A DNA stretch of 64,000 bases from an uncultured Candidatus Saccharibacteria bacterium. Lineage in GTDB: Bacteria; Patescibacteriota; Minisyncoccia; UBA6257; GWB1-50-10. A program made the translations under genes and the position numbers. How positions within the stretch are numbered: the first letter of the stretch is position 1; the number at the start of each line of letters is the position of its first letter. Below the pieces are notes generated by a model that saw only the letters and a list, made by a program, of their open reading frames with translations, was not told where the DNA came from and made no database searches. Below, in pieces: positions 1-64,000 of the stretch. The stretch lies in assembly GCA_964449245.1 (NCBI GenBank), contig CAYUXY010000002.1, positions 39,463 to 103,462 of the forward strand, in the 5' to 3' direction.

Positions 1-942
1 TTCTTTTGTCCTTTCCGTGACCGAAACAAGCATTATGTTCATAATGCCGACTCCGCCCACGACAAGAGAAACTGCCGCAACGGAAGCGAGTAAAACGGTT
101 AAAATATCGGTAATCGTCTTTATTTTATTCGCCAAATCGTCCTGCGTTTGTATATAAAAATCATCTTTCTCCGGATCGTCTATGTTGTGGTTTTCCCTAA
201 GCAGTCGCTTTATGTCTTTGGTAGTTTCCTGAACCGAATCTACCGATTCCGCCTCGACAACAATTCTGTTAAAATATCTTGTTCCGAGAATATTCTCCTG
301 TACTGACGTATACGGAGCAAAAACGGCCTTATTGAAATCAATGAATGATCCCTGCCCCTTTGGAGATACTAAACCGACTACCTTGAACTTCTGATCTTTT
401 ATTTTTATTTTTTCACCAATCGGATTAACCGATCCGAAAATTTCTTCACTTACGTCGTCTCCTATCACGGCCACCTTTGATTTTTCGTCAACGTCCGACT
501 CGGTAAAAAATTGCCCTGACGCAATCTCAAGATCAAAATTGTCTTTTATGGATTCCGTACTTCCTATGAGCATCGCATCATATGTTTCGGAATCAAAAGA
601 TGTAGTTACATATCCAAAAGTATATGGAATGACATTTACGGCCTTAGGCAAATTGGATTTTTTATTTAAATCATCAAGATCTTTTTGTTTCAGAGAATCG
701 TTAAGAAGCGTACCGGCGCTGTCAGCCGGACCTTCGGGTTCCTTACCCGGTAAAATAAAAATGTTTGAGGGCCCAAAACTCTGTATCTCGCCTATTACAA
801 GATTTTCGGCACTACGACCTATAGACATTATTGTCATAATCGAAGTAATACCTATTACAATCCCGAGCATTGTAAGCGCGGAACGGCTTTTATGAACCGA
901 TACGCCCTGAATCGCAGTTCGTATTGAATCGGTAATTTTCAT
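1..942 (-). CDS. ABC transporter permease, MacB/FtsX family (partial, C-terminus beyond window edge)
   Basis: Minus-strand translation starts MKITDSIRTAIQGVSVHKSRSALTMLGIVIGI... with ATG at 942. It has an N-terminal TM, a large periplasmic domain and a C-terminal FtsX-like TM region (VGGVGIMNIMLVSVTERTKE). It lies downstream of the ABC ATPase. No stop codon before position 1. Confidence 0.8.
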   Translation of the reverse strand, partial: MKITDSIRTAIQGVSVHKSRSALTMLGIVIGITSIMTIMSIGRSAENLVIGEIQSFGPSNIFILPGKEPEGPADSAGTLLNDSLKQKDLDDLNKKSNLPKAVNVIPYTFGYVTTSFDSETYDAMLIGSTESIKDNFDLEIASGQFFTESDVDEKSKVAVIGDDVSEEIFGSVNPIGEKIKIKDQKFKVVGLVSPKGQGSFIDFNKAVFAPYTSVQENILGTRYFNRIVVEAESVDSVQETTKDIKRLLRENHNIDDPEKDDFYIQTQDDLANKIKTITDILTVLLASVAAVSLVVGGVGIMNIMLVSVTERTKE

Positions 943-952
943 ACGCTATATG

Positions 953-1669
953 TTATTTTTTGAAGCCCTCTCTCGCGACAATCCTTCTGTTTACAACAAC
1001 CTCATCTCTGTCTATTTTTCCGTCAACAATATGAATAGTTCTACTGCCGGCTTCCGCAACGTATGATTCATGGGTTACAACAACTATAGTATGTCCCTTC
1101 TCATGTAGCTCCTGAAGAAACCCTAAAATTACACCACCGGATTTTGAATCCAGATTTCCCGTTGGTTCGTCCGCAAAAATTATTTTCGGATCGTTGACAA
1201 GCGCGCGGGCAATCGCAACTCTTTGTTTCTGTCCACCGGAAAGATGCGACGCGGGATAATCAAGCCTGTCGGACAGTCCGACAAGATCAATAACCTCCTT
1301 TGCCTTCTTCTCGCGTCCATCGATTTTTCCTCTGCGATACATAAGAGGTAGCGCAACATTTTCAAGAACAGAAAGTCGTGGTAGGAGATTAAATGACTGA
1401 AATACAAAACCTATTCTATTGTTTCTTATAAATGCGAGCTCATTGTCGGAATACTTTTGTATTTCTTTTCCCTCAAATAAATATCTTCCTCCGGACGGAC
1501 GGTCAAGACAACCGAGAATCTGCATTAAGGTAGATTTGCCGGAACCGGAGGGCCCGACTATAGTTACAAATTCGCCTTCGGTAATAGATATATCTACATC
1601 ATACAGAGCGCGGGTTTCAACTCCATCGTCCTGATAGATTTTTTCAAGTTTTTCTGTTTGTATAAGCAT
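953..1669 (-). CDS. ABC transporter ATP-binding protein (MacB/LolD-like)
   Basis: Walker [13 protein letters not shown] signature [15 protein letters not shown], Walker [13 protein letters not shown], 238 aa. Confidence 0.9.
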
Positions 1670-1684
1670 TATTTCCGGAAAATA

Positions 1685-3232
1685 TTATCGTACGATTATC
1701 GAATCTTTTTCCGACAAACCTCCCGTTATTTCTGTCTTGCCGTCCGAACCCTTAAGACCAACGGTAATTTCAACTCTCTCCGAATCGCCGTTTATTGCCT
1801 TCCACACGAAATATTTTCCATCTTCTGTTTCTATGTTTCGAGTAGGAACGGATAGAACTCCGAGCCGTTTATTCGTCAAAATATCAACATCGGCAGTCAA
1901 TCCGGAAATAATTCTCGCGTCATCTTCTGTAAAACGTATTTTGGTTTTGTATGTGGCTACACCCTCGAGGACCGTCTCCGATAAATCTATTCCTGATACG
2001 ACAGCATCGAACACAACGCCTCTGCCGTACGCATCAAGCGTTACTTTAGCCGTATCTCCAACTTTTACTTTTGCAATATCTGATTCCGTAATATATGCCT
2101 CTATATCAAAATTACCGGCACCGATTATAGATAAGACCGGAGAATTCGCTGAAATTATATTCCCCTCTTCTTCTATTATCTTCGTCACAACTCCGGAAAA
2201 AGGAGCCGTAAGAATTGTTTTCCCATATTGCGCGCGATAATACGCGAGACTTGCTTGCATTTGCTCAACTTTTGCCTCTTCATCGGCCATCTGTTCGGCC
2301 GTAGATCCTGCGCGAATAAGAGCCAGTTCGCTCTCTATTTTTTGCACTGTAATTTTCTGCGAAGAAATCGCCTGTTCCTGTGAACTAATCGATGCATACG
2401 AAGAATTTACATTGGTTCTCGCAGTGTAAACATTTGCCTTATATCCGCTGATCGTGGTTGCAGTAATGCCTTCAGCTACATCAAGAGCATCGAGCGTGCG
2501 AGTGAGATAATCTCGAATGTATGAAAGTTTTTGTTTTCCGGATAAAATGGCTGTCGTAAATTCATCAATTGTAGCATTGTCATCTAACTGCTGAAGTTCG
2601 ACTCTCCACTCATCCAAATAATGGCCGGCGTAATATCGCATCGATTCAACATCGATTTTCGCCTGCATATTAAGAACCGTAAATGTGAATTTGGGATTTG
2701 ATGTGTCGTCATCGGAAAAAAGATCGTCCGTCTTCGTACGAACGGCATCATCGGCTTTTGCATAGGCATCGTTTAATAAATCTTTTGTTGCGCGGAAATA
2801 GTTGTTTAAGTCTTGTTTTGCCTTATCAAGCTCGGCTTGTTTCACGGAAACTTCTTCAGGCCTTGCGCCATTTTTTAATTCCATAAGATTAGCCTCCGCA
2901 GATTTAAGAGTTGCGGCAGCTTTTTCCACTTCAGCCCAAAGATCGGCTCCTTCCAAACGCACGAGAATTGCCCCACGATCTACTTTTTCTCCGACAACCG
3001 GATAAATACGGCTTATTCTTCCGGACTTTTCAAATGCAAGATCTATACTTCTTGTCGGAACAACTTTTCCGGTTACACTAACTTCTTCAACAACATCTCC
3101 AAGCTCGACAGCAACAACTTCTGATTGTTTTTCTTTTCCGCCGGAAACAAGGGAAATAATTATTATAACGACGGCAACCAATACGACTCCTATTATTAAA
3201 GTTTTCTTTTTATTTTTTATTTTCAATTTCAT
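1685..3232 (-). CDS. efflux transporter periplasmic adaptor subunit (HlyD/MacA family)
   Basis: N-terminal TM helix, long coiled-coil segment and C-terminal beta-barrel-like region, 515 aa. Immediately upstream of the ABC ATPase and permease. Confidence 0.8.
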   Translation of the reverse strand: MKLKIKNKKKTLIIGVVLVAVVIIIISLVSGGKEKQSEVVAVELGDVVEEVSVTGKVVPTRSIDLAFEKSGRISRIYPVVGEKVDRGAILVRLEGADLWAEVEKAAATLKSAEANLMELKNGARPEEVSVKQAELDKAKQDLNNYFRATKDLLNDAYAKADDAVRTKTDDLFSDDDTSNPKFTFTVLNMQAKIDVESMRYYAGHYLDEWRVELQQLDDNATIDEFTTAILSGKQKLSYIRDYLTRTLDALDVAEGITATTISGYKANVYTARTNVNSSYASISSQEQAISSQKITVQKIESELALIRAGSTAEQMADEEAKVEQMQASLAYYRAQYGKTILTAPFSGVVTKIIEEEGNIISANSPVLSIIGAGNFDIEAYITESDIAKVKVGDTAKVTLDAYGRGVVFDAVVSGIDLSETVLEGVATYKTKIRFTEDDARIISGLTADVDILTNKRLGVLSVPTRNIETEDGKYFVWKAINGDSERVEITVGLKGSDGKTEITGGLSEKDSIIVR

Positions 3233-3237
3233 ATATA

Positions 3238-3564
3238 TTATTTGCTCTTCGTATTTTTTTGTTTTTTATATTCGACAATTTCTTCTTTTATCTTATCCCG
3301 CGTTTTTATTATGGCATTTCTTACATCCGAATCGTTTGTTTCAGCTCTAAGCATTTTATTAGGAACTTGAAGAGTCGCTTCGGCATAAAATATTTCGCCA
3401 TGCCGATGACGGCTCGTCGATCGTGAAATTTCGATAAAAAGATTTAATTCTCCTTCGGTTTCAAGCGAAGTGGAAAATTTTTTCAATGCTCCGAATTTAT
3501 CGTCTATAAATTTATTAATAGACTGTGTTAAGTCAAGATTTGTAGACTGGACGTTTATATTCAT
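3238..3564 (-). CDS. hpf: ribosome hibernation promoting factor (short HPF/RaiA)
   Basis: 108 aa, MNINVQSTNLDLTQSINKFIDDKFGALKKF... is typical of the sigma-54 modulation / ribosome-associated inhibitor fold. Confidence 0.8.
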   Translation of the reverse strand: MNINVQSTNLDLTQSINKFIDDKFGALKKFSTSLETEGELNLFIEISRSTSRHRHGEIFYAEATLQVPNKMLRAETNDSDVRNAIIKTRDKIKEEIVEYKKQKNTKSK

Positions 3565-3577
3565 GCAAAAAATTATA

Positions 3578-4921
3578 TCAGGAATTCGCGTTTTTCAAAA
3601 TTTTTCTTATTTCGGCCACAAAAGCATCTTCGGACATTTCTAATTGTGTCCTTTTTGCCACGTCTTTTATTTGAACGGTTCTCTTATTAAATTCATCAAT
3701 CCCTGCTAGCACAATGACAGAAAAACCCTTATTTAATGCGTATGCGAGCTGTCCTTTTATCGTTTTCTCATTTCCAAGATACAGTTCCGTCGAAATGCCG
3801 GACTTTCTCAAACCGGTAGCTATTTTCTGAACATACTGAACTGCGTTTTCGTCAAAATTCAAAACGATTACATCACCAAAAGGGTTCAACGCCGGAGAAA
3901 GATTGAGCGTCGAAAGCGCGGAAAACAGTCTGTCAAATCCTATCGAGAGACCGACTGATGGGATAGAAACATTACCAAAACGTTCGACAAGAGAATCATA
4001 TCTTCCACCGGAACATACACTGCCTATTTCAGGCATATTCAAAAGCGCGGTCTCAAAAACAATTCCGGTATAATATCCGAGACCGCGGGCAATTCGCAAA
4101 TCAACCGCATACGCCTTATCCGGAACTCCGGCGGATTTAATAAATGAGATTGCGGACCTAAGATCGGCAACACCGCTTACATCCGCTCCGCACGAAAGAA
4201 TGTTTTTTTCCGCAAAAGAAAGAGTATCCTCATTTGAAATCCCGGAAAAACAAACGAATTCTAAAATCTTTTCTGCCGTAGATTTTGAAATACCCTGAAT
4301 CGCGGAAAGTTCATTTTTAACTTCTTTTATTCCGCGCTTATCAAGTTTATCTATTATTCTTAAAACTGATTCGAGTTTTTTTTCTGAAAAGCCCGCGATA
4401 AACGGAAGCGCGTTCAATATTTTTCTACTGTTGATTTTAATCGTAAAATCGCCGATTGATAATGCTGAAAGCGTTTCGTATGCGAGTGTTATGATTTCAG
4501 CATCCGAGCACGGGGATGACGCGCCGACGATATCTGCATCACACTGGAGCAACTCCCTAAATCTCCCGAGTTGAGATTTCTCCGCACGCCATACTTTGCC
4601 AATCTGAAATCTTTTAAAAGGTTTTTTAATTGTTGTATATTGCGCAATAACTCGCGCAAGAGGAACGGTAAGGTCAAATCTTAGAGCAAGAACATCGTCT
4701 CCCTTTAACACGCTCGTTTTAAAAATCTGTTTTTTGAAATCCGGATCTCCTCCGATTAATATATTCATTTCTTCTATGCCGGGGGTTTCAAGCTCTCCAA
4801 AACCGAATAATTCAAAAACGCCACGTATGATATTGATCATACGCGCTCTCTTTGCCATATCTTCAGGCAAATAATCCCTAAATCCTGATGCGAGCTCAGG
4901 TTTTATTTTTTTCATCCGCAT
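3578..4921 (-). CDS. hisS: histidine--tRNA ligase
   Basis: 447 aa. N-terminal GFRDYLP motif (HisRS motif), class II aaRS core and C-terminal anticodon-binding domain. Confidence 0.9.
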   Translation of the reverse strand: MRMKKIKPELASGFRDYLPEDMAKRARMINIIRGVFELFGFGELETPGIEEMNILIGGDPDFKKQIFKTSVLKGDDVLALRFDLTVPLARVIAQYTTIKKPFKRFQIGKVWRAEKSQLGRFRELLQCDADIVGASSPCSDAEIITLAYETLSALSIGDFTIKINSRKILNALPFIAGFSEKKLESVLRIIDKLDKRGIKEVKNELSAIQGISKSTAEKILEFVCFSGISNEDTLSFAEKNILSCGADVSGVADLRSAISFIKSAGVPDKAYAVDLRIARGLGYYTGIVFETALLNMPEIGSVCSGGRYDSLVERFGNVSIPSVGLSIGFDRLFSALSTLNLSPALNPFGDVIVLNFDENAVQYVQKIATGLRKSGISTELYLGNEKTIKGQLAYALNKGFSVIVLAGIDEFNKRTVQIKDVAKRTQLEMSEDAFVAEIRKILKNANS

Positions 4922-4954
4922 ATTTCAATTTTAAACTTTATGTGGCAAATCTTC

Positions 4955-4990
4955 AATTAAAAGCCCGCCCCTCTTAAAGAGGGGCGGGAC
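4955..4990 (-). terminator. rho-independent terminator after RRM-protein gene
   Basis: Perfect hairpin cccgcccctc-ttaaa-gaggggcggg followed by a U-run on the minus strand. Confidence 0.6.
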
Positions 4991-5005
4991 TAGGCAAAAG
5001 CTGAT

Positions 5006-5275
5006 TTATTCTCTGGATGGACGGTCAGTCATCGGCCGAGCTTCGTTTACAACGAGAGTTCTGCCTCCGAATTCCTTTCCATTCCACATTTCAATAGCCT
5101 TTTCCATTCCTGCGTCGTCGGCCATTTCAACGAATCCAAAACCGCGAGATCTACCGGTAAATTTGTCCATCATTATTGTGACAGAAACAACTTCACCAGC
5201 CTGAGAAAACGCTTGTTTTAAATCGTCATCCGTACTCTTATACGGAATGCCTCCGACATAAAGTCTCTTTCCCAT
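5006..5275 (-). CDS. RRM-domain RNA-binding protein
   Basis: MGKRLYVGGIPY ... RGFGFVEM gives RNP2 and RNP1 motifs. The start was chosen at the internal Met of the longer tracked ORF (5006..5365). Confidence 0.8.
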   Translation of the reverse strand: MGKRLYVGGIPYKSTDDDLKQAFSQAGEVVSVTIMMDKFTGRSRGFGFVEMADDAGMEKAIEMWNGKEFGGRTLVVNEARPMTDRPSRE

Positions 5276-5447
5276 TAAAAGTGTGTATTTGTGCGTAGGG
5301 CGACCTCTCCTCCTGCATTGTTTCCTCCCATACGATGGAAAGCCACCTACGCGAAACAGAAACAAATTTATGCTGAGAACCTACTTTATTATTATCCCAC
5401 AATTCAAAAAAAATGCAACTATGAAAGACGGCCGAACACAACCGGAT

Positions 5448-5687
5448 TTATCTTAAAAACACATTTACCCTACTGCCAGGCAAAACCTCAATTAATCCGT
5501 TTGTCGCATATATATTATCGTGTTCACCATTCTTGCCGACAATCTTAATATCCCCTTTAGACAAGAGTGCGAGATACGGGCGGTGATTGTTTAAAATCGT
5601 TATTTCGCCAACAGACGTTTTTAAATTTACCGATTCGGCATCTTTAAAAAAAGTCGGTTTGCTTAATGTATAAACATTTACAACCAT
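5448..5687 (-). CDS. atpC: F0F1 ATP synthase subunit epsilon (beta-sandwich domain only)
   Basis: 79 aa, sits at the end of the atp operon, epsilon N-terminal domain-like sequence. The C-terminal helical hairpin is absent. Confidence 0.75.
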   Translation of the reverse strand: MVVNVYTLSKPTFFKDAESVNLKTSVGEITILNNHRPYLALLSKGDIKIVGKNGEHDNIYATNGLIEVLPGSRVNVFLR

Positions 5688-5694
5688 AATAAAT

Positions 5695-8033
<2,339 letters not shown>

Positions 8034-8040
8034 AAATATT

Positions 8041-9576
8041 TTATTCTTTTATCGTTTCTAAAAATCTTTCGATTGCGCTTTGCGCAAGCTTCTCGGTTTC
8101 TTCTGAAAAATCTCCAGAAGTGCGTATAGTCTCGAGTATGTTTGAATGAAGCTTTGAAAAATAAGTTACCAACTTTTCTTCGGTGTCTTTTAGACGTTCT
8201 ATGGCTATCTTGTCAAAATAACCGCGTAGAGCAGCATAAAAAACTATTGCCTGTTCTTCGAAAGGCATCGGAGCGCCATCTTGCTGTTTTAATATTTCGG
8301 TTATCATTTGTCCGCGAGAAATTTTACTTCTCGTGGATTCATCAAGATCGGAAGAAAATTGGACAAACGCCTGCAATTCTCTGAATTGCGCGAGCTCTAA
8401 TCTTAGTTTTCCCGCAATTTTTTTGATTGCTTTTGTCTGCGCGGCGGAACCGACTCTTGAAACCGAGAGTCCTGCGTTGATTGCCGGACGAATACCCTGA
8501 TAGAAAAAATCGGATTCCAAATATACCTGCCCATCGGTGATTGAAATGACGTTTGTTGGTATGTATGCGGACACATCACCGAGCTGTGTTTCAATAATCG
8601 GAAGAGCGGTTAAAGACCCGCCTCCTTTCTCTTCGCTCAACTTTGCAGACCGCTCCAAAAGACGTGAGTGCAGATAGAAAACATCGCCAGGAAACGCTTC
8701 GCGTCCCGGCGGACGGCGGAGCAAGAGAGATATTTGACGATACGCGGAAGCGTGTTTTGTAAGATCGTCGTATACAATAAGGGCATCCATTCCTTTTTCC
8801 ATGAAATATTCTCCCATAGCGCATCCGCTGTACGGAGCAAAAAACCAAAGCGATGCCGGATCAGACGACGCGGCCGATACAACTATTGTGTATTTCATCG
8901 CTCCCTCCGCCTCAAGCATACGCACAGCCTTAGCGATGTTTGCCTGCTTTTGACCTATCGCGACATAAATACATATAGGAGTTCTCCGTGTCGAATCTTT
9001 CTGTTGATTGATGATGGTATCAAGCGCAATAGCGGTTTTACCGGTTTGCCTGTCTCCAATAATAAGCTCTCTCTGTCCGCGTCCTATCGGGATCATAGAA
9101 TCAATGGCCTTGATTCCCGTATGAAGCGGAGTATTTACGGACTCTCTGGACAAAATTCCCTGAGCGCGTTTTTCAACAAAACCAAATGACGGAGTTTGCC
9201 CATCTTTGAAAATCGGCCCCTTGCCATCTATTGGCTCCCCTAACGGATTAACCACGCGTCCTATCAATGCCTCGCCAACGGGCACAGAAAGAACTTTACC
9301 GAGTCCGGTAACAACGTTGCCCGGCTTAATTTTCGCAAAATCACCGAGAACAATTGCGCCTATTGCATACTCTTCGAGGTTCGATGCGACAGCAAAAACC
9401 GGATCGGAGTCTGTTTCTATTTTCAACATTTCTTGGCTGACAACTCCGGACAAACCGGTTATTTTTACAACTCCATCAGCGACCTCAATAACCTCGCCGG
9501 CTTCTTTATGAACCGGGGTTTCATTTTCAAAATTGGCAATCTGTTTTTTGAGTTTTTCTATTATTTCGTAAGACAT
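8041..9576 (-). CDS. atpA: F0F1 ATP synthase subunit alpha
   Basis: 511 aa, Walker A GDRQTGKT, alpha-subunit signature. Confidence 0.95.
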
Positions 9577-9586
9577 TTAACTGGTT

Positions 9587-9973
9587 TTATTTATTTTCTG
9601 TTTTTACTAACGCATCTATTTTTCTCTTTATAGTTGCATCTATTATGGTTTCATCATCAATCACGATTCGCACTCCGGCTATTATATCCGGAACTATTAC
9701 ATATTTTATATCCGATTTTTTTCCAAACGCTTTTTCTATTTTAGACACGGATTCGCGAGACAATTTTCTTGCCGAATATACGACAACTCTTTTGCGTTCG
9801 TTACGAATAGACAATTCGTCTTCCAAATATTCGGTTATTTTTTCGGTTTCTCCTTTATTTCCTAATTGTACGCACATTTTTGCAAATCCTTTTATGATCG
9901 CATCCTGCTTTTTAGGATGCGCGTCTAACAGCGCAAATAGTGCTTTTGAATACAATCGAGGAGAATACTTCAT
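9587..9973 (-). CDS. atpH: F0F1 ATP synthase subunit delta (short)
   Basis: 128 aa, positioned between the b and alpha genes, OSCP-like C-terminal region. Shorter than the canonical ~177 aa. Confidence 0.7.
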   Translation of the reverse strand: MKYSPRLYSKALFALLDAHPKKQDAIIKGFAKMCVQLGNKGETEKITEYLEDELSIRNERKRVVVYSARKLSRESVSKIEKAFGKKSDIKYVIVPDIIAGVRIVIDDETIIDATIKRKIDALVKTENK

Positions 9974-10476
9974 ATTTTTATTTTCATTGCTTCGCGAACA
10001 GCCTGTTCAACAAGAGCATTATCTATGTCATCCGGAGATTTTTCTGCAATCAAACGTATTGCATTAGACACAAGAGACGCAGCCTCCTTGTTCAATTCGG
10101 CTCTTGTATCATTAGCTATCTGTTCAACTTTTTTCTCCGCTCCTTTCAAAATTTCCGCTTCTTTTAATTTAGCGCGGTTAATATATTCTGACTCTTTAGC
10201 TTCGGCGACCTTCTCCGCGGCCTCTATTACAACCAGTGATTTTTTATCTGCCTCAGACATTTTCTGAGCAAGAATCAAATCAGCGTTTTTTAATCTTTCT
10301 GATGCTGAATCAGAATCACGAATTCCCTGCTCTATCTTTTCGCGACGTTTATTCAAAACGTTGACAATGGGTTTATATAGAGTAACGCGCAAAACAATCA
10401 GAATAACCAAAAAATTCACTGCCTGAGCGAGTAAAAGTTGCCATTCAATTCCTAATTTTTCGATCAATTCTTGCAT
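9970..10476 (-). CDS. atpF: F0F1 ATP synthase subunit b
   Basis: 168 aa, N-terminal TM helix then a long charged helix. Overlaps atpH by 4 nt (ATGA). Confidence 0.8.
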   Translation of the reverse strand: MQELIEKLGIEWQLLLAQAVNFLVILIVLRVTLYKPIVNVLNKRREKIEQGIRDSDSASERLKNADLILAQKMSEADKKSLVVIEAAEKVAEAKESEYINRAKLKEAEILKGAEKKVEQIANDTRAELNKEAASLVSNAIRLIAEKSPDDIDNALVEQAVREAMKIKI

Positions 10477-10509
10477 TGGTTAATTAACTGTAAAACTTAT
10501 GATTATTGA

Positions 10510-10737
10510 TTAAACAAACTTCAAAATAAGGGAGACTACGAGGGCGTAAATAGCGAGAGCTTCCGTAAATGCGACCGCAAGAATCATAGCGGTTTGAATT
10601 TTAGGGGCAGCCTCAGGATTTCTGCTCATAGCATCCGTTGCTTTCGAACCAATCCAACCTATAGAAAAGGCCGGAACAAGCGTTCCCATTCCCATAACTA
10701 TGGCGATTGTGACTAATTTCATTATTTCTGGATCCAT
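10510..10737 (-). CDS. atpE: F0F1 ATP synthase subunit c
   Basis: 75 aa two-helix hairpin proteolipid with a conserved acidic residue in helix 2. Confidence 0.85.
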   Translation of the reverse strand: MDPEIMKLVTIAIVMGMGTLVPAFSIGWIGSKATDAMSRNPEAAPKIQTAMILAVAFTEALAIYALVVSLILKFV

Positions 10738-10775
10738 ACTTTTATATTTTTATTTTTTTATTTTCGACCTTTTTT

Positions 10776-11519
10776 CTAATGTTCGGTTTCTGCTGTAGAA
10801 ATTGAAATAAATACAAGCGTAAGCGTTGCAAACACGAATGCCTGTATAAATCCTACAAAAATTTCCATAAAAAGAAACGGCAACGGTATAAAATACGGCG
10901 CAAGCACACCTATTATAATCAAAAGAACTTCTCCGGCAAAAATATTTCCGAAAAGCCTGAACGAAAACGATATAATTTTTGCAAATTCAGAAATAAATTC
11001 CAATAAGCCGACGAACGTGTATATTGGATTTTTTAATGTAAAAAATCTCCTGCTGTATCTTATAAACCCCGCGGCGAGAATACCAAATAAATTTACACCG
11101 ATAACGGCAATTATTGCAATTGCAATTGTAAAGTTCAGATCTGCCGAGGGAGCGCGAAAAAGAGGCACAAACATATTGTGTCCATTGTGCATCTCCCAGA
11201 TGCCGATTGAGCCTACACCGGGCATAAGTCCGAGCCAGTTGGAGAGTACGACGACTAAAAATATTGTTGCTATAAGCGGTAAATACTGTTCAGTCTTTTT
11301 TCTCTCTCCTAAAACAGAGTCCATAAGGCCCATAAGACCCTCGATCGCAATTTCAACAAAATTCTGAAATCCTCCGGGAACCAAGGCCATTTTTCTCTTA
11401 ACCGCCAAACCGGCAATGATAGCTATACAAAAAACAAAAAGGCTGACAATAAGCGAATTGGTAACAGTAAAAGACCCTATATGAAACAATGCCTCCGCTT
11501 TGAGTGATATGTCCGACAT
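10776..11519 (-). CDS. atpB: F0F1 ATP synthase subunit a
   Basis: 247 aa polytopic membrane protein, first gene of the atp operon. Confidence 0.85.
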   Translation of the reverse strand: MSDISLKAEALFHIGSFTVTNSLIVSLFVFCIAIIAGLAVKRKMALVPGGFQNFVEIAIEGLMGLMDSVLGERKKTEQYLPLIATIFLVVVLSNWLGLMPGVGSIGIWEMHNGHNMFVPLFRAPSADLNFTIAIAIIAVIGVNLFGILAAGFIRYSRRFFTLKNPIYTFVGLLEFISEFAKIISFSFRLFGNIFAGEVLLIIIGVLAPYFIPLPFLFMEIFVGFIQAFVFATLTLVFISISTAETEH

Positions 11520-11660
11520 ATATGAATTTATGCAAACTTCTTAGTCGAAACGCACACCGCAAAAAATAGGAGCCGAAATAAAGTGGTCCCGACTACCAAA
11601 TGATAATAGAAATGGCATAAAAATCAAGCCATATATAAATTATGTGAATAATGCCCGATT

Positions 11661-12497
11661 TTATGCGCTAACTATTGCCTCAATCTCTGCAAAAACTTTG
11701 TTTTCCCCGTTCTTTGAAAGATTCAAGCCCCTAAGAACATCTCGATTTTCAAAAATGTCACGGCACAAAACAATTCCTCTGTCGAGCAAAAACTGTTTTT
11801 GACCTCCGTTTAGAGTAGTAATACACGTAACCGGATGCATCCTGAATCGCTCAACGAGTGCCTGTAAATTATTTTCATCTGGATAGCTCCACCCGACAAT
11901 GTTCATTCCCGCGCATTTTCCATATTGAATCGCGTCATCCGTCAATTTTGTGTTTGTGACTAACCAAACACCGTTAAATGCCATCTCACTATTTTTTTCC
12001 TTTGCGGATCGGATATCTTCAAATCTTGCGTGTACATAAAGAGCGGTTTTTACATCCGATTTTATGCCGAATTGATTATGAAATTTACATTCTATCATCT
12101 CTTTTTTGCCATTTTTTTCTGCAACCACATCTACTTCATGGTTTACACAGGCACCAGACACTTGCACGGACACAGCCGTTTTGTATCCCATTGCCTCAAA
12201 AATCCGCGCGACAAAATACTCAAATGGATGCCCGGTCGGACCCATTTCCATAATTGCCTTTCGCAGATGATATTTTGACGCGATGATCCGAGACTCTCTC
12301 GTTAAAATTTTGAATGCGGCCCGATAAATCTTTTCCGTTGAATTAAGCTTCCCGCGCTCGACATCTTTTCTGATTCGCAGAACCACCTTATCGATCAAAT
12401 CCGTGGCCGCTCCGGAACGGGAGAGCGAACGTCTAAGTTTTTCGTCTGAAAAAATCTCCTGAATCCCAGAATGTTTTGTAATTAAAACTTGCTTCAT
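11661..12497 (-). CDS. ATP-cone domain fused to Mrr-like (restriction endonuclease fold) nuclease domain protein
   Basis: N-terminal ~90 aa resembles an ATP-cone (KQVLITKHSGIQEIFSDEKLRRSL...). The C-terminal part carries Mrr_cat-like motifs (EYFVARIFEAMGY ... HEVDVVAEK ... ECKFHN). Confidence 0.65.
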   Translation of the reverse strand: MKQVLITKHSGIQEIFSDEKLRRSLSRSGAATDLIDKVVLRIRKDVERGKLNSTEKIYRAAFKILTRESRIIASKYHLRKAIMEMGPTGHPFEYFVARIFEAMGYKTAVSVQVSGACVNHEVDVVAEKNGKKEMIECKFHNQFGIKSDVKTALYVHARFEDIRSAKEKNSEMAFNGVWLVTNTKLTDDAIQYGKCAGMNIVGWSYPDENNLQALVERFRMHPVTCITTLNGGQKQFLLDRGIVLCRDIFENRDVLRGLNLSKNGENKVFAEIEAIVSA

Positions 12498-12543
12498 ATT
12501 AATTATTATACCTCACCGACAGCTTATTGCGCCAAATAAATCT

Positions 12544-13587
12544 ATGAGGTATGGTAAAATCGCATTTAAAAACAATATGAAAGATAAAACAAACAAAAAA
12601 GTAAAGGACTCCGTTGTTCAAATAGACGGTGAAATTTCAGCCGAAGATCTCGAAAAACATCGAAAAAAGATATTTGACAGACTGAAGAAAGACATTGAAA
12701 CTCCGGGATTCAGAAAAGGTAATACGCCGGATAATATTGCCAAAAACTATATCGATGAAAAAAGACTTCTTGAAGATGCGGCTTATTCAGCGCTGGAAGA
12801 GCACTATCCAATACTTTTAGAGGAATACGACATAGACCCAATCACACCACCTCACGTAGATATCAAAAAACTTTCTTTTGGAAACCCGATCTCCTTTTCT
12901 TTGTCTGTCGGAATTAAGCCGGAATTCGTTTTACCTGATTACAAAAAAATAGCGGGCAAGACCTCAGTTAAAATTGGAACGGTATCAGATGAAGAAATCG
13001 AGACTGTTATCAAGCAAATATTAGAGATGAAAAAAACCGGAGAAAATACGGATGAATTGACTGATGAATATGTAAAAAAACTCGGCAATTTTGAAACTGT
13101 CGATGAATTCAGAAAAAAAATAGGAGAAAACCTTAAAGAAGAGAAAAAAATGGAATCTGTAAGAGAAAAACGAGAGAAAATAGCCGAGTTACTTGTAAAG
13201 GAAACGAAAATGACGCTACCGGCAATGCTTACGGAAGATGAACTCGCAAGAACAATGCACCATTGGGAAGAGCGCTTAGAAGAAGCCGGACTTTCAAAAA
13301 AGGATTATCTTGAAAAAATCAAAAAAGATGAAAAAGATTTCTTAGAAGAACAAAAAATAAACATCGAGAAACAATACAAAACAAAGTTTATATTGGAAAA
13401 AATAGCCGAAAAAGAGAATATTGCTCCGACAAAAGAAGAAATTGAAAAAGAATTATCGGGTATGCTGTCATATCACAACAATCTCGACCCGGAAAGCGCC
13501 GGCAAATATGTTTTTGAATCTCTGAGAAACGAAAAAGTCATTGAATTTCTTGAACGGGCCGGCGATGATCAAAAATCAGAAAAGTAA
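12544..13587 (+). CDS. tig: trigger factor lacking the PPIase domain
   Basis: GFRKGNTP ribosome-binding signature loop in the N-terminal domain, followed directly by the C-terminal chaperone arms. 347 aa versus ~430 aa canonical. Confidence 0.75.
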   Translation: MRYGKIAFKNNMKDKTNKKVKDSVVQIDGEISAEDLEKHRKKIFDRLKKDIETPGFRKGNTPDNIAKNYIDEKRLLEDAAYSALEEHYPILLEEYDIDPITPPHVDIKKLSFGNPISFSLSVGIKPEFVLPDYKKIAGKTSVKIGTVSDEEIETVIKQILEMKKTGENTDELTDEYVKKLGNFETVDEFRKKIGENLKEEKKMESVREKREKIAELLVKETKMTLPAMLTEDELARTMHHWEERLEEAGLSKKDYLEKIKKDEKDFLEEQKINIEKQYKTKFILEKIAEKENIAPTKEEIEKELSGMLSYHNNLDPESAGKYVFESLRNEKVIEFLERAGDDQKSEK

Positions 13588-13649
13588 TCCACAAGAAAAT
13601 CTTGCCGTTCCTAATAGAAGTGATATTATAAATGAAGAATCCCACAGGA

Positions 13650-13686
13650 AAATCCCGCCACTCTGTAGAGTGGCGGGATTTTTATA
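13650..13686. terminator. bidirectional rho-independent terminator between convergent tig and pgk
   Basis: Hairpin aatcccgccactc-tgta-gagtggcgggatt flanked by an A-run and a T-run. Confidence 0.6.
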
Positions 13687-13695
13687 ATCCTAAAA

Positions 13696-14829
13696 TTATT
13701 TCAGTGATTCAATACCTGGCAATTTTTTAGCGCTTAAAAATTTGAGCATTGCTCCGCCTCCTGTTGAAACGAAAATGTTTTTCCCTAATTTAATTGGCTT
13801 AATTAAATTCATCGACTCAACCGTCTCTCCCCCGCCAACAATTATGTTGGCGGTTTTATTGTCCGCTATTGCCTTCCAAATCATTTTAGTTCCATAAGAA
13901 AATTCTTCTCTTTGAAATAAACCTACCGGGCCACTCCATATAACGGTTTTCGCGTGTTTGACGTATGAACAATATTTCAATACCGTATTCAATCCTATAT
14001 CAAGAATCCGATCATTCTCGGTTTTTAGATCTTCCGGTAAAATTATTTTTGATAAATCAGAATATTTTTTTGAAAAAGCGAGCATTTTTTCTTCGTAAAG
14101 AGACTGCCCTATCGGAAATCCTTTAGCCGCAAAAAATGTATTTGCCACGCCCCCGCCAAATAAAAATTTATCCGCCTTATTCCATAAGTTTTGAATACAT
14201 CCGATTTTATCAGAAACTTTTGCTCCGCCTATAATAACAACGAAAGGATGATCCTCTGAACTGACTGCCAAGTTAAGGCGCGATATTTCGTTCTGGAGTG
14301 ACAACCCACAAAAAGACGGGATGTATTTGGTAATAGCAACCACCGATGCGTGCTTCCGGTGACAGACAGCAAACGCGTCGTTTATATAATAGTCTCCGAA
14401 TGAGGCGAGTGTTTTGGCAAACTGCGCTGAATTATTTTCTTCTCCATTAAAAAATCTAAGGTTCTCGAAAAGAAAAATCCGCTCCGGACCATTTTTAATG
14501 AAAGAATAGTGATCCCGTCCAAAAAAGAAGCTGTGTGGTAAAAATTTAACATCGCGATTTATCTTTTTTGATAAAATACCGGCTAACGGACGCAATGTTT
14601 CTTTTTTTGCAAGCTCGGTAAGATGCCCCTCATTATCCATGGGCTCCGGTCTGCCACGATGGCTTAAAAGTACGACAATACCTTTGTTTTTCAATATAAA
14701 ATCCATCGTTGGCAGAATTGAATCGATGCGATACGAATTATGGTCAGAAAAACTGATATTTAAATCAACGCGTACGATAAAAACTTTATCTTTTATTTTA
14801 TTTTTTGGTATATCAAGAAGATATTGCAT
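13696..14829 (-). CDS. pgk: phosphoglycerate kinase
   Basis: 377 aa with typical PGK N- and C-domain motifs. Confidence 0.9.
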   Translation of the reverse strand: MQYLLDIPKNKIKDKVFIVRVDLNISFSDHNSYRIDSILPTMDFILKNKGIVVLLSHRGRPEPMDNEGHLTELAKKETLRPLAGILSKKINRDVKFLPHSFFFGRDHYSFIKNGPERIFLFENLRFFNGEENNSAQFAKTLASFGDYYINDAFAVCHRKHASVVAITKYIPSFCGLSLQNEISRLNLAVSSEDHPFVVIIGGAKVSDKIGCIQNLWNKADKFLFGGGVANTFFAAKGFPIGQSLYEEKMLAFSKKYSDLSKIILPEDLKTENDRILDIGLNTVLKYCSYVKHAKTVIWSGPVGLFQREEFSYGTKMIWKAIADNKTANIIVGGGETVESMNLIKPIKLGKNIFVSTGGGAMLKFLSAKKLPGIESLK

Positions 14830-14836
14830 AAAATTA

Positions 14837-15850
14837 TCATTTTAAAATTGAAGCGGCAAAATCAGGATCAATCACATTCACTTCCATTCCCGTACTATAT
14901 TCAAAACCACCCGGAAGATTCCAATGCGGACGGATTTCTATATGCCAATGTAAATATTTACAGTCCGCTTCGTCGATAGGGGCCGTATGAATAAAGAAGT
15001 TATAATCCGGATCATTTAGCCGTTTTCTTACCTTATAAAGAATTATCTGAAGAGCCTGCGCAATTTCACACAAATTTTCGGAAGATGAATCACATATCGC
15101 CGATGCGTGTTGTTTTGAAAAAATTTTAATTTCAAATTCATATCTCGAAAAAAACGGAGTAATTGCAATAACAGCATCGTTTTCATAAATAACACGCTTT
15201 CCTAATTTCATTTCCTCATTAAGCATCTCGCAATACACGCATTTTTTATGACGACGGAAATATCTCTCTGCTCCATCAACATTTCTTCGTATGTCGGGCG
15301 GAACAACCGGTATTGCAAGAATCTGATAATGTGGATGAAACACACTCGCTCCGGACATTGCGCCCCAGTTATGAAATATCGATACATATTTTATTTCCGG
15401 AGATTTTTGAAACATCTGAATTCGATTTTTAAACATCTGCAAAATCTGCGTGGCTATTTCAATGTCAGACGTTTCAAAATTTTTATTGTGATTTCTGGTT
15501 ATTAAAAGCTCATGTTTGCCTATTCCGGGCAAATGTTCAAAAAATGCATCTTTATCCAAAAAACGTATTATTCCGCCCTCTCTTACGGCTGGATATTTAT
15601 TTTCAAGAATTACAATCTGCCAATTTTTCTTATCCGCTTCAACGGGATATTGCATCACTAAATCATTATCTACGCTTTTAAAAGGATCTTCGAAAATGCA
15701 TTTCGACTTAGGGGCAATCTTACGTAAATTTCTTTTTTTTGTGAGATCGCTGAATCTTTTTTCAGAGCGACTGGGAACTATTAGAACCCACTCTCCTGAA
15801 ACAATATCTCTGCGAAATTCTGAATGCATATTTTTCAAAGATTTGCGCAT
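14837..15850 (-). CDS. galactose-1-phosphate uridylyltransferase family protein (HIT-like, HPHxQ motif)
   Basis: 337 aa, HPHYQ active-site motif and CxxC zinc site (CVYCEM). Confidence 0.7.
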   Translation of the reverse strand: MRKSLKNMHSEFRRDIVSGEWVLIVPSRSEKRFSDLTKKRNLRKIAPKSKCIFEDPFKSVDNDLVMQYPVEADKKNWQIVILENKYPAVREGGIIRFLDKDAFFEHLPGIGKHELLITRNHNKNFETSDIEIATQILQMFKNRIQMFQKSPEIKYVSIFHNWGAMSGASVFHPHYQILAIPVVPPDIRRNVDGAERYFRRHKKCVYCEMLNEEMKLGKRVIYENDAVIAITPFFSRYEFEIKIFSKQHASAICDSSSENLCEIAQALQIILYKVRKRLNDPDYNFFIHTAPIDEADCKYLHWHIEIRPHWNLPGGFEYSTGMEVNVIDPDFAASILK

Positions 15851-15855
15851 AAATA

Positions 15856-16587
15856 TTATTCCGGTAAATTATATTCCTTTTTCATTATCCACCAGCGAAT
15901 CTTCAAAACCTCATAGAATGTAAAAAAATAATCGCCGAAAAGCACTCTGGAATCAAAATCATTCGCCCACGATACGGGAATTTCTTTTATACGGTATCCT
16001 AACTTTTGCGCCAACATTAAAGCCTCTATATCGATTCCCCATCTGTTTATTCGTCCGCGGGAAAAAATTTTTTCGGCCGATTCTTCCGAAAAACATTTGA
16101 ATCCGCACTGAGTATCTTTGATACCGGGAACAGCGAGTAATTGTATAAAAGGATTACTCATCTTTCCAAGACATTTTTTTAAAAAATGTTGCGGGGGCGT
16201 GAGTTTTGCTCCTTTTATTGCCCTCGAGCCGATAACGATATCATATCCATCTTTTAAAAATGAAATCATTTTTTCAACTTGCTCAACCGTAGTTGAATTA
16301 TCTGAATCCATAAACAAACGATAATTTCCCTTTGCAGCAAGCATGCCTTCACGCACAACATAGCCCTTGCCCCTATTTTCTTTATTATCAATGAAACGAA
16401 GGTTTTTTATGATAGATTGAAAATTTTTAACAATATTTGCCGTGTTATCATGCGATCCGTCATTAACCACAAGAATTTCCGAAGAATATTCCGCCCGCGA
16501 CAATTTACTGTCTATATCAATAAGCGTCGGGGGCAACCTTTCGGCTTCGTTATAAACTGGTATGACTACTGATAAAAATGGTTTCAT
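15856..16587 (-). CDS. family 2 glycosyltransferase (polyprenyl-phosphate sugar transferase-like)
   Basis: VVIPVYNEAERL N-terminus, DxD-like DSD motif, 243 aa. Confidence 0.85.
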   Translation of the reverse strand: MKPFLSVVIPVYNEAERLPPTLIDIDSKLSRAEYSSEILVVNDGSHDNTANIVKNFQSIIKNLRFIDNKENRGKGYVVREGMLAAKGNYRLFMDSDNSTTVEQVEKMISFLKDGYDIVIGSRAIKGAKLTPPQHFLKKCLGKMSNPFIQLLAVPGIKDTQCGFKCFSEESAEKIFSRGRINRWGIDIEALMLAQKLGYRIKEIPVSWANDFDSRVLFGDYFFTFYEVLKIRWWIMKKEYNLPE

Positions 16588-16621
16588 ATTGTTGATATAA
16601 ATATATGAGTGTTCGTGTCAT

Positions 16622-17266
16622 TTAATTGCCGTCGGTATTATTTGCATAATTTGGGTCATTACTATTGCTCTTCTTAAATACTACATTTTTGTAAGTCAAA
16701 AAATTCCAAAGGAAAGAAACGGCGACTGCAATAAGTGCACCTATATTCGCCCAGAGCTTTTCGTTGATTCCGTTCGGAGCGCTTATACCATTTACAATAG
16801 AAGCGGCAACCGAAATATTTATTAATGTGCCAACCAATGTAAATCCGGCAAAGCGAACATATTCTCCCGCAGAAACTGGGGCCTTACTTTGAAATGTCCA
16901 GAGCTTGTTCCATAAATAGCTATTTGTTGTGCCCGCCAAGAACGAAACGGCCTTAAATAACACGAAACCGACGCCGGACGATATGCCAACAATGAAAATC
17001 AACAAATTTAGCACTCCGAGATCAAGCAAGGTATTCAAAGTACCGACTGCTGCAAATTTTCCAAATTTTTCAAAAACGGGAATCCATCTGGAAAGAAGTT
17101 TTAAAATAAACAAAGCAAATATTGCAAAAACAGAAAGCCCGATAACAAGGACTACAGCAAACAGCCACCCGAATTCAATTCCTATATTTTTCAGAGGAAT
17201 GAGAGCAAGCACACCGACAAATATCCCGATTATCCAAACCAAAAAATAATCTTTTTTTGTATTCAT
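16622..17266 (-). CDS. GtrA-family membrane protein
   Basis: FAAVGTLNTLLDLGVLNLL GtrA-like core, 4-6 TM helices. Adjacent to the GT2 gene. Confidence 0.7.
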   Translation of the reverse strand: MNTKKDYFLVWIIGIFVGVLALIPLKNIGIEFGWLFAVVLVIGLSVFAIFALFILKLLSRWIPVFEKFGKFAAVGTLNTLLDLGVLNLLIFIVGISSGVGFVLFKAVSFLAGTTNSYLWNKLWTFQSKAPVSAGEYVRFAGFTLVGTLINISVAASIVNGISAPNGINEKLWANIGALIAVAVSFLWNFLTYKNVVFKKSNSNDPNYANNTDGN

Positions 17267-17284
17267 TGATATTTAATAAAACGA

Positions 17285-19651
17285 TTAAAGACCCTTTATG
17301 CGAGCATAAATTTCCTGTTCAACCACTTCTCTCGGACGCCCATAAACATTCCGCGATAATTCTCGGAGTGCGGATATATCTGACATAGCACCACCCCTTT
17401 TGGGCAAAGGAACAGTCATATTAAACGGAGACGAAACTTGATTATTCATCAAAAGCTTTGCGTGAGCATTTAAATTATCGATATTAATTAAATTGCTTTT
17501 TTGAAAAACGGGATCAAATTGCTTTTCGAGATATTCCGCATCGTCTGCCCCAATTCTAAACACCACCATAGATCCGACGTTTCCAAACACCGCATCTCTG
17601 ATTTTATCCGGAAGCTGAGATATAAATTGATGCGCTATTATAAGACAAAGGCGGTATTTTCTCGCTTCGGATAAAATTGTTGCTATACCCGGAGTTGTGA
17701 AATTTTGAAACTCGTCCGCATACAAATAAAAATCTCTTCTTTTCTCAATTGGAACATCCGCGCGTGAAAATGCGGCCATAGTAAGTTTTTCTATTAAAAT
17801 CATTCCCAACAATCCTGCGTTCAATTCGCCTATTTTACCTTTTGAAAGATTGACCAAAAGTATCTTTCCGGAATCTATTATTTCACGGAATTTCAACGTA
17901 CTTTTCGATTGGGCTATTATCGGACGCACATAATCATTGGCAATGAAAGTGTTAAATTTACTGGTTATGTATGGGACAAGATTTGCGAGAGACGCCTCAC
18001 CTCCTGCTTTTTCCGCTTCTTTTTCCCAAAAATCTTTTGCTATTACATTACGGCAAGAACTTAGTAATCGCTTTCTAAAATCTGCGTCCGACAAAACCCT
18101 TGGAATTTCAAGTATTGTAAATCCATTAGACGGATCATCCATGAGAAGCAAAAGCGCGTTCCTTGTATATTGTTCAAACATCGGACCGCCGGTGGTTTTT
18201 AAATCATACAATGTGTCAAAAATACCCAAAAGTTCATTGATAATAAAAGTTTTTTGTTCCGGAAAATTAGGATCATACTCCAAAACATTAAGTCCAAACG
18301 GACGGTTGATATCGGACGGATCAAAAACTATAACATCACGACTGCGATTTTTAGGTACGCGAGCAAGAACGTCTTCAAACAAATCTCCGTTCGGATCAAT
18401 CACGCAAAGCCCCTCGCCATTCTCCATATCCTGAACGGAAAGATTATCCAAAAATACGGATTTACCGGTGCCAGTCTGACCAATTACATATATATGCCTT
18501 CTTCTATCCTCACGCGTCATTCTTATATCCTTCATCGAACCACGAAATGTACTTTCTCCCAATTTCAATCCTGATTTCGGAAGAATTGCAGGAGGAGCAA
18601 CTTCTTTATATCTTGATTCCTTTACCTTCGGAATATTTAGAAAAGGGGTTGGAAAGTGAAAAACGCTCGCGAGCTCTTCCGTATTCAACACATTGCTCGT
18701 ATCATCGTCATACATTCTGAATGAAAATCTATGCACGAATTCCTTGACTGAACGCGGTTTCACGATTTTAAATTCATTAAATTCGTTGGAACCGAGCTGA
18801 GAAAATCCTGCGGCTATTCCATCAACAATCGAATCGGCCGTTTCTTGACTCGGAGCCGAAGATACAATGCGAATATTTACACGGAATAACGGCTTGGATA
18901 TTTTTGATCGCAACGCCTCAATACCGCTATCATCTACTGTATTTTCTTTCTGATTTTCTTTATGATCCACACCATCTTTTTTTGTGCCCTTTGTCAAAGT
19001 ATCGCTTATGTCTGCGAGAGAAAGTGTCGATTCGGAAATAGAATTCAGAGTTCCTCCTTTTTTCAGGGTATGTATAGCAGACAAAACTCGCTTTTTATCT
19101 TTTTTCTTCGCTGGAGAAATAATAAACTGCATAGCTCCCCCTTCTCCCATTTCATTAATTTTGGACAATCCCCCAAGTATCGGCGAAAATGTGTCGCTTT
19201 GCAGAGTCTTGTAAGTTCTGACCGGAAACATAAATTTATTTTTCTGCAATATGTTAGCGGCTGAAACCGCTCCGGCATAATTAAAAATATTGTAATCTTC
19301 AACCAAATCAACTCTTGCGTCGGCCCAGATAGATTGTATATGACGCGATAACGCTGGGATTTTTTTCTCTGGAGACGCTATATAAAAATGAATTTCTTCT
19401 CCTATATAAGGAACAGCAACTTCAAAAATAATCGGCTCCTTCAAACCGAGAAGACCGCTAAAAAATTGCTCGGAAAGATTTATTTCCGTTTCGAAGTTTT
19501 TCCCTTCAGAAGAATCTTTTGGAAAGCGTACAAGCAATAATTTTAGCTTAAGAAGCTCTTTTATTTTCCTTCTGTTTGCAAAGCGTGCGAAAATAATAGC
19601 TAAAACAGCTATCAGAAATGCCACTCCGAAAAAAAAGGCTACCGGCATCAT
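17285..19651 (-). CDS. membrane-anchored HerA/VirB4-class P-loop ATPase (AAA_10/DUF87-like)
   Basis: 788 aa. N-terminal TM helix, Walker A GQTGTGKS near aa 395, Walker B-like YLYADEFQNF about 250 aa later. Size and motif spacing resemble VirB4/TrbE/HerA. Confidence 0.55.
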   Translation of the reverse strand: MMPVAFFFGVAFLIAVLAIIFARFANRRKIKELLKLKLLLVRFPKDSSEGKNFETEINLSEQFFSGLLGLKEPIIFEVAVPYIGEEIHFYIASPEKKIPALSRHIQSIWADARVDLVEDYNIFNYAGAVSAANILQKNKFMFPVRTYKTLQSDTFSPILGGLSKINEMGEGGAMQFIISPAKKKDKKRVLSAIHTLKKGGTLNSISESTLSLADISDTLTKGTKKDGVDHKENQKENTVDDSGIEALRSKISKPLFRVNIRIVSSAPSQETADSIVDGIAAGFSQLGSNEFNEFKIVKPRSVKEFVHRFSFRMYDDDTSNVLNTEELASVFHFPTPFLNIPKVKESRYKEVAPPAILPKSGLKLGESTFRGSMKDIRMTREDRRRHIYVIGQTGTGKSVFLDNLSVQDMENGEGLCVIDPNGDLFEDVLARVPKNRSRDVIVFDPSDINRPFGLNVLEYDPNFPEQKTFIINELLGIFDTLYDLKTTGGPMFEQYTRNALLLLMDDPSNGFTILEIPRVLSDADFRKRLLSSCRNVIAKDFWEKEAEKAGGEASLANLVPYITSKFNTFIANDYVRPIIAQSKSTLKFREIIDSGKILLVNLSKGKIGELNAGLLGMILIEKLTMAAFSRADVPIEKRRDFYLYADEFQNFTTPGIATILSEARKYRLCLIIAHQFISQLPDKIRDAVFGNVGSMVVFRIGADDAEYLEKQFDPVFQKSNLINIDNLNAHAKLLMNNQVSSPFNMTVPLPKRGGAMSDISALRELSRNVYGRPREVVEQEIYARIKGL

Positions 19652-19652
19652 A

Positions 19653-20060
19653 TTATTTTAAAATTCCCCTCTTTTTGAGTTCGGGAATCATTTTATCAAC
19701 CAAAGCGTCATGAAACGCATCTGCAATGAATGGCGGATGTTTTTGTGAAGCGTTTATAGCTTTTTCCAATCCTTCGCTAAGCGCTATATCGATAAGAGAT
19801 TCGACTGTTTTTTTAATCTCGTCCTGACTTACATCTTCCGTCAAATAGGCGGGGAGGCGTGTCGACGATTGTGGAACCGGAGCCGACTGTTGCCCTGCGT
19901 TAATAACAGGAATTTTTTCGGCTAAAGAACGGATGGCGTTCTTTACAGCCTCTCTCTCCGCAATATTGCGACCATTTGCATTTTCAATGGAAGATTGAAC
20001 ATGATGTCCCACATCTTCAATCTCGCGTTCAAAATTTTGGCTGAAATCAACTGTTTTCAT
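19653..20060 (-). CDS. hypothetical protein
   Basis: 135-aa ORF immediately downstream of the ATPase. No recognisable motifs. Confidence 0.45.
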   Translation of the reverse strand: MKTVDFSQNFEREIEDVGHHVQSSIENANGRNIAEREAVKNAIRSLAEKIPVINAGQQSAPVPQSSTRLPAYLTEDVSQDEIKKTVESLIDIALSEGLEKAINASQKHPPFIADAFHDALVDKMIPELKKRGILK

Positions 20061-20110
20061 AATTTCTTCATTTGATTATAAATCAAAAAAAGAATAACTC
20101 CAAAACCTTT

Positions 20111-21439
20111 TTAAAATCCGTGGATTTTAAACGACCCTGTCGTAATATCGACGTTTGTAGAAGTCGAGAAAGTTGTTCCGGGACGCGTGTATACTCCATT
20201 GTCGCCACTTCCTCCAGACCAGTCGGTTTGTTGGAAAACATCGTTTTTCCATCTCGTTACATAATCAGTAAGAGTGAGATCGGTTATTGATCCGCTTGCA
20301 TTCCACTCAACAGAAGACGTGATTCTTTGCGTAGACGGGTCCTCTAAGGATCCATCCGCGCATGGCGTAACTCCGCTTATAGTGCTTGATGCATCATTTG
20401 TTCGACACACATCGTGCACGACAAAATATCCGGAAAATACCGAACTTTCATATATTTGCTTTATTTCGCTCCCTGAAAGAGCCCGACTATAAACCCGGAA
20501 GTCATCTACAAATCCGTTCATATACGACCATGCGAGACCTATCCGCATAGTTAAGTTATCCAATAAGTGTTCTGTCCACCAAGATCCGGAATTTGTGCCT
20601 GTGGTTATTTGTTCTACGCCGTTAATGTAGAGCCTTATGGAAACTCCGTCTTGCACCCAAGCAACGTGATACCATGTGTTTAAAAATTCACCCAAATTAT
20701 CGAGGTCATATTGAATATTAACCTTTACCACATCATCATCTTCAATTACTAAATCCATAACATTATTAGCATTCACATAACTCCGGATATAATCCGTCGT
20801 GCTCCCCTCATATAAATGGAAAATGCCCTGCGTTATATTTTTCTGGCTGAATTTAACCCAATAAGAAAATGACCCTTCCGCGTATTTGAAATTTGTCTGA
20901 GCAAAATCTACGCGATTGGCTCCATCTAAAGATATACAATATCCGGATTTACATGTTGATGTGGCTCTTGATGATTCGGAAGTTAATACGCCATTTTTAT
21001 TGCTACCCATCATGTCATACGCAATTGTTCCTGATTTTTCATCGAATCCCCACCTTCCAACCAATCCATCTGAAACATTGTTGCTTGTCAATCCTTCTTT
21101 GCCTTCAATTATTATAAATTCGGTGCCGGATGCATTTAAAAAATATACAGAATTATTGCCTTTTGTAAGTCCGTAAATATTTTCCCAATCCGCGCCAGCA
21201 TAAGATCTCACCTTATCAAGAGACGCTTGAACCATACCGGAGGCAGACTGTAGATTGTCGTTTGTTGAGGTTGAACGAAGCATAAACGCCACACCCATAG
21301 CTGCGGTACCTATAAGCAACGCTCCTATTGTAAGTCCTATAAGAACTTCGATTAAGGACTGCCCAGCACGCGATCGCGTGCGGGAATTTTGAATTTTGAA
21401 TTTTGAATTTTGAATCAATTGTAAAATTAAAGAATTCAT
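20111..21439 (-). CDS. type IV pilin-like protein with LamG/concanavalin-like domain (minor pilin candidate)
   Basis: Prepilin-type motif AGQSLIEVLIGLTIGALLIG after a long leader. The C-terminal part has a LamG-like jelly-roll signature (RWGFDE ... WYHVAW ... YINGV). Confidence 0.7.
   Translation of the reverse strand: MNSLILQLIQNSKFKIQNSRTRSRAGQSLIEVLIGLTIGALLIGTAAMGVAFMLRSTSTNDNLQSASGMVQASLDKVRSYAGADWENIYGLTKGNNSVYFLNASGTEFIIIEGKEGLTSNNVSDGLVGRWGFDEKSGTIAYDMMGSNKNGVLTSESSRATSTCKSGYCISLDGANRVDFAQTNFKYAEGSFSYWVKFSQKNITQGIFHLYEGSTTDYIRSYVNANNVMDLVIEDDDVVKVNIQYDLDNLGEFLNTWYHVAWVQDGVSIRLYINGVEQITTGTNSGSWWTEHLLDNLTMRIGLAWSYMNGFVDDFRVYSRALSGSEIKQIYESSVFSGYFVVHDVCRTNDASSTISGVTPCADGSLEDPSTQRITSSVEWNASGSITDLTLTDYVTRWKNDVFQQTDWSGGSGDNGVYTRPGTTFSTSTNVDITTGSFKIHGF
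21386..21418. repeat. heptanucleotide tandem repeat (GAATTTT)x4.7 inside the 5' coding leader of the pilin-like gene
   Basis: gaattttgaattttgaattttgaattttgaatc read directly from the sequence. The unit length is not a multiple of 3. Confidence 0.8.
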
Positions 21440-21476
21440 ATTTTATTCGAAATTCGTAAATCGACATTCAGAAATT

Positions 21477-22688
21477 CTATTTGAGGTCATTATATATATT
21501 AGTTATTTCTTCAGCTGTAAGCGCTCGGCGATAAATCCGCACTTCATCAAATACTCCTGCCGGAGAATATATCTCAGCCCAACTTTGTTTACCGACATAT
21601 AACTCGCTTGCAGTATCCCAATCAGTTGTCGTACTTATATTAAGCGACCCATTTGATACGCCATTTAAATATCCATAAACTTTCGAATCTGCGCGATTTA
21701 CGACAATAGCAGCCAAATACCAGTTATTGCTATTTATAGCGTTTGTAAAATTACCAGAAACATCAAAACTTCCTCCACCGTCTCCGGCTGAGAATTTCAA
21801 ATATGCACCGGAAAATTCCCACCTCCAGCCATCATACGATCCACTATATTTATTAATCAGACTTTTTTCACCAGAAAGAGCCGTATAATCATTTACCTTA
21901 AACCATGCAACAACAGAAAAGTCTCCTGTTTGGAAATTAAGGCTTTCTCCGGAACCAAATTTTCCATACGTTCCGCTTCCGTTAAATAATGCGCAGGCTC
22001 CGGCTTTGCAATTCGGATATGAAACCCACGTAGGCACGCTCAAAAATGTACCAGTAGATCCCCTGCCGGACGCGTCATATATAGTTGAGCTTGCTCCCTC
22101 GTCAAAATGCCAATATCCAGCCAGTCCATCTTCAACCCTTACTGTAGTTTTTCCAAGAGTATTGATTACGACATCGCCCGCCAAAATTCCGTCACTTCCG
22201 GAATAAAGAGTAATGACTTTTTTTGCGTCCAATACTCCGGACAACGCGCTTAAAACCACATCGACGGTTTGTCCTAAATGCGGATTGCCAAAACGAACTC
22301 CGCGTCTTAGCGAATAAGTCTGATCAATAGTACCGGACGCGTAACTTTGGCCACTCCAAACTTTGAACGAATCCGTATCTCCGCTCGACAATCTCAATCC
22401 CCACGCCTTACCGTTTTCCTGAGTAATGGATCGTTTTTGCGTATCGCGGATAACCGCGACAAGTTCCCCTAATGTAAGCCGTAGATTTTGACTGCTCCTG
22501 TATTTTGAAAACATTACAAACCCGCCGGTAGACACTATCGCCGCAATCGCAACGACAACAAGAACCTCTATGAGAGTGAATGCCGATTTTTCACGCAATT
22601 CGTTTTTAAACGGATTGCGTTGGAAAAATCGAGCACCCCGCCCTCTAAGCGGTGATTCTTTTTTTGAGTGATCGCCAAGAACTTCCAT
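21477..22688 (-). CDS. type IV pilin-like protein with LamG-like domain
   Basis: KSAFTLIEVLVVVAIAAIV prepilin motif, LamG-like region (GYWHFDE ... WYLAAIVV ... YLNGV). The ATG start overlaps the GIY-YIG gene. A TTG at about 22598 would give a short MREKS leader. Confidence 0.65.
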   Translation of the reverse strand: MEVLGDHSKKESPLRGRGARFFQRNPFKNELREKSAFTLIEVLVVVAIAAIVSTGGFVMFSKYRSSQNLRLTLGELVAVIRDTQKRSITQENGKAWGLRLSSGDTDSFKVWSGQSYASGTIDQTYSLRRGVRFGNPHLGQTVDVVLSALSGVLDAKKVITLYSGSDGILAGDVVINTLGKTTVRVEDGLAGYWHFDEGASSTIYDASGRGSTGTFLSVPTWVSYPNCKAGACALFNGSGTYGKFGSGESLNFQTGDFSVVAWFKVNDYTALSGEKSLINKYSGSYDGWRWEFSGAYLKFSAGDGGGSFDVSGNFTNAINSNNWYLAAIVVNRADSKVYGYLNGVSNGSLNISTTTDWDTASELYVGKQSWAEIYSPAGVFDEVRIYRRALTAEEITNIYNDLK

Positions 22689-22869
22689 AATATTTTAACT
22701 TTCGCTCTCTGCTTCTTGCTTTTATTTCATCATTATACGCCTCATAGTAAATCAAAACAAAATTTGGCAAATCATTCTTGTGCTCTTTCATTCTACGTAA
22801 AAGATTATTGGTATAACCAATGTATAAATCGGAGCGCTTGATATGTTTTAGAACATATACGAAATACAT
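22645..22869 (-). CDS. GIY-YIG nuclease family protein (UPF0213-like)
   Basis: YFVYVLKHIKRSDLYIGYTNNLLRRMKEH GIY-YIG motif, 74 aa. Confidence 0.75.
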   Translation of the reverse strand: MYFVYVLKHIKRSDLYIGYTNNLLRRMKEHKNDLPNFVLIYYEAYNDEIKARSRERKLKYYGSSWRSLKKRITA

Positions 22870-22936
22870 AGAGGGCGGGGTAAGGTTTTAAAAACAAATT
22901 TTATTCGACTTTGTCTCAAAAATTTGTATAAAGCCC

Positions 22937-24148
22937 TTAGAATTGTATCGTCAACTGATAAATCGGAACTACGATAGCAAGTGCGATAAGTCCGATAACA
23001 AGACCTATCCCCATAAGCAAAATGGGCTCTAAGAAAGAAACGAGAGTTTTTAGAGAACTGTCTATTTCGCTTGTATAAAAATCAGCGAGCGTTTCAAGAA
23101 CTTCCTCAATGTGCCCCGCTCGTTCGGAGATAGAAACAAGATTAACAACCGTTTTCGGGAAAAAAGGCTCACGCTTAAATGCCTCTCCAACCGTAAGCCC
23201 TTTTGTTATTCCCTCTCTCGATATTCTAAGAAGAGCCTCTTTAAGCTCCATATGGCCAATTGAATCGGCCGTTATTTCCAACGCATCGGTAATCTGCATA
23301 CCGGCTTTTATGAGGGACGCGAGAGTTGCGGCAAATCTTTGAAGGGCGATTTTTTTTACGACTTCGCGTATAAGCGGAAGATTGTTGAAAATACTTGATA
23401 CAAATTTTTTGAAAACAAAAGACGTTCTGTGCAATACAAAAAATGCAACTCCTACCAAAAACAACAGGATTAGAATTATTCCTCCATAGTTTCCGAAGAA
23501 AAATCCAACTGCAAAAACAACCTTCGAAAACAGTGGCGGATCAAATCCGCTCTCTGAAAAAACTCCGGCAATCTTCGGTAAAGCAAAAATAACAAGAAAA
23601 ATTAGAATGAGAACGGATGTCGAAAAAAGAATAATCGGATAAAAAAGCGCGCTACGTATCTGATCTCTCAACGCTTTTTCTTTTGAAAGAGTGCCGGCCA
23701 AATGATCAAATATTGATTCAAGATTACCGGACGCTTCTCCGGCTTTTATTGAATTTACATATACTTGGCTGAATATTTTTGGATGCCTTGCAAACGCCAT
23801 ATAAAATGGCGAACCTTTCTCAAGATTGTTTTTGACTTCTAAAAGAAATGACCTAACGGACGCTTTTGTAAAATCCTCAAGAAGAATGTTGATGGCCTGA
23901 AGAAGCCCCGTGCCGATTTTCAACATAAGAGCAAGATATTTTGAAATAAAAACCTGATCGGTTAAATTAATATCTCCGCCAAATAGACTCTGACTAAAAA
24001 GAGAGCCGGCTTTTCTTACTGGCTTTATGCTGACCGGACGTAAACCCTGAGCAGAAATGGAAGATAGAACTTCTTTGATGTTCTCTGCGTCCATCTCATT
24101 CTCGACAATTTTCCCGTCAGGTTGTGATGCTGTAAAGTGATATTTCAT
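22937..24148 (-). CDS. pilC: type IV pilus assembly protein PilC / GspF family
   Basis: 403 aa with two T2SF repeats and three TM segments. Confidence 0.9.
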   Translation of the reverse strand: MKYHFTASQPDGKIVENEMDAENIKEVLSSISAQGLRPVSIKPVRKAGSLFSQSLFGGDINLTDQVFISKYLALMLKIGTGLLQAINILLEDFTKASVRSFLLEVKNNLEKGSPFYMAFARHPKIFSQVYVNSIKAGEASGNLESIFDHLAGTLSKEKALRDQIRSALFYPIILFSTSVLILIFLVIFALPKIAGVFSESGFDPPLFSKVVFAVGFFFGNYGGIILILLFLVGVAFFVLHRTSFVFKKFVSSIFNNLPLIREVVKKIALQRFAATLASLIKAGMQITDALEITADSIGHMELKEALLRISREGITKGLTVGEAFKREPFFPKTVVNLVSISERAGHIEEVLETLADFYTSEIDSSLKTLVSFLEPILLMGIGLVIGLIALAIVVPIYQLTIQF

Positions 24149-24376
24149 AACATTAATGCAAATATACTAATGTATGCTAATTATACGAATAAAAATTGTA
24201 ACTGTCATTACTGATTTATAGTTATTTAATTTTGAATAAGTGAAAAGAGTGAGTATTTTCTTCTCTGTTTTGCCCTCTGCTCTTTTTACTTTCATCTTTC
24301 GTCTGTTGTTGTCCGTATTCTGTAAATTGTCAGTTCTGTTAATTTTATTTCCATCACTCGGTAATTAAATAATTTA

Positions 24377-24450
24377 TTCGAAATTCGAAATTAGGTAAAT
24401 CGAAATTTGCATTACTTTCTACTTTACAAACTTTATAGACTTTTAACTTT
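24377..24450. repeat. dispersed intergenic repeat module A (near-identical copy at 41120..41190)
   Basis: ttcgaaattcgaaattaggtaaatcgaaatttgcattactttctactttacaaactttatagacttttaacttt. Confidence 0.8.
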
Positions 24451-24523
24451 AGTTTTTGACTAACCTGCTCCATATCATATGTTGTTTGTCGTGTATTGTT
24501 AGTTGTTTGTTATATGTCATTCA

Positions 24524-26239
24524 TTATTCCCTTATAACTCTCAAAACTTCTTCGAGGGTGGTAATTCCGAGTTCTACTTTTTTAAGTCCATCTTCGAGCA
24601 TTGTAGTCATACCTTCTGCGCGAGCAATTTTACGCAAAGCATCGAGGCTGAATTCCGGACTCATTATCAATTTTCTGACACCTTCCGTTACATTCATCGC
24701 TTCAAAAATACCAACCCTGCCCAAAAATCCGGAATTATTGCACGCCGGACATCCTCGTCCCCTATATAATACTTTTGGAATTTTAACTATATCAGGGTTA
24801 ACCGCCGAACTTTGAAATTCGAGCTGTATGGCCTTCATCGTTTCTTCATCCGGAGTATAAGATTCTATGCAATCGTTATGAATTCTCCTCGCGAGTCTTT
24901 GCGCGCACACAACATTTAAAACAGCCGCGACCAAAAATGGAGGCACGTTCATATCTATAAGACGCGGAACGGCGGTAGGAGCGTCATTTGTATGAACGCT
25001 CGAAAGCACAAGATGTCCGGTAAGCGCGGACTGCACGGCAATATTCGCCGTTTCCGCATCTCGAATTTCACCGACCATAATAATATTAGGGTCCTGACGT
25101 AATATTGAGCGAAGTCCGGTTGCAAACGTAATACCCGCAGCAGAATTTACCTGCGTCTGATTTACATAACGCATATCATATTCTATAGGATCCTCGATAG
25201 TAACTATATTAACCTCCGACCGATTCAAAATATTCATAATAGAATAAAGAGTCGTTGTTTTTCCTGAACCGGTAGGTCCGCAGACAAGAACCATTCCGTA
25301 TGTTTTTTTGACACCATTTTCCACGAGCTTTATTGTTTCATCAAAAAGTCCGAGTTCATTTAATGAAATCGGTTTTTGAGCCGCATTTAAAAGACGCATC
25401 TCTACTTTTTCTCCATAAAAAGTCGGGATTACGGAAACACGGACATCCATAAGAGCATCGCCTATTTTATGGCGGAATCTGCCGTCTTGCGGATGAGTAT
25501 GTTCGTCCACTCTAAGTCCGGAAAGTATTTTCATACGAGCAGTAATTGCGGGATGAATTTCTTTTGGCATTCTTATTATTTCTTCCAAAACACCGTCTAT
25601 GCGAAATCTTACAAGTATGGCATCATCGAGCGCTTCAAAATGAATATCGGAAGCTCTGGAAGAAATAGCGTATTCAAGAAGGTTGTCGACAATGGCGACT
25701 ATTGGAACATCTTCTGCCTCTTGGTTTAAATCCCCCTTTGATTTAGATCTCAGAGACTCTTGAATCCTGTCTTCTATAATTTTTTTAAAATCCTGCGTGA
25801 GTTGTTTGTGATATAACAAATATCCCCTATTTAAGTCTTCATCTGTGGCAAGATATGGCCTCACCTTTGATTTGAGTCTGAGCGAAAGAAAATCAATCGC
25901 CTCAAGGTCTGTCGGGTTATCCATCGCCACAGCATAAGATCCATCGTCTTCTTTTTTGAAAAGTATTATTTTTCTCTGTCTCGCGACCTCTTCCGGTATA
26001 AGATTCATTACAACTTCGTCTATCTTTTGAGTACCGAGATTAACCCTTTCAAAACCGAGAGTTTTTGCGAGCAAATTGAAGAAGAATTCTTTACTTATAA
26101 GTCCCTTTGAAACAAGAATGTCTACGACGTTCTGCCTTTTTCTGTCGGCTTCGTCTTTTACCGCGTCAAAAGTCGCCGTATCTATCACGCTCGCGGAAAT
26201 GAGCATTTCTTTAATTTGTTGCGATGGAAGTGAAATCAT
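24524..26239 (-). CDS. pilB: type IV pilus assembly ATPase PilB / GspE family
   Basis: 571 aa. N-terminal GSPII_E_N domains, Walker A GPTGSGKTTT, and the tetracysteine motif. Confidence 0.9.
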   Translation of the reverse strand: MISLPSQQIKEMLISASVIDTATFDAVKDEADRKRQNVVDILVSKGLISKEFFFNLLAKTLGFERVNLGTQKIDEVVMNLIPEEVARQRKIILFKKEDDGSYAVAMDNPTDLEAIDFLSLRLKSKVRPYLATDEDLNRGYLLYHKQLTQDFKKIIEDRIQESLRSKSKGDLNQEAEDVPIVAIVDNLLEYAISSRASDIHFEALDDAILVRFRIDGVLEEIIRMPKEIHPAITARMKILSGLRVDEHTHPQDGRFRHKIGDALMDVRVSVIPTFYGEKVEMRLLNAAQKPISLNELGLFDETIKLVENGVKKTYGMVLVCGPTGSGKTTTLYSIMNILNRSEVNIVTIEDPIEYDMRYVNQTQVNSAAGITFATGLRSILRQDPNIIMVGEIRDAETANIAVQSALTGHLVLSSVHTNDAPTAVPRLIDMNVPPFLVAAVLNVVCAQRLARRIHNDCIESYTPDEETMKAIQLEFQSSAVNPDIVKIPKVLYRGRGCPACNNSGFLGRVGIFEAMNVTEGVRKLIMSPEFSLDALRKIARAEGMTTMLEDGLKKVELGITTLEEVLRVIRE

Positions 26240-26407
26240 AAAAATTGAAAGTTAAAAAATCAAAATGGAAAATGGCGTAATATTAATTTCGATTGAATGG
26301 AAGAAGTATAAAGTTAAAAGACGAAGAACGGTCTGAATTCTATGCTATCCTCTCCTCTTTTATCTTTCTACTTTTCACTTTTGTCTTTCTGCCTTCTTCT
26401 CCGACAA

Positions 26408-27007
26408 CTAAAAACTAACAACTACCAACTTAATTAGTATACCAATAATTGCGAGCGGTAGCCAAAACAAATAAAGTGATGTTCGCTCCTTACCGGAACG
26501 ACTATGAATCCTTTGGATGATTGAAAAGACAACTGCCAGCAAAAATACGCACGCAACATAATGAATCCATAAATAATTCCACGCGGGATACCCAAGCAAA
26601 AAAATCGCAAGCGCAGCGAAATACAATTCATCCGGTTCAAAAAAACATCCGCGGGCGCGTTTATTTAAATACGTTCCGCCAAAAAATACTGCGACAGCGA
26701 CGAGCGCCGAAAAACAATAGAACAAAAGGAAGCGCATAAAGTGATAATAGAAAACATATCCTATTCCAAGATAAGGGGGAACAAGAAAACTCGCGGGCGG
26801 ACCGGCAGATTTCCATGCAAAATATTGAGCAATTACTATCCAAAAATAGTATCCGATGATAAAAGATACGGAACAAAATAAAAATACCTTCCCAATAATC
26901 TCTTTAGAAAATTTCCGTTCTTTGTTTTCCTTATTCAATCCGAAAATCTGCATAAAAAATGCGAGCAAAATAAAAAGCGCTGAAATTAACGGGACAATGT
27001 TATGCAT
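26408..27007 (-). CDS. polytopic membrane protein (hypothetical)
   Basis: 5-6 TM helices. The start was moved to the internal Met MHNIVPLISALF because the longer tracked ORF overlaps the pilin terminator. No prepilin-peptidase motifs were recognised. Confidence 0.45.
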   Translation of the reverse strand: MHNIVPLISALFILLAFFMQIFGLNKENKERKFSKEIIGKVFLFCSVSFIIGYYFWIVIAQYFAWKSAGPPASFLVPPYLGIGYVFYYHFMRFLLFYCFSALVAVAVFFGGTYLNKRARGCFFEPDELYFAALAIFLLGYPAWNYLWIHYVACVFLLAVVFSIIQRIHSRSGKERTSLYLFWLPLAIIGILIKLVVVSF

Positions 27008-27032
27008 ATAAGAATTATATAACACGGCGAAT

Positions 27033-27071
27033 ATAAAAAAACCGCGCCCCCTCAGAGGGGGGGGCGGGATA
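27033..27071 (-). terminator. rho-independent terminator after major pilin gene
   Basis: ccgcgccccc-tcaga-ggggggggcgg hairpin followed by a U-run on the minus strand. Confidence 0.6.
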
Positions 27072-27088
27072 GAAATCACAAATGTTTT

Positions 27089-27652
27089 TTACAAATCAAG
27101 TCCGGGATCATTTCCTATCTCGTAATAAGTGTCATCGTTTCCCCCATCTCTATCATTCAATTCAACGCTAGTAGTCGTCGCGGTAGAATATTTCGTGCTT
27201 TCCATATTGGCATCAATTTCAAACGTATCATAAGTGGCATTTCCCTGAAATGCGTATGCATAAGTGGTATTGTTTATTGGATCTATCGGAAGCCTTGAGA
27301 GAGGCGATCCGGCTGAAATTGCGCCAAAATTTATCGGCACCCATCCGCTTCCAGTAACTCCTGTCGAAGTTGAAATGGCATCGCACGTAAATGAGGTCGG
27401 TGGCTCAGACAACGCGGCGGTACAATTTTCGGTAGACGGAATATCAGCTCCGGAAACATCAGCCAAATAAAGCGCTATCGCGCTATGCAATGCCGCGAGG
27501 TCAGAAATTCTCGTGGAATCACGCCCCTGTTTTACAAGCTCTGCTGGATTAAGTATAACGACAACAGCTGTTGCTAAAACAGCAAGAATAGCGATAACGA
27601 CAAGTAGTTCTATAAGAGTAAAACCCTTCTTTTGTTTTTTAATTTTTACCAT
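27089..27652 (-). CDS. pilA: type IV major pilin (prepilin with canonical GFTLIELLVV N-terminus)
   Basis: MVKIKKQKKGFTLIELLVVIAILAVLA, 187 aa. Confidence 0.85.
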   Translation of the reverse strand: MVKIKKQKKGFTLIELLVVIAILAVLATAVVVILNPAELVKQGRDSTRISDLAALHSAIALYLADVSGADIPSTENCTAALSEPPTSFTCDAISTSTGVTGSGWVPINFGAISAGSPLSRLPIDPINNTTYAYAFQGNATYDTFEIDANMESTKYSTATTTSVELNDRDGGNDDTYYEIGNDPGLDL

Positions 27653-27772
27653 ATAAATGAGATAAGACCTTTTGTTCTCAATATTAAAATAATACGCTTT
27701 TAACTATTATACAATACCATCTCATAGAAAAAAAGAGGTGTGCATAACTAAAATTGTCGCATAACACGTGTC

Positions 27773-28165
27773 CTATTCCGCCAGAAGAAAGTCTTTAACT
27801 TTTGAAACCAGATCCTCCATAGAAACGCGCGCTTTTACAAAATATCCAATAGCTCCAAGAGCCTGCCCTCTTTCGATATCAGTGTCTTGCCCGAGATTTG
27901 AAATAATAACAATTGGAGCCGGATGATACTGAGAATCAGATTGAATCTTTTCCATTAATTCAAATCCTGAGAGCTTCGGGAGAATAATATCAAGTAAAAT
28001 AAGATCAGGCTTATTGGCCTTTAAATATTCAAGACCGTCGAGTCCATTTTTTTGATGCACAACGCCAAACCCCTCCTTTTCGAGTCTCTTTTTGAGAAGA
28101 TCTCCCAAAAGAGGCTCATCCTCAATAAGTAAAATATTTATTTTTTTATTTATATCTTCCATCAA
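27773..28165 (-). CDS. single-domain response regulator (CheY-like receiver)
   Basis: 130 aa REC domain with conserved DD ... D ... K pattern (ILLIEDEP ... LILLDIILP). Confidence 0.8.
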   Translation of the reverse strand: MMEDINKKINILLIEDEPLLGDLLKKRLEKEGFGVVHQKNGLDGLEYLKANKPDLILLDIILPKLSGFELMEKIQSDSQYHPAPIVIISNLGQDTDIERGQALGAIGYFVKARVSMEDLVSKVKDFLLAE

Positions 28166-28179
28166 TAGCCATCATACAC

Positions 28180-28228
28180 CAAAAAATAAAAACCCGCACT
28201 TTTTATTATATGTGCGGGTTTTTATTAA
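28180..28228 (-). terminator. rho-independent terminator downstream of 16S rRNA
   Basis: aaacccgcac-(loop)-gtgcgggttt hairpin with a flanking U-run on the minus strand. Confidence 0.55.
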
Positions 28229-28557
28229 AAGAAACTTTTTAGCTGCCCCAATTTCACCGGTGTTTAAAAAGATCCGGCAACTTTTTTTGGTACCGTGCTT
28301 GCGCACGGTATTACAAACCGCTGAAAGTTATCCGCCATTTGAAAATAGATTTCCAAATAAAAAGCGGATTGCTTTCGGCGATGTGTAATCGACTAAATTA
28401 ATTAATCCACGAACAGCTTCCGCTACCCGTGCCTTGTTACGACTTCGTCCGTGTCACCGAGCTTAGGCTGAACCCCTGTTGGAGTTTTCACCCACTCCCG
28501 GCTCCCCTGACGTGACGGGCGGTGAGTACAGGACTCGAGAACGTATTCACCGCGGCG

Positions 28558-28593
<36 letters not shown>

Positions 28594-28835
28594 AGGGCGA
28601 GTTGCAGCCCTCAATCCGAACTGGGGCGGTTTTTGATGGGATTAGCTCCGTCTTACGACTTGGCAACCCATTGTTTCCGCCATTGTAGCATGTGTGTAGC
28701 CCAGGGCGTCAAAGGGCCATGCTGATTTGACGTCGTCCTCGCCTTCCTCCGTCTATAAGACGGCAGTATCCCGTGACACATATAACACGGGAGAAGGGTT
28801 GCGCTCGTTACCCCACTTAAGGGAACACCTCACGG

Positions 28836-28866
<31 letters not shown>

Positions 28867-29121
28867 CCCGCCGTCCTTGCGGACAACAATCCTTTCGGAC
28901 TGTCTTCGTCGGGATTTCAAGCCCTGGTGAGGTGTCTCGTTTACCATCGAATTAAACCACATGCCCCACCGCTTGTGCGAGTCCCCGTCTATTCCTTTGA
29001 GTTTTAAGCTTGCGCTCGTACTTCCCAGGCGGCAGATTTAACGCGTTAGCTACGCCACCCCGAGGGTCGATACTCGAGACAGCTAATCTGCATCGTTTAG
29101 GGCGTGGACTACAAGGGTATC

Positions 29122-29765
29122 TACAATTTTGTTACTGCATAACAAAATTGCAATTTCTAATTTTGAATTTCGAAACTAATCGAAATAAAAATCTAATAAT
29201 TGCAAGCTCTGTTATGGGATGAAATATTTCTATTCATCTCTCTATGTCGCCATAGAGTTCGGCCTATATCTTCTCATCATAATGACGAGTCTGGCGTATA
29301 GTCTCTGAGGCTCCAAATTTACTATAGAAAATTATTCTTGAATCATTGTATAGACGATTCGAAGAATTTCTCAATTTTGATCTCATCGATTGCTTATCAT
29401 TGCTTCTATACAAGATCATTGCTTGATCGATTGATCAATTTTCCTATCAACATAATAAAATTGTTGCCTGCTGATTGTCTGCACCGAAAAGATTTTCACT
29501 CAACAATGAGTACTCTCGGATTCTCAGATTTTCCAGCATATAGCCAGATTATCCCCCGGACGACTTTCCGGAGGGGACTAATGCTCAATGGTACCCTTCC
29601 ACTCCGCGTATTCTTCAATACGCGAGACAATACATTTTTCAAGAAGCTCTCGGAAGTGAAAAAGATTGGTCTTTTGTAAAACAAAAGTTTTTCACTGAGA
29701 GTGCAAACCCGATTTTCCGCTGGAGAAAATCGAGGTTGGTTCTTGAAAATGAATTATCGAGCAAG
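29122..29765 (-). other. ~640-nt intervening sequence inside 16S (between GGATTAGA and GATACCC), ORF-less and highly structured
   Basis: Conserved 16S sequence is contiguous once this block is removed. No homing-endonuclease ORF. Multiple local hairpins. Boundaries are ambiguous by 2 nt. Confidence 0.7.
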
Positions 29766-30335
29766 TCTAATCCTTTTTGCTCCCCACGCTTTCGCGCCTC
29801 AGGGTCAGGAACGTCCCAGCAGAATGCCTTCGCCTTTGGTGTTCCGCACGATATCAACGGATTCCACCCCTACACCGTGCGTTCCATCTGCCTCTAACGC
29901 CCTCTAGTATGATAGTTTCCACGGCAGTTTCGGAGTTGAGCCCCGAGATTTAACCGCAGACTTATCATGCCCCCTACGCGCCCTTTACGCCCAATAAATC
30001 CGGATAACGCTTGTGGCCTTCGTATTACCGCGGCTGCTGGCACGAAGTTTGCAGCCACTTATTCCCGCCGTACTATCAGTCTTGCGACTTTCTCCGGCGG
30101 AAAAGTAGTTTACACACCTAAATGCTTCATCCTACACGCGGCGTCGCTCCATCAGGCTTTCGCCCATTGTGGAATATTCTCGACTGCTGCCTCCCGTAGG
30201 AGTAGGAACCGTATCTCAGTTTCCTCGCTGGGGAACAGGCTCTCACCTCCCCTACCGGTCGTAGTCTTGGTAGGCCATTACCCTACCAACTAACTGATCG
30301 GACCTAAGCCACTCCCAAAGCAACTTGCGTCTTTA

Positions 30336-30432
30336 CCCATCTCCAGTTCACTGAAAACAATTTCCTAAATACAAAGTTTGTAATATTAACATTCTTTGTT
30401 CAAAAAAATGTACTCAGTGAACTGGGGATGGG
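30336..30432 (-). repeat. 97-nt structured hairpin element in 16S V2 helix (copy A)
   Basis: cccatctccagttcactg ... cagtgaactggggatggg. Identical to copy B except for one compensatory base pair. Confidence 0.85.
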
Positions 30433-30515
30433 ACCATCGGGAATTAGTTCGCCTTTCGGCGAATTATGCCCGACTCTGGGGTATGTACTAAGGTGTTACT
30501 AGCTCGTTCGCCACT

Positions 30516-30612
30516 CCCAGCTCCAGTTCACTGAAAACAATTTCCTAAATACAAAGTTTGTAATATTAACATTCTTTGTTCAAAAAAATGTACTCAGTGA
30601 ACTGGGGCTGGG
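30516..30612 (-). repeat. 97-nt structured hairpin element in 16S V1 helix (copy B)
   Basis: cccagctccagttcactg ... cagtgaactggggctggg. Identical interior to copy A. Confidence 0.85.
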
Positions 30613-30764
30613 CGTTCGACTTGCATGCCTTATCCACGCCGCCAGCGTTCATCCTGGACCAGGATCAAATCCTCAAAAAAACAAATTGGGACAACTAAAA
30701 AATTTCTTTATTTTTTCGCTGTTTTAACTATTAAATTGACAAAAAACTTTCCTTTTTCACAGCA

Positions 30765-30800
30765 GGTTAAAGTATAGAGAAGAGCAGGAACACTTGTCAA
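30765..30800 (-). promoter_or_regulatory. sigma70-like promoter upstream of 16S rRNA
   Basis: Minus strand TTGACA-N18-TATACT, about 100 nt upstream of the 16S 5' end. Confidence 0.5.
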
Positions 30801-30878
30801 GAGGAAAATTGGATGCTATGCTTCTTCCATAAAAATATACGAAAACGCTGTTCGGTTGGGCGTTTTATATTAAAAAAT

Positions 30879-31136
30879 ATGAAAAAAAATCTTCATCCGG
30901 AATACCATACAGAAGCCAAAATAACGTGCGCTTGCGGTAACAAAATGACGATAGGCGCGACAAAAAAAGAAATAAAAGTTGAAATCTGCAGTAAATGCCA
31001 TCCGTTTTACACAGGTTCGCAACAGCTTATCGATACCGCCGGACGCGTAGAACGTTTCAAAGCGCGCCAATCTAAAGCGAAACCGAAAGCGGTGAAAAAA
31101 TCCGTTAAAAGAGTCAAGGCAGTATCAAAAAAATAA
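30879..31136 (+). CDS. rpmE: 50S ribosomal protein L31
   Basis: [28 protein letters not shown] ... [10 protein letters not shown] zinc-ribbon L31 signature. The start was chosen at the internal Met of the tracked ORF. Confidence 0.85.
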
Positions 31137-31199
31137 AGCGTCAGCCATCTGTTATATATTTAACTAAAAACTAACAACCAAAAAATAAAAACTGTATTT

Positions 31200-31844
31200 A
31201 TGGAACTTAATGCACAAACGAGAGTTATTCTCGGAAAAAAATCAAAGAGGGTACGGGCGGAAGGATTTATTCCATCCGAACTTTTCGGACATGGAACGGA
31301 AAATCGCCATCTTTCTGTGCCGGCGAAAGAATTCAAAAAGGTATACGACAAAGCCGGAGAAAACACCGTCATTATGCTTACGATTGACGGCAAAGAAAAA
31401 CAATCCGTGCTTATTTCCGAAACGCAATTTAACAGTCTTTCGAATATGTTTATGTCTGCCGCGTTTCGCGCAGTAAAGAAAGATGAAAAAATAACAGTTT
31501 CTGTTCCGGTAGAATATACGGGCACGGATATGGCAGTCAAAAACGGATTTATACTTATGAAATTAGTTCAAGAAATAGAAGTAGAAACTTTCCCGAACAG
31601 CATCCCCCATTCATTTATAGTTGATATAACTTCTCTCACGGAACCGGGCCAGTCAATCGAAATAAAAGACATAACCGTTCCAAAAGAAGTCCGGATTCTT
31701 ATCGCCGAAGATACCGTTCTCGCGGCAGTTACGGAAAAAGAAGAAGAGGAAATTGCCCCTGTAGCTGAAGTTCCGTCCACCACCGCAACGGAATCGGAGA
31801 AAACCCCAGAGTCAGCTTCAACAGAAAACAAAGAAAAGAAATAA
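31200..31844 (+). CDS. rplY: 50S ribosomal protein L25 / general stress protein Ctc
   Basis: 214 aa, L25 N-terminal beta-barrel plus Ctc-type C-terminal domain and an acidic tail. Confidence 0.85.
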   Translation: MELNAQTRVILGKKSKRVRAEGFIPSELFGHGTENRHLSVPAKEFKKVYDKAGENTVIMLTIDGKEKQSVLISETQFNSLSNMFMSAAFRAVKKDEKITVSVPVEYTGTDMAVKNGFILMKLVQEIEVETFPNSIPHSFIVDITSLTEPGQSIEIKDITVPKEVRILIAEDTVLAAVTEKEEEEIAPVAEVPSTTATESEKTPESASTENKEKK

Positions 31845-31893
31845 TTCAGAAATAACGAATCCCGTTTAATTTCATCGCCACTATTTAAAAATA

Positions 31894-33408
31894 GTGGCGA
31901 TGTTTTTTCAGAAAACACAAAGTATTGTATACTTGATTGATATGGATGCAGAAAAACGGCGCATAGTTTGTGATGTTATAAAAAATCCGAGATATAAACC
32001 GATTATTTCACGGAAGAAGGAATATGTACGTATTCCTTATAAATCTATTTTCAAAATTTCTGCCGTTTTAGCTGTGGTTTTCGTATTTTCATCGGGCTCC
32101 GTAAATGCCCCTTTGAATATTTTCGTGTCGGCCGAAGAAACCGAGGTTACGGCCCAGAATATGCAGGACGAACGCGCCGAACTCGAGCGACAGCTTGCTG
32201 AATACGAAGCGCAAATAGAAGAAACGCAAAAAACTATAGATGAATATAAAAAAGCCGGAAACACTTTAAAAAACGAAATATATACATTAAACGCAAAAAT
32301 TCAAAAATTGAATTTACAAATACAAGCGGTAAACGTAAATTTGGAAAAACTAAATGACCAGATAACGGAAACTCAAAAACAGATAAACCGCACGGAAAAC
32401 AAGATAGATACGCACAAAGATGCCCTCGGCGAAGCGATTCAAAGCGTCTATGAGGCCGACAATCAAAATTTGATGACAATTCTTTTTGCGAACGACAAGC
32501 TTTCTGATTTCTTTGGCACATTAAACGACATAGCGCTCGTACAAGACAATCTCCGCATATCGCTCGAAAATATAACAAAACTTAGACAAGATCTGCTTGA
32601 ACAAAAAGAAGAGCTTTCGCTCGAAAAAGAAGATGTTGAAAATCTGCGTGCGATTCAGCAATCGCAAAAATACAGCGTGCAATCGACGCAAAACCAGAAA
32701 AATTCGTTGTTGAAAGAAACTCAAGGAAAAGAATCCGAATACAAAAAGATTTTGGAAAAAACGCAGGCAAGCGCCGCGGAAATAAGAACAAGAATCTTCG
32801 AACTCTTGGGAGGCGGAGAGCTGACTTTCGAAAAAGCCTATGATTTTGCAAAGCTTGCCGAAAGCGCAACTGGCGTGCGCGCCGCTCTTATTCTCGCAAT
32901 TTTGCACAGAGAATCGTTGCTTGGTAAAAATGTCGGGAGGTGCTCGTATGAAACTGCTATGCACCCGACAAGAGACAAGCCGTATTTTCTTGATTTATTG
33001 AGCAGACTCGGAATAAATCCGTCATCCGAATCAGTAAAAGTATCTTGCGCGAATAGCCACGGTTCATACGGAGGCGCTATGGGCCCAGCGCAGTTTATTC
33101 CGTCAACGTGGAAAATATATGAAAATGCGATATCAAAAGTAACGGGCAGTAATCCTCCTAACCCATGGAATAACTCCGACGCATTTGCGGCAACGGGAGT
33201 ATACATGCGAGACCTTCTGTCTTCGGCAAGCTGTAAGTCGTACGCTAACGACAATCAGAAACTTGTAGCTTATCAGACCCTCCTCGAGCGATGCGCCGCC
33301 GCAAAATATTATGCCGGAGGAAACTGGTACACATACCGCTTCTGGTACGGCGATCCGGTAGTCCAGAAAGCAAACGAGTTTGAGGAAGATATCGCACTCA
33401 TAAAGTAA
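31894..33408 (+). CDS. secreted/membrane-anchored coiled-coil protein with C-terminal lytic-transglycosylase-like (SLT-type) domain
   Basis: Signal/TM segment, ~250-aa coiled coil, C-terminal ES ... GAMGPAQFIPSTW ... YYAGGNWY motifs. 504 aa. Confidence 0.6.
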   Translation: MAMFFQKTQSIVYLIDMDAEKRRIVCDVIKNPRYKPIISRKKEYVRIPYKSIFKISAVLAVVFVFSSGSVNAPLNIFVSAEETEVTAQNMQDERAELERQLAEYEAQIEETQKTIDEYKKAGNTLKNEIYTLNAKIQKLNLQIQAVNVNLEKLNDQITETQKQINRTENKIDTHKDALGEAIQSVYEADNQNLMTILFANDKLSDFFGTLNDIALVQDNLRISLENITKLRQDLLEQKEELSLEKEDVENLRAIQQSQKYSVQSTQNQKNSLLKETQGKESEYKKILEKTQASAAEIRTRIFELLGGGELTFEKAYDFAKLAESATGVRAALILAILHRESLLGKNVGRCSYETAMHPTRDKPYFLDLLSRLGINPSSESVKVSCANSHGSYGGAMGPAQFIPSTWKIYENAISKVTGSNPPNPWNNSDAFAATGVYMRDLLSSASCKSYANDNQKLVAYQTLLERCAAAKYYAGGNWYTYRFWYGDPVVQKANEFEEDIALIK

Positions 33409-33424
33409 GGCATATAAAAACAGC

Positions 33425-33467
33425 AAGCTCTCGTGAACGTGTTTCGTTTACGAGAGCTATTTTTTTA
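33425..33467 (+). terminator. rho-independent terminator
   Basis: agctctcgtgaacg-(loop)-cgtttacgagagct followed by TTTTTTT. Confidence 0.65.
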
Positions 33468-33786
33468 CAGACGACCGAAGCGGGGCGAAAATCCGCGTCC
33501 CTCGCCGGAAAACAGACGCCATTCCATAACTACTGGTATCGATTTCCCATTGCAAAGCTCCTCCAATCCACCTCAGCAATACGACAATTATATCTCCGTC
33601 TGTGTTAACGAAGAATACATTGTCTCTTTTTAAGAACTGCATTCTTTTTTTAATAAATGCAGCTATAACTGCGAAATTATCAAAGACTTTATCCTGCGAG
33701 AAAAAATCTCTGGCAATTTCACTCTTTTGAAGAATAAAGAAAATGAACCCCTCTTCTTCTTCAAAAAGCTCCAATTGCTTTCCCAT
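33457..33786 (-). CDS. hypothetical protein
   Basis: 109-aa ORF preceded by a perfect SD AAAGGAGGTGA 8 nt before the ATG. No recognised domain. The 3' end overlaps the convergent terminator. Confidence 0.45.
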   Translation of the reverse strand: MGKQLELFEEEEGFIFFILQKSEIARDFFSQDKVFDNFAVIAAFIKKRMQFLKRDNVFFVNTDGDIIVVLLRWIGGALQWEIDTSSYGMASVFRRGTRIFAPLRSSVKK

Positions 33787-33828
33787 CTTTCATTCACCTC
33801 CTTTCAAGGTTATCTGTTGGTTATTATA

Positions 33829-33862
33829 CAATAAAAAACCGCGATGGTCAATCGCGGTTTTA
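33829..33862 (-). terminator. rho-independent terminator after prfA
   Basis: aaccgcgat-ggtcaa-atcgcggtt followed by a U-run on the minus strand. Confidence 0.55.
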
Positions 33863-34597
33863 TTTCATTTCTCTCGCAGTCTTAATTATCTTATCCATAT
33901 CCCCCTCTAAGGTCTTCTCCACCCCGTAGAATTTTTTGCCCATTCTGTGATCGGTTATCCTGTCTTCGGGGAAATTATACGTCCTTATCTTTTCCGAACG
34001 GTCTGCGGAGCCTATCTGCTCTTTTCGTATCTGGTCAACGGACCCGACAGCTTGCTCTCGAGTTATCTCAAAAAGTTTTGCTCGGAGTATTTCCATAGCC
34101 TTTTCCCTGTTTGCGTGCTGTGTCCTTTCCTCTCGCGAAGAAATGACTATTCCTGTGGGCTTATGGGTAATCCGCACGGCAGTTTCAACTTTATTTACAT
34201 TTTGCCCTCCGGGACCGCCTGAACGGCAAAAAGTTATTTCCAAATCGCTTTCTTTTATATCAACCTCCTTTGCTTCCACGATAGGCAAAATGGCAACGGA
34301 CGCCGTTGATGTGTGAATCCTTCCCTGACGTTCCGTAACAGGCACGCGCTGAACGCGGTGAACTCCTGATTCCTGTTTCATATCGTTATATACCCCCTCG
34401 CCTTTTATTTCTGCGACAAAGGTTTTATACCCCTGCGCGCCGGATTCGGACGCGTCAACTATACCAAATCCCCATCCGCGCTTTACGGCATATCTCTGAT
34501 ACATTCTCGCCAAATCTCCGGCAAAAATCGACGCCTCATCTCCACCCGCCCCGGCTCTGATTTCAACAATAATCTTTTTTATATTTTCAACATTCAT
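33860..34597 (-). CDS. prfA: peptide chain release factor 1-type protein lacking N-terminal domain 1
   Basis: 245 aa. PVT codon-recognition tripeptide ([14 protein letters not shown]) and GGQ motif ([11 protein letters not shown]). Begins directly at the [10 protein letters not shown] region. Confidence 0.8.
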
Positions 34598-34843
34598 AAT
34601 ATTTTATTCCATTTTTTTACACACCGGGGCGAGGCTCGCCGAATTGTTTGCTGTAAGCTGGAGGCGGCCCGCCCCGGCCCTGATTTCAACAATAATCTTT
34701 TTTATATTTTCAACATTCATAATATTTTATTCCATTTTTTTACACACCGGGGCGAGGCTCGCCGAATTGTTTGCTGTAAGCTGGAGGCGGCCCGCCCCGG
34801 CCCTGATTTCAACAATAATCTTTTTTATATTATTCGTATCCAT
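34553..34843. repeat. 123-bp tandem direct repeat (about 2.4 copies) duplicating the prfA start region
   Basis: ATGs at 34597, 34720 and 34843 on the minus strand. Each upstream copy encodes [38 protein letters not shown] then a stop. Confidence 0.85.
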
Positions 34844-34910
34844 ATGATTTATAAATCAATAACACTGATGCTGACGTTCACAAGTACAAAAATTATTATC
34901 CAAAAATCCG

Positions 34911-35789
34911 CTAAAGACAAGTTTGTTTAAAAAGGCTGACTCTTTTTAAAATGAGCTCTTCCATATCGGAAACGACTGGGGAAAGCAATTTATAAGGAGC
35001 AACTTCTTGATTTGAATTTGTAAAAGATTTTTCTATGCTATTGCGCCACAAAACACGCAACTCTGTCGAAATATGTATTATTGAAACGCCGGCGGAAATT
35101 GCTTTTTTAAAATCATCATCCGAAATTCCGGAACCGCCGTGCAAAACCAACGGCACGCCTGCCGACGCACGGATTTTTGAGATTCTTTCTATGTCGAGTT
35201 TCGGATTCGGCGAGTTTTTAAGCATACCGTGTAAATTGCCTACCGCCGGAGCGAGCATATCAATCCCCGTCTTTTTTACAAATTCTCTCGCCTCTTCCGG
35301 AGTCGTAAAATGCGCTTCATGAACCGCCACTCCATCTGGAATCTCATCAAGCATCTTTGACGAAGTGCCTATATATCCGAGTTCGGCTTCTAAAATCGGT
35401 TTTTCCCCGAAAGGAGCGCGCTTTTTTAGAACGCGAACGGCTTCCTTTGTCATTCGAATATTTTCACTAAAAGATAGATTGGCTCCGTCAAAAATTATCG
35501 AATCAAATCCGGCCTTCGCCACGCGTTCTACTCCTTCAATCGAACGTGTATGATCGGCGTTTAAAAAAAGTTTTGCTCCGTTTTTGCGATAAATTTTGAC
35601 GAGAGATGCTATTTCACTGACCCCAATAAAATCCCGCTCGCTTTCGGAAACGCCTACAATAATAGGAAAATTCAATTTCACTGATACATTCGCGATAGCC
35701 TTAATCTGTTCAAGCGTTGAAACATTAAAATGCCCTATGGCAATTTTTTGCCTCTCCGCATTTTTTATTGTTTTTAATAATGATTCCAT
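34911..35789 (-). CDS. fba: class II fructose-bisphosphate aldolase
   Basis: 292 aa with class II aldolase metal-binding His residues and TIM-barrel motifs (HGGSG). Confidence 0.9.
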   Translation of the reverse strand: MESLLKTIKNAERQKIAIGHFNVSTLEQIKAIANVSVKLNFPIIVGVSESERDFIGVSEIASLVKIYRKNGAKLFLNADHTRSIEGVERVAKAGFDSIIFDGANLSFSENIRMTKEAVRVLKKRAPFGEKPILEAELGYIGTSSKMLDEIPDGVAVHEAHFTTPEEAREFVKKTGIDMLAPAVGNLHGMLKNSPNPKLDIERISKIRASAGVPLVLHGGSGISDDDFKKAISAGVSIIHISTELRVLWRNSIEKSFTNSNQEVAPYKLLSPVVSDMEELILKRVSLFKQTCL

Positions 35790-35798
35790 ATTTTTATT

Positions 35799-35959
35799 AT
35801 ATCAGCATCGCACCACTTTATTCGTATCATTCGAATGCATTAGTATATTAGCATCGCACTTATTCTATTCGTATCATTCGTATAAATTCGTATATTAGCA
35901 TTGTGTCTATTCATTCGTATCATTCGCATAAATTCGTATATTAGTATTATACCTATCTT
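35799..35959. repeat. ~47-bp tandem repeat x3.4 immediately upstream of fba
   Basis: Units tagcatcgcac ... attcgtatcattcgYataaattcgtatat repeated head-to-tail. Confidence 0.8.
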
Positions 35960-37211
35960 ACATTTCAAAATATCCCTTTAATAAATAATCTTTCATATAC
36001 CGTTCGAGTTCTTCTTCGCTAAAATATTCCATAAATATTTTGTTCCACAATGCCTCACCATGATGATAAAGATATTTTATAAGCTCCTTCTGTTTTACAA
36101 GAGACATTACGGTATCGACAAGATTAAAACTTACAAGCGCATCTTTCTCCTTATTGGAGCTGAAATACCCGCCAACCCAGTCGAGATCCGCCCAAAATTC
36201 AAGATCGTCTCCAAGACCATCTATGCTGTTTCCAAATGCAATCAGATCCTTCTCCGCTCTCATCCAATGAAGCGCCTCCGGATTCACGCGCGGTACAAAA
36301 AGTCGCGGGTCATTTTCGTCATCTTTGGCGAGATATCTTTGAACGACGAGCCATACGGATTTTTCCCCGTTTTGAGTATGCATTTCCGGAACATCTCCGC
36401 GGAGAAGCGACACGAAGTTTGAAGAAAAAGTCGCGGGAACTTTGGCAATTTCTCTGAATATGTCGGAATAAAACGGCACCTCGTGAATATAGTGAAATAT
36501 CAAACTGATCATTCTCAAAAGCTCGCCGGAAATACCGAGCGAAACCGGAATAATAAAAATCACTCCCATTTCTTTTAAATGGCTGATATTGTGCCATTTT
36601 TTCTTTACAAATTTCTCCGCTACGCCATTCCATTTTGAAGGTATGGCAAGCGCACGCACTTCACGTTCTTCAAAGTCGTCCGGAGAAAGAGATTCATATT
36701 GCTTAAAAAAAACGCCGTTAAGCCACTCCGCGCTTTCAATAAAGCGAAGCGCGCTCATTATTTCAAACAAGTCTTCTCTGCATAACATTTCATCAACCGA
36801 ATCATATCCAAGAAATTTCATAATTTCCTTCGGGGGTTCGTTGCGCAAAAATTCTCGGGCCTTCTCTTCTTTGATAAAAAATCCTTTTGGATTGCCGGCG
36901 ACATCAAGCGCGCGTTTAAGCAAATGAGAACAATCTTCGCAGTCTCCGGATTTTGGAAAGTTCAGAGCTTCGGAGATTTTTTTATCGTCAGCGTCTATCT
37001 TTGAAATAAGCGCGTTATATATGCTATGGGCATCCGCAGAAAAAGAGAGTCCCAATGCGGACAGCCTGTCAGCCATTTTTGCATCGTTATTATCGGCGAT
37101 ATTTTTAAAAATTCCATTTTTACCGGAAATTAAAGAAAGCCTGCGTTCGGCTTTTTCCAAAAAAGATTTGTCCGTTCTTAAAATTTTCGCAAGCTTTTCA
37201 ATATGATCCAT
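35958..37211 (-). CDS. hypothetical protein (417 aa)
   Basis: Long ORF with no recognisable motif. Compositionally similar to neighbouring genes. Confidence 0.55.
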   Translation of the reverse strand: MDHIEKLAKILRTDKSFLEKAERRLSLISGKNGIFKNIADNNDAKMADRLSALGLSFSADAHSIYNALISKIDADDKKISEALNFPKSGDCEDCSHLLKRALDVAGNPKGFFIKEEKAREFLRNEPPKEIMKFLGYDSVDEMLCREDLFEIMSALRFIESAEWLNGVFFKQYESLSPDDFEEREVRALAIPSKWNGVAEKFVKKKWHNISHLKEMGVIFIIPVSLGISGELLRMISLIFHYIHEVPFYSDIFREIAKVPATFSSNFVSLLRGDVPEMHTQNGEKSVWLVVQRYLAKDDENDPRLFVPRVNPEALHWMRAEKDLIAFGNSIDGLGDDLEFWADLDWVGGYFSSNKEKDALVSFNLVDTVMSLVKQKELIKYLYHHGEALWNKIFMEYFSEEELERYMKDYLLKGYFEM

Positions 37212-37223
37212 ACTTCAGAACGT

Positions 37224-38228
37224 CTATACTGATTCGATATCCGAATCAAGCTCCTGCCATCTCGGTTTTTCGATATCACGCGCAGTAAGCGCGCCTTCCG
37301 TAGCTCCGAAGTGCTCGATTACCGACGTAGCGTTTGCAGACCCGACGCGTAGCGCGTATCCGATATCGTTTTTCCTGATAAGTCCGGCAATAAATCCGGA
37401 AGCGAACGCGTCTCCGGCGCCCGTCCTGTCAACAACTTTCTTTTCCTGAAATATTCCTGCGCGATAAATATATTCTCCGTCAGAGGCGGATACTCCGTTT
37501 TTCCCATCGGTCATAACGGCAATGCCGTCTACAATATGGTCGAATTCTTTAAAAATTTTCTTTTCGTCTCGGCGCGGAATGCCGGTTAAGATCGACGCCT
37601 CATCGCGGTTTAATATGACAACGCCTACCATTCCGAAAAGCTGTTCGATGTCGGCTTTCTTCAATTTTAAATATGATGCGGATGGATTAATGGCAACACG
37701 CGTTCCTGATTTTTTAAACTTTGAAACGATTTCTTTCATCGCGCTTATTGGAATATCACCCGTTGAAATATACGCCCAATCGGCGCGCATCTTGGGAAAT
37801 GTAATATTCTTTTCGCGTATATCGCTTCCTCCTGCGCGATATGTAAAAATAGCCCGTTCCCCGTCCGGAAAAACGAGCGTAACGGAATAACCCGTGCCAA
37901 GCTTTTTGTCTATTTCAATAAAGGCGCTGATGTTTTCGGATTTCAGGCTTGATAATATTTCCCTGCCGGCGACATCGTCCCCCAAGACACCCGCTATTCC
38001 GGTTTTAAAGCCCTGCCGAGCAAATGTAATAGCGGTATTGTGCGCCCCGCCTCCGCCTGCAAAAATAGGCCTTTCTATCGAGAGTTTTGAGCCTAACGCA
38101 AAACACCCCGCTTCTGGGGCGTCAATTCCTATCTTCTTTATAAGTCCGGAGTTCGTAACAGTCTTAAACGCCGGAGCCTGAATAAACACTTCCCTGACAA
38201 TCGTCCCGATCGTAATAATATCGAACAT
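37224..38228 (-). CDS. PfkB-family carbohydrate/nucleoside kinase (ribokinase-like)
   Basis: GGGAHN N-terminal GG motif and C-terminal TGAGDAFASGF PfkB signature. 334 aa. Confidence 0.85.
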   Translation of the reverse strand: MFDIITIGTIVREVFIQAPAFKTVTNSGLIKKIGIDAPEAGCFALGSKLSIERPIFAGGGGAHNTAITFARQGFKTGIAGVLGDDVAGREILSSLKSENISAFIEIDKKLGTGYSVTLVFPDGERAIFTYRAGGSDIREKNITFPKMRADWAYISTGDIPISAMKEIVSKFKKSGTRVAINPSASYLKLKKADIEQLFGMVGVVILNRDEASILTGIPRRDEKKIFKEFDHIVDGIAVMTDGKNGVSASDGEYIYRAGIFQEKKVVDRTGAGDAFASGFIAGLIRKNDIGYALRVGSANATSVIEHFGATEGALTARDIEKPRWQELDSDIESV

Positions 38229-38249
38229 ATGCCTTATATTACCCCAAAA

Positions 38250-38290
38250 ACCATAAAAATTAAAGCACCCGATTATAAACCGGGCGCCTG
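38250..38290 (-). terminator. rho-independent terminator after small Cys-rich ORF
   Basis: RNA stem gcgcccgg/ucgggugc (with G-U pairs) followed by UUUAAUUUUUAUGG. Confidence 0.5.
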
Positions 38291-38315
38291 TTTTGTAAAA
38301 TGTTTTGTCCTTTTA

Positions 38316-38456
38316 TTATCTGAAACGCCATTTGCACTTAACGCCACCGCAACAGTGTTTCTTATGTTTACATTTACATCTTTTTACTGTAGGTGGTTTT
38401 TGATTCGCTTGTTCCACACCTACCACCGCTACGGTTATTCTAGCTTTCTTTTCCAT
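38316..38456 (-). CDS. small cationic cysteine-rich protein (46 aa), unknown function
   Basis: MEKKARITVAVVGVEQANQKPPTVKRCKCKHKKHCCGGVKCKWRFR. RBS AGAGGAA 5 nt upstream, own terminator downstream. Confidence 0.5.
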   Translation of the reverse strand: MEKKARITVAVVGVEQANQKPPTVKRCKCKHKKHCCGGVKCKWRFR

Positions 38457-38580
38457 ACTATTCCTCTTTCTTATGTAAAAGGACAAAAGTGAATTGAGTT
38501 CACAATATAACACAATCGGGCGCTTTCTGCAAGCGCCTGTGGAAAACTTATATACCGCAATGAAATTATGCAAATAAACA

Positions 38581-38608
38581 AGAAAAAATCTCCGCAAATG
38601 GGAGATTT
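38581..38608 (-). terminator. rho-independent terminator
   Basis: aaatctcc-gcaaatg-ggagattt hairpin with a U-run on the minus strand. Confidence 0.55.
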
Positions 38609-38788
38609 ATTTCTTCTTGAAATATTGTTGTATCCTGTTAATCGTTATTTCTTCTTTTAACTTTTTACTTTTCTCTTTCGTCTTGTTATTTCTCTCATCC
38701 TGTCAAAAGTCTCTTTTTGTTAATCGTTAATCCTATTAATCGTCATTTGTTCTTTTATCTTTTAACTTCTTTCATTCGATTATTAATT

Positions 38789-38868
38789 CATTCAATCGAA
38801 ATTCGAAATTAGATAAATCGAAATTTACCGTATTTTTTTCTACATACTATATACAATATTCTATATAC
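38789..38868. repeat. intergenic repeat module A plus motif B (actatatacaatattctatatac) overlapping the NUDIX stop codon
   Basis: cattcaatcgaaattcgaaattagataaatcgaaattt ... ctacatactatatacaatattctatatac. Confidence 0.75.
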
Positions 38869-39331
38869 TCATCTTTTCTTCTTCCAACGTATGTTCCAGC
38901 ACTACATCATCATCGCCAAACAAAAATTTGCCTCTAAATTTCTTTCCCGCGAGAAAAAGCGACATCCAATATATATCGCTCGGCCACATATCGGAAAATG
39001 GAATTTCCGCAATATTAAACCATTTTGGCGCCATTTCGTCAGATTCAACCGGCTCGCCCTCAAATTTGTCCGAATAAAAGATGTGCATCTCGAGAGTTTC
39101 CCCTTCTCTATTTTTTGATTCGAATTCAAGCACTCCTCGTTTTTCATAAGATAAAATCTTTATTCCGGATTCTTCAAGCATCTCGCGGACACACGTTTCT
39201 TCAACTGTTTCGTTTTCCTCTACCTTTCCGCCAAATCCATTCCACCTGCCAGCGCCGAAACGGACCTTTTTCATCCCGAGTAAAATTTCATTACCCCGCC
39301 TGATTAGACACAATGTAAAAACTTTTTTCAT
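38861..39331 (-). CDS. NUDIX hydrolase (MutT-like)
   Basis: Nudix box GGKVEENETVEETCVREMLEESG. 156 aa. Confidence 0.85.
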   Translation of the reverse strand: MKKVFTLCLIRRGNEILLGMKKVRFGAGRWNGFGGKVEENETVEETCVREMLEESGIKILSYEKRGVLEFESKNREGETLEMHIFYSDKFEGEPVESDEMAPKWFNIAEIPFSDMWPSDIYWMSLFLAGKKFRGKFLFGDDDVVLEHTLEEEKMSI

Positions 39332-39422
39332 ATTAGTATTTCGTATTTTTGTCTTTCTTCTTTTCTCTTTTAACTTACGTATTTAGAAATTTGCATTTTT
39401 ACTTTAAACTTTCATCTTTTCT

Positions 39423-39451
39423 CCCTACGGGAGATCTGCCGTAGGCAGACA
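39423..39451. repeat. palindromic core tccctacgggagatctgccgtaggcagac inside an AAAG/CTTTT-rich array (reverse-complement copy at 60499..60530)
   Basis: Two nested palindromes, tctccc-tac-gggaga and tctgcc-gta-ggcaga. Exact reverse complement occurs 21 kb away. Confidence 0.8.
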
Positions 39452-39558
39452 ACTTTATATTTCTCCCATTCAATCATTAATACATTCAATCGAAATTCGA
39501 AATTAAGTAATTAGAAATTATTTCTCCTGCATACTATATACAACATTCTATATACCAT

Positions 39559-40074
39559 TTACTTTCTTTTGAATATACCTACGGCTATTCCTATCTCCTC
39601 CTGAATTCCCTTAACACAATCGTAGTTTTTAATCTCTTCTTCATTTACCCACGCGAAATCGGTAAATGCGCCCTCTTCAGGGCGAACTTCGCCGGATTTG
39701 TATTTCACAGCAAGTTTTATAAGAACTACAGGAATCCCGTCAGGACGCACAAACGCAACGCTATTTATATAAACAAACTCGTCTTTTATCTCCACTCCTG
39801 CCTCTTCCTTTATTTCTCGTTTCAAAAGTTCTTCGACGGCGTTTTCAAAATCAAAAACATCGCCATTCATTCTCGTTGGCTTCGATAAATCAAGGTCTTT
39901 CCACTCAAGCTTTCCGCCCGGAACACAATATTTCCCCGGATGCACTTTTTCCGTTTCGCTTCTTTTTAAAATCAAACTTCTCCCGTCGCTCTCACGATAA
40001 ATAACCGCGTTTGCGACGAAATAAAAAAGTTTATTTTCTTTTGCGTTTTCAAGACTTATTTTCTCTACCGTCAT
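39559..40074 (-). CDS. NUDIX hydrolase
   Basis: GGKLEWKD ... REIKEEAGVEI Nudix box. 171 aa. Confidence 0.85.
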   Translation of the reverse strand: MTVEKISLENAKENKLFYFVANAVIYRESDGRSLILKRSETEKVHPGKYCVPGGKLEWKDLDLSKPTRMNGDVFDFENAVEELLKREIKEEAGVEIKDEFVYINSVAFVRPDGIPVVLIKLAVKYKSGEVRPEEGAFTDFAWVNEEEIKNYDCVKGIQEEIGIAVGIFKRK

Positions 40075-40088
40075 AGTTTTAAAATTAT

Positions 40089-40538
40089 TTATGGAATATA
40101 AAATAAATTTTTCTTATAGTTTTCAACCATCATTGCACTCGGAAAATACATAGGGCTTGGCAAATCGTCAACATCAAACCAACACCATTCGACTATCTCA
40201 TCCGGTTCCATAATTTGTGGCTCTCCGGAGAATTTATCCGAAAAAAGTCCTACGGTCACAAAATGCGCGTGTTCATTTTTGCAATTATTCACGCAAAACA
40301 CTTTTATTTCATCCAAATGAAGTCCTGTTTCTTCGAGCACTTCACGTTTAGCTCCGTCTTCGAAAGATTCGCCAAAATCCATCTTCCCGCCGGGCATTGT
40401 CCACGTTCCTTCTCCTCGCAACTCCGAGCTCGCCTTTTCGGCGTCAGAATGACGCCTTCCGAGCAATATTTTCCCGTCACGCATTACCATAACACCAAAC
40501 CCAGCTTTTACTATTTTCTTTTGTATTTCATTATCCAT
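40089..40538 (-). CDS. NUDIX hydrolase
   Basis: PGGKMDFGESFEDGAKREVLEETGL Nudix box. 149 aa. Confidence 0.85.
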   Translation of the reverse strand: MDNEIQKKIVKAGFGVMVMRDGKILLGRRHSDAEKASSELRGEGTWTMPGGKMDFGESFEDGAKREVLEETGLHLDEIKVFCVNNCKNEHAHFVTVGLFSDKFSGEPQIMEPDEIVEWCWFDVDDLPSPMYFPSAMMVENYKKNLFYIP

Positions 40539-40573
40539 AAGACTATTATTTTATATTTAAAAATAACCCGCCA

Positions 40574-41002
40574 CTATATTTTATCTTTATATAATTCGAA
40601 AAACTTGGGCAATTGGGAATGTAACGGTGTTGGTAGCGTGTCAAAGGTGAACCATTTTACATCTTCAAATTTATGAGGCTCTCCATTTTTTACCTTCTCT
40701 CTGTTGATAAACACCTTAAAATCAAGCGCTATCCAGTGAGTCCTCTTGCCATCGTGCTCCCTATGAACATCCCTATATCCCAAAAATTCGTAATCTAAAA
40801 CATCCGTGCAATATTCTTCTTTAATTTCTTTTTTTAATGTATTTTCGACGGTATCACCAAACTCAAGCGCGCCAGCTCCTATATCCCATGCATTATGCTC
40901 ATCACGACAATTTGCGCTTCTTTTTGCCAACAACACATTTGCCTTTCCGTCATGACAAAGATATACAACAGTTACTCCGGTATAGTCTTCTCCTTTTTTC
41001 AT
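40574..41002 (-). CDS. NUDIX hydrolase
   Basis: GAGALEFGDTVENTLKKEIKEEY Nudix box. 142 aa. Shares the start context acaaaaatacgaaatactaatATGAAAAAAG with the gene at 39331. Confidence 0.8.
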   Translation of the reverse strand: MKKGEDYTGVTVVYLCHDGKANVLLAKRSANCRDEHNAWDIGAGALEFGDTVENTLKKEIKEEYCTDVLDYEFLGYRDVHREHDGKRTHWIALDFKVFINREKVKNGEPHKFEDVKWFTFDTLPTPLHSQLPKFFELYKDKI

Positions 41003-41119
41003 ATTAGTATTTCGTATTTTTGTCTTTTGTATATTGTTTTATTATTTTGTTAACAGTCGATTGTTGTTAATCGTCATCCTGTTAATAGTTATTTAACTTC
41101 CTTCATTTAATCATTAACT

Positions 41120-41190
41120 CATTCAATCGAAATTCGAAATTAGGTAAATCGAAATTTGCATTACTTTCTACTTTATAAACTTTTAACTTT
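41120..41190. repeat. dispersed intergenic repeat module A (copy)
   Basis: cattcaatcgaaattcgaaattaggtaaatcgaaatttgcattactttctactttataaacttttaacttt. Confidence 0.8.
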
Positions 41191-41413
41191 CTTCTCCTAT
41201 ATATTCAAACCTCGGCATCTTTTTCCCGTCAATTTCAACGTCTTCCATAAACATATCAAGTGGCCTGACCCACATAGTATTTGCACCCTTACCCTTAATA
41301 GGATCCTCGTGAATATATACCGCCATCTTCTCCATAGTTTCGCTATGTAACGCGACACCAATCAATTCAACAATCATTCCTTTATAGTGCCTGTATTTTC
41401 CCAATTTGAGCAT
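41183..41413 (-). CDS. DUF1653 domain protein
   Basis: KYRHYKG ... HSET ... WVRP signature. 76 aa. Confidence 0.75.
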   Translation of the reverse strand: MLKLGKYRHYKGMIVELIGVALHSETMEKMAVYIHEDPIKGKGANTMWVRPLDMFMEDVEIDGKKMPRFEYIGEES

Positions 41414-41482
41414 AATATTATTTTTTACATTTAATAGTGCCTCGCCTAAGTTTTATTATACTACTATGATATTGATTCAGAA

Positions 41483-41944
41483 TTATTTCTGGCCATAAAA
41501 TCTTTCGTGCAATTCCGGACATTCATTCTTAAAAATTTCCTCCATTGGATCTTTCTTTTTCACTTGCTTAAATTGAATGCCTCTTTTTGACCCGCCTTTC
41601 ACTCTCAAAATAAAACTACTGACTAATTTAGAGCACTCGGTTGCTAAATTATTTAAATGCTTAAATGTTTCAATACTTAAATAACCGACATCTAACGCCG
41701 CATACAACTGCGCGCGAACTTCACCAGCCGACCCTTTTGCAATATATAAATAGTTGATAAATCCAGCCGTAGTTCCGCTTTCAAATCCCTCTGCGATATT
41801 ACTCATCACCGAAACCGACGCTCTCTGAATTTGGTCTTTAAAACCCGCGTCATTACAATTTTTGAAAGCATTATAGACATCGCGGGTTAATTCTCTGGAT
41901 TTTTGCCAACAAATAAGGTCTTCAAATTTTTCAATCGTTGCCAT
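41483..41944 (-). CDS. four-helix-bundle protein (23S rRNA intervening-sequence protein family)
   Basis: FEDLICWQKSRELTRDVY ... SNIAEGF ... YLYIAKGSAGEV matches the TIGR02436-type pattern. 153 aa. Confidence 0.75.
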   Translation of the reverse strand: MATIEKFEDLICWQKSRELTRDVYNAFKNCNDAGFKDQIQRASVSVMSNIAEGFESGTTAGFINYLYIAKGSAGEVRAQLYAALDVGYLSIETFKHLNNLATECSKLVSSFILRVKGGSKRGIQFKQVKKKDPMEEIFKNECPELHERFYGQK

Positions 41945-41950
41945 ATTAGC

Positions 41951-42178
41951 TTAATCTTGTATTGATATCTCTATCTTTTGCAACACCTCTTGAATTCTTT
42001 GCCACTGCCACAATGGCATACCATTTTTCCATTCAAATAATTTTTCTAAATCATTGGGATTTAATGGCCTATTCATTGGTAATATATGCGGGAAATAATA
42101 TTTTTCGTCAAGATTTTTAGAGTCATTATAAAACTGCGACCAAAATCTAATAAACTCGCACAAATTTAATTTATCCAT
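41951..42178 (-). CDS. hypothetical protein (75 aa)
   Basis: Small ORF upstream of secA on the same strand. Confidence 0.4.
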   Translation of the reverse strand: MDKLNLCEFIRFWSQFYNDSKNLDEKYYFPHILPMNRPLNPNDLEKLFEWKNGMPLWQWQRIQEVLQKIEISIQD

Positions 42179-42235
42179 ATATTTACTTCTCCCATGACAT
42201 TGTTTTACCCTTCGACAGGCTCAGGACAAACGTCG

Positions 42236-44767
42236 TCACGCACCATGACAACGCTTATATTTTACGGGCACCCCGTCGCTATTTTTCGCACCACACGGGC
42301 ACGGATCGTTTCTGCCAACATGTTCGGTATTCATCGAAGATATCTGTTTTTTGGATTCATTTTTCGCACTGCCAGCTATTTTATCAAGACTTATATCAAA
42401 AAGCGGAAAAACGGTATTCCACACAAGCCCGTCAAAATTATTATTCAACGCTTTAAAAAGCCCGTGCGCTTCTCTCCTATATTCTACAAGTGGCTCATGC
42501 TGGCCGTATGCGCGAATATTCACCGAATCCCGCAAGCTTTCGAGATTTTCCAGATGTTCAACCCAAAGTGTATCTATTATCCTTACAAAATGTTTCGCTA
42601 TAGTTTGTCCGCGCTCTTTTTCTATTGTCTCCGGAATTGTTTTTAATTTGTCTTCAATTTTAGCGAGCTCGGTCGCGCGTTTTTCTTCCGTTTCCGCATT
42701 TGCATCCTTGAGCGTCGAGGCAATATGACGCACATTTTCCGCAAACCGTTCGAGTGTTTCGCGCACAATTCCGAGAATTTCTCCTTTTTCTCCCGCGATA
42801 AGAATTTTCTCTCTCCTCGAATAAATTGCCGAGCGCTGTTTGTTTAACACATCGTCAAAATCAAGCAGATGTTTTCTGGCGTCAAAATTAGCGCCCTCAA
42901 CTTTCTGTTGTGCCTGATTAACCGCCTTTGAAATCATTTTTGCCTCAATCGGCGTGTCTTCGGGAAGATTGAACGCGTCCATAAGCTTTTTCACGCGGTC
43001 TCCGCCGAATATCCTCACTAAATCGTCTTCGAGAGAAAGGAAAAATTGCGATGAACCCGGATCTCCCTGCCGACCGGAACGTCCGCGAAGCTGGTTATCA
43101 ATTCTCCGCGCTTCGTGTCGCTCCGTGCCTATTACGTGTAATCCTCCCAAATTTTTAACCTTCTCCATTTCTTCGTCTGTTGGCGGATTCCCGCCAAGAA
43201 TAATATCAACGCCTCGTCCAGCCATATTCGTCGCGACAGTTACGGCACCTATCCGACCGGCTTGCGCGATAATAGCGCCTTCGCGTTCGTTGTTCTTCGC
43301 ATTCAAAACTTCGTGCGGAATTCCAGCCGTCGCAAGATATGCCGAAATTGTTTCATTATTTTCGATTGACGTCGTGCCGATAAGCACAGGCTGACCTTTT
43401 TCGTGCCTTTCTTTTACTTCTTCGGCAACCGCCTTGTATTTTGCATCTTTTGTTTTATAAATCCTGTCCGGCGATTCTTTTCTTATAAGTGGCCTGTTTG
43501 TAGGTATGGTAACAACATCCAATCCGTAAACTTTATGAAACTCTTCGGCGGACGTCTGCGCCGTTCCCGTCATACCTGCTATTTTTTTATACAATCTGAA
43601 ATAATTTTGTATGGTTATCTGCGCGTAGGTCCTGTTTTCCTCTTTTACAAAAACTCCTTCTTTAGCCTCTATCGCCTGATGAAGCCCGCCGGAATATCGC
43701 CTTCCGTGAAGCATCCGACCGGTAAATTCATCGACGATAATTATCTCGCCGTCTTTCACAACATAATTCTTGTCTTTCTTAAAAAGCGTTTTGGCTTTCA
43801 AACTTTCGTTTAAGAAATGCACCAATCGAGAATTATCCGGATCAAAAATATTTTTTATTCCGAGAGCGCGCTCAACTTTTTCAGTGCCGGTATCAGTCAG
43901 ATTTACGGTACGAAGCTTTTCGTCAACTTCATAATCTTCGCCGTCCGAAAGCTTCGTGACTATATTCGCAAACGTCTTGTAGTTATCGCTCGATGCTTCA
44001 TCGGGCGCGGCTATAATAAGCGGGGTTCTCGCTTCGTCGATTAAAATACTGTCAACCTCGTCAATAATTGCGTATGCCGGAGTTCTCTGTACTCGATCGG
44101 AAAGATTTAAAACAAGATTGTCGCGCAGATAATCAAATCCGAATTCGTGATTTGTTCCATATGTTACATCGGCAAGATACGCTTCCCTTCTCGAAATAGG
44201 ACGAAGAAATTTTTCTATGACGCGGAAACCTCCCGTTTCGTCTCTTTCTTTATCTACGGTTTCCTCCATTTCAAAAGACGGGTCATATGAATATGCCGTG
44301 TCGTGAACTATACATGAAACAGTAAGCCCAAGAGCATGATATATCTGCCCCATCCATACGGCATCTCTTCTCGCCAGATAGTCGTTAACAGTAACGACAT
44401 GAACGCCTTCTCCGGAAAGAGCATTCAGATACGCGGAAAGCGTTGCGACGAGCGTTTTTCCCTCTCCGGTCTTCATTTCGGCAATCTTGCCTTCGTGAAG
44501 CACGGCGCCTCCTATTATTTGAACATCGTAATGTCTCTTACCTGATGTACGCTTTGACGCTTCGCGAACAAGCGCAAAAGCTTCCGGCATTATTTGGTCA
44601 TTAAAACCATCATTACGAACCCTTTCTTTTAACGTGAGTGATTTTGCTTTTAATTCTTCATCCGACAGACGACTTAGCTCGTCTTCGTATGAATTAGTGA
44701 GAAAAACGAGCGTCTCGAGACGCTTTAATGGATTTCCACTGATAATTTTTGAAAATATTGAGAACAT
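42236..44767 (-). CDS. secA: preprotein translocase subunit SecA
   Basis: DEAD motor motifs and C-terminal zinc-binding CPCGAKNSDGVPVKYKRCHG. The start was set at the internal Met MFSIFSKIISGNPLKRLE. Confidence 0.9.
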   Translation of the reverse strand: MFSIFSKIISGNPLKRLETLVFLTNSYEDELSRLSDEELKAKSLTLKERVRNDGFNDQIMPEAFALVREASKRTSGKRHYDVQIIGGAVLHEGKIAEMKTGEGKTLVATLSAYLNALSGEGVHVVTVNDYLARRDAVWMGQIYHALGLTVSCIVHDTAYSYDPSFEMEETVDKERDETGGFRVIEKFLRPISRREAYLADVTYGTNHEFGFDYLRDNLVLNLSDRVQRTPAYAIIDEVDSILIDEARTPLIIAAPDEASSDNYKTFANIVTKLSDGEDYEVDEKLRTVNLTDTGTEKVERALGIKNIFDPDNSRLVHFLNESLKAKTLFKKDKNYVVKDGEIIIVDEFTGRMLHGRRYSGGLHQAIEAKEGVFVKEENRTYAQITIQNYFRLYKKIAGMTGTAQTSAEEFHKVYGLDVVTIPTNRPLIRKESPDRIYKTKDAKYKAVAEEVKERHEKGQPVLIGTTSIENNETISAYLATAGIPHEVLNAKNNEREGAIIAQAGRIGAVTVATNMAGRGVDIILGGNPPTDEEMEKVKNLGGLHVIGTERHEARRIDNQLRGRSGRQGDPGSSQFFLSLEDDLVRIFGGDRVKKLMDAFNLPEDTPIEAKMISKAVNQAQQKVEGANFDARKHLLDFDDVLNKQRSAIYSRREKILIAGEKGEILGIVRETLERFAENVRHIASTLKDANAETEEKRATELAKIEDKLKTIPETIEKERGQTIAKHFVRIIDTLWVEHLENLESLRDSVNIRAYGQHEPLVEYRREAHGLFKALNNNFDGLVWNTVFPLFDISLDKIAGSAKNESKKQISSMNTEHVGRNDPCPCGAKNSDGVPVKYKRCHGA

Positions 44768-44901
44768 ACGAAGTACAAAAACAAGCTCTCCGGCGACCGG
44801 AGTGGCCATGGCGGTGACCTCCAAATTTTTTTAAATGTTGAGCGAGTGCGCGTCCATAGCCACTCAGGGCGTCTGAAATACACGCACATTAAGGATACCA
44901 T

Positions 44902-44940
44902 ATAAAAAGAACCCCGCCAGCCCTTGCGGACTGGCGGGGA
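44902..44940 (-). terminator. rho-independent terminator after rmuC and its 3' repeat block
   Basis: ccccgccag-cccttgcgga-ctggcgggg followed by a U-run on the minus strand. Confidence 0.6.
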
Positions 44941-45164
44941 TTGGAGGGATTCCTTGCATTTCTCCGCTTCGGTAAACCGCATTGGAGACAAGAAATCTAC
45001 ACCCAACTCAACGAAAGCACTATATCATAGAAAAATTCAAAAAGCAAGAGCAAAAACAGTTATTAGTTTTTAGTTGTTGGTTTTTAGTTATAATGTATTT
45101 TCTAAAAACTAATTACTTTTAACTTCCTTTCCCCGTCTTTTTACTTTCATCTTTTAACTTTCGA

Positions 45165-46211
45165 CTATTCCTTCGGTCCTTCAATCACTTCCGGACTTAT
45201 GCCCGCAACTTCTCCGCCTATACGCATCACATCTTTGTCTATTTTTCCAAATTCTTTATACGCGCTGTTATACATACTGACAGTCGTCCCGAGATGACCT
45301 CCGAGCTTTTTCATATACGATTCGTAGCTTAATAGATGTTTGCCAAGCTCCTCTACCCTCTGCCTGATTTCTTTTGCGGATTCCTCAATTTTCAATGCGC
45401 GTAGTCCCTGCAAAACCGTCTGCAAATACGCGAGAAAATTTGTAGGAGAAACAATGATGACTTTTTTCTCCTTAAACGCGTACTCAATCATATCACGCGT
45501 GTTTACTTTTACTGCTCCGACTTTATTCACAAGAAGATCATAATAAATCGCTTCGGAGGGAATAAACATAAAAGCGAAGTCCATTGTGTTTTCTTCGGGA
45601 CGAACATACTTTGATGTTTCATCGATTCTATTTTTCAAATCAGCCTTAAACTGCCTCTCAATGACCTCTCTCGCAACGGGGTCGCGTTCATTCAAAATTC
45701 TCTCATAATTTTCGAGCGAGAACTTCGCGTCTATCGGAATAATTTTTTCTTTCACAAAAACGACTGCATCCACAATTTCTCCGTCTGCAAATTTATACTG
45801 CATTTCATACGAATTTGGAGGAAGTACGTTTTTAAGAGTTTCTTCAAGAAAATATTCGCCCAAAATGCCTCTTTGTTTTGGATTTTTCAGTATATCCTGC
45901 AAAGACTGGAGCTGATCCGCGAAACCGATAACCTGCTTATTAGTCTCGTCGAGCTTCGTAAGTTTTTCTGTAACATCGCGGACGATTTTTGCGCTCTCGC
46001 TAAACTGTCTCTCCATAGAACGCGTGGACTCGTAAATCCTCGAATCAATGGCTCGATTCATTTCGTTTAACTGCCCCTGCAAAATGGAAAGCGCCGAATC
46101 CCCTCCATCTTTTTTGCGCGATAAATGCAACACAAGAAAAATAAGGGCGCCAAAACCGACGAGAAAAATAATTGCGACGACAATGAGAAGTGTTGTGTTC
46201 ATATAATTCAA
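45165..46211 (-). CDS. rmuC: DNA recombination protein RmuC
   Basis: N-terminal TM, coiled coil and C-terminal RmuC nuclease-like domain. 348 aa. Confidence 0.8.
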   Translation of the reverse strand: MNYMNTTLLIVVAIIFLVGFGALIFLVLHLSRKKDGGDSALSILQGQLNEMNRAIDSRIYESTRSMERQFSESAKIVRDVTEKLTKLDETNKQVIGFADQLQSLQDILKNPKQRGILGEYFLEETLKNVLPPNSYEMQYKFADGEIVDAVVFVKEKIIPIDAKFSLENYERILNERDPVAREVIERQFKADLKNRIDETSKYVRPEENTMDFAFMFIPSEAIYYDLLVNKVGAVKVNTRDMIEYAFKEKKVIIVSPTNFLAYLQTVLQGLRALKIEESAKEIRQRVEELGKHLLSYESYMKKLGGHLGTTVSMYNSAYKEFGKIDKDVMRIGGEVAGISPEVIEGPKE

Positions 46212-46564
46212 TTAATCGAAGCGACAAGAGCAATAGCTACAAAAATAAGTATCCCTATAAGTATGTTTACGGATAAGAAAAGATAAGCGAGACCACGTTC
46301 CCGTAAAAAGAGATAATTGCCTATTGCCGAATTTAAAATCGCGATACAAAAACCGGCAAGCCATATGCCAAAAAGCCCTGATGACTCGCCAAACATAGTA
46401 ATACCTCGCATATTATCAAACTTTAAAACAATCGGCTCTGCGAGACGCGGAGCGAAAAAAAATGAGAAAATAAGCGATACGAGAAATATTCCGACAGAAA
46501 CAATAAAGATTGTACGCAATGTTTTGTCGGGCCAAAAATGCAATTTAATATGATATTTACCCAT
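46208..46564 (-). CDS. small membrane protein (hypothetical)
   Basis: 118 aa with 3 TM helices. Overlaps the rmuC start by 4 nt. Confidence 0.5.
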   Translation of the reverse strand: MGKYHIKLHFWPDKTLRTIFIVSVGIFLVSLIFSFFFAPRLAEPIVLKFDNMRGITMFGESSGLFGIWLAGFCIAILNSAIGNYLFLRERGLAYLFLSVNILIGILIFVAIALVASIN

Positions 46565-46597
46565 ATAATTTATTGTATCTCCGGAGACAAAAAAGCG

Positions 46598-47473
46598 CTA
46601 TCGCAAGCCAAAAACAGATATGTGTCCACCTGAAATTTCAGCTTTTATCGTTCCATATTCATCCGTCCTGAATATTTCCGCTCCAGAGTCTAAAATACGA
46701 CCGACCGCCTCCATAGACGGATGTCCATACGAATTTTTGCCAACCTCTATAAATGCGAGTTTTGGCTTTATTGCGCTTAAAAAATCATTACCGCTCGAAT
46801 ATTTCGAGCCGTGATGTGCAACCTTCAGAATATCTATCTCTGGCAAAAAAGATGCGATTGCGGATTCCGAAGCAAAGCCTACGTCTCCGGAAAAGAGCGC
46901 GCTTGCCCCGTCGCTCCTTAGAAGAGTAACCATACTATTGTCATTCATATTTTTTTGTACGCTATCGTATCTCGGCCACAAAATTTCTATTACTGAATCC
47001 CGATAATGGATTTTGTCGCCTCCGGAAACAACGATGCGCGTAATGCCTGCGCTATTTATTTCTTCTTCAAAAACTTCGAAAGATTCGCTGTCGCTTTTAA
47101 GTTTCGCGAGAGCAAGCGATCTTATAGGCATACTTTTTATAACATCCGCAAACCCGCCATAATGGTCTATTTCCGGATGTGTTAAAATCGCTAAATCTAT
47201 TTTTTTATTTGTAAAAGGAAGTATGTTGCCAATTTCGTTCGCTGATCGGCCGTTAGCCGGCCCGGCGTCTATCAAAATATTTACTCCGCCCGCAAAAGTT
47301 ATAAGCTCGCTGTCGCCTTGCCCTACGTCAAGAAAATAAAGAGCTGTTCCGTTTGTGTCTTCGGATAAAAATCCGGCAATTGCAAAAATATCAAACACGA
47401 GGCATATTGCCGTTATTGAGAAAAAAATATTCAGACGTTTTCTTTTTTCGTAATATTGTTCTCGCGATTCCAT
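46598..47473 (-). CDS. ComEC/Rec2 C-terminal metallo-beta-lactamase-fold domain protein
   Basis: LDVGQGDSELITFAGGVNILIDAGP and HHGS motifs. 291 aa. The 5' end overlaps the preceding ComEC ORF by 83 nt in another frame. Confidence 0.75.
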   Translation of the reverse strand: MESREQYYEKRKRLNIFFSITAICLVFDIFAIAGFLSEDTNGTALYFLDVGQGDSELITFAGGVNILIDAGPANGRSANEIGNILPFTNKKIDLAILTHPEIDHYGGFADVIKSMPIRSLALAKLKSDSESFEVFEEEINSAGITRIVVSGGDKIHYRDSVIEILWPRYDSVQKNMNDNSMVTLLRSDGASALFSGDVGFASESAIASFLPEIDILKVAHHGSKYSSGNDFLSAIKPKLAFIEVGKNSYGHPSMEAVGRILDSGAEIFRTDEYGTIKAEISGGHISVFGLR

Positions 47474-48917
47474 AAAAAATGATTAACGCTGTGTAATATA
47501 ATAGCACGGCTGGAGTGGAAAAATTCAGGGACACGCCTCCGCTAATTTTACCAAAAAATTCTATGATTCCTATTTCGCATTGTAACAAGAATCCGAGCAC
47601 TACTCCGGAGATAATCGAAAGAAAAGGCAGTGAAAGCTCCACAAAAACAGAGACAAACCCGAGAGCCATTGTAAACGGCGTAAGGGATAAAAGAACTATA
47701 TTTGCCGGCAAGGACGCAAGAGAGACAAAGCCAAATTTGGAAAGCAAAATTGGCAAAACCGTTATTTGCGCGGAAACGGTAGTTAACAGATTTTCTTTCC
47801 ACGAGAATATTCCTTTGTCTCCGTTTGTGTTCAAAAAAAGTTCTATTTTGGGCTTCAAATAAACGATGCCGAGTAAAGCGAGGAACGAGAGTTGAAAGCC
47901 GATATCAAAAATCAAAATTCGGGGATTATATAAAGACATAATTAGCGCCGAGAGCAAAATAACATTTTTCATACTTTCCCCGCTTCCAAATAGGCGCCCG
48001 AAAAGAATAGATGCCCCCATGATTCCTGCGCGGGCAACCGAAGGCTCCCCTCCCGTCATTATTGAAAATCCGGCTATCGAAAACAGCGATGCGAAAAACG
48101 AACCTCGCGGAGTCATAAAAAGCGTAAACAGTGATGCTACGGCAAGAATTAAAATTGTTATGTTGTATCCGGAAAGCGCGACGAGATGCGTAGTTCCACT
48201 CTTCTTCATAGCTTCATCAAATTCGGAAGAAAAATCGTTTGTATTGCCAAGCAATATACCCTTTAAAAAAGCTGCGGATTTATACGGCAAAATAGCATTA
48301 ATTGCGAGCTCGACTTTTCCTTTTATTTTAAATAGCGCGGATTTAATGAAAGAACCGTTATTATGAGAAATTAAAATAATTTCAGGAAACGATAAAATTC
48401 CATACATTCCTTCTTTTATTAAATAATTTCCATATCCGTTTTCGGGAATCTGTTTTATTTCTCCGGTAAATTCTACTTTGTCGCCATATTTGAAGACAGG
48501 AAATCTCGCGGTCTGAATAAGTATATTACCCCTATAAGGCTCTGATAATTTTACCGCAATCTCCTGCTTTTTTTCTGAAAACGCCGGCGATTTTGACACA
48601 ATACCTTGAATCGTAACGGCATCTGAAAATGGAATATTTATTTTACTATTCTGTATATCAAAAAATCCGGAATAAAACGCTCCGCAAAATATAAATGATG
48701 CCACGAATGGAAAAAACAAAAAGCCTTTCTTTTTGGAGAAAAAATAGCAAACGAGCGGAACTATAAATAAAACGAGTATGAACGGGAATGCCGTCACGCC
48801 GAAACCTAAGCTCGCAAGCGCAATTCCAATGAGCACTCCCGACGACCCCCAAAAGAATTTTTTATGCAGAGCATCAAGCGAATGCGCGAGAAAAAATGAC
48901 ATGAGCGAAAAATACAA
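47391..48917 (-). CDS. ComEC/Rec2 competence membrane-channel domain protein
   Basis: 508 aa polytopic membrane protein with a competence-domain-like core. Confidence 0.7.
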   Translation of the reverse strand: MYFSLMSFFLAHSLDALHKKFFWGSSGVLIGIALASLGFGVTAFPFILVLFIVPLVCYFFSKKKGFLFFPFVASFIFCGAFYSGFFDIQNSKINIPFSDAVTIQGIVSKSPAFSEKKQEIAVKLSEPYRGNILIQTARFPVFKYGDKVEFTGEIKQIPENGYGNYLIKEGMYGILSFPEIILISHNNGSFIKSALFKIKGKVELAINAILPYKSAAFLKGILLGNTNDFSSEFDEAMKKSGTTHLVALSGYNITILILAVASLFTLFMTPRGSFFASLFSIAGFSIMTGGEPSVARAGIMGASILFGRLFGSGESMKNVILLSALIMSLYNPRILIFDIGFQLSFLALLGIVYLKPKIELFLNTNGDKGIFSWKENLLTTVSAQITVLPILLSKFGFVSLASLPANIVLLSLTPFTMALGFVSVFVELSLPFLSIISGVVLGFLLQCEIGIIEFFGKISGGVSLNFSTPAVLLYYTALIIFYGIARTILRKKKTSEYFFLNNGNMPRV

Positions 48918-49034
48918 ATTTCGAATTACCTAATTTCGAATTTCGATTGAATGAATTAATGATAAAATTTCTGAATGCATTTGCTTGCACTAACAACTAA
49001 AAACTAATAACTACAAACTGCATTACGCCACTTT
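48915..49034. repeat. intergenic repeat modules A (reverse orientation) and E (ctaacaactaaaaactaataactacaaactgcattacgccactt)
   Basis: Module E recurs at 49713..49755, partially at 26405..26435, and in reverse complement at 45055..45090. Confidence 0.75.
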
Positions 49035-49054
49035 ATGAACTTTTAACTGATCTG

Positions 49055-49558
49055 TTACATTCTATTTCCTAACTCCTTCCTTATCACTCTCATCAGTTTT
49101 GATTTATCTTCTCCGGCACAAACAACGCCTGCATTTTCGTATCCCATTTTTTCATAGAATGCGTATGCCGTATCCCTGTACCTTTCTGCGCTCCTTCCCA
49201 TTATTTCAGTAAATCCGAGATCCTTTGCTTTTTCTTCCACGAGACTAAGAAGAGTTCTGCCAATACCCTTACCGCGACAATCTTTTTCGAGATACAAAAT
49301 CTTTAATTCGCACGGCTTTTCCGTTTTGGCAAACTCAACAATTTTTGGCAATACATCGCAAATACCGGTAATTCCGACAATGATGTCGTTATCTACAGCA
49401 ACCCAATATTTAGCATTGAATTCAGTTTTATCTTTAATATATCCCCCTATTCTTTCAATATATTTTTTTACCTCACTTTCGTCAGTCCATTCGGATAATA
49501 TCTTTTCTATCGCCGGCAAATCTTCCTCTACGGGTTTTCTAATAATTATGTTCGACAT
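49055..49558 (-). CDS. GNAT family N-acetyltransferase
   Basis: Acetyl-CoA-binding motif RGKGIGRTLL. 167 aa. Confidence 0.85.
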   Translation of the reverse strand: MSNIIIRKPVEEDLPAIEKILSEWTDESEVKKYIERIGGYIKDKTEFNAKYWVAVDNDIIVGITGICDVLPKIVEFAKTEKPCELKILYLEKDCRGKGIGRTLLSLVEEKAKDLGFTEIMGRSAERYRDTAYAFYEKMGYENAGVVCAGEDKSKLMRVIRKELGNRM

Positions 49559-49746
49559 ATCTTAATATTAATTTAATAACTGAGTAAAAAGTTGAAAGTA
49601 CAAAAGATGAAAGTGAAAAAACTAAAGCACGAATGTGGGTATTTTTCTTTCTTTTCTTTTAACTTTAAACTTTTATCTTTTTACTTTTGTCTTTTATCTT
49701 TCTGCATTCTTCTCTAACAACTAAAAACTAAAATCTAAAAACTGCA

Positions 49747-51450
49747 TTACGCCACTTCCGCTTGATAACATTCTTTGCAATAAATAATCGGAGCATTTTT
49801 CTCTAAAAATGTAGTCCTAAACGAAACTCCACACTTGGAACATTCGCGCTCTATTGTTTTGCAATAATTGATATTTTCAATCCACCTGTTTACCTTTTTC
49901 ATAATCCTACACATAGGACACTCCCGCGGAAGAGGCAAGTTCATTCTTTTTAAAAACTGAAATTCCATACCTATTATGCGAAATCCATTACCGCAGGCGG
50001 AACATTTAATAACTTCGTTTAAGATTGATTCGTCCGCGTCTTTTATATTATCAGGCAATTCATCGAAATTTTTAGTTATCTCGTGCTCTTTTTGCGGTCT
50101 GTCTATCCACCGCAATCCTTCATTTTCCGACTGCTCTCTTGTCTTCGGAAAAAATAAACTCCCAAAAGAATCGTTGTATGGAACGTCGGATAATTCCATA
50201 GGGAAAAATTCGCCGTATTTATAAATATTTCCCTTTTTATCCGTATATGGCATTTCGTCCATATGTTTTATTATTTTTTCGCGAAGAGAATTGAATTCGT
50301 CCTCTGAATATCTTTTGTTCAATATGCAATACTCTCCTTTGTTTACCGATACGCAACCAAAATGATTTTTGCCTCCATTAGACAATCTCGAATATTCGGC
50401 ATCGGATTGACCTAATCCGCTTTCCCAGCAAAATTTTATTCCAGAAATGTTTTCTCCAACGTTTACGGAATCATAAGAACGGCTCATATTATTTCCCCAG
50501 CTTGAAATGTCGTATGATTCGCTTGACGGATTATCATTTACCAAAAACAAGAATTTTGAATCCTGCGAAAAACTCGTTTCGAAGCCTTCCATCACATTTT
50601 TCGAATTGAAAATATAATTTCCGGTTGAATTAACGCAAAATCTGTCATAAAGCCCTTTATACGGGTATTTTTTATTGTTTTCTTCGGCTTGTTTTTTAAC
50701 AGCTATATATTGAGAATATGAACCTAAATCAATTTCCGATAGCTTTCTAAAATATTCTTCTTTTGATAATTGTTCATTAAAGAAGACGTACTTTTTGTTT
50801 TTTATATTTGCAGAAGCAAAACAATTTTGGCACCCAACCGCATCGCGGGTAAACAGGCATTCCATAGATTCTGTAGTGTGATCAACGCCAATACATTTAT
50901 TGTCTTGAAAACTGTGTATTGAATCGAAACACAGCTCCGAATCTGAGGTTATGGAACAATCAAAAACCTCTTTATTGTCAAAATGGTGAAAGCCATAAGC
51001 GCAATTTTCATCCCTGTCGCTATGAAAAATAAGATACGAATTTTTCTGATTCCCTACGTGGTTCGTATATGGAGAGGTGGCAATGGACGCGATGTCTGTA
51101 GAAAGCGCGGACAAGGGAGCCTCGTGCAACAACTCATTAAATTGTTCGAAAAACGGGCGCGAAAAATCATAGTCTCTTCCGTAATCATACGGGCTCCAAT
51201 TATCGCTCCACCAACATTTTGCGCAATAAACTACGTATTTTGCGTCAGGCGGATATCGCGAAACAACACTTTTTTTGCATAAATCGCAGTCTCGTTTATA
51301 AAGACGAAATGTGTTTAAAAAAGCCAATCTCCGCTCTAATCTGCACATCGGGCAAAACGTCGGTGGAGGAACGTCAATCTTCTGATAAAAAGCTTCATCG
51401 TCAGGCGTGATTTCAAAATCTGTTTTACAATTTTGGCACGGCTTATTCAT
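49747..51450 (-). CDS. cysteine-rich protein with terminal zinc-ribbon-like modules and internal repeats (paralog 1), unknown function
   Basis: 567 aa. N-terminal CQNCKTDFEITPDDEAFYQKIDVPPPTFCPMCRLERRL. The C-terminus repeats this CxxC ... CPxCR module. Internal GCxxxxNKxYCIxNxxYSxEEY repeats. Confidence 0.7.
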   Translation of the reverse strand: MNKPCQNCKTDFEITPDDEAFYQKIDVPPPTFCPMCRLERRLAFLNTFRLYKRDCDLCKKSVVSRYPPDAKYVVYCAKCWWSDNWSPYDYGRDYDFSRPFFEQFNELLHEAPLSALSTDIASIATSPYTNHVGNQKNSYLIFHSDRDENCAYGFHHFDNKEVFDCSITSDSELCFDSIHSFQDNKCIGVDHTTESMECLFTRDAVGCQNCFASANIKNKKYVFFNEQLSKEEYFRKLSEIDLGSYSQYIAVKKQAEENNKKYPYKGLYDRFCVNSTGNYIFNSKNVMEGFETSFSQDSKFLFLVNDNPSSESYDISSWGNNMSRSYDSVNVGENISGIKFCWESGLGQSDAEYSRLSNGGKNHFGCVSVNKGEYCILNKRYSEDEFNSLREKIIKHMDEMPYTDKKGNIYKYGEFFPMELSDVPYNDSFGSLFFPKTREQSENEGLRWIDRPQKEHEITKNFDELPDNIKDADESILNEVIKCSACGNGFRIIGMEFQFLKRMNLPLPRECPMCRIMKKVNRWIENINYCKTIERECSKCGVSFRTTFLEKNAPIIYCKECYQAEVA

Positions 51451-51504
51451 AATTTCTAATTACTTAATTTCGAATTTCGATTGAATGAATCAATGATTGA
51501 ATGG
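51451..51504. repeat. repeat module A (reverse orientation) directly abutting the ATG of the Cys-rich gene
   Basis: aatttctaattacttaatttcgaatttcgattgaatgaatcaatgattgaatgg. A similar copy lies at 53321..53378. Confidence 0.75.
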
Positions 51505-51598
51505 AAAAAGTATAAAGTTGTAAGACAAAAGATGAAAGTAAGAATGCAACTATTTTTCTCTGTTTTTTTTCTTTTAACTTTAAACTTTCGTCTTTTGT

Positions 51599-53320
51599 CT
51601 AACTGATTTCATTTTGGTAACACTGTTCACAATATATGACTTCCGGTCTCTCTGGAGCGTAGGATGTCATTATTTCCGCACTACATTTTGCGCAATTACG
51701 TTTCCACAATTTAAGAGGATTCCTTTGCATCAAACGCGAAAAATAACGGCAATTAGAGCACTTTCTCGGAAGCGGGATATTCATTCTTCTGTAAAATTGG
51801 AGTTCCTGCGGGACGATTCTGAAAGCCTTTGTGCAATTGCATCGTTCTTTCATATTTGGATTATCTTTATCATCCCACGTTTCGCACTGTATTATTTCTT
51901 TCAAAATATCATCGGTTACTGTGGAAATTTCTTCCGGTAAATCTTCCCACGATTTAGTCGGAACATAATCCTTATCCTTAATTTCTTTCCAAACATATCC
52001 CCGCTTTAATGCTTCGTCTTTTGAAAGATAAAAATAGTCCTGCGCCGCGCTTATGTTATACGGCAAAAATGATGCTTCCGGTGGGAAAAACTCGCCGAAT
52101 TTATATGTTTTTCCAAAACTCAAAAACGGCATATCGTCCATATGTTTTCTTATTTCCGGCAATAATTTTTCATACTCTTCTTTTGAATACTGTTTGTTCA
52201 AAATGCAGTATTGTTTATTCTTAAGCCCCACACATCCGAAAAGATACGAGGACGAATAACAATTATCACAATACGTTAAATCGTGGCACGATTCCCACGA
52301 TTCGTTAACGAATCTGATATTTGAGAGATTATATCCGCAATTCGCGGTTTCATACACAAGCTCCGCATTTCTTCCCCAGTACGAATAATCCATACAATCT
52401 TTACCCTCAATAATGGACAACAAATTCTTTCCATGCTCAACATCTCGTAATTGATAGGAATTGGACACATCATTGCAATTTGTAAGCCAATTTCCCGAGG
52501 AATTCGTGCAATTTATAGCAACCGTTGATCTGCGCGGATAATTCATTGCAAATTTTTTAAAACGTGCGCGCATCTTTTCAACACCCATTGCCGTATTGAG
52601 ATGAAAATCACGCAGTTTTATTTCATAATCCTCTTTGGAATATTGTTCATTGAATATACAATATTGCTTATTTAAAAGACTGGCGCATCCGATACAATTC
52701 GAGCAATTTCTGCAATCAAATAGAAAAAATGAATCCCTGCACTGCCTGCATTCCTGCAGATATTTGGACCCATAGCATTCGAACGCGTCTATACTGCCAA
52801 ACACGAGTTCGGATTGATGAACATTGAAGCAATCCATACAATCTCTTGATTCCCAAAGATTGTACGAGTAGCTCGAATTTTCATTATAATTCGCCCTGAT
52901 TATGAGGTAGCAACCTTTGTTATAACTCGCGCGGTTGCAAAATTCATTTCCTGCCTGATCGCCCTGAATCGTTCTCTCCGCTCTCGGAACACGAGCCTTC
53001 AATTCCCTAAACTGCTGGAAAAACGGTTTTGAAAAATCATAATCTTTTCCATATGAAATCGGATCCCAATTGTCGCTTCTGTAGCAATCCAAACAATAAA
53101 CCGGATACTCTGAGCCGGTGTCGTGCGTAGAAATTATTTTCTTTCCGCAAAGTGAACAAGTATTGCCGTATAAATATCTCTCCGCGCAAAAAGAAAGCCT
53201 CCGCTCAAATCTGCACGTCGGGCAAAATGTCGGCGGAGGAACATCAATCTTCTGATAAAAAGACTCATCATCGGGAGTGATTTCAAAATCAGCATTACAG
53301 TTCTGACACAGCTTATTCAT
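51599..53320 (-). CDS. cysteine-rich protein, tandem paralog 2 of the 49747..51450 gene
   Basis: 573 aa. About 60% identical in the N-terminal 100 aa (MNKLCQNCNADFEITPDDESFYQKIDVPPPTFCPTCRFERRL). Same internal repeats. Confidence 0.7.
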   Translation of the reverse strand: MNKLCQNCNADFEITPDDESFYQKIDVPPPTFCPTCRFERRLSFCAERYLYGNTCSLCGKKIISTHDTGSEYPVYCLDCYRSDNWDPISYGKDYDFSKPFFQQFRELKARVPRAERTIQGDQAGNEFCNRASYNKGCYLIIRANYNENSSYSYNLWESRDCMDCFNVHQSELVFGSIDAFECYGSKYLQECRQCRDSFFLFDCRNCSNCIGCASLLNKQYCIFNEQYSKEDYEIKLRDFHLNTAMGVEKMRARFKKFAMNYPRRSTVAINCTNSSGNWLTNCNDVSNSYQLRDVEHGKNLLSIIEGKDCMDYSYWGRNAELVYETANCGYNLSNIRFVNESWESCHDLTYCDNCYSSSYLFGCVGLKNKQYCILNKQYSKEEYEKLLPEIRKHMDDMPFLSFGKTYKFGEFFPPEASFLPYNISAAQDYFYLSKDEALKRGYVWKEIKDKDYVPTKSWEDLPEEISTVTDDILKEIIQCETWDDKDNPNMKERCNCTKAFRIVPQELQFYRRMNIPLPRKCSNCRYFSRLMQRNPLKLWKRNCAKCSAEIMTSYAPERPEVIYCEQCYQNEIS

Positions 53321-53564
53321 AATTTCTAATTATCTAATTTTGAATTTCGATTGAATGTATCAATGATTGAATGTCTGAATGCATTCTTCTGTGCCTATAT
53401 ACTATATACGATATTCTATATACCTTCTTACCTATTCCCCTATCTCTTCTTCAACGAAACCTTGCGCCCCTCTTTCTTTCTGTGCTTCTTTTTGGCTATT
53501 TTTTGTGTTTTATTCATATTCGATTATATTTTGATAATATCACTCATTTACGGGTTTTTCCACT

Positions 53565-54755
53565 CTAAAAATCCCCTACACATATATCGCATGAACCGCA
53601 GTTTTCTTTTGAATATTCCTCACCGAAATAAGCGAGAAGCATTTTTCTACGGCATTGTCCCGACGTGCAAAAATCAACCATTTTATCAAGCTGATAAGAC
53701 GCGATTGCCGCCCAATCGAAATTTTTGCTCTGCCCTATGAAAAACTCGTGCTTCATTTTGTCGCTATAGCTAAAAAATAAAATGCAGTCTGAAGGCAATC
53801 CGTCTCTTCCTGCGCGTCCGGTCTCCTGATAATACCCTTCTATGTTTTTGGGTAAATCGTGATGAATAACAAATCTGACGTTCTGCTTGTCTATCCCCAT
53901 TCCGAACGCAATTGTCGCAACAATGACTCTTGCTCCGCCACGCTGGAATTGCTCCTGATTTTCCGCCCTTTCTTTTTGCGGGAGCCCTGCGTGGTATGCG
54001 ACGGCGTCAATTCCATCGGAAATTAAATCCGCAACCATTTTATCCGTCGCCTTTCTGCTATGGCAATAGACAATCCCTGCATAATTCGGATGGTCTTCAA
54101 GATACGCGAGAATCTGATAATAAGTGTTTTGTTTCGGCCTGATGATATAGCTAAGGTTTTTTCTGTCAAAACTTCCACTATGTTCCGCGCACTGACTAAA
54201 ATGAAGCTGTTTCTTTATATCTTCACGGACTTTGCGCGTTGCCGTTGCGGTAAGCGCGATAAACGGCGTTTGTTTGAACGTTTCGCGAAGCGCGCCTATC
54301 TTTCTATATTCCGGTCTGAAATCGTGCCCCCACTCCGAAATACAATGAGCTTCGTCAACAGCGACGAACGATAATCCTATGTCTGACAAAAAATCAGTAA
54401 ATCCTTCCTGCGAAAGTCTTTCGGGAGCGACATACAAAAGCTTTACCCTTCCATCAAGCACTTTCTGTTTCACTTCCCGTGATTCTTTTACTCCCTGACT
54501 ACTGTTTAAATATTCCGCCGAGATGTCTTTTCTCGTAAGAGATTCCACCTGATCTTTCATAAGCGCGATTAAAGGAGAAATAACGAGCGCCGTTCCGGGG
54601 AGTTCAAGCGCCGGAAGCTGATAGCAAAGGGATTTTCCCGCGCCCGTCGGAAGTACGACGAGCACGTCTTTCTTTTGTAAAACGTCGGCAATAATATCTT
54701 CCTGAAAAGGAAGGAAGTCATCGAAACCGAAATGTTTTTTAAGGATTCTTTTCAT
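53565..54755 (-). CDS. recQ: ATP-dependent DNA helicase, short RecQ family
   Basis: Motifs I-VI (LPTGAGKS, VDEAHC, TATAT) and the RecQ zinc-binding CxxC cluster CGSCDIC. 396 aa with no HRDC domain. Confidence 0.85.
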   Translation of the reverse strand: MKRILKKHFGFDDFLPFQEDIIADVLQKKDVLVVLPTGAGKSLCYQLPALELPGTALVISPLIALMKDQVESLTRKDISAEYLNSSQGVKESREVKQKVLDGRVKLLYVAPERLSQEGFTDFLSDIGLSFVAVDEAHCISEWGHDFRPEYRKIGALRETFKQTPFIALTATATRKVREDIKKQLHFSQCAEHSGSFDRKNLSYIIRPKQNTYYQILAYLEDHPNYAGIVYCHSRKATDKMVADLISDGIDAVAYHAGLPQKERAENQEQFQRGGARVIVATIAFGMGIDKQNVRFVIHHDLPKNIEGYYQETGRAGRDGLPSDCILFFSYSDKMKHEFFIGQSKNFDWAAIASYQLDKMVDFCTSGQCRRKMLLAYFGEEYSKENCGSCDICVGDF

Positions 54756-54760
54756 AAAAT

Positions 54761-55741
54761 TTATATGTATTTTTCAGTCTTTAATATTTCTCTCATTTCT
54801 TTAACGCTATTTGCTCCCATAAGCGAGACCCGCAACTCTTTCGCGCCGTCGAATCCCGACACATACGCCTTAATGTGCTTTTTCATAATATCAAAATTTT
54901 TAGTGACGCGAGAACGATCTATATACGAGTTTCCGAAATATTTTTCGAAAAGCTTCGCGTGCTCTATAAGCATCCCGAGCTTTTCTTTTGCTGAAATATT
55001 TTTCGTTCGCGCATTAAATATAGACGGGTTACCTAACGCGCCCCTCCCAATCATAACACCATCCGCTCCGGTTTGTTTCGCGAAGCACATGCCTTCCGCA
55101 CGCGTCGTAACATCCCCGTTTCCTATTATAAGCGTGTCGGACTTCAAATCGTTTCTAATTTCTACCGCGCGTTTTACCCTCTCCCACCTTGCGGGCACTT
55201 TAGACATCTCATTCATCGTGCGCGCATGAAGCGTAACGACTGCGGGGCATACGGAAAGAAGCTCCGGAAGCCATTCGTCAAGCGTGTCGCGCGAATACCC
55301 GAGACGCGTCTTTACGGACACCGGCATTTTCCCCGCGCCTTCTTTAGTAGCCAATATTATTTCTTTCGCAAGATCCGGATTTTTAATAAGTGCCGACCCC
55401 GCGCCCTGTTTTAAAACCGCTTTGTCGGGACACCCCATATTTATATCTATTCCGTCAAATCCAAGCTCGGATATGATATGCGCAGCGCGCGTAAAATGTT
55501 TCGGCACTGCGCCGAAAACTTGCGCGACTATCGGGCGCTCACGTCGTGTGAATTTTAGAAGCGGGATAAGTTTCTCCTTCCCGCGCGAAACGAGCCCGTC
55601 AACTGAAACGAACTCTGTCCAAAAAACATCGGGCTTTCCGTATAGCGCGAGTATCTCACGAAACGCAATGTCTGTTACGTCGAGCATCGGCGCGATAGCA
55701 AAAAAAGGTTTTTTAAGTTTTTTCCAGAATCCCATTTCCAT
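54761..55741 (-). CDS. dus: tRNA-dihydrouridine synthase
   Basis: IAPMLDVTD N-terminus and the Dus TIM-barrel FMN-binding pattern. 326 aa. Confidence 0.85.
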   Translation of the reverse strand: MEMGFWKKLKKPFFAIAPMLDVTDIAFREILALYGKPDVFWTEFVSVDGLVSRGKEKLIPLLKFTRRERPIVAQVFGAVPKHFTRAAHIISELGFDGIDINMGCPDKAVLKQGAGSALIKNPDLAKEIILATKEGAGKMPVSVKTRLGYSRDTLDEWLPELLSVCPAVVTLHARTMNEMSKVPARWERVKRAVEIRNDLKSDTLIIGNGDVTTRAEGMCFAKQTGADGVMIGRGALGNPSIFNARTKNISAKEKLGMLIEHAKLFEKYFGNSYIDRSRVTKNFDIMKKHIKAYVSGFDGAKELRVSLMGANSVKEMREILKTEKYI

Positions 55742-55834
55742 AGCCTCTCCAATTGTACCTTTCGCACCCTATTTTTGTCCAAAATACGGTGAAAATGCGA
55801 ATAAAGGCACACTTCTATATTATCATATTGCAGG

Positions 55835-55863
55835 TTGACAGAGAGAGAGTTTTGTAGTAGAAT
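55835..55863 (+). promoter_or_regulatory. consensus sigma70 promoter TTGACA-N17-TAGAAT (copy 1 of a duplicated 47-bp cassette)
   Basis: gttgacagagagagagttttgtagtagaataaaagatagaaaataatt. An AAGGAG SD follows 8 nt before the ATG at 55908. Confidence 0.6.
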
Positions 55864-55907
55864 AAAAGATAGAAAATAATTAAAAAATTCATAAAGGAGT
55901 GTGCGTC

Positions 55908-56276
55908 ATGAAAAAATATGCGTACTTAATATTAATCGCCGCCTCAGGGTGGTTGGCCTTTTATAAAGTTGTTTCGACATATTGGCCATATTCTGGTGGT
56001 GAACCGCAGTACAACTGGGTAATCATTGGCATTTTTATTGCAAATAAAATGCTCCCATTGTTAATAGTAATGACCTCTATTTTTGAGGTGGGTAAGCCCA
56101 GCATCGCTGGAATCTCATCGAGATTTTTCATAGCATACGTCTACACAATGTCATTGGGAATCCCAACAAAAGGAGCAATAATGTCATCCGTGGTGATCAC
56201 AATATTTAGCTTCTTAATAAGCTTTGTAATTGCAAAAAAACAAAGGGTATTTAAAAATATTAAGTGGCCAAATTAA
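55908..56276 (+). CDS. small integral membrane protein (hypothetical)
   Basis: About 122 aa with 4 TM helices and a strong SD. ATG chosen instead of the upstream GTG in the tracked ORF. Confidence 0.55.
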   Translation: MKKYAYLILIAASGWLAFYKVVSTYWPYSGGEPQYNWVIIGIFIANKMLPLLIVMTSIFEVGKPSIAGISSRFFIAYVYTMSLGIPTKGAIMSSVVITIFSFLISFVIAKKQRVFKNIKWPN

Positions 56277-56277
56277 A

Positions 56278-56331
56278 TTTTGCCCCATTCCGACTATCGG
56301 ACTTGGGGCAAATTGTTTTTTAAATATACCC
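56278..56331 (+). terminator. rho-independent terminator
   Basis: ttgcccca-(palindromic loop)-tggggcaa followed by ttgtttttt. Confidence 0.6.
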
Positions 56332-56478
56332 TCGCCATATTTTTTGCACCCATCTCCCCGTCTATTATCGGCTTAATCCATCTGTATTTCTCCTCTTTTG
56401 TTGATTTGGGCATAGTTTGCATATGTCCTTAGACTATCTCTAAAAGTGCAATATGTGTGTGGACATTACCCGAGGGAG

Positions 56479-56507
56479 TTGACAGAGAGAGCGTTTTGTA
56501 GTAGAAT
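56479..56507 (+). promoter_or_regulatory. consensus sigma70 promoter TTGACA-N17-TAGAAT (copy 2 of the duplicated cassette)
   Basis: gttgacagagagagcgttttgtagtagaataaaagatagaaaataatt. An AAGGAGG SD lies 7 nt before the ATG at 56571. Confidence 0.6.
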
Positions 56508-56570
56508 AAAAGATAGAAAATAATTGTAATTTTAATAATACATCTAATTAGTTAGAAAGGAGGAATTGTC

Positions 56571-57158
56571 ATGAAAAAAATGATAATTCTTTTGTTTTTG
56601 TGCCTTGTTTCAACATCGTCATTAATGAGCCAGATTATCCCTCATGGGTTCGTAAGAACGGGATACAATGAAATCGCCATGAATTTTTACGGCGATGGAA
56701 TTGTTCGAACTCCGCTCGTAACTATGGTAGGAGTTGAATCTCACGCCATAGCATTCGGGAAAATGGACTCTTCTATTGCTATCGCGGCAGCAGGAATATC
56801 AATTTACAAAAATGTCTTTCGGATAGACATGCTTGCGGGCGAAAATTGGGGTAATTCCCATTTAATAGGCGCGCGCGTGTGGATTGGTAGTGAAGGAATC
56901 GTAAATCTGATGGGTGAATATTTTCACAATACAAACCGTGAACTATCCTCCCTTGATTATTGGAGGTGTTCGATAACCGTCCCCGTCAGCTCTTGGGCTG
57001 AGATGGGAGGAGAAATATCCAAGGTTCCATTCTCTGATGACGTATTTCAGGAAAAAAACGAACTTCATGGGGTGATTAACATAATTCCCCCTATTCCAGT
57101 TTCCATCGGCGTAGCTATAGGACGAAAATCGAGAGTTGAAGCTGTTCTTTATTTCTAA
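56571..57158 (+). CDS. secreted protein with signal peptide and OMP-like C-terminal beta-strand ending in Phe (hypothetical)
   Basis: MKKMIILLFLCLVSTSSLMSQ signal. Alternating hydrophobic pattern. C-terminal ...RVEAVLYF. Confidence 0.55.
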   Translation: MKKMIILLFLCLVSTSSLMSQIIPHGFVRTGYNEIAMNFYGDGIVRTPLVTMVGVESHAIAFGKMDSSIAIAAAGISIYKNVFRIDMLAGENWGNSHLIGARVWIGSEGIVNLMGEYFHNTNRELSSLDYWRCSITVPVSSWAEMGGEISKVPFSDDVFQEKNELHGVINIIPPIPVSIGVAIGRKSRVEAVLYF

Positions 57159-57164
57159 CATACC

Positions 57165-57187
57165 TAAGCGGGCCCAAAGCCCGCTTA
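57165..57187. terminator. putative bidirectional terminator hairpin
   Basis: aagcgggc-ccaaa-gcccgctt between convergent genes. The U-tracts are weak. Confidence 0.35.
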
Positions 57188-57216
57188 AAACATATCCTGA
57201 TGGAATTTTTTTTCAA

Positions 57217-59973
57217 CTATACCGCAGGGCCTATCGGTTTCGTAATGCCATTAAAAATCGGAGTTTTTGAAAACTCACCGTTTACAAATCTCGCGCGGAG
57301 TATTTCCCCTATCGTAGCATTTCCCGAAACTTCATTGGGAGACATATTTATAGATTTCATAAAGTTAACCGCCTTCACATCGGCATCTTTATTCCAAACT
57401 TCCCACATCTTGCTCGCTTTTGTGTTAAAGAATCTATCAACTCCTGCATCATCCATTTTTGTAATAGACTTCACTGAATCAATAAATTGCGTTTCGTTTG
57501 CATTAAACGTCTGTTCAAGTTCAAAAAAGTTAGTGTTCAGCCTTGCAAGAGTCTTTGCGTCCTCTGCCGAAAATTCACTCGCGGGTATATTTTTCAAATT
57601 TTCATATTGAACGACAACATCTCTTATTCCTTGACTATATAAAACATTTTCTTGCTCGGTAAGAGAAAGTGAGGAAAAACTTTTTGCATTGCGTTCCAAA
57701 TCATTCGCGGTCTTTTCAAAAAGAGTCATCATTTGCTCGTGTTCTAAAATCGGAGACGCCTCTACCGCGATTTCGGGTTCATTGTTCAAAATCGGAATAC
57801 TCGGATCGGATTGATGTCCATAAACCGTACCTGCCCGCACTTCTTCTATGTTATCCTTGCCGTCAATCACAAATTTATCGGAAACATCTTCGGAAGAATA
57901 ATCTTTAAGATTATACGTTGTTCCGTCTGTATCCACAGACTCGCTTGAGACGTCGGAAGATACGTCGTGCGTATATTCATAAGTTCTTTCAAGCGGAATG
58001 TTTCCTCCCGACGGTTTGCCGTCAATAAATTCGCGGACAGATACTTCGCCGTTTGAGTCGTGCGTAATTACATAAGCAGGGTTCCCCTCTTCGCCTTCCG
58101 GACCTAAATCGAGAACGCGAACTTCGGTTCCTTCCGCCGGATTTATATATTCATTATCTACGGCGATATTGTATGCTTCTTTTCCGGACCAAGCGTGCAC
58201 TGCGGACGCGTCCGACGGATCCCCCTCATACCCCCATTCCTTCGGATTCACCTCAAGCTGACGCTGAATCGCGTGCGTTATCCCTTCTCCCTTGCCAACC
58301 GTTGCGCGGTCAATCATTTCCGGAGTAATACTAATTTTTGGGCTCACTACTCCGGTATTCTCGAATGATAAATGTGGAGATACTGCAGCCTTCGGGTTCG
58401 GAATCAACACGTCCGAATCGTGAACCTTCATCGGGTCATAGGCATCAGCCGAGCTTTCAACATTTATTTTCGGAGTAATAAAAGGATGGCCTGCCGTATC
58501 GACAGTTGTCGAGTTCGGAGGAGCATAATCCTGCTTATACATTCCAGAATGTACTTCCGGAGTGTGGATTGGAGCGGACGGAAAATGAACGGAATCCGCC
58601 AAATTCATAACGCCCTTGGAAATAAGGTCTCCGCCATATACACCGACACGGCTTCCCAAAAGTCCGGCGAGTATCGTTCCAAGCGTCCTGTTTGCCTTAT
58701 ACCATTTTTCTTGTTTTTTGAGTTTAGAAAGATATTGCTCGCTTAAGGCGATATTTTTGTCGGCGACATCTTTCAAAATTTTATTTCTTTCAAATTCGGA
58801 AGTTGTATCTACCGCGTGTAAAAGATCATCCGATACATCTTCTATCGCCTTTGTTTCAGTTCTTTCCGTAAGCTTTTCTCTATCGTGCTTAAGCGCCTTC
58901 TCGGCAAGGGGTTGAAATATTTTTTTAGAAAGAAGATAACCAAACTCTCCGCCAACAAGAGCTCTTACTACTTTGATTCCCACAAACCCAGCGCCTCCTA
59001 CACCAAGCGCAACAACGCCGGGAAACGCGAGCGCCATTCCGCCTCCGATAATTGCGGCGGTAAGCGCAGTGCGAGTATTTCTATTCATTTTAAAATATCC
59101 GCCGACAAGCTTACTTTCCGCGAGAGCCTCGCCTGTTCGTTTGAAAAATCTGCCAATACGACCCCCCTTCGGATCAATAGCCTCTTCCATTTTTACCCTC
59201 TCGTCCTGCCAGCGCATCATTTCAGCATTTATAAGTTTCATCGAATCAACTTCGATTTTCTGAACTTTATTTTCAAAACCACTGTCTCTCCCTTCGGCTT
59301 CCGCCTTGCTTAATTCCGTTTTTGTATATGAAATTTTAAATTCACGGAGCTTGTCTCTGTATTTATCTTCTAAAACAGCTCTCTGCCCGCGTAACTCTAA
59401 TCGCGATTTATCATTTTCGAGCTTTGCTTCTGGAGATTTATCAGCATTATATTTCTCATCCGCGATTCTCATTTTTTCGGCAAGCAAACGCATTTCGTTT
59501 CTCGTCTCCGCAACTTTCGCCGCAGTCTCTATCTCGGACATTGAAAATGCCTTATTCCTTAACGCTGCTACTATATTTTCTTTTGTTGGATCTACTCCTT
59601 CAGGAAAACCGCTCGGAATTCTTTTTTGAGTCAAAAAAGAATCGGCAACAATATCAATTTCATCGCTACTCAAAACGCGCCCATGCAATTCGTCATAAAG
59701 TTTTTTGACTATTTCTCTATTTTCTTCTTTATTCGGATCTATTCCTTTACTTTTTGCAATAGCGAATGTGGCACCAAATACATCCCGTTTAGTTAACGTT
59801 CCGGATAGAATTGATGCGCATGCCTTTGAATTCGCAGCATCTAATTGATCCGGTTTGTGCTTACTTGCATCAAAACCCAAAAGAACTTCGGAAGCAAACC
59901 CGAGTTCCTTATCCGGCTCTTCGTGTGAATTTTCTTGTTCGGGCGATGCGCCTTTTTGATCAGGATTTTCCAT
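57217..59973 (-). CDS. large hypothetical protein (918 aa) with acidic N-terminal region, coiled coils and central Gly/Ala-rich TM hairpin
   Basis: Long uninterrupted ORF. TM segment ALTAAIIGGGMALAFPGVVALGVGGAGFVGI. No recognisable catalytic motif. Confidence 0.6.
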   Translation of the reverse strand: MENPDQKGASPEQENSHEEPDKELGFASEVLLGFDASKHKPDQLDAANSKACASILSGTLTKRDVFGATFAIAKSKGIDPNKEENREIVKKLYDELHGRVLSSDEIDIVADSFLTQKRIPSGFPEGVDPTKENIVAALRNKAFSMSEIETAAKVAETRNEMRLLAEKMRIADEKYNADKSPEAKLENDKSRLELRGQRAVLEDKYRDKLREFKISYTKTELSKAEAEGRDSGFENKVQKIEVDSMKLINAEMMRWQDERVKMEEAIDPKGGRIGRFFKRTGEALAESKLVGGYFKMNRNTRTALTAAIIGGGMALAFPGVVALGVGGAGFVGIKVVRALVGGEFGYLLSKKIFQPLAEKALKHDREKLTERTETKAIEDVSDDLLHAVDTTSEFERNKILKDVADKNIALSEQYLSKLKKQEKWYKANRTLGTILAGLLGSRVGVYGGDLISKGVMNLADSVHFPSAPIHTPEVHSGMYKQDYAPPNSTTVDTAGHPFITPKINVESSADAYDPMKVHDSDVLIPNPKAAVSPHLSFENTGVVSPKISITPEMIDRATVGKGEGITHAIQRQLEVNPKEWGYEGDPSDASAVHAWSGKEAYNIAVDNEYINPAEGTEVRVLDLGPEGEEGNPAYVITHDSNGEVSVREFIDGKPSGGNIPLERTYEYTHDVSSDVSSESVDTDGTTYNLKDYSSEDVSDKFVIDGKDNIEEVRAGTVYGHQSDPSIPILNNEPEIAVEASPILEHEQMMTLFEKTANDLERNAKSFSSLSLTEQENVLYSQGIRDVVVQYENLKNIPASEFSAEDAKTLARLNTNFFELEQTFNANETQFIDSVKSITKMDDAGVDRFFNTKASKMWEVWNKDADVKAVNFMKSINMSPNEVSGNATIGEILRARFVNGEFSKTPIFNGITKPIGPAV

Positions 59974-59987
59974 AAATCATCTTTCAA

Positions 59988-60296
59988 TTATTTTGCGAGC
60001 ATAATTGATTTATAATTTGCGATTTCAGCCTTTATTATATCTTCGTAATCAGGTACCTCCGTCTTCAAAAACGCTAAAATACCATCAACGTCTTCCGGAG
60101 TTGAATCAAGCATGTTAGAAAATTCTTCGCGCTTGTCAGGATTTAACGCCTCGAAAATTTTCATCCACGCGCCACGCACGATAATATACGCCGCATCATC
60201 GGCAAGACCTTCTAATGTTTCTTTATCTACATCGCCCAAACCAAGTTCTTTGAACAAATCCAGTTTGAGCATTTCTTCTATTTTTTCTTTATCCAT
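59988..60296 (-). CDS. hypothetical acidic protein (102 aa)
   Basis: ORF with ATG start. No motif recognised. Confidence 0.45.
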   Translation of the reverse strand: MDKEKIEEMLKLDLFKELGLGDVDKETLEGLADDAAYIIVRGAWMKIFEALNPDKREEFSNMLDSTPEDVDGILAFLKTEVPDYEDIIKAEIANYKSIMLAK

Positions 60297-60419
60297 TTTT
60301 TATAGTATTTAATTTATTGACCTTTATTATACCACATACCATATACCATCGTCAATGCAACATTATTTATTAAGTATAACACAAAAAAACACTGTGTTAA
60401 AAGACAAAAGATAAACTTG

Positions 60420-60600
60420 TTACTTTTAACTTTCTACTTTCGTCTTTTATCTTGTTTCTTTTGTCTTTTATCTTTTCACTTGTTACTTTTAACTTTTCTG
60501 CCTACGGCAGATCTCCCGTAGGGAGACGACTTTCTACTCTTTTGTTTTTCTTCTTTTATCTTGTTTCTTTTGTCTTTCTTTACTTTCAACTTTCTACTTT
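60420..60600. repeat. AAAG/CTTTT-rich degenerate heptad-like repeat array with internal direct repeats flanking the palindromic core (60499..60530)
   Basis: Plus strand reads cttttatcttgtttcttttgtctttt on both sides of ctgcctacggcagatctcccgtagggagac. The transcribed minus strand reads GAAAGTAGAAAGTTGAAAGTAAAGAAAGACAAAAG. Confidence 0.8.
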
Positions 60601-60612
60601 CAACTTCTTTTG

Positions 60613-60683
60613 TGCGGTCAGGGAGAATCGAACTCCCGTCCGTTGCTTGGGAAGCAACCGTCCTACCACTAAACGATGACCGC
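60613..60683 (-). tRNA. tRNA-Gly (anticodon CCC)
   Basis: Manual cloverleaf: 7-bp acceptor GCGGTCA/TGACCGC, D-arm GTTT-AGTGGTAG-GGAC, anticodon arm GTTGC-TTCCCAA-GCAAC, T-arm GGGAG-TTCGATT-CTCCC, discriminator A. CCA is not encoded. Confidence 0.85.
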
Positions 60684-60688
60684 CTGAA

Positions 60689-61012
60689 TTATTCCTGCCC
60701 TTCCGGCAAGGTTGTTCCAAATCCGGAATCCTTCGAAACTTCCGGCGGAGGAACCACGATTATAAGCTTCTCTCCCGACTTAACTACATTCATTTGTGAC
60801 TTTAATTCTTTAACAAGGTTTTCGGGATTTTTCAAACATTCTATCTTGTCCGCAATGACAGCATTTTCTTTTTTCACATTTTCGGATGCGTCTTTTAATT
60901 CAAAAACTTCTTTGCTCACAGATCTGCGTTCTCCGGAAAGGCGAATGATACCCCAACCCAAAAAAGCCACAACAATTATAAAAATAAAAAATCTAAATGC
61001 CTTCATCGGCAT
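60689..61012 (-). CDS. septum formation initiator family protein (FtsB/DivIC-like)
   Basis: 107 aa with N-terminal TM and a coiled coil. Confidence 0.6.
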   Translation of the reverse strand: MPMKAFRFFIFIIVVAFLGWGIIRLSGERRSVSKEVFELKDASENVKKENAVIADKIECLKNPENLVKELKSQMNVVKSGEKLIIVVPPPEVSKDSGFGTTLPEGQE

Positions 61013-61048
61013 TATTATACATCAAATCAAAATCAAGCGAAAAAACTA

Positions 61049-63163
61049 TTATTTCTTGCGCCCTTCAATTATTTTTTGAGAAACGTTTTGCGGAACTTCG
61101 GCATAATGCCCAAATTCCATACTGAAAGAACCACGCCCCTGCGTCATAGAACGCAAGTTTGTAACGTATCCAAACATTTCTGACAAAGGAACATCGGCGT
61201 TTACAACCCGCGAAGGCCCGCGCTCGCCCATTTCGTTTATCTTTGCGCGCTTTGAGCTTAAATCACCGGTAACATCGCCCAAAAATTCCGATGGAACGAT
61301 TGTTTGTACGGACATTATAGGCTCCAAAAGCGTTGGGTTGGCATTTCTGACGCCTTCCTGAAACGCCATCGCGGACGCAATATGAAAAGCGATTTCGGAA
61401 GAGTCGACTTCGTGGAAAGATCCGTCGAAAAGCGTAACTTTTATATCAACAACGGGGTATCCGGCAAGCACTCCCTTAGTTACTGATTCTCTGACTCCTT
61501 TTTCCACTGCAGGAATAAACTCCTGCGGAATGATGCCTCCCTTAATCGCGTTTACAAACTCAAAGCCCGCGCCTCTCTCAAGCGGTTCAACCTTAAGTTT
61601 GACGTGTCCGTATTGTCCTCGGCCTCCAGACTGACGAATATATTTTCCTTCAGCTTCTGCCGACTTCTGAATTGTTTCTTTATACGCGACTTGCGGACGT
61701 CCTACATTTGCCTCAACTCCGAATTCGCGTTTCATGCGGTCAACCAAGACTTCCAGATGTAACTCGCCCATTCCGGAAATAATTGTGTCTCCAGTTTCCG
61801 GATCGCCACTAACGCGAAACGTCGGATCTTCTTCCGCAAGCTTGTGAAGCGCAATACCCATTTTTTCCTGATCGGCTTTTGATTTCGGCTCGATTCTTAT
61901 TCCTATAACAGGCTCCGGGAAAGTTATTTTTTCCAAGATAAGCGGGTGTTCCGGATCGGTAAGGGTGTCTCCCGTTCCCGTATTTTTCATTCCCACCAAC
62001 GCGCCAAGATCTCCGGCGTAAATTTCCTCAACTTCTTCTCTGTGATTTGCGTGCATTCTCAATATGCGCCCTATTCTTTCCTGACTATTTTTTGAAGCGT
62101 TTAATATATAGCTACCCCTCTTCAGAGTTCCCGAGTATACGCGGAAAAATGTGAGCGTTCCTACAAAAGGATCTGCGGCAACTTTAAACGCGAGCGCAGA
62201 AAGAGGCTCGTCGTCAATCGGATGCCTTTCTTCCTCTTCATGACTTGAGTTAAGTCCTTTTGTGGGAGGCTTATCAGCCGGCGACGGAAGATAATCTACA
62301 ACTGCGTCCAATACAAGCTGTACACCCTTGTTTCTTAACGCGGTTCCGCAAAAAACCGGAACGAGGTTGCCGGCAATTGTTGCTTTACGCAAAGCAACTT
62401 TCAAAGCGTCCACTGAGATTTCCTTTCCATCAAGATATTCAGCGATAAGAGCATCGTCTGACTCCGCGATTTTTTCAACAAGCGTGTGCCGTTTTTCTTC
62501 CGCAATTTTTACCAAATTTTCCGGAATATCATACTGAACTATTTTCTCGCCATGCTCTCCCTCAAAACGATATGCCTTCATAATAAGCAGGTCTATGACG
62601 CCGGAAAAATCTCCTTCTTCGCCTATTGGCCACTGAAGCGTAACGGCATTCGTAGTCAATCTTTCGTGAATAGATTTAAGGCTGTTTTCAAAACTCGCTC
62701 CGGTCCTGTCGAGTTTGTTTATAAAACATATTCTCGGAACATTATAATCATCAGCATAGTGCCAGTTTGTTTCGGACTGGGGCTCTACGCCGGCGACTCC
62801 GTCAAAGACAACGACAGCGCCGTCTAAAACGCGAAGAGACCGTTTAACTTCAACTGTGAAATCGATGTGCCCCGGAGTGTCGATAAGATTAATTCTGTAT
62901 TCGTGTTTTTTTGCATCCGGCGCGTTTTTATCAATAAATGTTGGAGTCCAAAAACACGTGGTTGCGGCAGCCGTTATCGTAATGCCACGCTCGCGTTCCT
63001 GATCCATCCAGTCCATAACAGCAGCACCTTCGTGCACTTCCCCTGTTTTGTGCGAAATTCCCGTATAAAAAAGCACCCTCTCCGATGTGGTGGTTTTACC
63101 GGCGTCAATGTGCGCCACTATTCCGATATCACGTACTCTTTCGATTGGATACTGTCGTGCCAT
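61049..63163 (-). CDS. fusA: elongation factor G
   Basis: 704 aa. G1 [10 protein letters not shown]3 DTPGH and EF-G domains II-V. Confidence 0.95.
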
Positions 63164-63178
63164 ACAAATGTGTTGAAA

Positions 63179-63658
63179 TTATTTCTTTCCTTTTACAAAA
63201 CTTGCGAATGCTCTGTTCGCTTCAGCCATTCTGTGCATTTCTTGTTTTCTCTTTACTGCCGCTCCTTCATTTTTCGAAGCGGAAATAAATTCCTCTGCAA
63301 GTTTCTTTGCCATTGGAGCGCCTTTTCTTTTTCTCGCCGCGTCTATAATCCAGTGAGACGCAAGGAAAAATTTTCGCGCCGGACGAACTTCCCTAGGGAC
63401 CTGATAATTTGCGCCTCCGACCCGCTTTGAAACAACTTCCAAAAGGGGCGCGGCGTTTGTCATCGCTTTTTCAAAAATTTCCATCCCCTCTTCTTTCGTA
63501 TTTGTCTTTACTATATCAAGAGCATTATAGAAAACTTTTTCCGCGACGGCTTTTTCACCGTCGAACATAATGTAATTAATAAAACGCGTTACATCTACAC
63601 GCGAAAATTTATAATCACCCGGAAAATTTTTTTCTTTGTAATGACTGCGTTTTCTCAT
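63179..63658 (-). CDS. rpsG: 30S ribosomal protein S7
   Basis: 159 aa. S7 signature, within the str operon context. Confidence 0.9.
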   Translation of the reverse strand: MRKRSHYKEKNFPGDYKFSRVDVTRFINYIMFDGEKAVAEKVFYNALDIVKTNTKEEGMEIFEKAMTNAAPLLEVVSKRVGGANYQVPREVRPARKFFLASHWIIDAARKRKGAPMAKKLAEEFISASKNEGAAVKRKQEMHRMAEANRAFASFVKGKK

Positions 63659-63661
63659 ACT

Positions 63662-64000
63662 TTATTTTTTATCTCTCTTAGCTCCATACTTTGAGCGCTG
63701 TTGCTTTCTCGCGGTTACACCCTGCGTATCAAGTACGCCACGGATAATATGATATCTGACTCCCGGAAGGTCCTTAACTCTACCGCCACGTAAAACTACT
63801 ACGGAGTGTTCCTGAAGATTGTGTCCCTCTCCAGGGATATAAGCGCTTACTTCCATTCCGTTCGTTAAACGAACTCTCGCAACCTTTCGGAGAGCGGAGT
63901 TAGGCTTTTTCGGAGTCGTCGTAAATACCTTTAGGCAAACGCCCCTTTTGAAGGGGGATGTTGAGTACACGGGACGATTTTGTAAATAGTTAAAATAAAA
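63662..64000 (-). CDS. rpsL: 30S ribosomal protein S12 (partial, N-terminus beyond window edge)
   Basis: [31 protein letters not shown] ... [17 protein letters not shown]. The reading frame is open to the window end. Confidence 0.9.

Follow-up and report, generated by a model that had tools for sequence, protein, structure and literature searches.

The 64,000-nucleotide stretch of DNA analysed here (the window) contains two copies of a 30-bp core, each of them probably a solo representative of a non-autonomous mobile DNA element that has a wide distribution in Patescibacteria (CPR) and that landed here in spacers built of 7-nt units (heptads). The evidence directly shows that the core belongs to a family, that its hairpins covary, that it has a preferred target, that filled and empty sites differ by exactly 30 bp, and that copies invade genes in frame, enter tRNA loops and nest. 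Literature searches on heptamer repeats, Patescibacteria, MITEs, palindromic in-frame elements and GIY-YIG with tRNA, and with the literal sequences, gave no prior description of the element.

The 30-mer TCTCCCTACGGGAGATCTGCCGTAGGCAGA occurs exactly twice in the window, once on each strand (Table 1), and no core with three or fewer mismatches was found in 100 dinucleotide shuffles. The first-pass annotation had rightly reported the exact recurrence in reverse complement, with coordinates for the second copy (60499-60530) that were slightly off. No half-hairpins were found in the window besides the two cores. When folded as DNA, either strand of the core gave two adjacent hairpins with 6-bp stems and 3-nt loops at -9.5 kcal/mol (z about -3.8 to -4.0), and the z in a 70-nt context was -4.1 to -4.9. 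Logan assemblies of SRR8925737/8 carried identical sequence at the core locus, with contigs that end at the core. No ORF adjoins the window cores; both copies are solo, and both are most likely without host function. The 3' end of tRNA-Gly is followed, 85 nt downstream, by core copy 2, which has neither an ORF nor a tRNA fragment beside it, and neither window copy forms a GIY-YIG cassette of the type found in other genomes. An orthologous empty site was recovered for neither window copy because the EF-G/tRNA-Gly synteny is unconserved in relatives and the paralogous spacers are too mosaic. The tRNA-Gly/DUF5663 neighbourhood was not conserved in the relatives anchored on EF-G (at most 75% identity), the spacers affected by mosaicism are the paralogous NUDIX spacers, and the exact NUDIX protein of the window had no record elsewhere.

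Table 1. Cores, heptad arrays and neighbouring features in the window (z for arrays beside cores, lag-7 self-match; z for core-free arrays, fold).
Feature	Position	Strand	Description
Core copy 1	39420-39449	+	30-bp twin hairpin; exact match, fold on both strands, fits family consensus
Copy 1 hairpin 1	39420-39434	+	TCTCCC-TAC-GGGAGA
Copy 1 hairpin 2	39435-39449	+	TCTGCC-GTA-GGCAGA
Core copy 2	60497-60526	-	Exact reverse complement of copy 1; twin-hairpin fold
Heptad lattice left of copy 1	39336-39419		Twelve 7-nt units, ...TTACTTT AAACTTT CATCTTT, ending exactly at core; z = 4.6
Heptad lattice right of copy 1	39450-39531		CAACTTT ATATTTC ... GAAATTC GAAATTA AGTAATT AGAAATT; z = 1.8 alone (weak)
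Heptad array left of copy 2	60415-60496		About 12 CTTT-type units, ...TTACTTT TAACTTT, ending at core; TRF period 7, 12 copies; z = 6.6
Heptad array right of copy 2	60527-60611		CGACTTT CTACTCT ... CTTTCAA CTTTCTA CTTTCAA; z = 3.8
tRNA-Gly(CCC)	60612-60683	-	Upstream neighbour of copy 2 spacer; ARAGORN; Rfam 63 bits
Predicted sigma-70-like promoter of DUF5663 gene	60326-60355	-	TTGACG, 18-nt spacer, TG-TATAAT; 11/12 consensus positions, extended -10
AAAG-type then CTTT-type array	26295-26402		Imperfect inverted repeat, core-free; z = -1.5
AAAG-type then CTTT-type array	49583-49715		Imperfect inverted repeat, core-free; z = -1.5
AAAG-type then CTTT-type array	51497-51599		Imperfect inverted repeat, core-free; z = -3.35
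Stand-alone GIY-YIG nuclease locus, possibly related	22636-22880	-	ORF 22648-22869 between perfect 11-bp inverted repeats CCCCGCCCTCT and AGAGGGCGGGG

The first-pass annotation had named occurrence of the core at these two loci only as an outcome that would refute it; this is clearly not so, as more than 116 genome stretches matched a relaxed pattern. The family set comprised the 102 copies among the matches listed that lie in low-GC, mostly CPR, MAGs; these represent 61 distinct sequences and span many classes of Patescibacteria. The consensus joins TCTSCC-TNC-GGSAGA to a second hairpin, TCTSCC-GNA-GGSAGA, and takes the identical form on the reverse strand; the hairpin loops across the family are TNC and GNA. 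The local pairs 4-12 and 19-27 were each Watson-Crick in 94 of these 102 copies, with switches between C-G, G-C and A-T, whereas the pairs of a global palindrome were kept in only 55-56 of them. As judged from the aligned copies, the compensatory changes preserve two adjacent 6-bp hairpins and not one long stem, and the same comparison rules out a single long stem of 15 or 7 bp. The two folds proposed in the first-pass annotation thus fared differently: the pair of 6-bp hairpins agrees with both fold and covariation, while the 7-bp stem (CCTACGG/CCGTAGG) can form in the window core but is unsupported by covariation in the family. A further 26 matches, all from high-GC actinomycetes, consist of two TCTGCC-N3-GGCAGA units whose loops are GC-rich; they were taken to be another motif and excluded.

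The element is widespread but patchy in Patescibacteria. A sample of 642 kb from EF-G relatives (the 80 best found, at 75% identity or less) contained neither cores nor half-cores. Searches of IMG/VR, PLSDB plasmids and GenBank phages gave no matches, and a phage or plasmid vector was rejected on that basis. For a selfish repeat, it is unusual that the 30-mer is nearly identical in CPR classes so distant from one another; this could instead reflect recognition by a conserved host protein.

The preferred target is the short palindrome TTK^MAA, with insertion at its centre; among the matches listed, T stood at -2 in 91/102 and A at +2 in 86/102. Copies were found in spacers, in tRNA loops, within one another and in frame within housekeeping genes, in both orientations relative to transcription. 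The genes that host in-frame copies encode Tgt, RsmH, RelA, RecG and aminoacyl-tRNA synthetases, which have each gained exactly 10 codons. Among the matches listed, 17 copies were flanked on either side by an open frame of 300 nt or more; every one of the three codon offsets was represented, none of the 17 contained a stop, and the flank preference in coding copies was the same as elsewhere. Three of the ORF-internal copies were verified against homologues. Copies in ORFs decay as protein sequence while remaining in frame, as in LTTPDLSKKD and RPLGNLPKDD.

Both filled and empty alleles were present among RelA orthologues. The site was filled in P0001 and P0002 (100% and 89% identity) and in P0005 and P0006 (76% and 73%), and empty in P0003 and P0004 (82% and 79%) as well as in all others listed with a locatable site (more than 100 of the 120 listed). 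At the DNA level the empty sites read GTGTTCTG^CAAAGG and GTATTTTG^TAAAGA, and the filled sites GTGTTTTG-30 bp-CAAGGG and GTATTTTG-30 bp-CAAAGA. This pattern could have arisen by two insertions, or by one insertion followed by two precise losses. The target-site duplication of a classical MITE was absent, since filled and empty RelA sites differed by exactly 30 bp and the solved homologues of Tgt and RsmH had a gap of exactly 10 residues at the position of the core. A 7-bp target-site duplication had been considered as the source of the flanking heptads, whose units are often identical at 6-7 of 7 positions, and was rejected because neither the coding insertions nor the RelA empty sites reveal any duplication, the difference being exactly 30 bp.

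In tRNA genes, copies were located in the anticodon, D and T loops of tRNA fragments, the core-bearing tRNA copies being truncated duplicates that adjoin an intact tRNA. Other arrangements included cores nested in cores and tandem 37-nt units. A location within a 16S gene was rejected for one copy (L084), which falls outside the Rfam 16S call.

The AAAG/CTTT heptad-like arrays that had been noticed around both cores were confirmed by a strong 7-nt periodicity, both in CTTT spacings and in lag-7 self-match, which was weak only to the right of copy 1. Distances between CTTT motifs of 7, 14, 21 and 28 nt were counted 39, 32, 24 and 15 times, compared with 3-16 times for other spacings, and the lag-7 z at copy 2 rose to 7.3 once the core was deleted. 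The lattice left of copy 1 is an AAAG-rich tract on the transcribed minus strand; the AAAG string that the first-pass annotation quoted from 39340-39460 actually lies at 60567-60601 of the minus strand, within the array right of copy 2. The lattice right of copy 1 is in register with the left side after 30 nt are subtracted, and holds part of a repeated 53-80-nt intergenic module (families D4, I1-I9). The insertion junctions are CATCTTT^CAACTTT for copy 1 and TAACTTT^CGACTTT for copy 2, both at a heptad-unit boundary and in opposite orientations, and in about 20 array-embedded copies the core was found at a heptad boundary with the phase continuous after its removal. The similar arms reported at 26290-26400, 49590-49700 and 51480-51600 do exist, although they fold only modestly better than shuffles (Table 1). 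Heptad units in CPR spacers are mostly NAANTTN and belong to many A/T-rich sequence families, and such arrays are abundant in CPR loci without any core. Because the core interrupts a pre-existing spacer at a unit boundary and arrays are abundant without cores, the heptads are not arms of the element but a separate, older intergenic feature of CPR that serves as its landing pad. The earlier suggestion of a MITE comes close for the core alone, a tiny non-autonomous insertion element with filled and empty orthologous sites, and fails for the heptad arrays. A purely independent landing pad does not account for two ORFs, L087 and L056, in which heptads go with the core as well; L056 has 15 extra residues and not 10.

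A small stand-alone GIY-YIG nuclease was the only recurrent protein family beside cores in an all-versus-all BLAST of 80 core-flanking proteins. There were 13 GIY-YIG ORFs in 613 kb of core loci and one in 642 kb of core-free loci, an enrichment that is partly built in since the loci were chosen for containing cores, and nine of the 13 have their start no more than about 110 nt from a core. Nine tRNA-targeting cassettes in other genomes have a core at the 5' boundary, the GIY-YIG ORF immediately 3' and a tRNA gene beside it, with the core carried by a truncated 5' tRNA copy; the core of one cassette (L091) is identical to that of the window at 30/30 positions. The CPR proteins have 74-95 aa, consist of the catalytic domain only, contain no DNA-binding domain and are closest to UPF0213 (BH0048, EF2693). 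The only member of this family in the window is the ORF at 22648-22869, 16 kb from the nearer core. A multi-copy AAA+/DUF4143 ATPase was rejected as an associated enzyme, being limited to one MAG and absent at all other core loci. A larger parent transposon with split core halves was also rejected, since what looked like half-cores beside TCCCTGCCTGCC/GGCAGGCAGGGA in one MAG proved to be three-hairpin variants, complete at 50 nt, and not the ends of a 3.3-kb element; a longer element with the core halves at its ends, as expected of the autonomous parent of a classical MITE, was not found.

In the explanation proposed here the element consists of two abutting DNA mini-hairpins, inserted precisely and without duplication at the centre of TTK^MAA. 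Every junction between NAANTTN lattice units offers such a target, and it is there that both window copies landed. Movement may perhaps take place at the DNA level, by way of a hairpin or cruciform intermediate and assisted by a nuclease acting in trans; for this tentative suggestion the best candidate would be the small UPF0213-like GIY-YIG protein with the same core at the 5' boundary of tRNA-targeting cassettes. More doubtful is a broader version, in which the twin hairpin would be the working end of an unrecognised DNA mobility system of Patescibacteria, a structure-recognising minimal GIY-YIG nuclease would drive the duplication-free insertion, and the heptad lattices would be cumulative footprints or amplified targets. 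Such a nuclease would read hairpin loops or cruciforms together with TTK^MAA centres (such as tRNA anticodon loops at position 34/35) and not long sequence.

Other ways of moving the core were weighed. A remnant of REP/REPIN-like or IS200/IS605 origin, reduced to its end hairpins and moved as single-stranded DNA by a HUH/Y1 transposase whose gene (RAYT or TnpA) would lie at another place in the genome, is unlikely. Duplication-free insertion, a specific short target and hairpin ends are all found in the core as in IS200/IS605, and C-GNA-G triloops give DNA hairpins of unusual stability, as would suit an intermediate of single-stranded DNA. The flanks, however, are constrained symmetrically (T at -2 with A at +2), unlike the one-sided target of IS200/IS605, and the hairpins fill all 30 nt, leaving no room for IS608-type guide tetranucleotides. 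A Pfam scan of 53 window ORFs gave no TnpA (Y1) or other transposase, and only GIY-YIG recurs among the core-flanking proteins. REP/REPIN sequences resemble the core as short, hairpin-forming doublet repeats that are non-autonomous and present in many copies (PMC3116915). In contrast, REPs are extragenic, with a conserved GTAG, a species-specific sequence and a co-occurring RAYT gene, whereas the core has no conserved 5' GTAG (it starts with TCT, and GTA(G) is one of four loop variants, in 35/102 copies among the matches listed), and is common within ORFs (at least 17 copies inside long ORFs); no RAYT was seen in the window or beside any copy. Quite unlikely, too, is the absence of any dedicated transposition, with breaks at TTK^MAA repaired by microhomology-primed copying from another core site and heptad gain and loss as a by-product of the same slippage-prone repair; this would be the alternative engine to the nuclease. 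The lack of target duplication, the conserved 3-4-nt microhomologies that flank every copy, the position of cores at heptad boundaries, where microhomology recurs every 7 bp, and the nested and tandem arrangements would all be expected from such repair, but it leaves the compensatory hairpin changes unexplained, and also the GIY-YIG cassettes unless the nuclease makes the breaks.

Readings in which the core is not mobile DNA fared worse. It is very improbable, and largely refuted as a general explanation, that the core is a selected host cis-element such as a protein-binding site, terminator, RNA-processing signal or nucleoid element, with the A-rich arrays as its context. The first-pass annotation had offered ARN-type protein-binding tracts and a structured UTR element in this sense, and the window does encode an RRM-domain protein; sequence conservation across distant CPR classes, hairpin covariation and the frequent proximity of tRNA genes would also suit a host function. 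Against it, the arrays have a period of 7 with harmonics at 14 and 21 (CTTT spacing, TRF and lag-7) and not 3, so ARN-type tracts are unsupported. A UTR element is likewise unsupported, given copies in both orientations, in tRNA loops and in all three frames of essential ORFs, where they then decay at the protein level, and the absence of cores from the 642 kb sampled in relatives. At copy 2 the predicted promoter sits between the array and the DUF5663 gene, which places array and core outside its 5' UTR. Searches of Rfam 15 over either locus gave no family with E of 1 or less except the tRNA and two chance-level matches. The hairpins are not followed by the U-tract of an intrinsic terminator, having TTK before and MAA after them on both strands, and a terminator scan overlapped the core only partially and on the non-coding strand. 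An RNA-level mini-intron, removed from transcripts so that host genes and tRNAs are unaffected, would explain tolerance of the core in essential genes and tRNA loops; it is extremely improbable given a length that is always a multiple of 3, the lack of stops in the 17 ORF copies among the matches listed, their decay at hairpin positions while staying in frame, and the truncated state of core-bearing tRNAs beside an intact one. The chance that palindromes produced an assembly or sequencing artefact is negligible and this reading is already refuted: De Bruijn assemblies do end at the core, but the copies come from MAGs of many independent studies, with variation and compensatory changes, in-frame gene copies and filled and empty alleles.

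Several known systems resemble a mobile element of this type in part. The palindromic elements of Rickettsia (RPEs) are about 100-150 bp in length and restricted to that genus. Like the core, they are small palindromic selfish repeats that enter non-coding DNA, RNA genes and, in frame, ORFs in reduced genomes. In R. felis there are 728 RPEs, 85 of them in ORFs and three in RNA genes (PMC1166351). The CPR element shares the in-frame placement in ORFs, RNA genes and spacers and differs in its 30-bp length, well short of an RPE, its twin hairpin, its palindromic TTK^MAA target and its superphylum-wide occurrence, sequence homology being impossible to judge at 30 bp. The cyanobacterial small dispersed repeats (SDRs) that Elhai et al. 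are said to have described in 2008 are reportedly 21-27 nt long and apparently mobile without a known transposase; they reportedly lie inside tandem heptamer arrays, nest in other repeats and vary in presence between relatives. The CPR core differs from them in phylum, sequence and size, and we know of no SDR described as invading housekeeping ORFs in frame, inserting into tRNA anticodon loops or associating with nuclease cassettes. The STRR heptanucleotide repeats of cyanobacteria are tandem 7-nt units that fill intergenic DNA. The CPR heptads are likewise tandem 7-nt intergenic units, but comprise many A/T-rich families, mostly NAANTTN, in place of a few fixed heptamers, and the genomes that carry them are tiny, their spacers being very short otherwise. 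Bacteria in general have been noted to contain heptameric repeats in excess (PMC4692102). Phage T4 segB is a free-standing GIY-YIG homing endonuclease gene in a tRNA region (PMC2330249). The CPR cassettes similarly place GIY-YIG beside tRNA genes, and their partial duplication of the flanking gene fits homing by break repair, although segB-type proteins are unlike the 74-95-aa, UPF0213-like CPR proteins with a catalytic domain only. To our knowledge, GIY-YIG has not been described in association with twin hairpins of 30 bp at anticodon-loop position 34/35.

The genomes of CPR bacteria are among the smallest and most streamlined known. Within these minimal genomes a 30-bp element multiplies, adding 10 codons to essential proteins and entering tRNA loops. 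The core offers a sequence-defined system for very small DNA movement without an obvious transposase, for which the target, filled and empty alleles and lack of duplication are known. In practical terms the core ends assemblies, produces 10-residue indels in phylogenetic marker proteins and can hide tRNA genes from annotation. The finding also suggests a testable role for GIY-YIG nucleases of the UPF0213 type, which are abundant orphans, and draws attention to heptad lattices as a general but unexplained component of intergenic DNA in CPR. If the twin hairpin were indeed the working end of an unrecognised mobility system, it would be the smallest mobile DNA so far described, and would imply that minimal genomes have their spacers, their tRNA loci and loops of their essential proteins continually remodelled.

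The window derives from a Patescibacteria-like (CPR) genome; it has approximately 40% GC, its genes lie nearly all on the minus strand, and they include Type IV pilus and ComEC genes. The 30-nt core was found twice, as TCTCCCTACGGGAGATCTGCCGTAGGCAGA in the 227-nt spacer separating two of four tandem NUDIX genes (copy 1) and as its exact reverse complement in a 315-nt spacer with tRNA-Gly(CCC) on one side and a DUF5663 gene on the other (copy 2). Shuffled sequences gave no match to the 30-mer with up to three mismatches, and no further half-hairpins of the core were present elsewhere within the 64-kb window. The core sequence was identical in two independent Logan assemblies, both of which break at the core. 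Folded as DNA, either strand forms two 6-bp hairpins side by side, each with a 3-nt loop (−9.5 kcal/mol, z approximately −4). A Pfam scan of 53 window ORFs revealed no transposase, integrase or reverse transcriptase.

Features of the window and, where an L number is given, of loci from other genomes
Feature	Position	Strand	Remark
Core copy 1	39420-39449	+	
Core copy 2	60497-60526	-	
Heptad lattice around copy 1	39336-39531		
AAAG string beside copy 2	60567-60601	-	
GIY-YIG ORF, 74 aa	22648-22869 (within 22636-22880)	-	PF01541-type; between pilC and pseudopilin gene
53-80-nt module	24355, 38773, 39467, 41104	+	itself built of heptads
53-80-nt module	48911, 51451, 53321	-	itself built of heptads
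46-nt tandem repeat, 3.4 copies	35798-35956		upstream of aldolase gene
16S rRNA gene, 2286 nt (~2.3 kb)	28395-30680	-	solitary
Group I intron in 16S gene	29240-29629		
97-nt insertions in 16S gene	30336-30432, 30516-30612		near-identical, hairpin-forming
RF2-like ORF	33860-34597	-	matches only C-terminal part of PCRF domain
123-nt tandem repeat, 2.3 copies	33860-34850 region		just upstream of RF2-like ORF
61-nt repeat	55834-55894, 56478-56538		90% identity
RRM_1 protein, 119 aa	5006-5365	-	
50-nt core variant / CAYHOD01 loci	L011 3905-3954, L011 7210-7272, L026 670-719; L089, L105, L111, L079		
Twin hairpin of other sequence	L055 2012-2090		in tRNA D-loop fragment

The core family was collected by scanning one genome per prokaryotic species with the pattern TCTNCCNNNGGNAGATCTNCCNNNGGNAGA. 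This search, proposed in the first-pass annotation, matched at least 116 stretches and revealed a widespread family; 26 matches from high-GC actinomycetes with GC-rich loops were left out as a different motif. Among the matches listed, 102 copies (61 distinct sequences) lay in low-GC MAGs, mostly labelled Patescibacteria of many classes (including Saccharibacteria, Nomura-, Doudna-, Wolfe-, Azam-, Spechtbacteria, Paceibacterota, Sung-, Davies-, Berkel-, Staskawicz-, Lipton- and Yanofskybacteria), with a few under other labels. The distribution is patchy: 107 kb of one MAG holds no fewer than 24 copies. Across 642 kb taken from the window's 80 best EF-G relatives (≤75% identity) there was neither core nor half-core, the core had no match in IMG/VR, PLSDB or GenBank phages, and no description of it was found in the literature searched, including a 2026 paper on Patescibacteria tRNA introns.

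At each of the local pairs 4-12 and 19-27, 94 of the 102 copies keep Watson-Crick pairing, with C-G, G-C and A-T as alternatives, compared with only 55–56 for the pairs of a single long stem (4-27, 12-19). This covariation argues that the selected structure is the twin hairpin, a form shared by the reverse strand; of the two folds first suggested, two 6-bp hairpins or one 7-bp stem, only the former is upheld. Loop 1 is TNC and loop 2 GNA, and their middle bases are mutually complementary in just 17 of 102 copies. The C-GNA-G triloop is reportedly an unusually stable DNA mini-hairpin (as found by Hirao and colleagues), which points to a structure acting at the level of DNA rather than RNA. Omnitrophota and Cloacimonadota copies (L016, L108) have loops AGA and TTT in place of TNC and GNA and may form a distinct subfamily outside CPR. 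The actinomycete motif (Streptomyces, Micromonospora, Frankia and others; loci L001, L017, L028, L036-L038, L043, L047, L050, L052, L060, L075, L085 and others) consists of two tandem TCTGCC-N3-GGCAGA units whose loops are GC-rich and non-complementary, and its flanks are conserved in Streptomyces; it looks different from the core family and is possibly a tandem operator.

The flanks outside the searched pattern have T at −2 in 91 and at −3 in 71 of the 102 copies, and A at +2 in 86 and at +3 in 65, yielding TTK^MAA. As the 24 coding copies show the same preference, this sequence is the target and not part of the element. Many copies lie in long ORFs encoding recognisable housekeeping proteins. 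Alignment of Tgt and RsmH with solved homologues left exactly 10 residues unmatched at the core (SPFGRSPVGR and SAYGRSPEGR, respectively). Among 17 copies flanked on either side by 300 nt or more of open frame, all three codon offsets are used (8, 3 and 6 copies) and no stop codon falls inside the core. RelA/SpoT orthologues contain both filled and empty alleles of one site, which at the DNA level differ by exactly 30 bp, without duplication, at TTTG^CAAA. Two orthologues (P0068, P0070) have an unrelated 19-residue segment there. These comparisons demonstrate that a 30-bp twin-hairpin DNA is either present or absent at TTK^MAA, precisely and without duplication.

Alleles of the core site in RelA/SpoT orthologues (P numbers; identity to P0001, the query)
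Orthologue (locus)	Identity	State	Protein	DNA
P0001 (L025)	100%	filled	FC[LPMGDLPKGD]KGGHIT	GTGTTTTG / TCTCCCTATGGGAGATCTCCCGAAGGGAGA / CAAGGGAGG
P0002	89%	filled, decayed	FC[LTTPDLSKKD]KGGHIT	
P0003 (L199)	82%	empty	FCKGGHIT	GTGTTCTG^CAAAGGAGG
P0004 (L201)	79%	empty	FCKDGQIT	GTATTTTG^TAAAGACGG
P0005 (L200)	76%	filled	FC[RPLGDLPKGD]KDGQIT	GTATTTTG / TCGTCCTTTAGGAGATCTCCCGAAGGGAGA / CAAAGACGG
P0006	73%	filled, decayed	FC[RPLGNLPKDD]RGGQIT	
Other listed orthologues with locatable site (>100 of 120)	lower	empty	8 residues	

Cores were also found nested one within another (L034) and, in L026, in tandem as 37-nt units that each join a core to one heptad. The MAG CAYHOD01 contains at least nine copies of a 50-nt three-hairpin variant, in which a 20-nt block (CCTGCCTGCCGAAGGCATGG) interrupts hairpin 2 just after its first TC. 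Of the four full-length AAA+/DUF4143 ATPase genes in this MAG, three have a core no more than 150 nt away, a non-significant association.

The AAAG/heptad arrays and exactly recurring core noted in the first-pass annotation were confirmed by spacing counts, lag-7 self-matches and exact matches, the arrays being more widespread than described; the AAAG string quoted for copy 1 exists, at copy 2. In the window, CTTT motifs recur 7, 14, 21 or 28 nt apart 3–5 times more often than at other spacings, and TRF gave approximately 25 arrays of period 7, 14 or 21 in the 64 kb. Lag-7 self-match was strong in three of the four core flanks (z = 4.6, 6.6 and 3.8), the right flank of copy 1 giving only z = 1.8. 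The units vary (GAATTTT, TCGAAAT, AACTAAA, CTTTTAA, CTATATA and others), and the copy 1 spacer is a single lattice that stays in register across different unit families. The AAAG-then-CTTT arms at approximately 26.3, 49.6 and 51.5 kb are present as described, with folds only modestly more stable than those of shuffles (z = −1.5, −1.5 and −3.35). In some 20 array-embedded copies from many genomes, with varied units, the core falls precisely between two units and its deletion leaves the 7-nt phase unbroken; the junctions are CATCTTT/CAACTTT and TAACTTT/CGACTTT in the window and, in other genomes, CAATTTT/CAATTTT, GATTTTT/GATTTTT and TAATATC/TAATTTC. Units of cyclic pattern AA.TT, which give TTNNAA at each junction, are enriched (13 of 24 observed against 2.4 expected in the window, 42 of 173 against 16 in core loci, and 22 of 98 against 11 in core-free EF-G loci). 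Period 7 is the commonest tandem-repeat class both in CPR core loci (122 arrays in 613 kb) and in core-free CPR loci (85 in 642 kb), and we therefore conclude that CPR spacers have these arrays independently of the core, the arrays offering a target every 7 bp. Such arrays are rare in actinomycete loci (6 in 200 kb). Two ORFs, encoding a Trm11-like methylase (L087) and MiaB (L056, with 15 extra residues instead of 10), contain heptads alongside the core, and these cases do not fit a purely passive role of the array.

Other repeats were observed in the window. A module (CATTCAATCATTAAT.CATTCAATCGAAATTCGAAATTAGGTAAATCGAAATT) recurs in seven spacers in both orientations at 77–93% identity, and the 46-nt repeat is rich in ATTCGTA-type heptads. 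The 61-nt repeat, which begins GTTGACAGAGAGAG...GTAGTAGAAT, resembles a duplicated promoter region, lying upstream of two plus-strand ORFs of unknown function. The 123-nt repeat (99% identity, GC-rich ends, CCCGCCCCGG...) may be an in-frame expansion at the prfB 5′ end, since its unit is a multiple of 3. No 23S gene adjoins the 16S rRNA gene. The RRM_1 protein is the only obvious RNA-binding protein of the window that might bear on the suggested A-rich binding tracts, and no link to the arrays was found. The fusA (EF-G) matches of many relatives (L119, L121, L123, L126, L127, L130 and others) are 500–1000 nt longer than the 2.1-kb gene of the window, suggesting insertions such as introns, inteins or homing genes.

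Clustering of core-flanking proteins gave one recurrent family only, a stand-alone GIY-YIG nuclease of 74–95 aa (PF01541) that, among solved proteins, comes closest to the UPF0213 members BH0048 and EF2693. Core loci contain 13 members of this family in 613 kb and core-free loci one in 642 kb, a contrast partly biased by locus choice. Nine cassettes share the order truncated 5′ tRNA copy with core, 7–27 nt, GIY-YIG ORF, and intact tRNA of the same identity. The core lies between anticodon-loop nucleotides 34 and 35 of the truncated copy in seven (sites Cys CTG^CAAA, Ser-GCU TTG^CTAA and Leu-UAA CTT^AAAA) and in the D arm in two (L054, L042); that of the L091 cassette is identical to the window core at 30 of 30 positions. 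Homing into 34^35 by break repair would leave such an arrangement, in which the core marks the left edge of the inserted block. The sole such ORF in the window lies 16 kb from the nearer core and is exactly bracketed by perfect 11-bp inverted repeats (CCCCGCCCTCT and AGAGGGCGGGG), as if the gene occupied the loop of a GC-rich hairpin. At L055 a twin hairpin of other sequence (TCCGCGACAACCCATTTATG...CATAAATGGGTTGTCGCGGA, TCCGCTCACGCC-GTA-GGCGATGAGCGGA) lies just upstream of a second GIY-YIG ORF, so that the role of the core may be shared by other twin-hairpin families.

Insertion could begin with a nuclease cutting at the palindromic TTK^MAA centre, or at hairpin or cruciform tips, after which the element would be joined or copied in, directly or through microhomology-templated repair. 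Among possible enzymes the small GIY-YIG nuclease is the strongest candidate, albeit a doubtful one; the main alternative is that an HUH/Y1 enzyme encoded elsewhere drives movement, and the core fits IS200/IS605-type ends only in part. Excision at the RNA level is unlikely, as core length is always a multiple of 3, ORF copies occur without any stop, and ORF copies that lose hairpin positions remain in frame. A host regulatory element does not fit copies that are nested, patchily distributed, and placed in tRNA fragments and at all three codon offsets of housekeeping ORFs. The structured UTR element proposed initially is likewise not supported, since a near-consensus promoter lies between the copy 2 array and the DUF5663 gene and the array is therefore not its 5′ UTR.

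By their defining tests the core is not a REP/RAYT element, a classical MITE or an intrinsic terminator, and neither core nor arrays are the ARN-type tracts that had been suggested. The proposed MITE reading holds insofar as the core is MITE-like in its precise filled and empty sites; the arrays are not its arms. Nostoc is reported to carry small dispersed repeats of 21–27 nt that sit in heptamer arrays and nest (Elhai, 2008); the core resembles them in these respects and differs in phylum, sequence and invasion of ORFs and tRNAs. Rickettsia palindromic elements invade ORFs in frame and RNA genes (PMC1166351), as does the core, which is 3–5 times smaller. Each of the two loci in the window holds a solo copy of this element, a new and very small variant among palindromic mobile DNAs, which landed in a heptad-lattice spacer.

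What the first reader, a model, noticed from the sequence alone, without database searches (positions are those of the whole stretch)
49747..53320. Tandem pair of ~570-aa cysteine-rich paralogs with mirrored zinc-ribbon-like termini and internal repeat modules; no recognisable family
Both proteins start with the module CxxC ... FEITPDDExFYQKIDVPPPTFCPxCRxERRL and end with a homologous module (CxxC ... LPLPRxCxxCR ... CxxC ... CxxCYQ). About 60% identity over the first 100 aa suggests recent duplication. Each contains two ~110-aa internal repeats ending in GCxxLxNKQYCIxNxQYSKEEYE. The Cys, Asn, Tyr and Trp content is very high. No catalytic motif is recognisable. Each gene abuts repeat module A at its ATG, and its stop overlaps module E. 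Paralog 2 lies downstream of a GNAT gene.
Basis: partly seen in the sequence, partly recalled or inferred. Interest (0 to 1): 0.7.

Follow-up and report, generated by a model that had tools for sequence, protein, structure and literature searches.

The report
Undescribed zinc-finger beta-solenoid protein family
The two adjacent genes are real and belong to a very large protein family that no database or paper describes; it occurs in tandem arrays of up to 11 copies in tiny Patescibacteria genomes and often sits next to an orphan conjugation-type (VirD4/TraD-like) motor ATPase whose role is unknown.

Summary
Two minus-strand ORFs (49747-51450, 567 aa; 51599-53320, 573 aa) are paralogs: 38% identity, E=1e-136. 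Each has homologous N- and C-terminal double zinc-finger modules with 16 conserved Cys, and two homologous ~110-aa internal repeats. No Pfam, NCBIfam, PADLOC or PDB family reaches threshold.

The "recent duplication" reading is wrong. Each copy has its own orthologs at 50-69% identity. Only a ~186-nt patch around the start codons is homogenised (86.6% DNA identity).

The commonest neighbour is a VirD4/TraD/HerA-like ATPase, present in 24 of 79 species-level loci and often 4-86 nt upstream. In this window that ATPase lies 30 kb away. A Bdellovibrionales-labelled clade fuses the protein to a GNAT acetyltransferase.

Best reading: a cytoplasmic binding scaffold or adaptor that works with this ATPase. 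The fold and family are shown. The function is inferred.

The parts
51599..53320 (-). par2: 573-aa family member of the canonical, Cys-rich subfamily (39 Cys)
   Evidence: ORF. Orthologs are 56-61% identical in Patescibacteria MAGs. Score of 888 bits against the family HMM. AlphaFold2 model with pLDDT 91.5 and pTM 0.91.
49747..51450 (-). par1: 567-aa family member of a second ancient subfamily, with fewer central Cys (28 Cys)
   Evidence: ORF. It has its own ortholog set at 50-69% identity; the best is a Jorgensenbacteria protein, P0272. Score of 711 bits against the family HMM. Several Cys/His positions conserved in its subfamily are replaced in this copy.
53036..53320 (-). par2 N-terminal double zinc-finger module (aa 1-95): Cys4 sites 5/8/33/36 and 55/58/76/79; the second has CxxC-x17-CxxC spacing
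   Evidence: Cys conservation of at least 92%. Homologous to the C-module by hhalign, 99.5%. pLDDT above 92.
52601..52936 (-). par2 solenoid repeat 1 (aa 129-240), including the Cys-rich stretch C182/C191/C194/C203/C206/C209/C212 and the end motif GCASLLNKQYCIFNEQYSKEDYE
   Evidence: hhalign of repeat 1 against repeat 2: 99.7%, E=2e-25. Motif position. This is the least confident part of the model, with pLDDT 65-75 over aa 150-215.
52145..52510 (-). par2 solenoid repeat 2 (aa 271-392), beta-rich, ending in GCVGLKNKQYCILNKQYSKEEYE
51896..52144 (-). par2 acidic alpha/beta domain (aa 393-475) with invariant or near-invariant P398, G409, P413, Y421, N422, W444, T455
   Evidence: Invariant columns. 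Family median net charge -6. No structural or sequence match.
51602..51895 (-). par2 basic C-terminal double zinc-finger module (aa 476-573): Cys4 sites 479/496/521/524 and 543/546/564/567
   Evidence: Sub-threshold zf_Tbcl_2/TIGR04272 hit at aa 541-570. Family median net charge +5, pI 8.8.
51166..51450 (-). par1 N-terminal double zinc-finger module (aa 1-95)
   Evidence: CxxC at 5, 33, 55 and 76; alignments A1 and A2.
50266..51063 (-). par1 central region (aa 130-395): solenoid repeats 1 and 2 with the helical linker between them
   Evidence: Aligned to par2. End motifs at aa 212-234 and 365-387.
49750..50013 (-). par1 C-terminal double zinc-finger module (aa 480-567)
   Evidence: CxxC at 483, 511, 537 and 558. 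Sub-threshold zf_Tbcl_2 hit at aa 534-564.
53188..53373 (-). par2 copy of the homogenised 5' patch (-53 to +133 relative to the ATG); its upstream part contains the dispersed 32-nt motif
   Evidence: blastn: 86.6% identity over 186 nt with 51318-51503. Elsewhere the two genes share only two short stretches at about 70-72%. Motif hits.
51318..51503 (-). par1 copy of the homogenised 5' patch
51521..51603 (-). A/T-rich hairpin that spans the par2 stop codon; contains the 22-nt motif AAAGTTTAAAGTTAAAAGAAAA
   Evidence: RNA fold of -20.6 kcal/mol, z=-3.0. The motif occurs 3 times in the window against 0 expected.
49575..49700 (-). Related A/T-rich repeat downstream of par1, between par1 and the GNAT gene
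   Evidence: Motif hit at 49652-49673. The fold is weak, z=-1.9.
49055..49558 (-). GNAT acetyltransferase gene immediately downstream of par1; possibly linked, because GNAT is fused to this family in another lineage
   Evidence: Pfam Acetyltransf_1, E=3.5e-13. GNAT-family fusions P0242 and P0391-P0398. No GNAT neighbour in 87 related loci.
17285..19651 (-). The window's copy of the family's usual neighbour: a 788-aa membrane-anchored ATPase (DUF8128-like N-terminal part plus a VirD4/TraD/HerA-like ATPase domain). It is 30 kb from the pair, not adjacent.
   Evidence: Score of 397.7 bits against the HMM of neighbour cluster 0, and 50.8 bits against the DUF8128-like cluster. Pfam TrwB_AAD_bind and TraG-D_C. 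One N-terminal hydrophobic helix.

Best explanation
Shown. The two genes are bona fide protein-coding members of two anciently separated subfamilies of a very large, undescribed family. The family is found mainly in Patescibacteria. Each protein is cytoplasmic, with no signal peptide or transmembrane helix. It folds into one compact unit: two homologous double zinc-finger modules at the two ends (four Cys4 sites), flanking a two-lobed, Cys-laddered beta-solenoid and an acidic alpha/beta domain.

Inferred. The protein is not an enzyme. It is a binding platform or adaptor. Each conserved paralog recognises a different macromolecular client on its solenoid face and acidic domain. The invariant, Arg-rich zinc modules, especially the basic C-terminal one, dock it to a common partner. 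In Patescibacteria that partner is most likely the membrane-anchored VirD4/TraD/HerA-like hexameric ATPase. Its gene precedes or follows family arrays at operon-like distances. In a Bdellovibrionales-labelled lineage the same scaffold is fused to a GNAT acetyltransferase instead, which suggests that it presents a bound target to a partner activity.

In this window. The pair is uncoupled from the ATPase gene, which lies 30 kb away. Its 5' ends have been locally homogenised by gene conversion or by a dispersed repeat.
For: Real, constrained genes:
- At least 7,966 word-index hits.
- 5,298 representatives at 50% clustering with E<=1e-3, of which 2,187 have E<=1e-30.
- Invariant columns across 150 sequences.

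Ancient paralogy:
- 96% of 172 arrayed copies have a closer relative in another genome than in their own array. Median identity is 44% within an array and 61% across genomes.
- par1 and par2 have separate ortholog sets.

Architecture:
- hhalign on the termini and on the internal repeats.
- Conservation of the 16 terminal Cys.
- AlphaFold2 model with pLDDT 91.5 and pTM 0.91.
- No transmembrane segment in either protein.

No enzyme signature:
- Nothing in Pfam, NCBIfam or PADLOC, and no PDB sequence or Foldseek match.

ATPase link:
- The commonest neighbour cluster is a ~500-aa TrwB/TraG/DUF87-type ATPase.
- It occurs in 24 of 79 species-level loci. Of 34 such genes, 14 have a family gene immediately downstream on the same strand, with gaps mostly of 4-86 nt, and 11 have one immediately upstream.
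- The link is also seen in Gracilibacteria, with a DUF8128-ATPase fusion 2.3 kb from a family pair.
- The ATPase is membrane-anchored through DUF8128, either fused or encoded next to it.
- PMC12102498 reports 5,713 VirD4-like coupling proteins in 2,918 Patescibacteria genomes. [quoted passage not shown]

Module properties and fusions:
- The C-module is basic (median net charge +5) and the aa 393-475 domain is acidic (median -6).
- GNAT fusions and one inositol-monophosphatase-family (PF00459) fusion.
Against: - In this window the ATPase gene is 30 kb away.
- 55 of the 79 species-level loci show no ATPase within 10 kb.
- No physical interaction has been tested. Gene adjacency in small, syntenic genomes is not independent evidence across related species.
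- The ATPase's own assignment is weak: it is far below NCBIfam cut-offs, and its match to TrwB in PDB has E=0.007.
- The GNAT-fused relatives have lost most terminal zinc ligands, so zinc-dependent docking cannot be universal.
- The dense central Cys stretch (CxxCxxCxxC-like) could carry a redox or Fe-S function. That would make the protein catalytic or electron-carrying rather than a passive scaffold.
- No ligand or client has been identified.
Confidence: 0.4

Rival explanations
1. The proteins are translocated cargo, that is effectors, of the VirD4/TraD-like coupling ATPase. They would be delivered to the host cell on which the episymbiont lives, with the conserved basic C-terminal module as the recognition signal. 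This would parallel the tandem bep effector genes next to virD4 in Bartonella.
For: - Arrays of paralogs lie directly next to the coupling-protein-like gene on the same strand.
- The C-terminal ~100 aa are conserved and positively charged.
- Patescibacteria T4SS clusters mostly lack a relaxase, and cargo of the system is not identified in PMC12102498.
- The Bartonella parallel is from general knowledge and was not tested here.
Against: - The paralog subfamilies are ancient and conserved at 50-70% identity across genera. Typical fast-evolving effectors are not (general knowledge).
- The protein is a compact, zinc-stabilised fold with pTM 0.91, which should be hard to unfold for export (inference).
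- The C-terminus ends right at the last zinc finger, with no disordered tail.
- The coupling-protein genes are mostly not near virB4.
- Relatives fused to GNAT occur in a gene context with no T4SS-type gene.
Confidence: 0.2
2. The protein is an enzyme or an enzyme subunit. One option is an acyl/acetyl-transfer or CoA-related activity that works with a GNAT. Another is a redox or Fe-S protein that uses the central CxxC-rich stretch.
For: - Conserved GNAT fusions and one inositol-monophosphatase-family (PF00459) fusion.
- A GNAT gene lies immediately downstream of par1 in the window.
- The central Cys stretch is retained even where the terminal zinc ligands are lost, and it is the region AlphaFold models least confidently.
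- The aa 393-475 domain has several invariant residues.
Against: - No hit to the hexapeptide-repeat family, ferredoxin-type families or any enzyme family.
- Central Cys/His occupancy varies between and within subfamilies. Only C206, C209 and C363 are universal.
- No GNAT neighbour in 87 Patescibacteria loci.
- The window's GNAT is separated from par1 by 188 nt that contain the A/T-rich repeat.
Confidence: 0.15
3. The protein buffers or hands over zinc or other metals. Its many Cys would serve as a cytoplasmic metal reservoir or metallochaperone.
For: - Cys content of 4.9-6.8% and four Cys4 sites.
- CutA1 (named for divalent-ion tolerance) lies directly adjacent in 6 loci, and an M17 metallo-aminopeptidase in 6 loci.
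Against: - About four structural sites in 570 aa is a poor storage ratio (inference).
- Some subfamilies have lost the zinc ligands but keep the fold.
- Large, well-ordered non-Cys domains with invariant residues point to a specific binding role.
Confidence: 0.07
4. The proteins are structural. The beta-solenoids would polymerise into a cytoskeletal or envelope-associated scaffold built from several paralogs, in the manner of bactofilin or CsgA.
For: - Many co-expressed paralogs per genome.
Against: - In the compact model (pTM 0.91) the zinc modules and helices flank both lobes of the solenoid in sequence. They would be expected to block end-to-end stacking, but capping was not inspected directly.
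- There is no secretion signal.
- No evidence of polymerisation.
Confidence: 0.05
5. This is a recent local duplication of a lineage-specific gene of no particular importance, or the ORFs are not translated.
For: 86.6% DNA identity over 186 nt at the 5' ends.
Against: - Separate ortholog sets exist for each copy.
- Identity outside the first 45 aa is 34%.
- There are thousands of homologs with invariant residues.
Confidence: 0.01

Closest known systems
zf_Tbcl_2 (PF23477) / zf_Tbcl (PF13451) / TIGR04272 CxxC-x17-CxxC 'probable treble-clef zinc finger' domains
   Same: - The second finger of each terminal module has exactly the CxxC-x17-CxxC spacing (C55/58-C76/79 and C543/546-C564/567 in par2).
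- 12 of 35 family members match PF23477 at E<0.01, the best at 4e-8.
- Zinc binding by this domain type was shown for small Methanosarcina proteins (PMC12704099).
   Different: - The window proteins score below the curated cut-offs: 18.9 and 16.3 bits against 27, and 16.7 and 14.7 against 36.
- The domain covers only about 30 of about 570 residues.
- These Pfam and TIGR domains have no assigned function, so the match says nothing about what the protein does.
Narrow beta-solenoid proteins: curli CsgA (8c50), Tenebrio antifreeze protein (1ezg), YadA-like adhesin heads (3s6l, 3ntn)
   Same: - Like the beetle antifreeze protein, the coils carry regularly spaced Cys.
   Different: - Sequence identity is 6-16%.
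- Those proteins are extracellular and, in the antifreeze protein, disulfide-bonded. This family is cytoplasmic.
- The solenoid here has two lobes, and zinc-finger modules and an alpha/beta domain with no structural match flank it in sequence.
Type IV coupling protein clients, for example Bartonella Bep effector arrays next to virD4, or relaxosome accessory proteins that dock on TraD/TraG
   Same: - Tandem paralog arrays lie directly next to a VirD4/TraD-like ATPase gene on the same strand.
- The C-terminal region is conserved and basic.
   Different: - There is no BID, relaxase or known signal domain.
- The ATPase is a distant relative, far below family cut-offs, and is usually not near virB4 (PMC12102498).
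- The paralogs are ancient and conserved.
- In this window the ATPase gene is 30 kb away.
Left-handed beta-helix (hexapeptide-repeat) acyltransferases: LpxA, GlmU C-terminal domain, gamma-carbonic anhydrase
   Same: - The GNAT fusions hint at acyl-CoA chemistry in some relatives.
   Different: - No hit to the hexapeptide-repeat family Hexapep (PF00132).
- Trimer interface and active-site residues could not be assessed.

Membership tests
zf_Tbcl_2 (PF23477) / TIGR04272 CxxC-x17-CxxC domain | Two CxxC pairs separated by 17 residues | tested here: met
   par2 has C543/C546-x17-C564/C567 and C55/C58-x17-C76/C79. par1 has C537/C540-x17-C558/C561.
zf_Tbcl_2 (PF23477) / TIGR04272 CxxC-x17-CxxC domain | Profile score at or above the curated cut-off | tested here: not met
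   PF23477 scores 18.9 and 16.3 bits against a cutoff of 27. TIGR04272 scores 16.7 and 14.7 against 36. Some homologs score better, the best at E=4e-8.
zf_Tbcl_2 (PF23477) / TIGR04272 CxxC-x17-CxxC domain | Zinc actually bound | not testable with these tools
   Shown only for Methanosarcina small proteins, by ICP-MS (PMC12704099).
Beta-solenoid fold | Structural superposition on solved solenoids, with internally repeated coils | tested here: met
   [not shown]
Hexapeptide-repeat (left-handed beta-helix) acyltransferases | Hexapeptide [LIV]-G-x4 repeats detected by the Hexapep profile (PF00132) | tested here: not met
   No Hexapep hit for the window proteins or for any of 35 family members at E<=0.01.
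Ferredoxin-type 4Fe-4S proteins | CxxCxxCxxxCP motif or a Fer4-family profile hit | tested here: not met
   No Fer4 hit. The central motif is CxxCxxCxxC with no CP, and it varies between subfamilies.
Type IV secretion substrates or coupling-protein clients | Genetic linkage to a VirD4/TraD-type coupling ATPase | tested here: inconclusive
   Family-wide, 24 of 79 species-level loci have the ATPase, and 25 of 34 ATPase genes are directly adjacent and co-oriented. In this window it is 30 kb away. The ATPase itself is only a distant superfamily member.
Type IV secretion substrates or coupling-protein clients | Recognised translocation signal or domain (BID, relaxase, disordered charged C-terminal tail), or demonstrated translocation | tested here: not met
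   No such domain is found. The C-terminus is a folded zinc finger with no tail. Translocation itself cannot be tested here.
Known anti-phage defence proteins (PADLOC-DB) | A profile hit to a defence-system component | tested here: not met
   No hit for either paralog. Only the neighbouring ATPase gives weak HerA/mad8 hits.
GNAT-associated or GNAT-fused subfamily | GNAT domain in the same polypeptide, or a conserved GNAT neighbour | tested here: inconclusive
   The window proteins have no GNAT domain. A GNAT gene lies 188 nt downstream of par1. None is found in 87 related loci. At least 8 clusters elsewhere are fusions.

The most novel reading that the evidence does not exclude
This family is the missing partner set of the abundant 'orphan' VirD4/TraD-like coupling ATPases of Patescibacteria. 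Membrane-anchored DUF8128-ATPase motors would use arrays of specialised zinc-finger/beta-solenoid proteins as substrate adaptors or as cargo. Together they would move protein or nucleic acid across the symbiont membrane, independently of the VirB4 channel. That would be a new transport or host-interaction system central to the episymbiotic lifestyle.
Probability: 0.22. Interest if true: 0.85.

Novelty: categorically new. Interest (0 to 1): 0.65.

Why it matters
Patescibacteria have genomes of roughly 0.6-1.4 Mb, and a large share of their genes have no known function (general knowledge). This family is one of the heaviest unexplained investments seen here. There are thousands of members, up to 11 copies of about 1.7 kb in one 22-kb stretch, and each paralog subfamily is conserved across genera.

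A 2025 survey counted about two VirD4-like coupling ATPases per Patescibacteria genome. It could not place most of them near a secretion channel and raised the possibility that they had been exapted for other functions (PMC12102498). The recurrent, operon-like linkage found here gives those ATPases a concrete candidate partner, so their role becomes testable.

The predicted architecture has no counterpart among solved structures: two homologous double zinc-finger modules at the ends of a Cys-laddered two-lobed beta-solenoid. The GNAT-fused, zinc-ligand-depleted relatives in a Bdellovibrionales-labelled lineage offer a second route to function, possibly a more tractable one.

Tried and rejected
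Searches that found nothing:
- Pfam, NCBIfam and PADLOC scans of both proteins gave nothing above threshold.
- PDB sequence searches with a single sequence and with a profile returned only chance LIM/CRP hits, E>0.1.
- Foldseek against PDB found nothing, E>7.
- The AlphaFold-database library (afdb50) was not installed, so it could not be searched.
- The plasmid collection gave no match. Viral contigs gave one partial hit at a contig end, so the family is not a mobile-element family.
- Literature searches for the family, its motifs, PF13451/PF23477, and Parcubacteria zinc-ribbon paralogs returned nothing relevant.

Ideas rejected:
- Recent duplication.
- Conserved linkage to GNAT, ComEC, RecQ, Dus or RmuC in Patescibacteria: 0-2 of 87 loci.
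- Left-handed beta-helix acyltransferase and ferredoxin membership, because the motifs are absent.
- A DNA-mimic idea (pentapeptide-repeat-like acidic solenoid). The solenoid lobes are only mildly acidic, with median net charge -1 to -2.
- A tRNA-modification link. Dus, TGT, Sua5, a tRNA_bind protein, MnmA and MiaB each appear near some copies. None recurs the way the ATPase does, so I treat this as background from translation-rich small genomes.

One limitation: the first AlphaFold model, built from 35 sequences, was poor in the centre (pLDDT 55-75). A 150-sequence alignment largely fixed this, but aa 150-215 remain at pLDDT 65-75.

Full report
**1. Observation**

The window holds two adjacent minus-strand ORFs: 49747-51450 (567 aa, "par1") and 51599-53320 (573 aa, "par2"). 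They are 38% identical over their full length, E=1e-136.

The N-terminal module (aa 7-82) is homologous to the C-terminal module (aa 495-570): probability 99.5%, E=3e-22. A first ~110-aa repeat (aa ~129-239) is homologous to a second (aa ~277-390): probability 99.7%, E=2e-25. The quoted motif ends both repeats in par2 (aa 211-233 and 362-384) and is degenerate in par1.

Cys (6.8% and 4.9%) and Tyr (7.2% and 5.5%) are clearly enriched. Trp (1.6% and 1.2%) is not, by my judgement against typical protein composition.

No Pfam, NCBIfam or PADLOC family passes threshold. The best match is a sub-threshold "probable treble-clef zinc finger" hit at the extreme C-terminus. PDB sequence searches find nothing.

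**2. The duplication is not recent**

Searching with each paralog retrieves a separate ortholog set. par2 has relatives at 56-61% identity. par1 has relatives at 50-69% identity, the best from a Jorgensenbacteria genome. Each copy is therefore much closer to proteins in other genera than to its neighbour.

The high similarity at the N-terminus mostly reflects strong conservation of that module across the whole family. Cross-subfamily identity over the first 45 aa has a median of 64% and a 95th percentile of 73%. The window pair reaches 82%.

At DNA level only one stretch is highly similar. It is 186 nt long, runs from -53 to +133 relative to each ATG, and is 86.6% identical. The rest of the two genes shares only two short stretches at about 70-72%. 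The upstream part of that stretch contains a 32-nt motif that also occurs three more times in the window, at 38.8-41.1 kb. I read this as a short gene-conversion tract or a shared dispersed repeat, not as a sign of recent duplication.

A 22-nt A-rich motif follows both stop codons and also occurs at 38.65 kb. After par2 it forms a hairpin that spans the stop codon, z=-3.0; the corresponding fold after par1 is weak, z=-1.9.

**3. Family size and distribution**

A profile search of 1.84 billion cluster representatives finds 5,298 proteins at E<=1e-3 and 2,187 at E<=1e-30.

In one-genome-per-species contigs there are more than 552 encoding stretches. The 79 loci kept are almost all labelled as Patescibacteria lineages: Nomura-, Staskawicz-, Jorgensen-, Lipton-, Giovannoni- and Sungbacteria, Paceibacteria and Minisyncoccia. 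One "Burkholderiales" MAG shares the Nomurabacteria-type gene order and is probably mislabelled.

Related ~550-aa forms occur in Gracilibacteria and Peregrinibacteria. A clade of 725-734-aa proteins carries an N-terminal GNAT domain, and one of these is labelled Bdellovibrionales. Its gene neighbourhood contains IscS, MnmA, MiaB, RNase III, Der, GuaB, GuaA and a FliI-like ATPase, at 52% GC. From general knowledge of Patescibacteria gene content, that is not a Patescibacteria-like context.

The family is essentially absent from plasmid and viral collections.

**4. Tandem arrays of ancient paralogs**

I scanned ORFs of all fetched loci with a family HMM. Of 87 loci of at most 22 kb, 61 hold two or more copies, and single loci hold up to 10 and 11. 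The copies are nearly always on one strand.

Among 172 arrayed copies, 96% have a closer relative in another genome than within their own array. Median identity is 44% within an array and 61% across genomes. The arrays are therefore sets of old, individually conserved subfamilies, not recent bursts or hypervariable cassettes. The par2-par1 adjacency in this window is one small instance. It is not conserved in the genome that holds par1's closest relative.

**5. Structure**

A 150-sequence alignment gives an AlphaFold2 model with mean pLDDT 91.5 and pTM 0.91, that is, one compact particle. The terminal modules are modelled very confidently. The least confident part is aa 150-215 (pLDDT 65-75), which is the densest Cys stretch of repeat 1.

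Of the sixteen terminal Cys, which form four Cys4 sites, fifteen are at least 92% conserved in both subfamilies. C524 is 67% conserved in the par2-like group. The central Cys are largely subfamily-specific and only softly conserved; just C206, C209 and C363 are universal.

Some lineages, including the GNAT-fused clade, have replaced most terminal zinc ligands yet keep the central Cys stretch. Neither window protein has a transmembrane segment or signal-like N-terminus. The C-module is basic (family median +5) and the aa 393-475 domain is acidic (median -6).

**6. Genomic partners**

I clustered 993 neighbouring genes from the 87 loci. The commonest neighbour is a ~500-aa P-loop ATPase that matches TrwB_AAD_bind, TraG-D_C, DUF87 and T4SS-DNA_transf just above Pfam cut-offs. 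In NCBIfam it resembles TraD, the VirD4-like CD1115 family and CedD, all far below cut-offs.

In species-level loci it occurs in 24 of 79. Of 34 such genes, 14 have a family gene immediately downstream on the same strand, with gaps mostly of 4-86 nt. Another 11 have one immediately upstream.

With about two such ATPases per genome (5,713 in 2,918 genomes, PMC12102498), and assuming about 800 genes per genome (my estimate from general knowledge), chance would place one in roughly 3% of loci of this size. That expectation is an inference, not a computed statistic.

Recurrent gene orders are:
- SecD/F, sigma70-HARE-HTH, DUF8128 (two TM helices), a 185-aa TM protein, ATPase, CutA1, family array;
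- DnaK, ATPase, family gene, ATPase, DnaJ, family gene.

An M17 aminopeptidase borders arrays in 6 loci. In a Gracilibacteria genome a DUF8128-ATPase fusion lies 2.3 kb from a family pair.

In this window the ATPase is the fused, membrane-anchored form (17285-19651). It lies 30 kb from the pair, downstream of two pilin-like lectin-domain genes.

The window's immediate neighbours (GNAT, ComEC, RmuC, RecQ, Dus) are not conserved partners; they occur in 0-2 of 87 loci. Even so, the GNAT fusion elsewhere makes the downstream GNAT worth testing.

**7. Interpretation**

Shown:
- the genes are real and under constraint;
- the proteins are cytoplasmic;
- the architecture is two homologous double zinc-finger modules flanking a two-lobed beta-solenoid plus an acidic domain;
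- the family is large, arrayed and anciently diversified;
- it is linked at the gene-order level to a VirD4/TraD/HerA-like ATPase.

Inferred: the proteins are non-catalytic binding scaffolds. Each conserved paralog would provide a different specificity. The conserved termini would dock to a common partner, most likely the membrane-anchored ATPase in Patescibacteria. The GNAT fusion would be an alternative output in another lineage. I give this 0.4.

I rank the cargo (effector) version lower, at 0.2, for four reasons. The paralogs are ancient and conserved. The fold is compact and zinc-stabilised. There is no disordered C-terminal tail. The ATPase genes are mostly not near virB4 (PMC12102498).

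An enzymatic or redox role cannot be excluded (0.15). The arguments for it are the central Cys stretch, the invariant residues in aa 393-475, and the GNAT and inositol-monophosphatase-family fusions. Metal buffering and polymer-scaffold roles are less likely.

**8. Comparison with what is known, and novelty**

The only database family touched is the function-less zf_Tbcl_2 / CxxC-x17-CxxC domain. The spacing requirement is met. The score cut-off is not met for the window proteins. Zinc binding is known only from Methanosarcina small proteins (PMC12704099).

The solenoid core resembles CsgA, antifreeze and YadA-type solenoids in fold only. The association with a coupling-protein-like ATPase resembles type IV secretion client arrays, but no defining signal or domain is present.

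I found no paper or curated model that describes the family. I therefore rate it as a new kind of protein family built from known fold elements. Its function remains unproven.

Noticed in passing
window 38773-38804, 39467-39498, 41104-41135 (+); 51472-51503, 53342-53373 (-): A dispersed 32-nt intergenic motif, CATTCAATCATTGATNCATTCAATCGAAATTC, occurs 5 times against 0 expected. It ends about 20 nt upstream of both paralog start codons. In the opposite orientation it lies in the gaps between the tandem Nudix-like genes at 38.8-41.1 kb.
   Followed up: partly
window 38650-38671, 49652-49673, 51567-51588 (-): A 22-nt A-rich motif, AAAGTTTAAAGTTAAAAGAAAA, occurs 3 times against 0 expected. It is part of long A/T-rich imperfect hairpins just after stop codons. 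The one after par2 spans its stop codon (-20.6 kcal/mol, z=-3.0). It may be a terminator-like dispersed repeat.
   Followed up: partly
window 38861-41002 (-): Four tandem ORFs of 142-171 aa whose translations carry Nudix-box-like sequences (for example GGKVEENETVEETCVREMLEESG). This was read from the ORF list only and not profile-tested. The region has low GC and a strongly negative GC skew.
   Followed up: no
window 28395-30680 (-), intron 29240-29629: A bacterial 16S rRNA gene spans 2,286 nt and is interrupted by a group I intron (Rfam RF00028, 65 bits). From general knowledge this is common in Patescibacteria.
   Followed up: no
window 17285-22688 (-): Two pilin-like genes (N-terminal methylation motif plus a Laminin_G_3 lectin domain; 21477-22688 and 20111-21439) and a 135-aa ORF lie directly upstream of the membrane-anchored DUF8128/VirD4-like ATPase (17285-19651). 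This may be a pilus or adhesin plus ATPase unit.
   Followed up: partly
window 46598-48917 (-): ComEC appears as two ORFs that overlap by 83 nt: DUF4131 plus the Competence domain (47391-48917), and the metallo-beta-lactamase domain (46598-47473). This could be a split gene, a frameshift or an assembly error.
   Followed up: no
L005 1-17695 (GCA_024239035.1, 621-kb contig); L046 3262-21881: These are extreme arrays: at least 10 and 11 family copies within 18-22 kb, each array running to the edge of the fetched locus at one or both ends. In L005 an M17 aminopeptidase gene interrupts the array. In L046 two VirD4-like ATPase genes each head a sub-array.
   Followed up: partly
L090 8001-10196; proteins P0242, P0391-P0393, P0395-P0398, P0405: A conserved GNAT-family fusion (725-734 aa) occurs in a Bdellovibrionales-labelled lineage. 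Most terminal zinc ligands are replaced (for example CPEER in place of CPxCR) but the central Cys stretch is kept. One relative carries an inositol-monophosphatase-family domain (PF00459) instead.
   Followed up: partly
L093 7097-11307; L094 1601-9674: In Gracilibacteria-type genomes the family genes are paired with divergently transcribed TrmB-family regulator genes. A ParE toxin gene lies between the family pair and the DUF8128-ATPase fusion in L093.
   Followed up: no
window 57217-59973 (-): A 918-aa ORF with no Pfam hit lies a few kb from the pair.
   Followed up: no

Follow-up and report, generated by a model that had tools for sequence, protein, structure and literature searches.

A duplicated sigma-70-type promoter ahead of two small envelope-protein genes, and its probable propagation in a Jorgensenbacteria-like Parcubacteria genome

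Why should two neighbouring genes with unrelated products be preceded, almost letter for letter, by the same promoter? The question arises from a short region of the 64-kb stretch of DNA analysed here (the window), in which a cassette at 55834-55881 (copy 1, plus strand) recurs at 56478-56525 (copy 2, plus strand), 644 bases further on, each time ahead of an unrelated small envelope-protein gene. An earlier note on this DNA saw in the pair a horizontal acquisition, a highly expressed surface module or a sign of a chimeric contig. To our minds, the reading with a reasonable balance of probability behind it is promoter propagation in Jorgensenbacteria-like Parcubacteria (CPR): the unit of the second gene (P2) was passed on vertically, a copy of its promoter became wired to the first gene (P1) and P2 is a surface protein.

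Two transcription units behind one predicted promoter

The copies agree at 47 of 48 positions (the earlier '47-bp' cassette becomes 48 nt when the N is counted), the lone mismatch being A at 55848 versus C at 56492. A search that allowed up to three mismatches returned exactly two sites in the 64 kb, and none in 100 dinucleotide shuffles. Both copies carry the hexamers TTGACA-17-TAGAAT, which score 11/12 against TTGACA-17-TATAAT (tied best in the window) and whose spacing of 17 nt lies inside the 16-18 nt range of sigma-70-type promoters. The -35 and -10 elements are found at 55835-55840 and 55858-55863 in copy 1, where the spacer contains (AG)5, and at 56479-56484 and 56502-56507 in copy 2. 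What was duplicated ahead of the two plus-strand genes is, as the earlier note had it, a complete sigma-70-type promoter by prediction. The repeat also takes in about 18 nt 3' of the copy 1 -10, and its limits (1 nt before the -35 to about +12) are almost exactly those of a functional promoter; upstream of its start the flanks of the two copies have no similarity. The start contexts of P1 and P2 are alike as well (AAAGGAG-N5-GTCATGAAAAAA, 19/24 identical). Beyond repeat and start context, the two units share no further DNA or protein similarity, and phmmer and blastn comparisons of P1 with P2 detected none except ATGAAAAAA.

The survey of putative mobile promoters asked for no fewer than 50 nt with >=80% identity ahead of non-homologous CDSs, and families of two near-identical members were its commonest class (Matus-Garcia, Nijveen & van Passel 2012, PMC3488235). 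Here, weaker similarity around the 48-nt core (98%) brings the repeat to 61 nt, of which 90% are identical, the CDSs are non-homologous and the upstream flanks do not align, so that the P1/P2 cassette pair is, judged from its sequence, a two-member family of this kind. It differs from the pairs of the 2012 survey, which was conducted without reduced CPR genomes such as that of the present host, in that its copies follow each other in tandem at a distance of 644 bp and in that the ancestral one can be told by its promoter ortholog in a relative (see below).

Both ORFs are as originally described. The product of P1 (55908..56276, plus strand) is a hydrophobic orphan of 122 aa, basic at both its N- and its C-terminus. 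It had been counted as a four-TM protein; two of its segments (36-61, 87-111) are indeed strongly hydrophobic while the other two (4-21, 66-84) are weaker. No homolog of P1 was found in 5.8 billion protein clusters (the word-indexed search gave the query alone), viral contigs hold no relative of either P1 or P2 and neither protein has a paralog within the 64-kb window. One PHROGs family of unknown function matched a hydrophobic segment of P1 (E 4e-4), a hit that we took as compositional and discarded. An AAGGAG box (55894..55899, plus strand) lies 8 nt 5' of the P1 ATG, and a mere 3 nt past the stop begins the strongest terminator of the region (56279..56322, plus strand): a GC-rich hairpin (56279-56312, -21.2 kcal/mol, z -4.8) and, behind it, a T-run (UUGUUUUUU), as befits an intrinsic terminator. 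The P1 insert also contains a 42-aa minus-strand ORF without known relatives.

P2 (56571..57158, plus strand) encodes 195 aa that begin with a signal peptide or anchor, go on to a rather aliphatic mature part predicted to be beta-rich and end in F; both its signal-like start (MKK plus a hydrophobic stretch) and its AVLYF end had been recognized correctly. Its AAGGAGG box (56557..56563, plus strand) lies 7 nt 5' of the ATG. Between P2 and a convergent 918-aa gene sits a GC-rich hairpin (57165..57187, -15.9 kcal/mol, z -5.3) with a U-run on neither strand, which is likely a terminator shared by both genes.

Taken this way, the region would consist of two single-gene transcription units that share one strong sigma-70-type promoter, whose activity we infer, and follow a common plan: TTGACA-17-TAGAAT, an A/U-rich leader (about 38 nt for P1, 57 nt for P2), AAGGAG(G) 7-8 nt before GTC-ATG-AAA-AAA, a small envelope ORF and a hairpin terminator.

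Ancestry of the P2 unit and rival accounts of the duplication

Among 1.84 billion representative proteins, P2 has a sole relative, P0003 (E 8.6e-10; BLASTP 2e-16), whose annotated source is Candidatus Jorgensenbacteria. A word-indexed search with P2 returned only the query itself, a profile built from P2 and P0003 added no family members and, when run on genome and metagenome contigs, this profile led to the same Jorgensenbacteria lineage only. The P2/P0003 family is known from two lineages only, and the homology search suggested in the earlier note restricts P2 homologs to related CPR genomes. One of the contigs picked up by the profile scan in the Jorgensenbacteria lineage is a variant copy with deletions.

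Both genomes hold the family in a common slot, RecQ-Dus(-) / gene(+) / 793-aa(-)-DUF5663...EF-G-S7-S12, in which the large gene encodes 918 aa here and 793 aa in the Jorgensenbacteria relative. Identities between the neighbours are 84% for EF-G, 78% for both RecQ and S7, 65% for DUF5663 and 57% for Dus, as opposed to 37% over half of the length for P2 and P0003, from which we conclude that P2 evolves fast. The P0003 promoter is colinear with copy 2 and matches it at 31 of 48 positions; when the hexamers are set aside, 21/36 still agree (P = 5e-4). The distance from -35 to ATG is 92 nt for copy 2 and 91 nt in Jorgensenbacteria, while the rest of the intergenic region cannot be aligned. A degenerate cassette pattern matched once per Jorgensenbacteria locus and nowhere in viral contigs; the exact pattern had no match in the genome contigs scanned. 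Tetranucleotide distance, checked as the earlier note had advised, is native across the region (z up to 1.5), as are GC content (z -1.3 for P1, +0.4 for P2) and the P2 codon score (z -0.9). Given its syntenic slot, its homologous promoter and this native composition and codon usage, P2 is inherited rather than foreign as far as sequence comparison can tell, and the suggestion of its horizontal acquisition can be dropped. Neither a P1-like gene nor a tblastn trace of one was found in the relative's 416-nt Dus-P0003 spacer. Since P1 is without relatives and missing at this locus, P1 and copy 1 appear to be a lineage-specific addition, and copy 2 would be the ancestral cassette from which copy 1 derives.

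In our model, the P2 unit would have been passed on vertically within the Jorgensenbacteria-like Parcubacteria lineage until, in the present lineage only, its promoter core (from about -36 to +12) was copied to a site 644 bp upstream. There it would drive P1, the orphan hydrophobic protein, wiring a new gene to P2-like expression that is presumably high and constitutive, a strength suggested by the consensus match. A limit of the repeat so close to that of the promoter is not predicted by random recent duplication; the second cassette may have arisen by copying within the genome, by gene conversion or when DNA integrated, Campbell-type, at the promoter. Of the three explanations first offered, the 'highly expressed surface module' is the sole survivor, its expression level being an estimate from the match to consensus. 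Should the model hold, the locus would be a clean and datable instance, of modest significance in itself, of promoter propagation by which an orphan gene came to be highly expressed in a CPR bacterium with a streamlined genome. Further repeated upstream modules are present within the same 64-kb window.

How do other accounts of the duplication compare? Misjoins classically occur at repeats longer than 31 nt and P1 is recorded from the NCBI contig only, not from the Logan assembly, so one might think of an assembly artefact or, as the earlier note did, of a chimeric contig. We hold this to be very improbable. The copies differ at one base, which a mere loop made by the assembler would not explain, the flanks on either side (Dus and the 918-aa gene) are syntenic with the relative and composition is uniform across the region. 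Moreover, the independent Logan contig L001 (SRR8925738) begins at 56496, with the first 31-mer that copy 2 does not share with copy 1. A break precisely there is what a true repeat leads one to expect, k in that assembly being 31, and a contig end at the repeat boundary implies that the reads contain two successors of the shared 33-mer. P1 might, on the other hand, be a chance ORF and copy 1 an orphaned promoter duplicate, as its lack of homologs and a codon score of 0.106 per codon (z -2.4), below the confident-gene minimum of 0.126 and within the range of decoy ORFs (maximum 0.162), would allow. The gene status of P1 consequently rests on the layout of promoter, box, 122-codon ORF and terminator. 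We nonetheless regard a chance ORF as unlikely because that layout is complete, with promoter, AAGGAG box, a GTCATGAAAAAA context identical to that of P2 and the region's strongest terminator right behind the stop, because 122 codons stay open within DNA of 37% GC and because the distribution of positive charges suits a membrane protein.

Two further accounts are somewhat less improbable, albeit doubtful. The 644-bp P1 segment may have come from outside, for example as transforming or circular DNA that entered by a single crossover through the homologous promoter and left a promoter on either side. The repeat-insert-repeat structure with its sharp boundaries fits such an event, as do ComEC competence genes nearby, the minus-strand ORF in the insert and a P1 that combines atypical codon usage with the lack of a homolog. 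However, GC and tetranucleotide content of the segment do not deviate, the searches revealed neither an integrase or transposase nor inverted repeats, viral contigs contained nothing related, no donor is known and a hydrophobic amino-acid composition can by itself depress the P1 codon score. The other account, to which we also assign a minor share, sees in the 48-nt block a promoter plus an operator or leader element (spacer GTTTnGTnGTA, post -10 AGATAGnAAA) that would unite P1 and P2 in a small regulon. Consistent with this, non-hexamer positions match the Jorgensenbacteria promoter beyond chance while the remaining intergenic DNA is unalignable, and both mRNAs can fold into a hairpin, its loop made of A6-7, that buries the AUG (z about -2.5). 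With only two lineages, however, this conservation test is a weak one, the start-codon hairpin is not kept in the Jorgensenbacteria relative, the block contains neither a palindrome nor a known operator, and the region has no Rfam family and no adjacent regulator gene. It is promoter propagation from an inherited P2 unit that we prefer.

The P2 product and the question of an outer-membrane barrel

The earlier note took P2 for an outer-membrane beta-barrel. A small (8-10-stranded) barrel of this type would imply an outer membrane or an equivalent layer in the CPR host, and the protein does bear some likeness to OmpX, the OmpA N-domain and OmpW: a signal-like N-terminus, a mature part of roughly 170 aa (~174), predicted beta-richness and a terminal phenylalanine. 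Both low-confidence models draw mainly beta hairpins, hydrophobic and small residues alternate along the strands and the terminal F is kept in both family members (...VEAVLYF in P2, ...VRGYMTF in P0003), which, with two sequences only, is a weak point. Against this, Pfam and NCBIfam searches at E up to 1 brought up no OMP family and nothing but noise (at best DUF7190 at 0.07 and an acetyltransferase at 0.078), and PDB sequence and fold searches ended without a match: for the low-confidence P2 model, the best PDB match by Foldseek had E 0.95, TM scores did not exceed 0.29 and none reached E 0.001. The family's two members have mature GRAVY values of +0.23 and +0.15 with 34-37% ILVMF and 4-6% Y+W, whereas OmpX and the OmpA TM domain have values of about -0.55, 20% and 10-12%. 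A negative GRAVY and an abundance of Gly and aromatic residues are typical of outer-membrane barrels; P2 is far more aliphatic and poorer in aromatics than proteins of this type. The N-terminal hydrophobic stretch of P0003 (~24 residues) is more anchor-like, and among the ~50 genes of the window neither the Bam and Lol components that the earlier note suggested looking for nor Lpt or LPS genes are present. Finally, the P2 family is confined to a lineage of the CPR, which are reported to have lost the outer membrane (PMC10160955).

Hence we judge a barrel of the outer-membrane type to be highly improbable and do not follow the earlier assignment. Two findings were to speak jointly against it, namely homologs confined to related CPR genomes, which is what we see, and a non-barrel fold, for which the AF2 models (pLDDT 36.6 and 40.3) are, as for any fold, too poor. 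Instead, P2 is most likely a beta-rich and fast-evolving surface protein of a single-membrane cell, either exported by Sec or anchored through its N-terminus. In the propagation model, P2 would be exported to, or held by its N-terminus at, the surface. Both P2/P0003 and the equally fast-evolving 793-918-aa neighbour are candidates for a role at the cell surface of Jorgensenbacteria or in their contact with a host. We give hardly any credence to the idea that P2 and P0003 form, in a lineage of Parcubacteria, true membrane beta-barrels whose terminal Phe serves as sorting signal. Were it true, supposedly single-membrane CPR would have retained or invented anew an outer layer, be it of lipid or one that bears barrels, with barrel insertion in the absence of known BAM components.

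AAGGAG(G) boxes and the 16S tail

Both genes had been credited with a canonical Shine-Dalgarno (SD) sequence, unlike most genes here. Rare the boxes are: AAGGAG(G) occurs at SD distance in 3 of 44 gene starts (P1, P2 and a 109-aa ORF at 33457-33786, minus strand), and the spacers of P1 and P2 fall within 5-10 nt. Whether they are canonical is doubtful, as the 16S 3' tail reads GGAUUAAUUAAUUU, in contrast to GGAUCACCUCCUUU in the Rfam consensus, and no CCTCC follows downstream. Without the CCUCC anti-SD the few AAGGAG(G) boxes cannot act as classical SD sites, which leaves the translation part of our model incomplete. Nor does the genome seem to have re-coded its SD: a motif able to pair with the altered tail of the 16S precedes 10 of the 44 genes compared with 8.2 +/- 2.6 in shuffles and is not enriched.

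Parcubacteria without an anti-SD have been described (Tsurumaki et al. 2022, PMC9297842) and the present genome resembles them in its tail (GGAUUAAUUAAUUU, no CCUCC) and in genes that are generally SD-less. The few genes with a perfect AAGGAG(G), which in our case are three orphan and independently transcribed ones, are not a subject of that report. Why a handful of orphan genes should retain the perfect motif with no anti-Shine-Dalgarno to pair with is a question that our analysis raises, and the boxes kept may work by a mechanism other than such pairing. In one of the three genes, P2, the box is kept across genomes, AAGGAG occupying the same place in the Jorgensenbacteria ortholog.

The duplicated promoter and its two units

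A repeat search of the window recovered a directly repeated 61-nt sequence (55834-55894 and 56478-56538; 90% identity), whose first 48 nt (55834-55881 and 56478-56525, both +) carry a single mismatch, A at 55848 versus C at 56492. Each copy consists of TTGACA, a 17-nt spacer and TAGAAT (11/12 against consensus), and both share the best promoter score in the window. Reaching from 1 nt ahead of the -35 hexamer to 18 nt past the -10 hexamer, the cassette thus takes in about -36 to +12 of a promoter. When up to 3 mismatches were allowed, these two sites were the only ones in the window, and 100 dinucleotide-preserving shuffles had none. The earlier note was right in placing a repeated cassette ahead of two plus-strand genes. 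The mismatch falls within the promoter spacer (55841-55857 versus 56485-56501), where copy 1 has (AG)5 but copy 2 has (AG)4 and then CG; slippage in such an (AG)n run would alter spacer length.

The downstream genes are P1, a 122-aa ORF (55908-56276, +), and P2, a 195-aa ORF (56571-57158, +). In each unit, the cassette is followed by an A/U-rich leader, an AAGGAG(G) box (55894-55899 for P1, 56557-56563 for P2, both +), the start context GTC-ATG-AAA-AAA and a stable hairpin after the stop codon (P1: 56279-56312, -21.2 kcal/mol, z -4.8, with a T-run after it; P2: 57165-57187, -15.9 kcal/mol, z -5.3). Besides cassette and 12-nt start context, the two units have no DNA or protein similarity. In addition, both mRNAs (55900-55925; 56561-56590, +) can fold so that the AUG is paired in a hairpin and the Lys-Lys codons, as AAAAAA(A), form its loop (z about -2.4 and -2.5 relative to shuffled sequences); no such structure was seen for the Jorgensenbacteria ortholog.

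Ancestry and fold of P2

A word search for P2 in a database of 5.8 billion clusters returned only P2 itself. In an exhaustive phmmer search of 1.84 billion representatives, a single relative came up, P0003 (200 aa, E 8.6e-10), whose annotation is hypothetical protein, Candidatus Jorgensenbacteria RIFCSPHIGHO2_02_FULL_45_20 (Parcubacteria group); pairwise BLASTP gave 37% identity across residues 24-124 (E 2e-16). On the P0003-encoding contigs gene order matches that of the window, with RmuC, a 118-aa gene, metallo-beta-lactamase, ComEC, RecQ and Dus on the minus strand, the P2 homolog on the plus strand, and a 793-aa protein, DUF5663, EF-G, S7 and S12 again on the minus strand. Protein identities are 84% for EF-G, 78% for RecQ and S7, 65% for DUF5663 and 57% for Dus, set against 33% for the large neighbour and 37%, over half its length, for P2. 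Judged from this shared slot and these identities, P2 is an inherited, resident gene evolving much faster than its neighbours. The large neighbour, a 918-aa protein in the window (57217-59973, -; convergent with P2) and the ortholog of the 793-aa protein, has central hydrophobic segments, matches no Pfam family and always adjoins a DUF5663 gene; like P2 it evolves fast and is likely an envelope protein. The window further encodes housekeeping genes typical of a reduced genome: F-ATPase, HisRS, SecA, ComEC, RmuC, four NUDIX genes, type IV pilin-like proteins and a VirD4-like ATPase.

The earlier note had considered horizontal acquisition or a chimeric contig. In 1.5-kb steps over the locus, tetranucleotide distance departs from the mean of the window by no more than 1.5 SD, GC lies at -1.3 SD (P1) and +0.4 SD (P2) of the gene mean, and the codon-usage score of P2 (z -0.9) is that of a typical native gene; together with the syntenic slot, this leaves a horizontal origin of P2 unsupported. 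In the Logan assembly of SRR8925738, the P2-bearing contig starts at window position 56496, the first 31-mer with a base unique to copy 2 (shared block 56493-56525). Logan operates with k = 31, and a contig start at this point is what a de Bruijn graph gives if the shared 33-mer has two different continuations in the reads; with this and the uniform composition, a chimera is likewise unsupported.

P2 begins with MKK and a hydrophobic stretch. In P0003, this stretch has ~24 residues and its helix (3-29) is the sole part confidently modelled by AlphaFold, suggesting that the family could be either cleaved or N-terminally anchored. To the earlier note, P2 looked like an outer-membrane beta-barrel. 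Its size is suitable, the protein is predicted to be beta-rich, hydrophobic and small residues alternate in the strands, and both P2 and P0003 end in Phe. Both AlphaFold runs give the mature part beta hairpins, but at pLDDT 36.6 and 40.3 the models are unusable. A Foldseek search against PDB gave no match below E 0.9, and neither P1 nor P2 has a significant family match in Pfam, NCBIfam, PHROGs or PDB sequences. Against a barrel, the mature domains (GRAVY +0.23 and +0.15) are far more aliphatic and have fewer aromatics than OmpX/OmpA (GRAVY about -0.55). The window has no outer-membrane biogenesis genes, Bam/Lol components included. In addition, the family is restricted to a lineage of the CPR, for which loss of the outer membrane is reported (PMC10160955). 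To our minds a barrel is very improbable, and we favour a reading of P2 as a fast-evolving surface protein, exported or anchored.

P1 and the origin of the upstream copy

P1 has no relatives in the protein database or in viral contigs and no paralog within the window; homology searches of both proteins yielded one Jorgensenbacteria relative for P2 and none for P1. At 0.106 per codon, the codon score of P1 is lower than that of any of the 39 confident genes and close to the upper limit of the decoys, which fits a young, foreign or merely very hydrophobic gene. We nonetheless regard P1 as a real gene, because it has a complete start context, the same as at P2, a 122-codon ORF is improbable by chance at 37% GC and the region's strongest terminator begins 3 nt past its stop. 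P1 is very hydrophobic (GRAVY 0.72), has a pI of 10 and basic termini, and shows two strong and two weaker hydrophobic segments where the earlier note gave four transmembrane ones; it is probably a small polytopic membrane protein. Between its terminator and cassette copy 2 lies a 42-aa ORF (MQTMPKSTKEEKYRWIKPIIDGE...; 56294-56422, -) with no family match, which may be a remnant of the P1 segment's source.

In the Jorgensenbacteria loci, Dus and the P2 homolog are separated only by a gene-free 416-nt spacer, in which tblastn found no trace of P1. Directly upstream of P0003, TTGACA-17-TAATAT aligns gap-free to the window cassette (31/48 identical; 21/36 outside the hexamers, binomial P 5e-4), with conserved blocks in the spacer (GTTTnGTnGTA) and past the -10 (AGATAGnAAA). 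AAGGAG occupies the same place, the relative and P2 have nearly equal -35-to-ATG distances (91 and 92 nt; P1: 73 nt), and a degenerate pattern from the alignment has exactly one match in every Jorgensenbacteria locus. By this colinear conservation of promoter and AAGGAG, the copy next to P2, leader included, is the ortholog of the promoter in the relative. What is specific to the window's lineage, by the same comparison, is the 644-bp unit of cassette copy, P1 leader, P1, terminator and 165-nt spacer.

The most economical reading sees two monocistronic units, both fired by the same strong promoter, whose upstream copy would have been made by promoter propagation. Matus-Garcia et al. described >4000 families of sequences of >=50 nt and >=80% identity upstream of non-homologous genes, 68% of them two-member and identical pairs being most frequent (PMC3488235); the P1/P2 pair shares all three sequence properties and is, on this reading, a new example of a known event type, beside an uncharacterised lineage-restricted protein family. 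Incoming DNA integrated via a single crossover through the promoter would also fit, as the sharp boundaries coincide with a functional promoter and the structure is repeat-insert-repeat. Of the initial interpretation we keep the duplication of a strong promoter and, as probable, a surface module; outer-membrane protein, horizontal transfer and chimera are not supported.

Shine-Dalgarno-like boxes and other repeated modules

AAGGAG(G) at Shine-Dalgarno distance occurs at 3/44 inspected gene starts, bearing out its reported rarity: P1, P2 and a 109-aa ORF (33457-33786, -), a stand-alone unit with consensus promoter and own terminator. This unit (33457-33870, -) has a perfect AAGGAGG box, a TTGACC-17-TATAAT promoter with extended -10, hairpins before and after, and an orphan, cytoplasmic-looking product; all three such genes of the window are orphan, stand-alone units. 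In the Jorgensenbacteria locus, the box is found at the P2 ortholog only. Calling the boxes canonical is doubtful, however, since the 16S 3' tail (28395-28410, -) reads GGAUUAAUUAAUUU versus consensus GGAUCACCUCCUUU with no CCTCC downstream, and on this evidence they cannot act by classical anti-SD pairing. A motif complementary to the altered tail is not enriched upstream of the 44 gene starts. Anti-SD loss in a Parcubacteria subgroup has already been published (PMC9297842). Nearly all window genes lack a Shine-Dalgarno box, and T is at position -1 in 35/44. The bacterial 16S gene itself (28395-30680, -) spans 2286 nt and contains a group I intron (Rfam, 65 bits, 29240-29629) and two copies of a 97-nt hairpin-like insert (30336-30432 and 30516-30612; 98% identical, 180 nt apart).

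Another intergenic element, roughly 70 nt as CATTCAATCGAAATTCGAAATTAGGTAA... and ~65-93 nt as CATTCAATCATTAATnCATTCAATCGAAATTCGAAATTAGGTAA...GAAATT, has at least 7 copies in the window in both orientations (24342-24434, 38760-38852, 39454-39546 and 41091-41183, +; 48917-48981, 51451-51515 and 53321-53385, -), three of them directly next to a start codon (of ComEC and of two Cys-rich paralogs). It could be MITE-like or a shared leader/promoter module, and given such repeated upstream modules, intergenic module re-use seems common in this genome. The Cys-rich (CxxC-repeat) paralogs (567 and 573 aa, in tandem) are 38% identical with near-identical upstream sequences; along with a GNAT acetyltransferase they form a block (49055-53320, -) that separates ComEC from RecQ; in the Jorgensenbacteria relative, RecQ directly follows ComEC. 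T-rich heptad arrays (CTTTTNN) occupy intergenic regions upstream of promoters (26349-26382, 38646-38679, 39387-39420, 45129-45162, 49648-49702, 51563-51596, 60415-60608); seen from the coding strand of the minus-strand genes, they are AAAAG heptads. Finally, a 123-nt tandem repeat (34545-34850, about 2.5 copies, 85-99% identical) lies over the 5' end of an RF2-like gene (33860-34597), whose PCRF match begins only at profile position 100.
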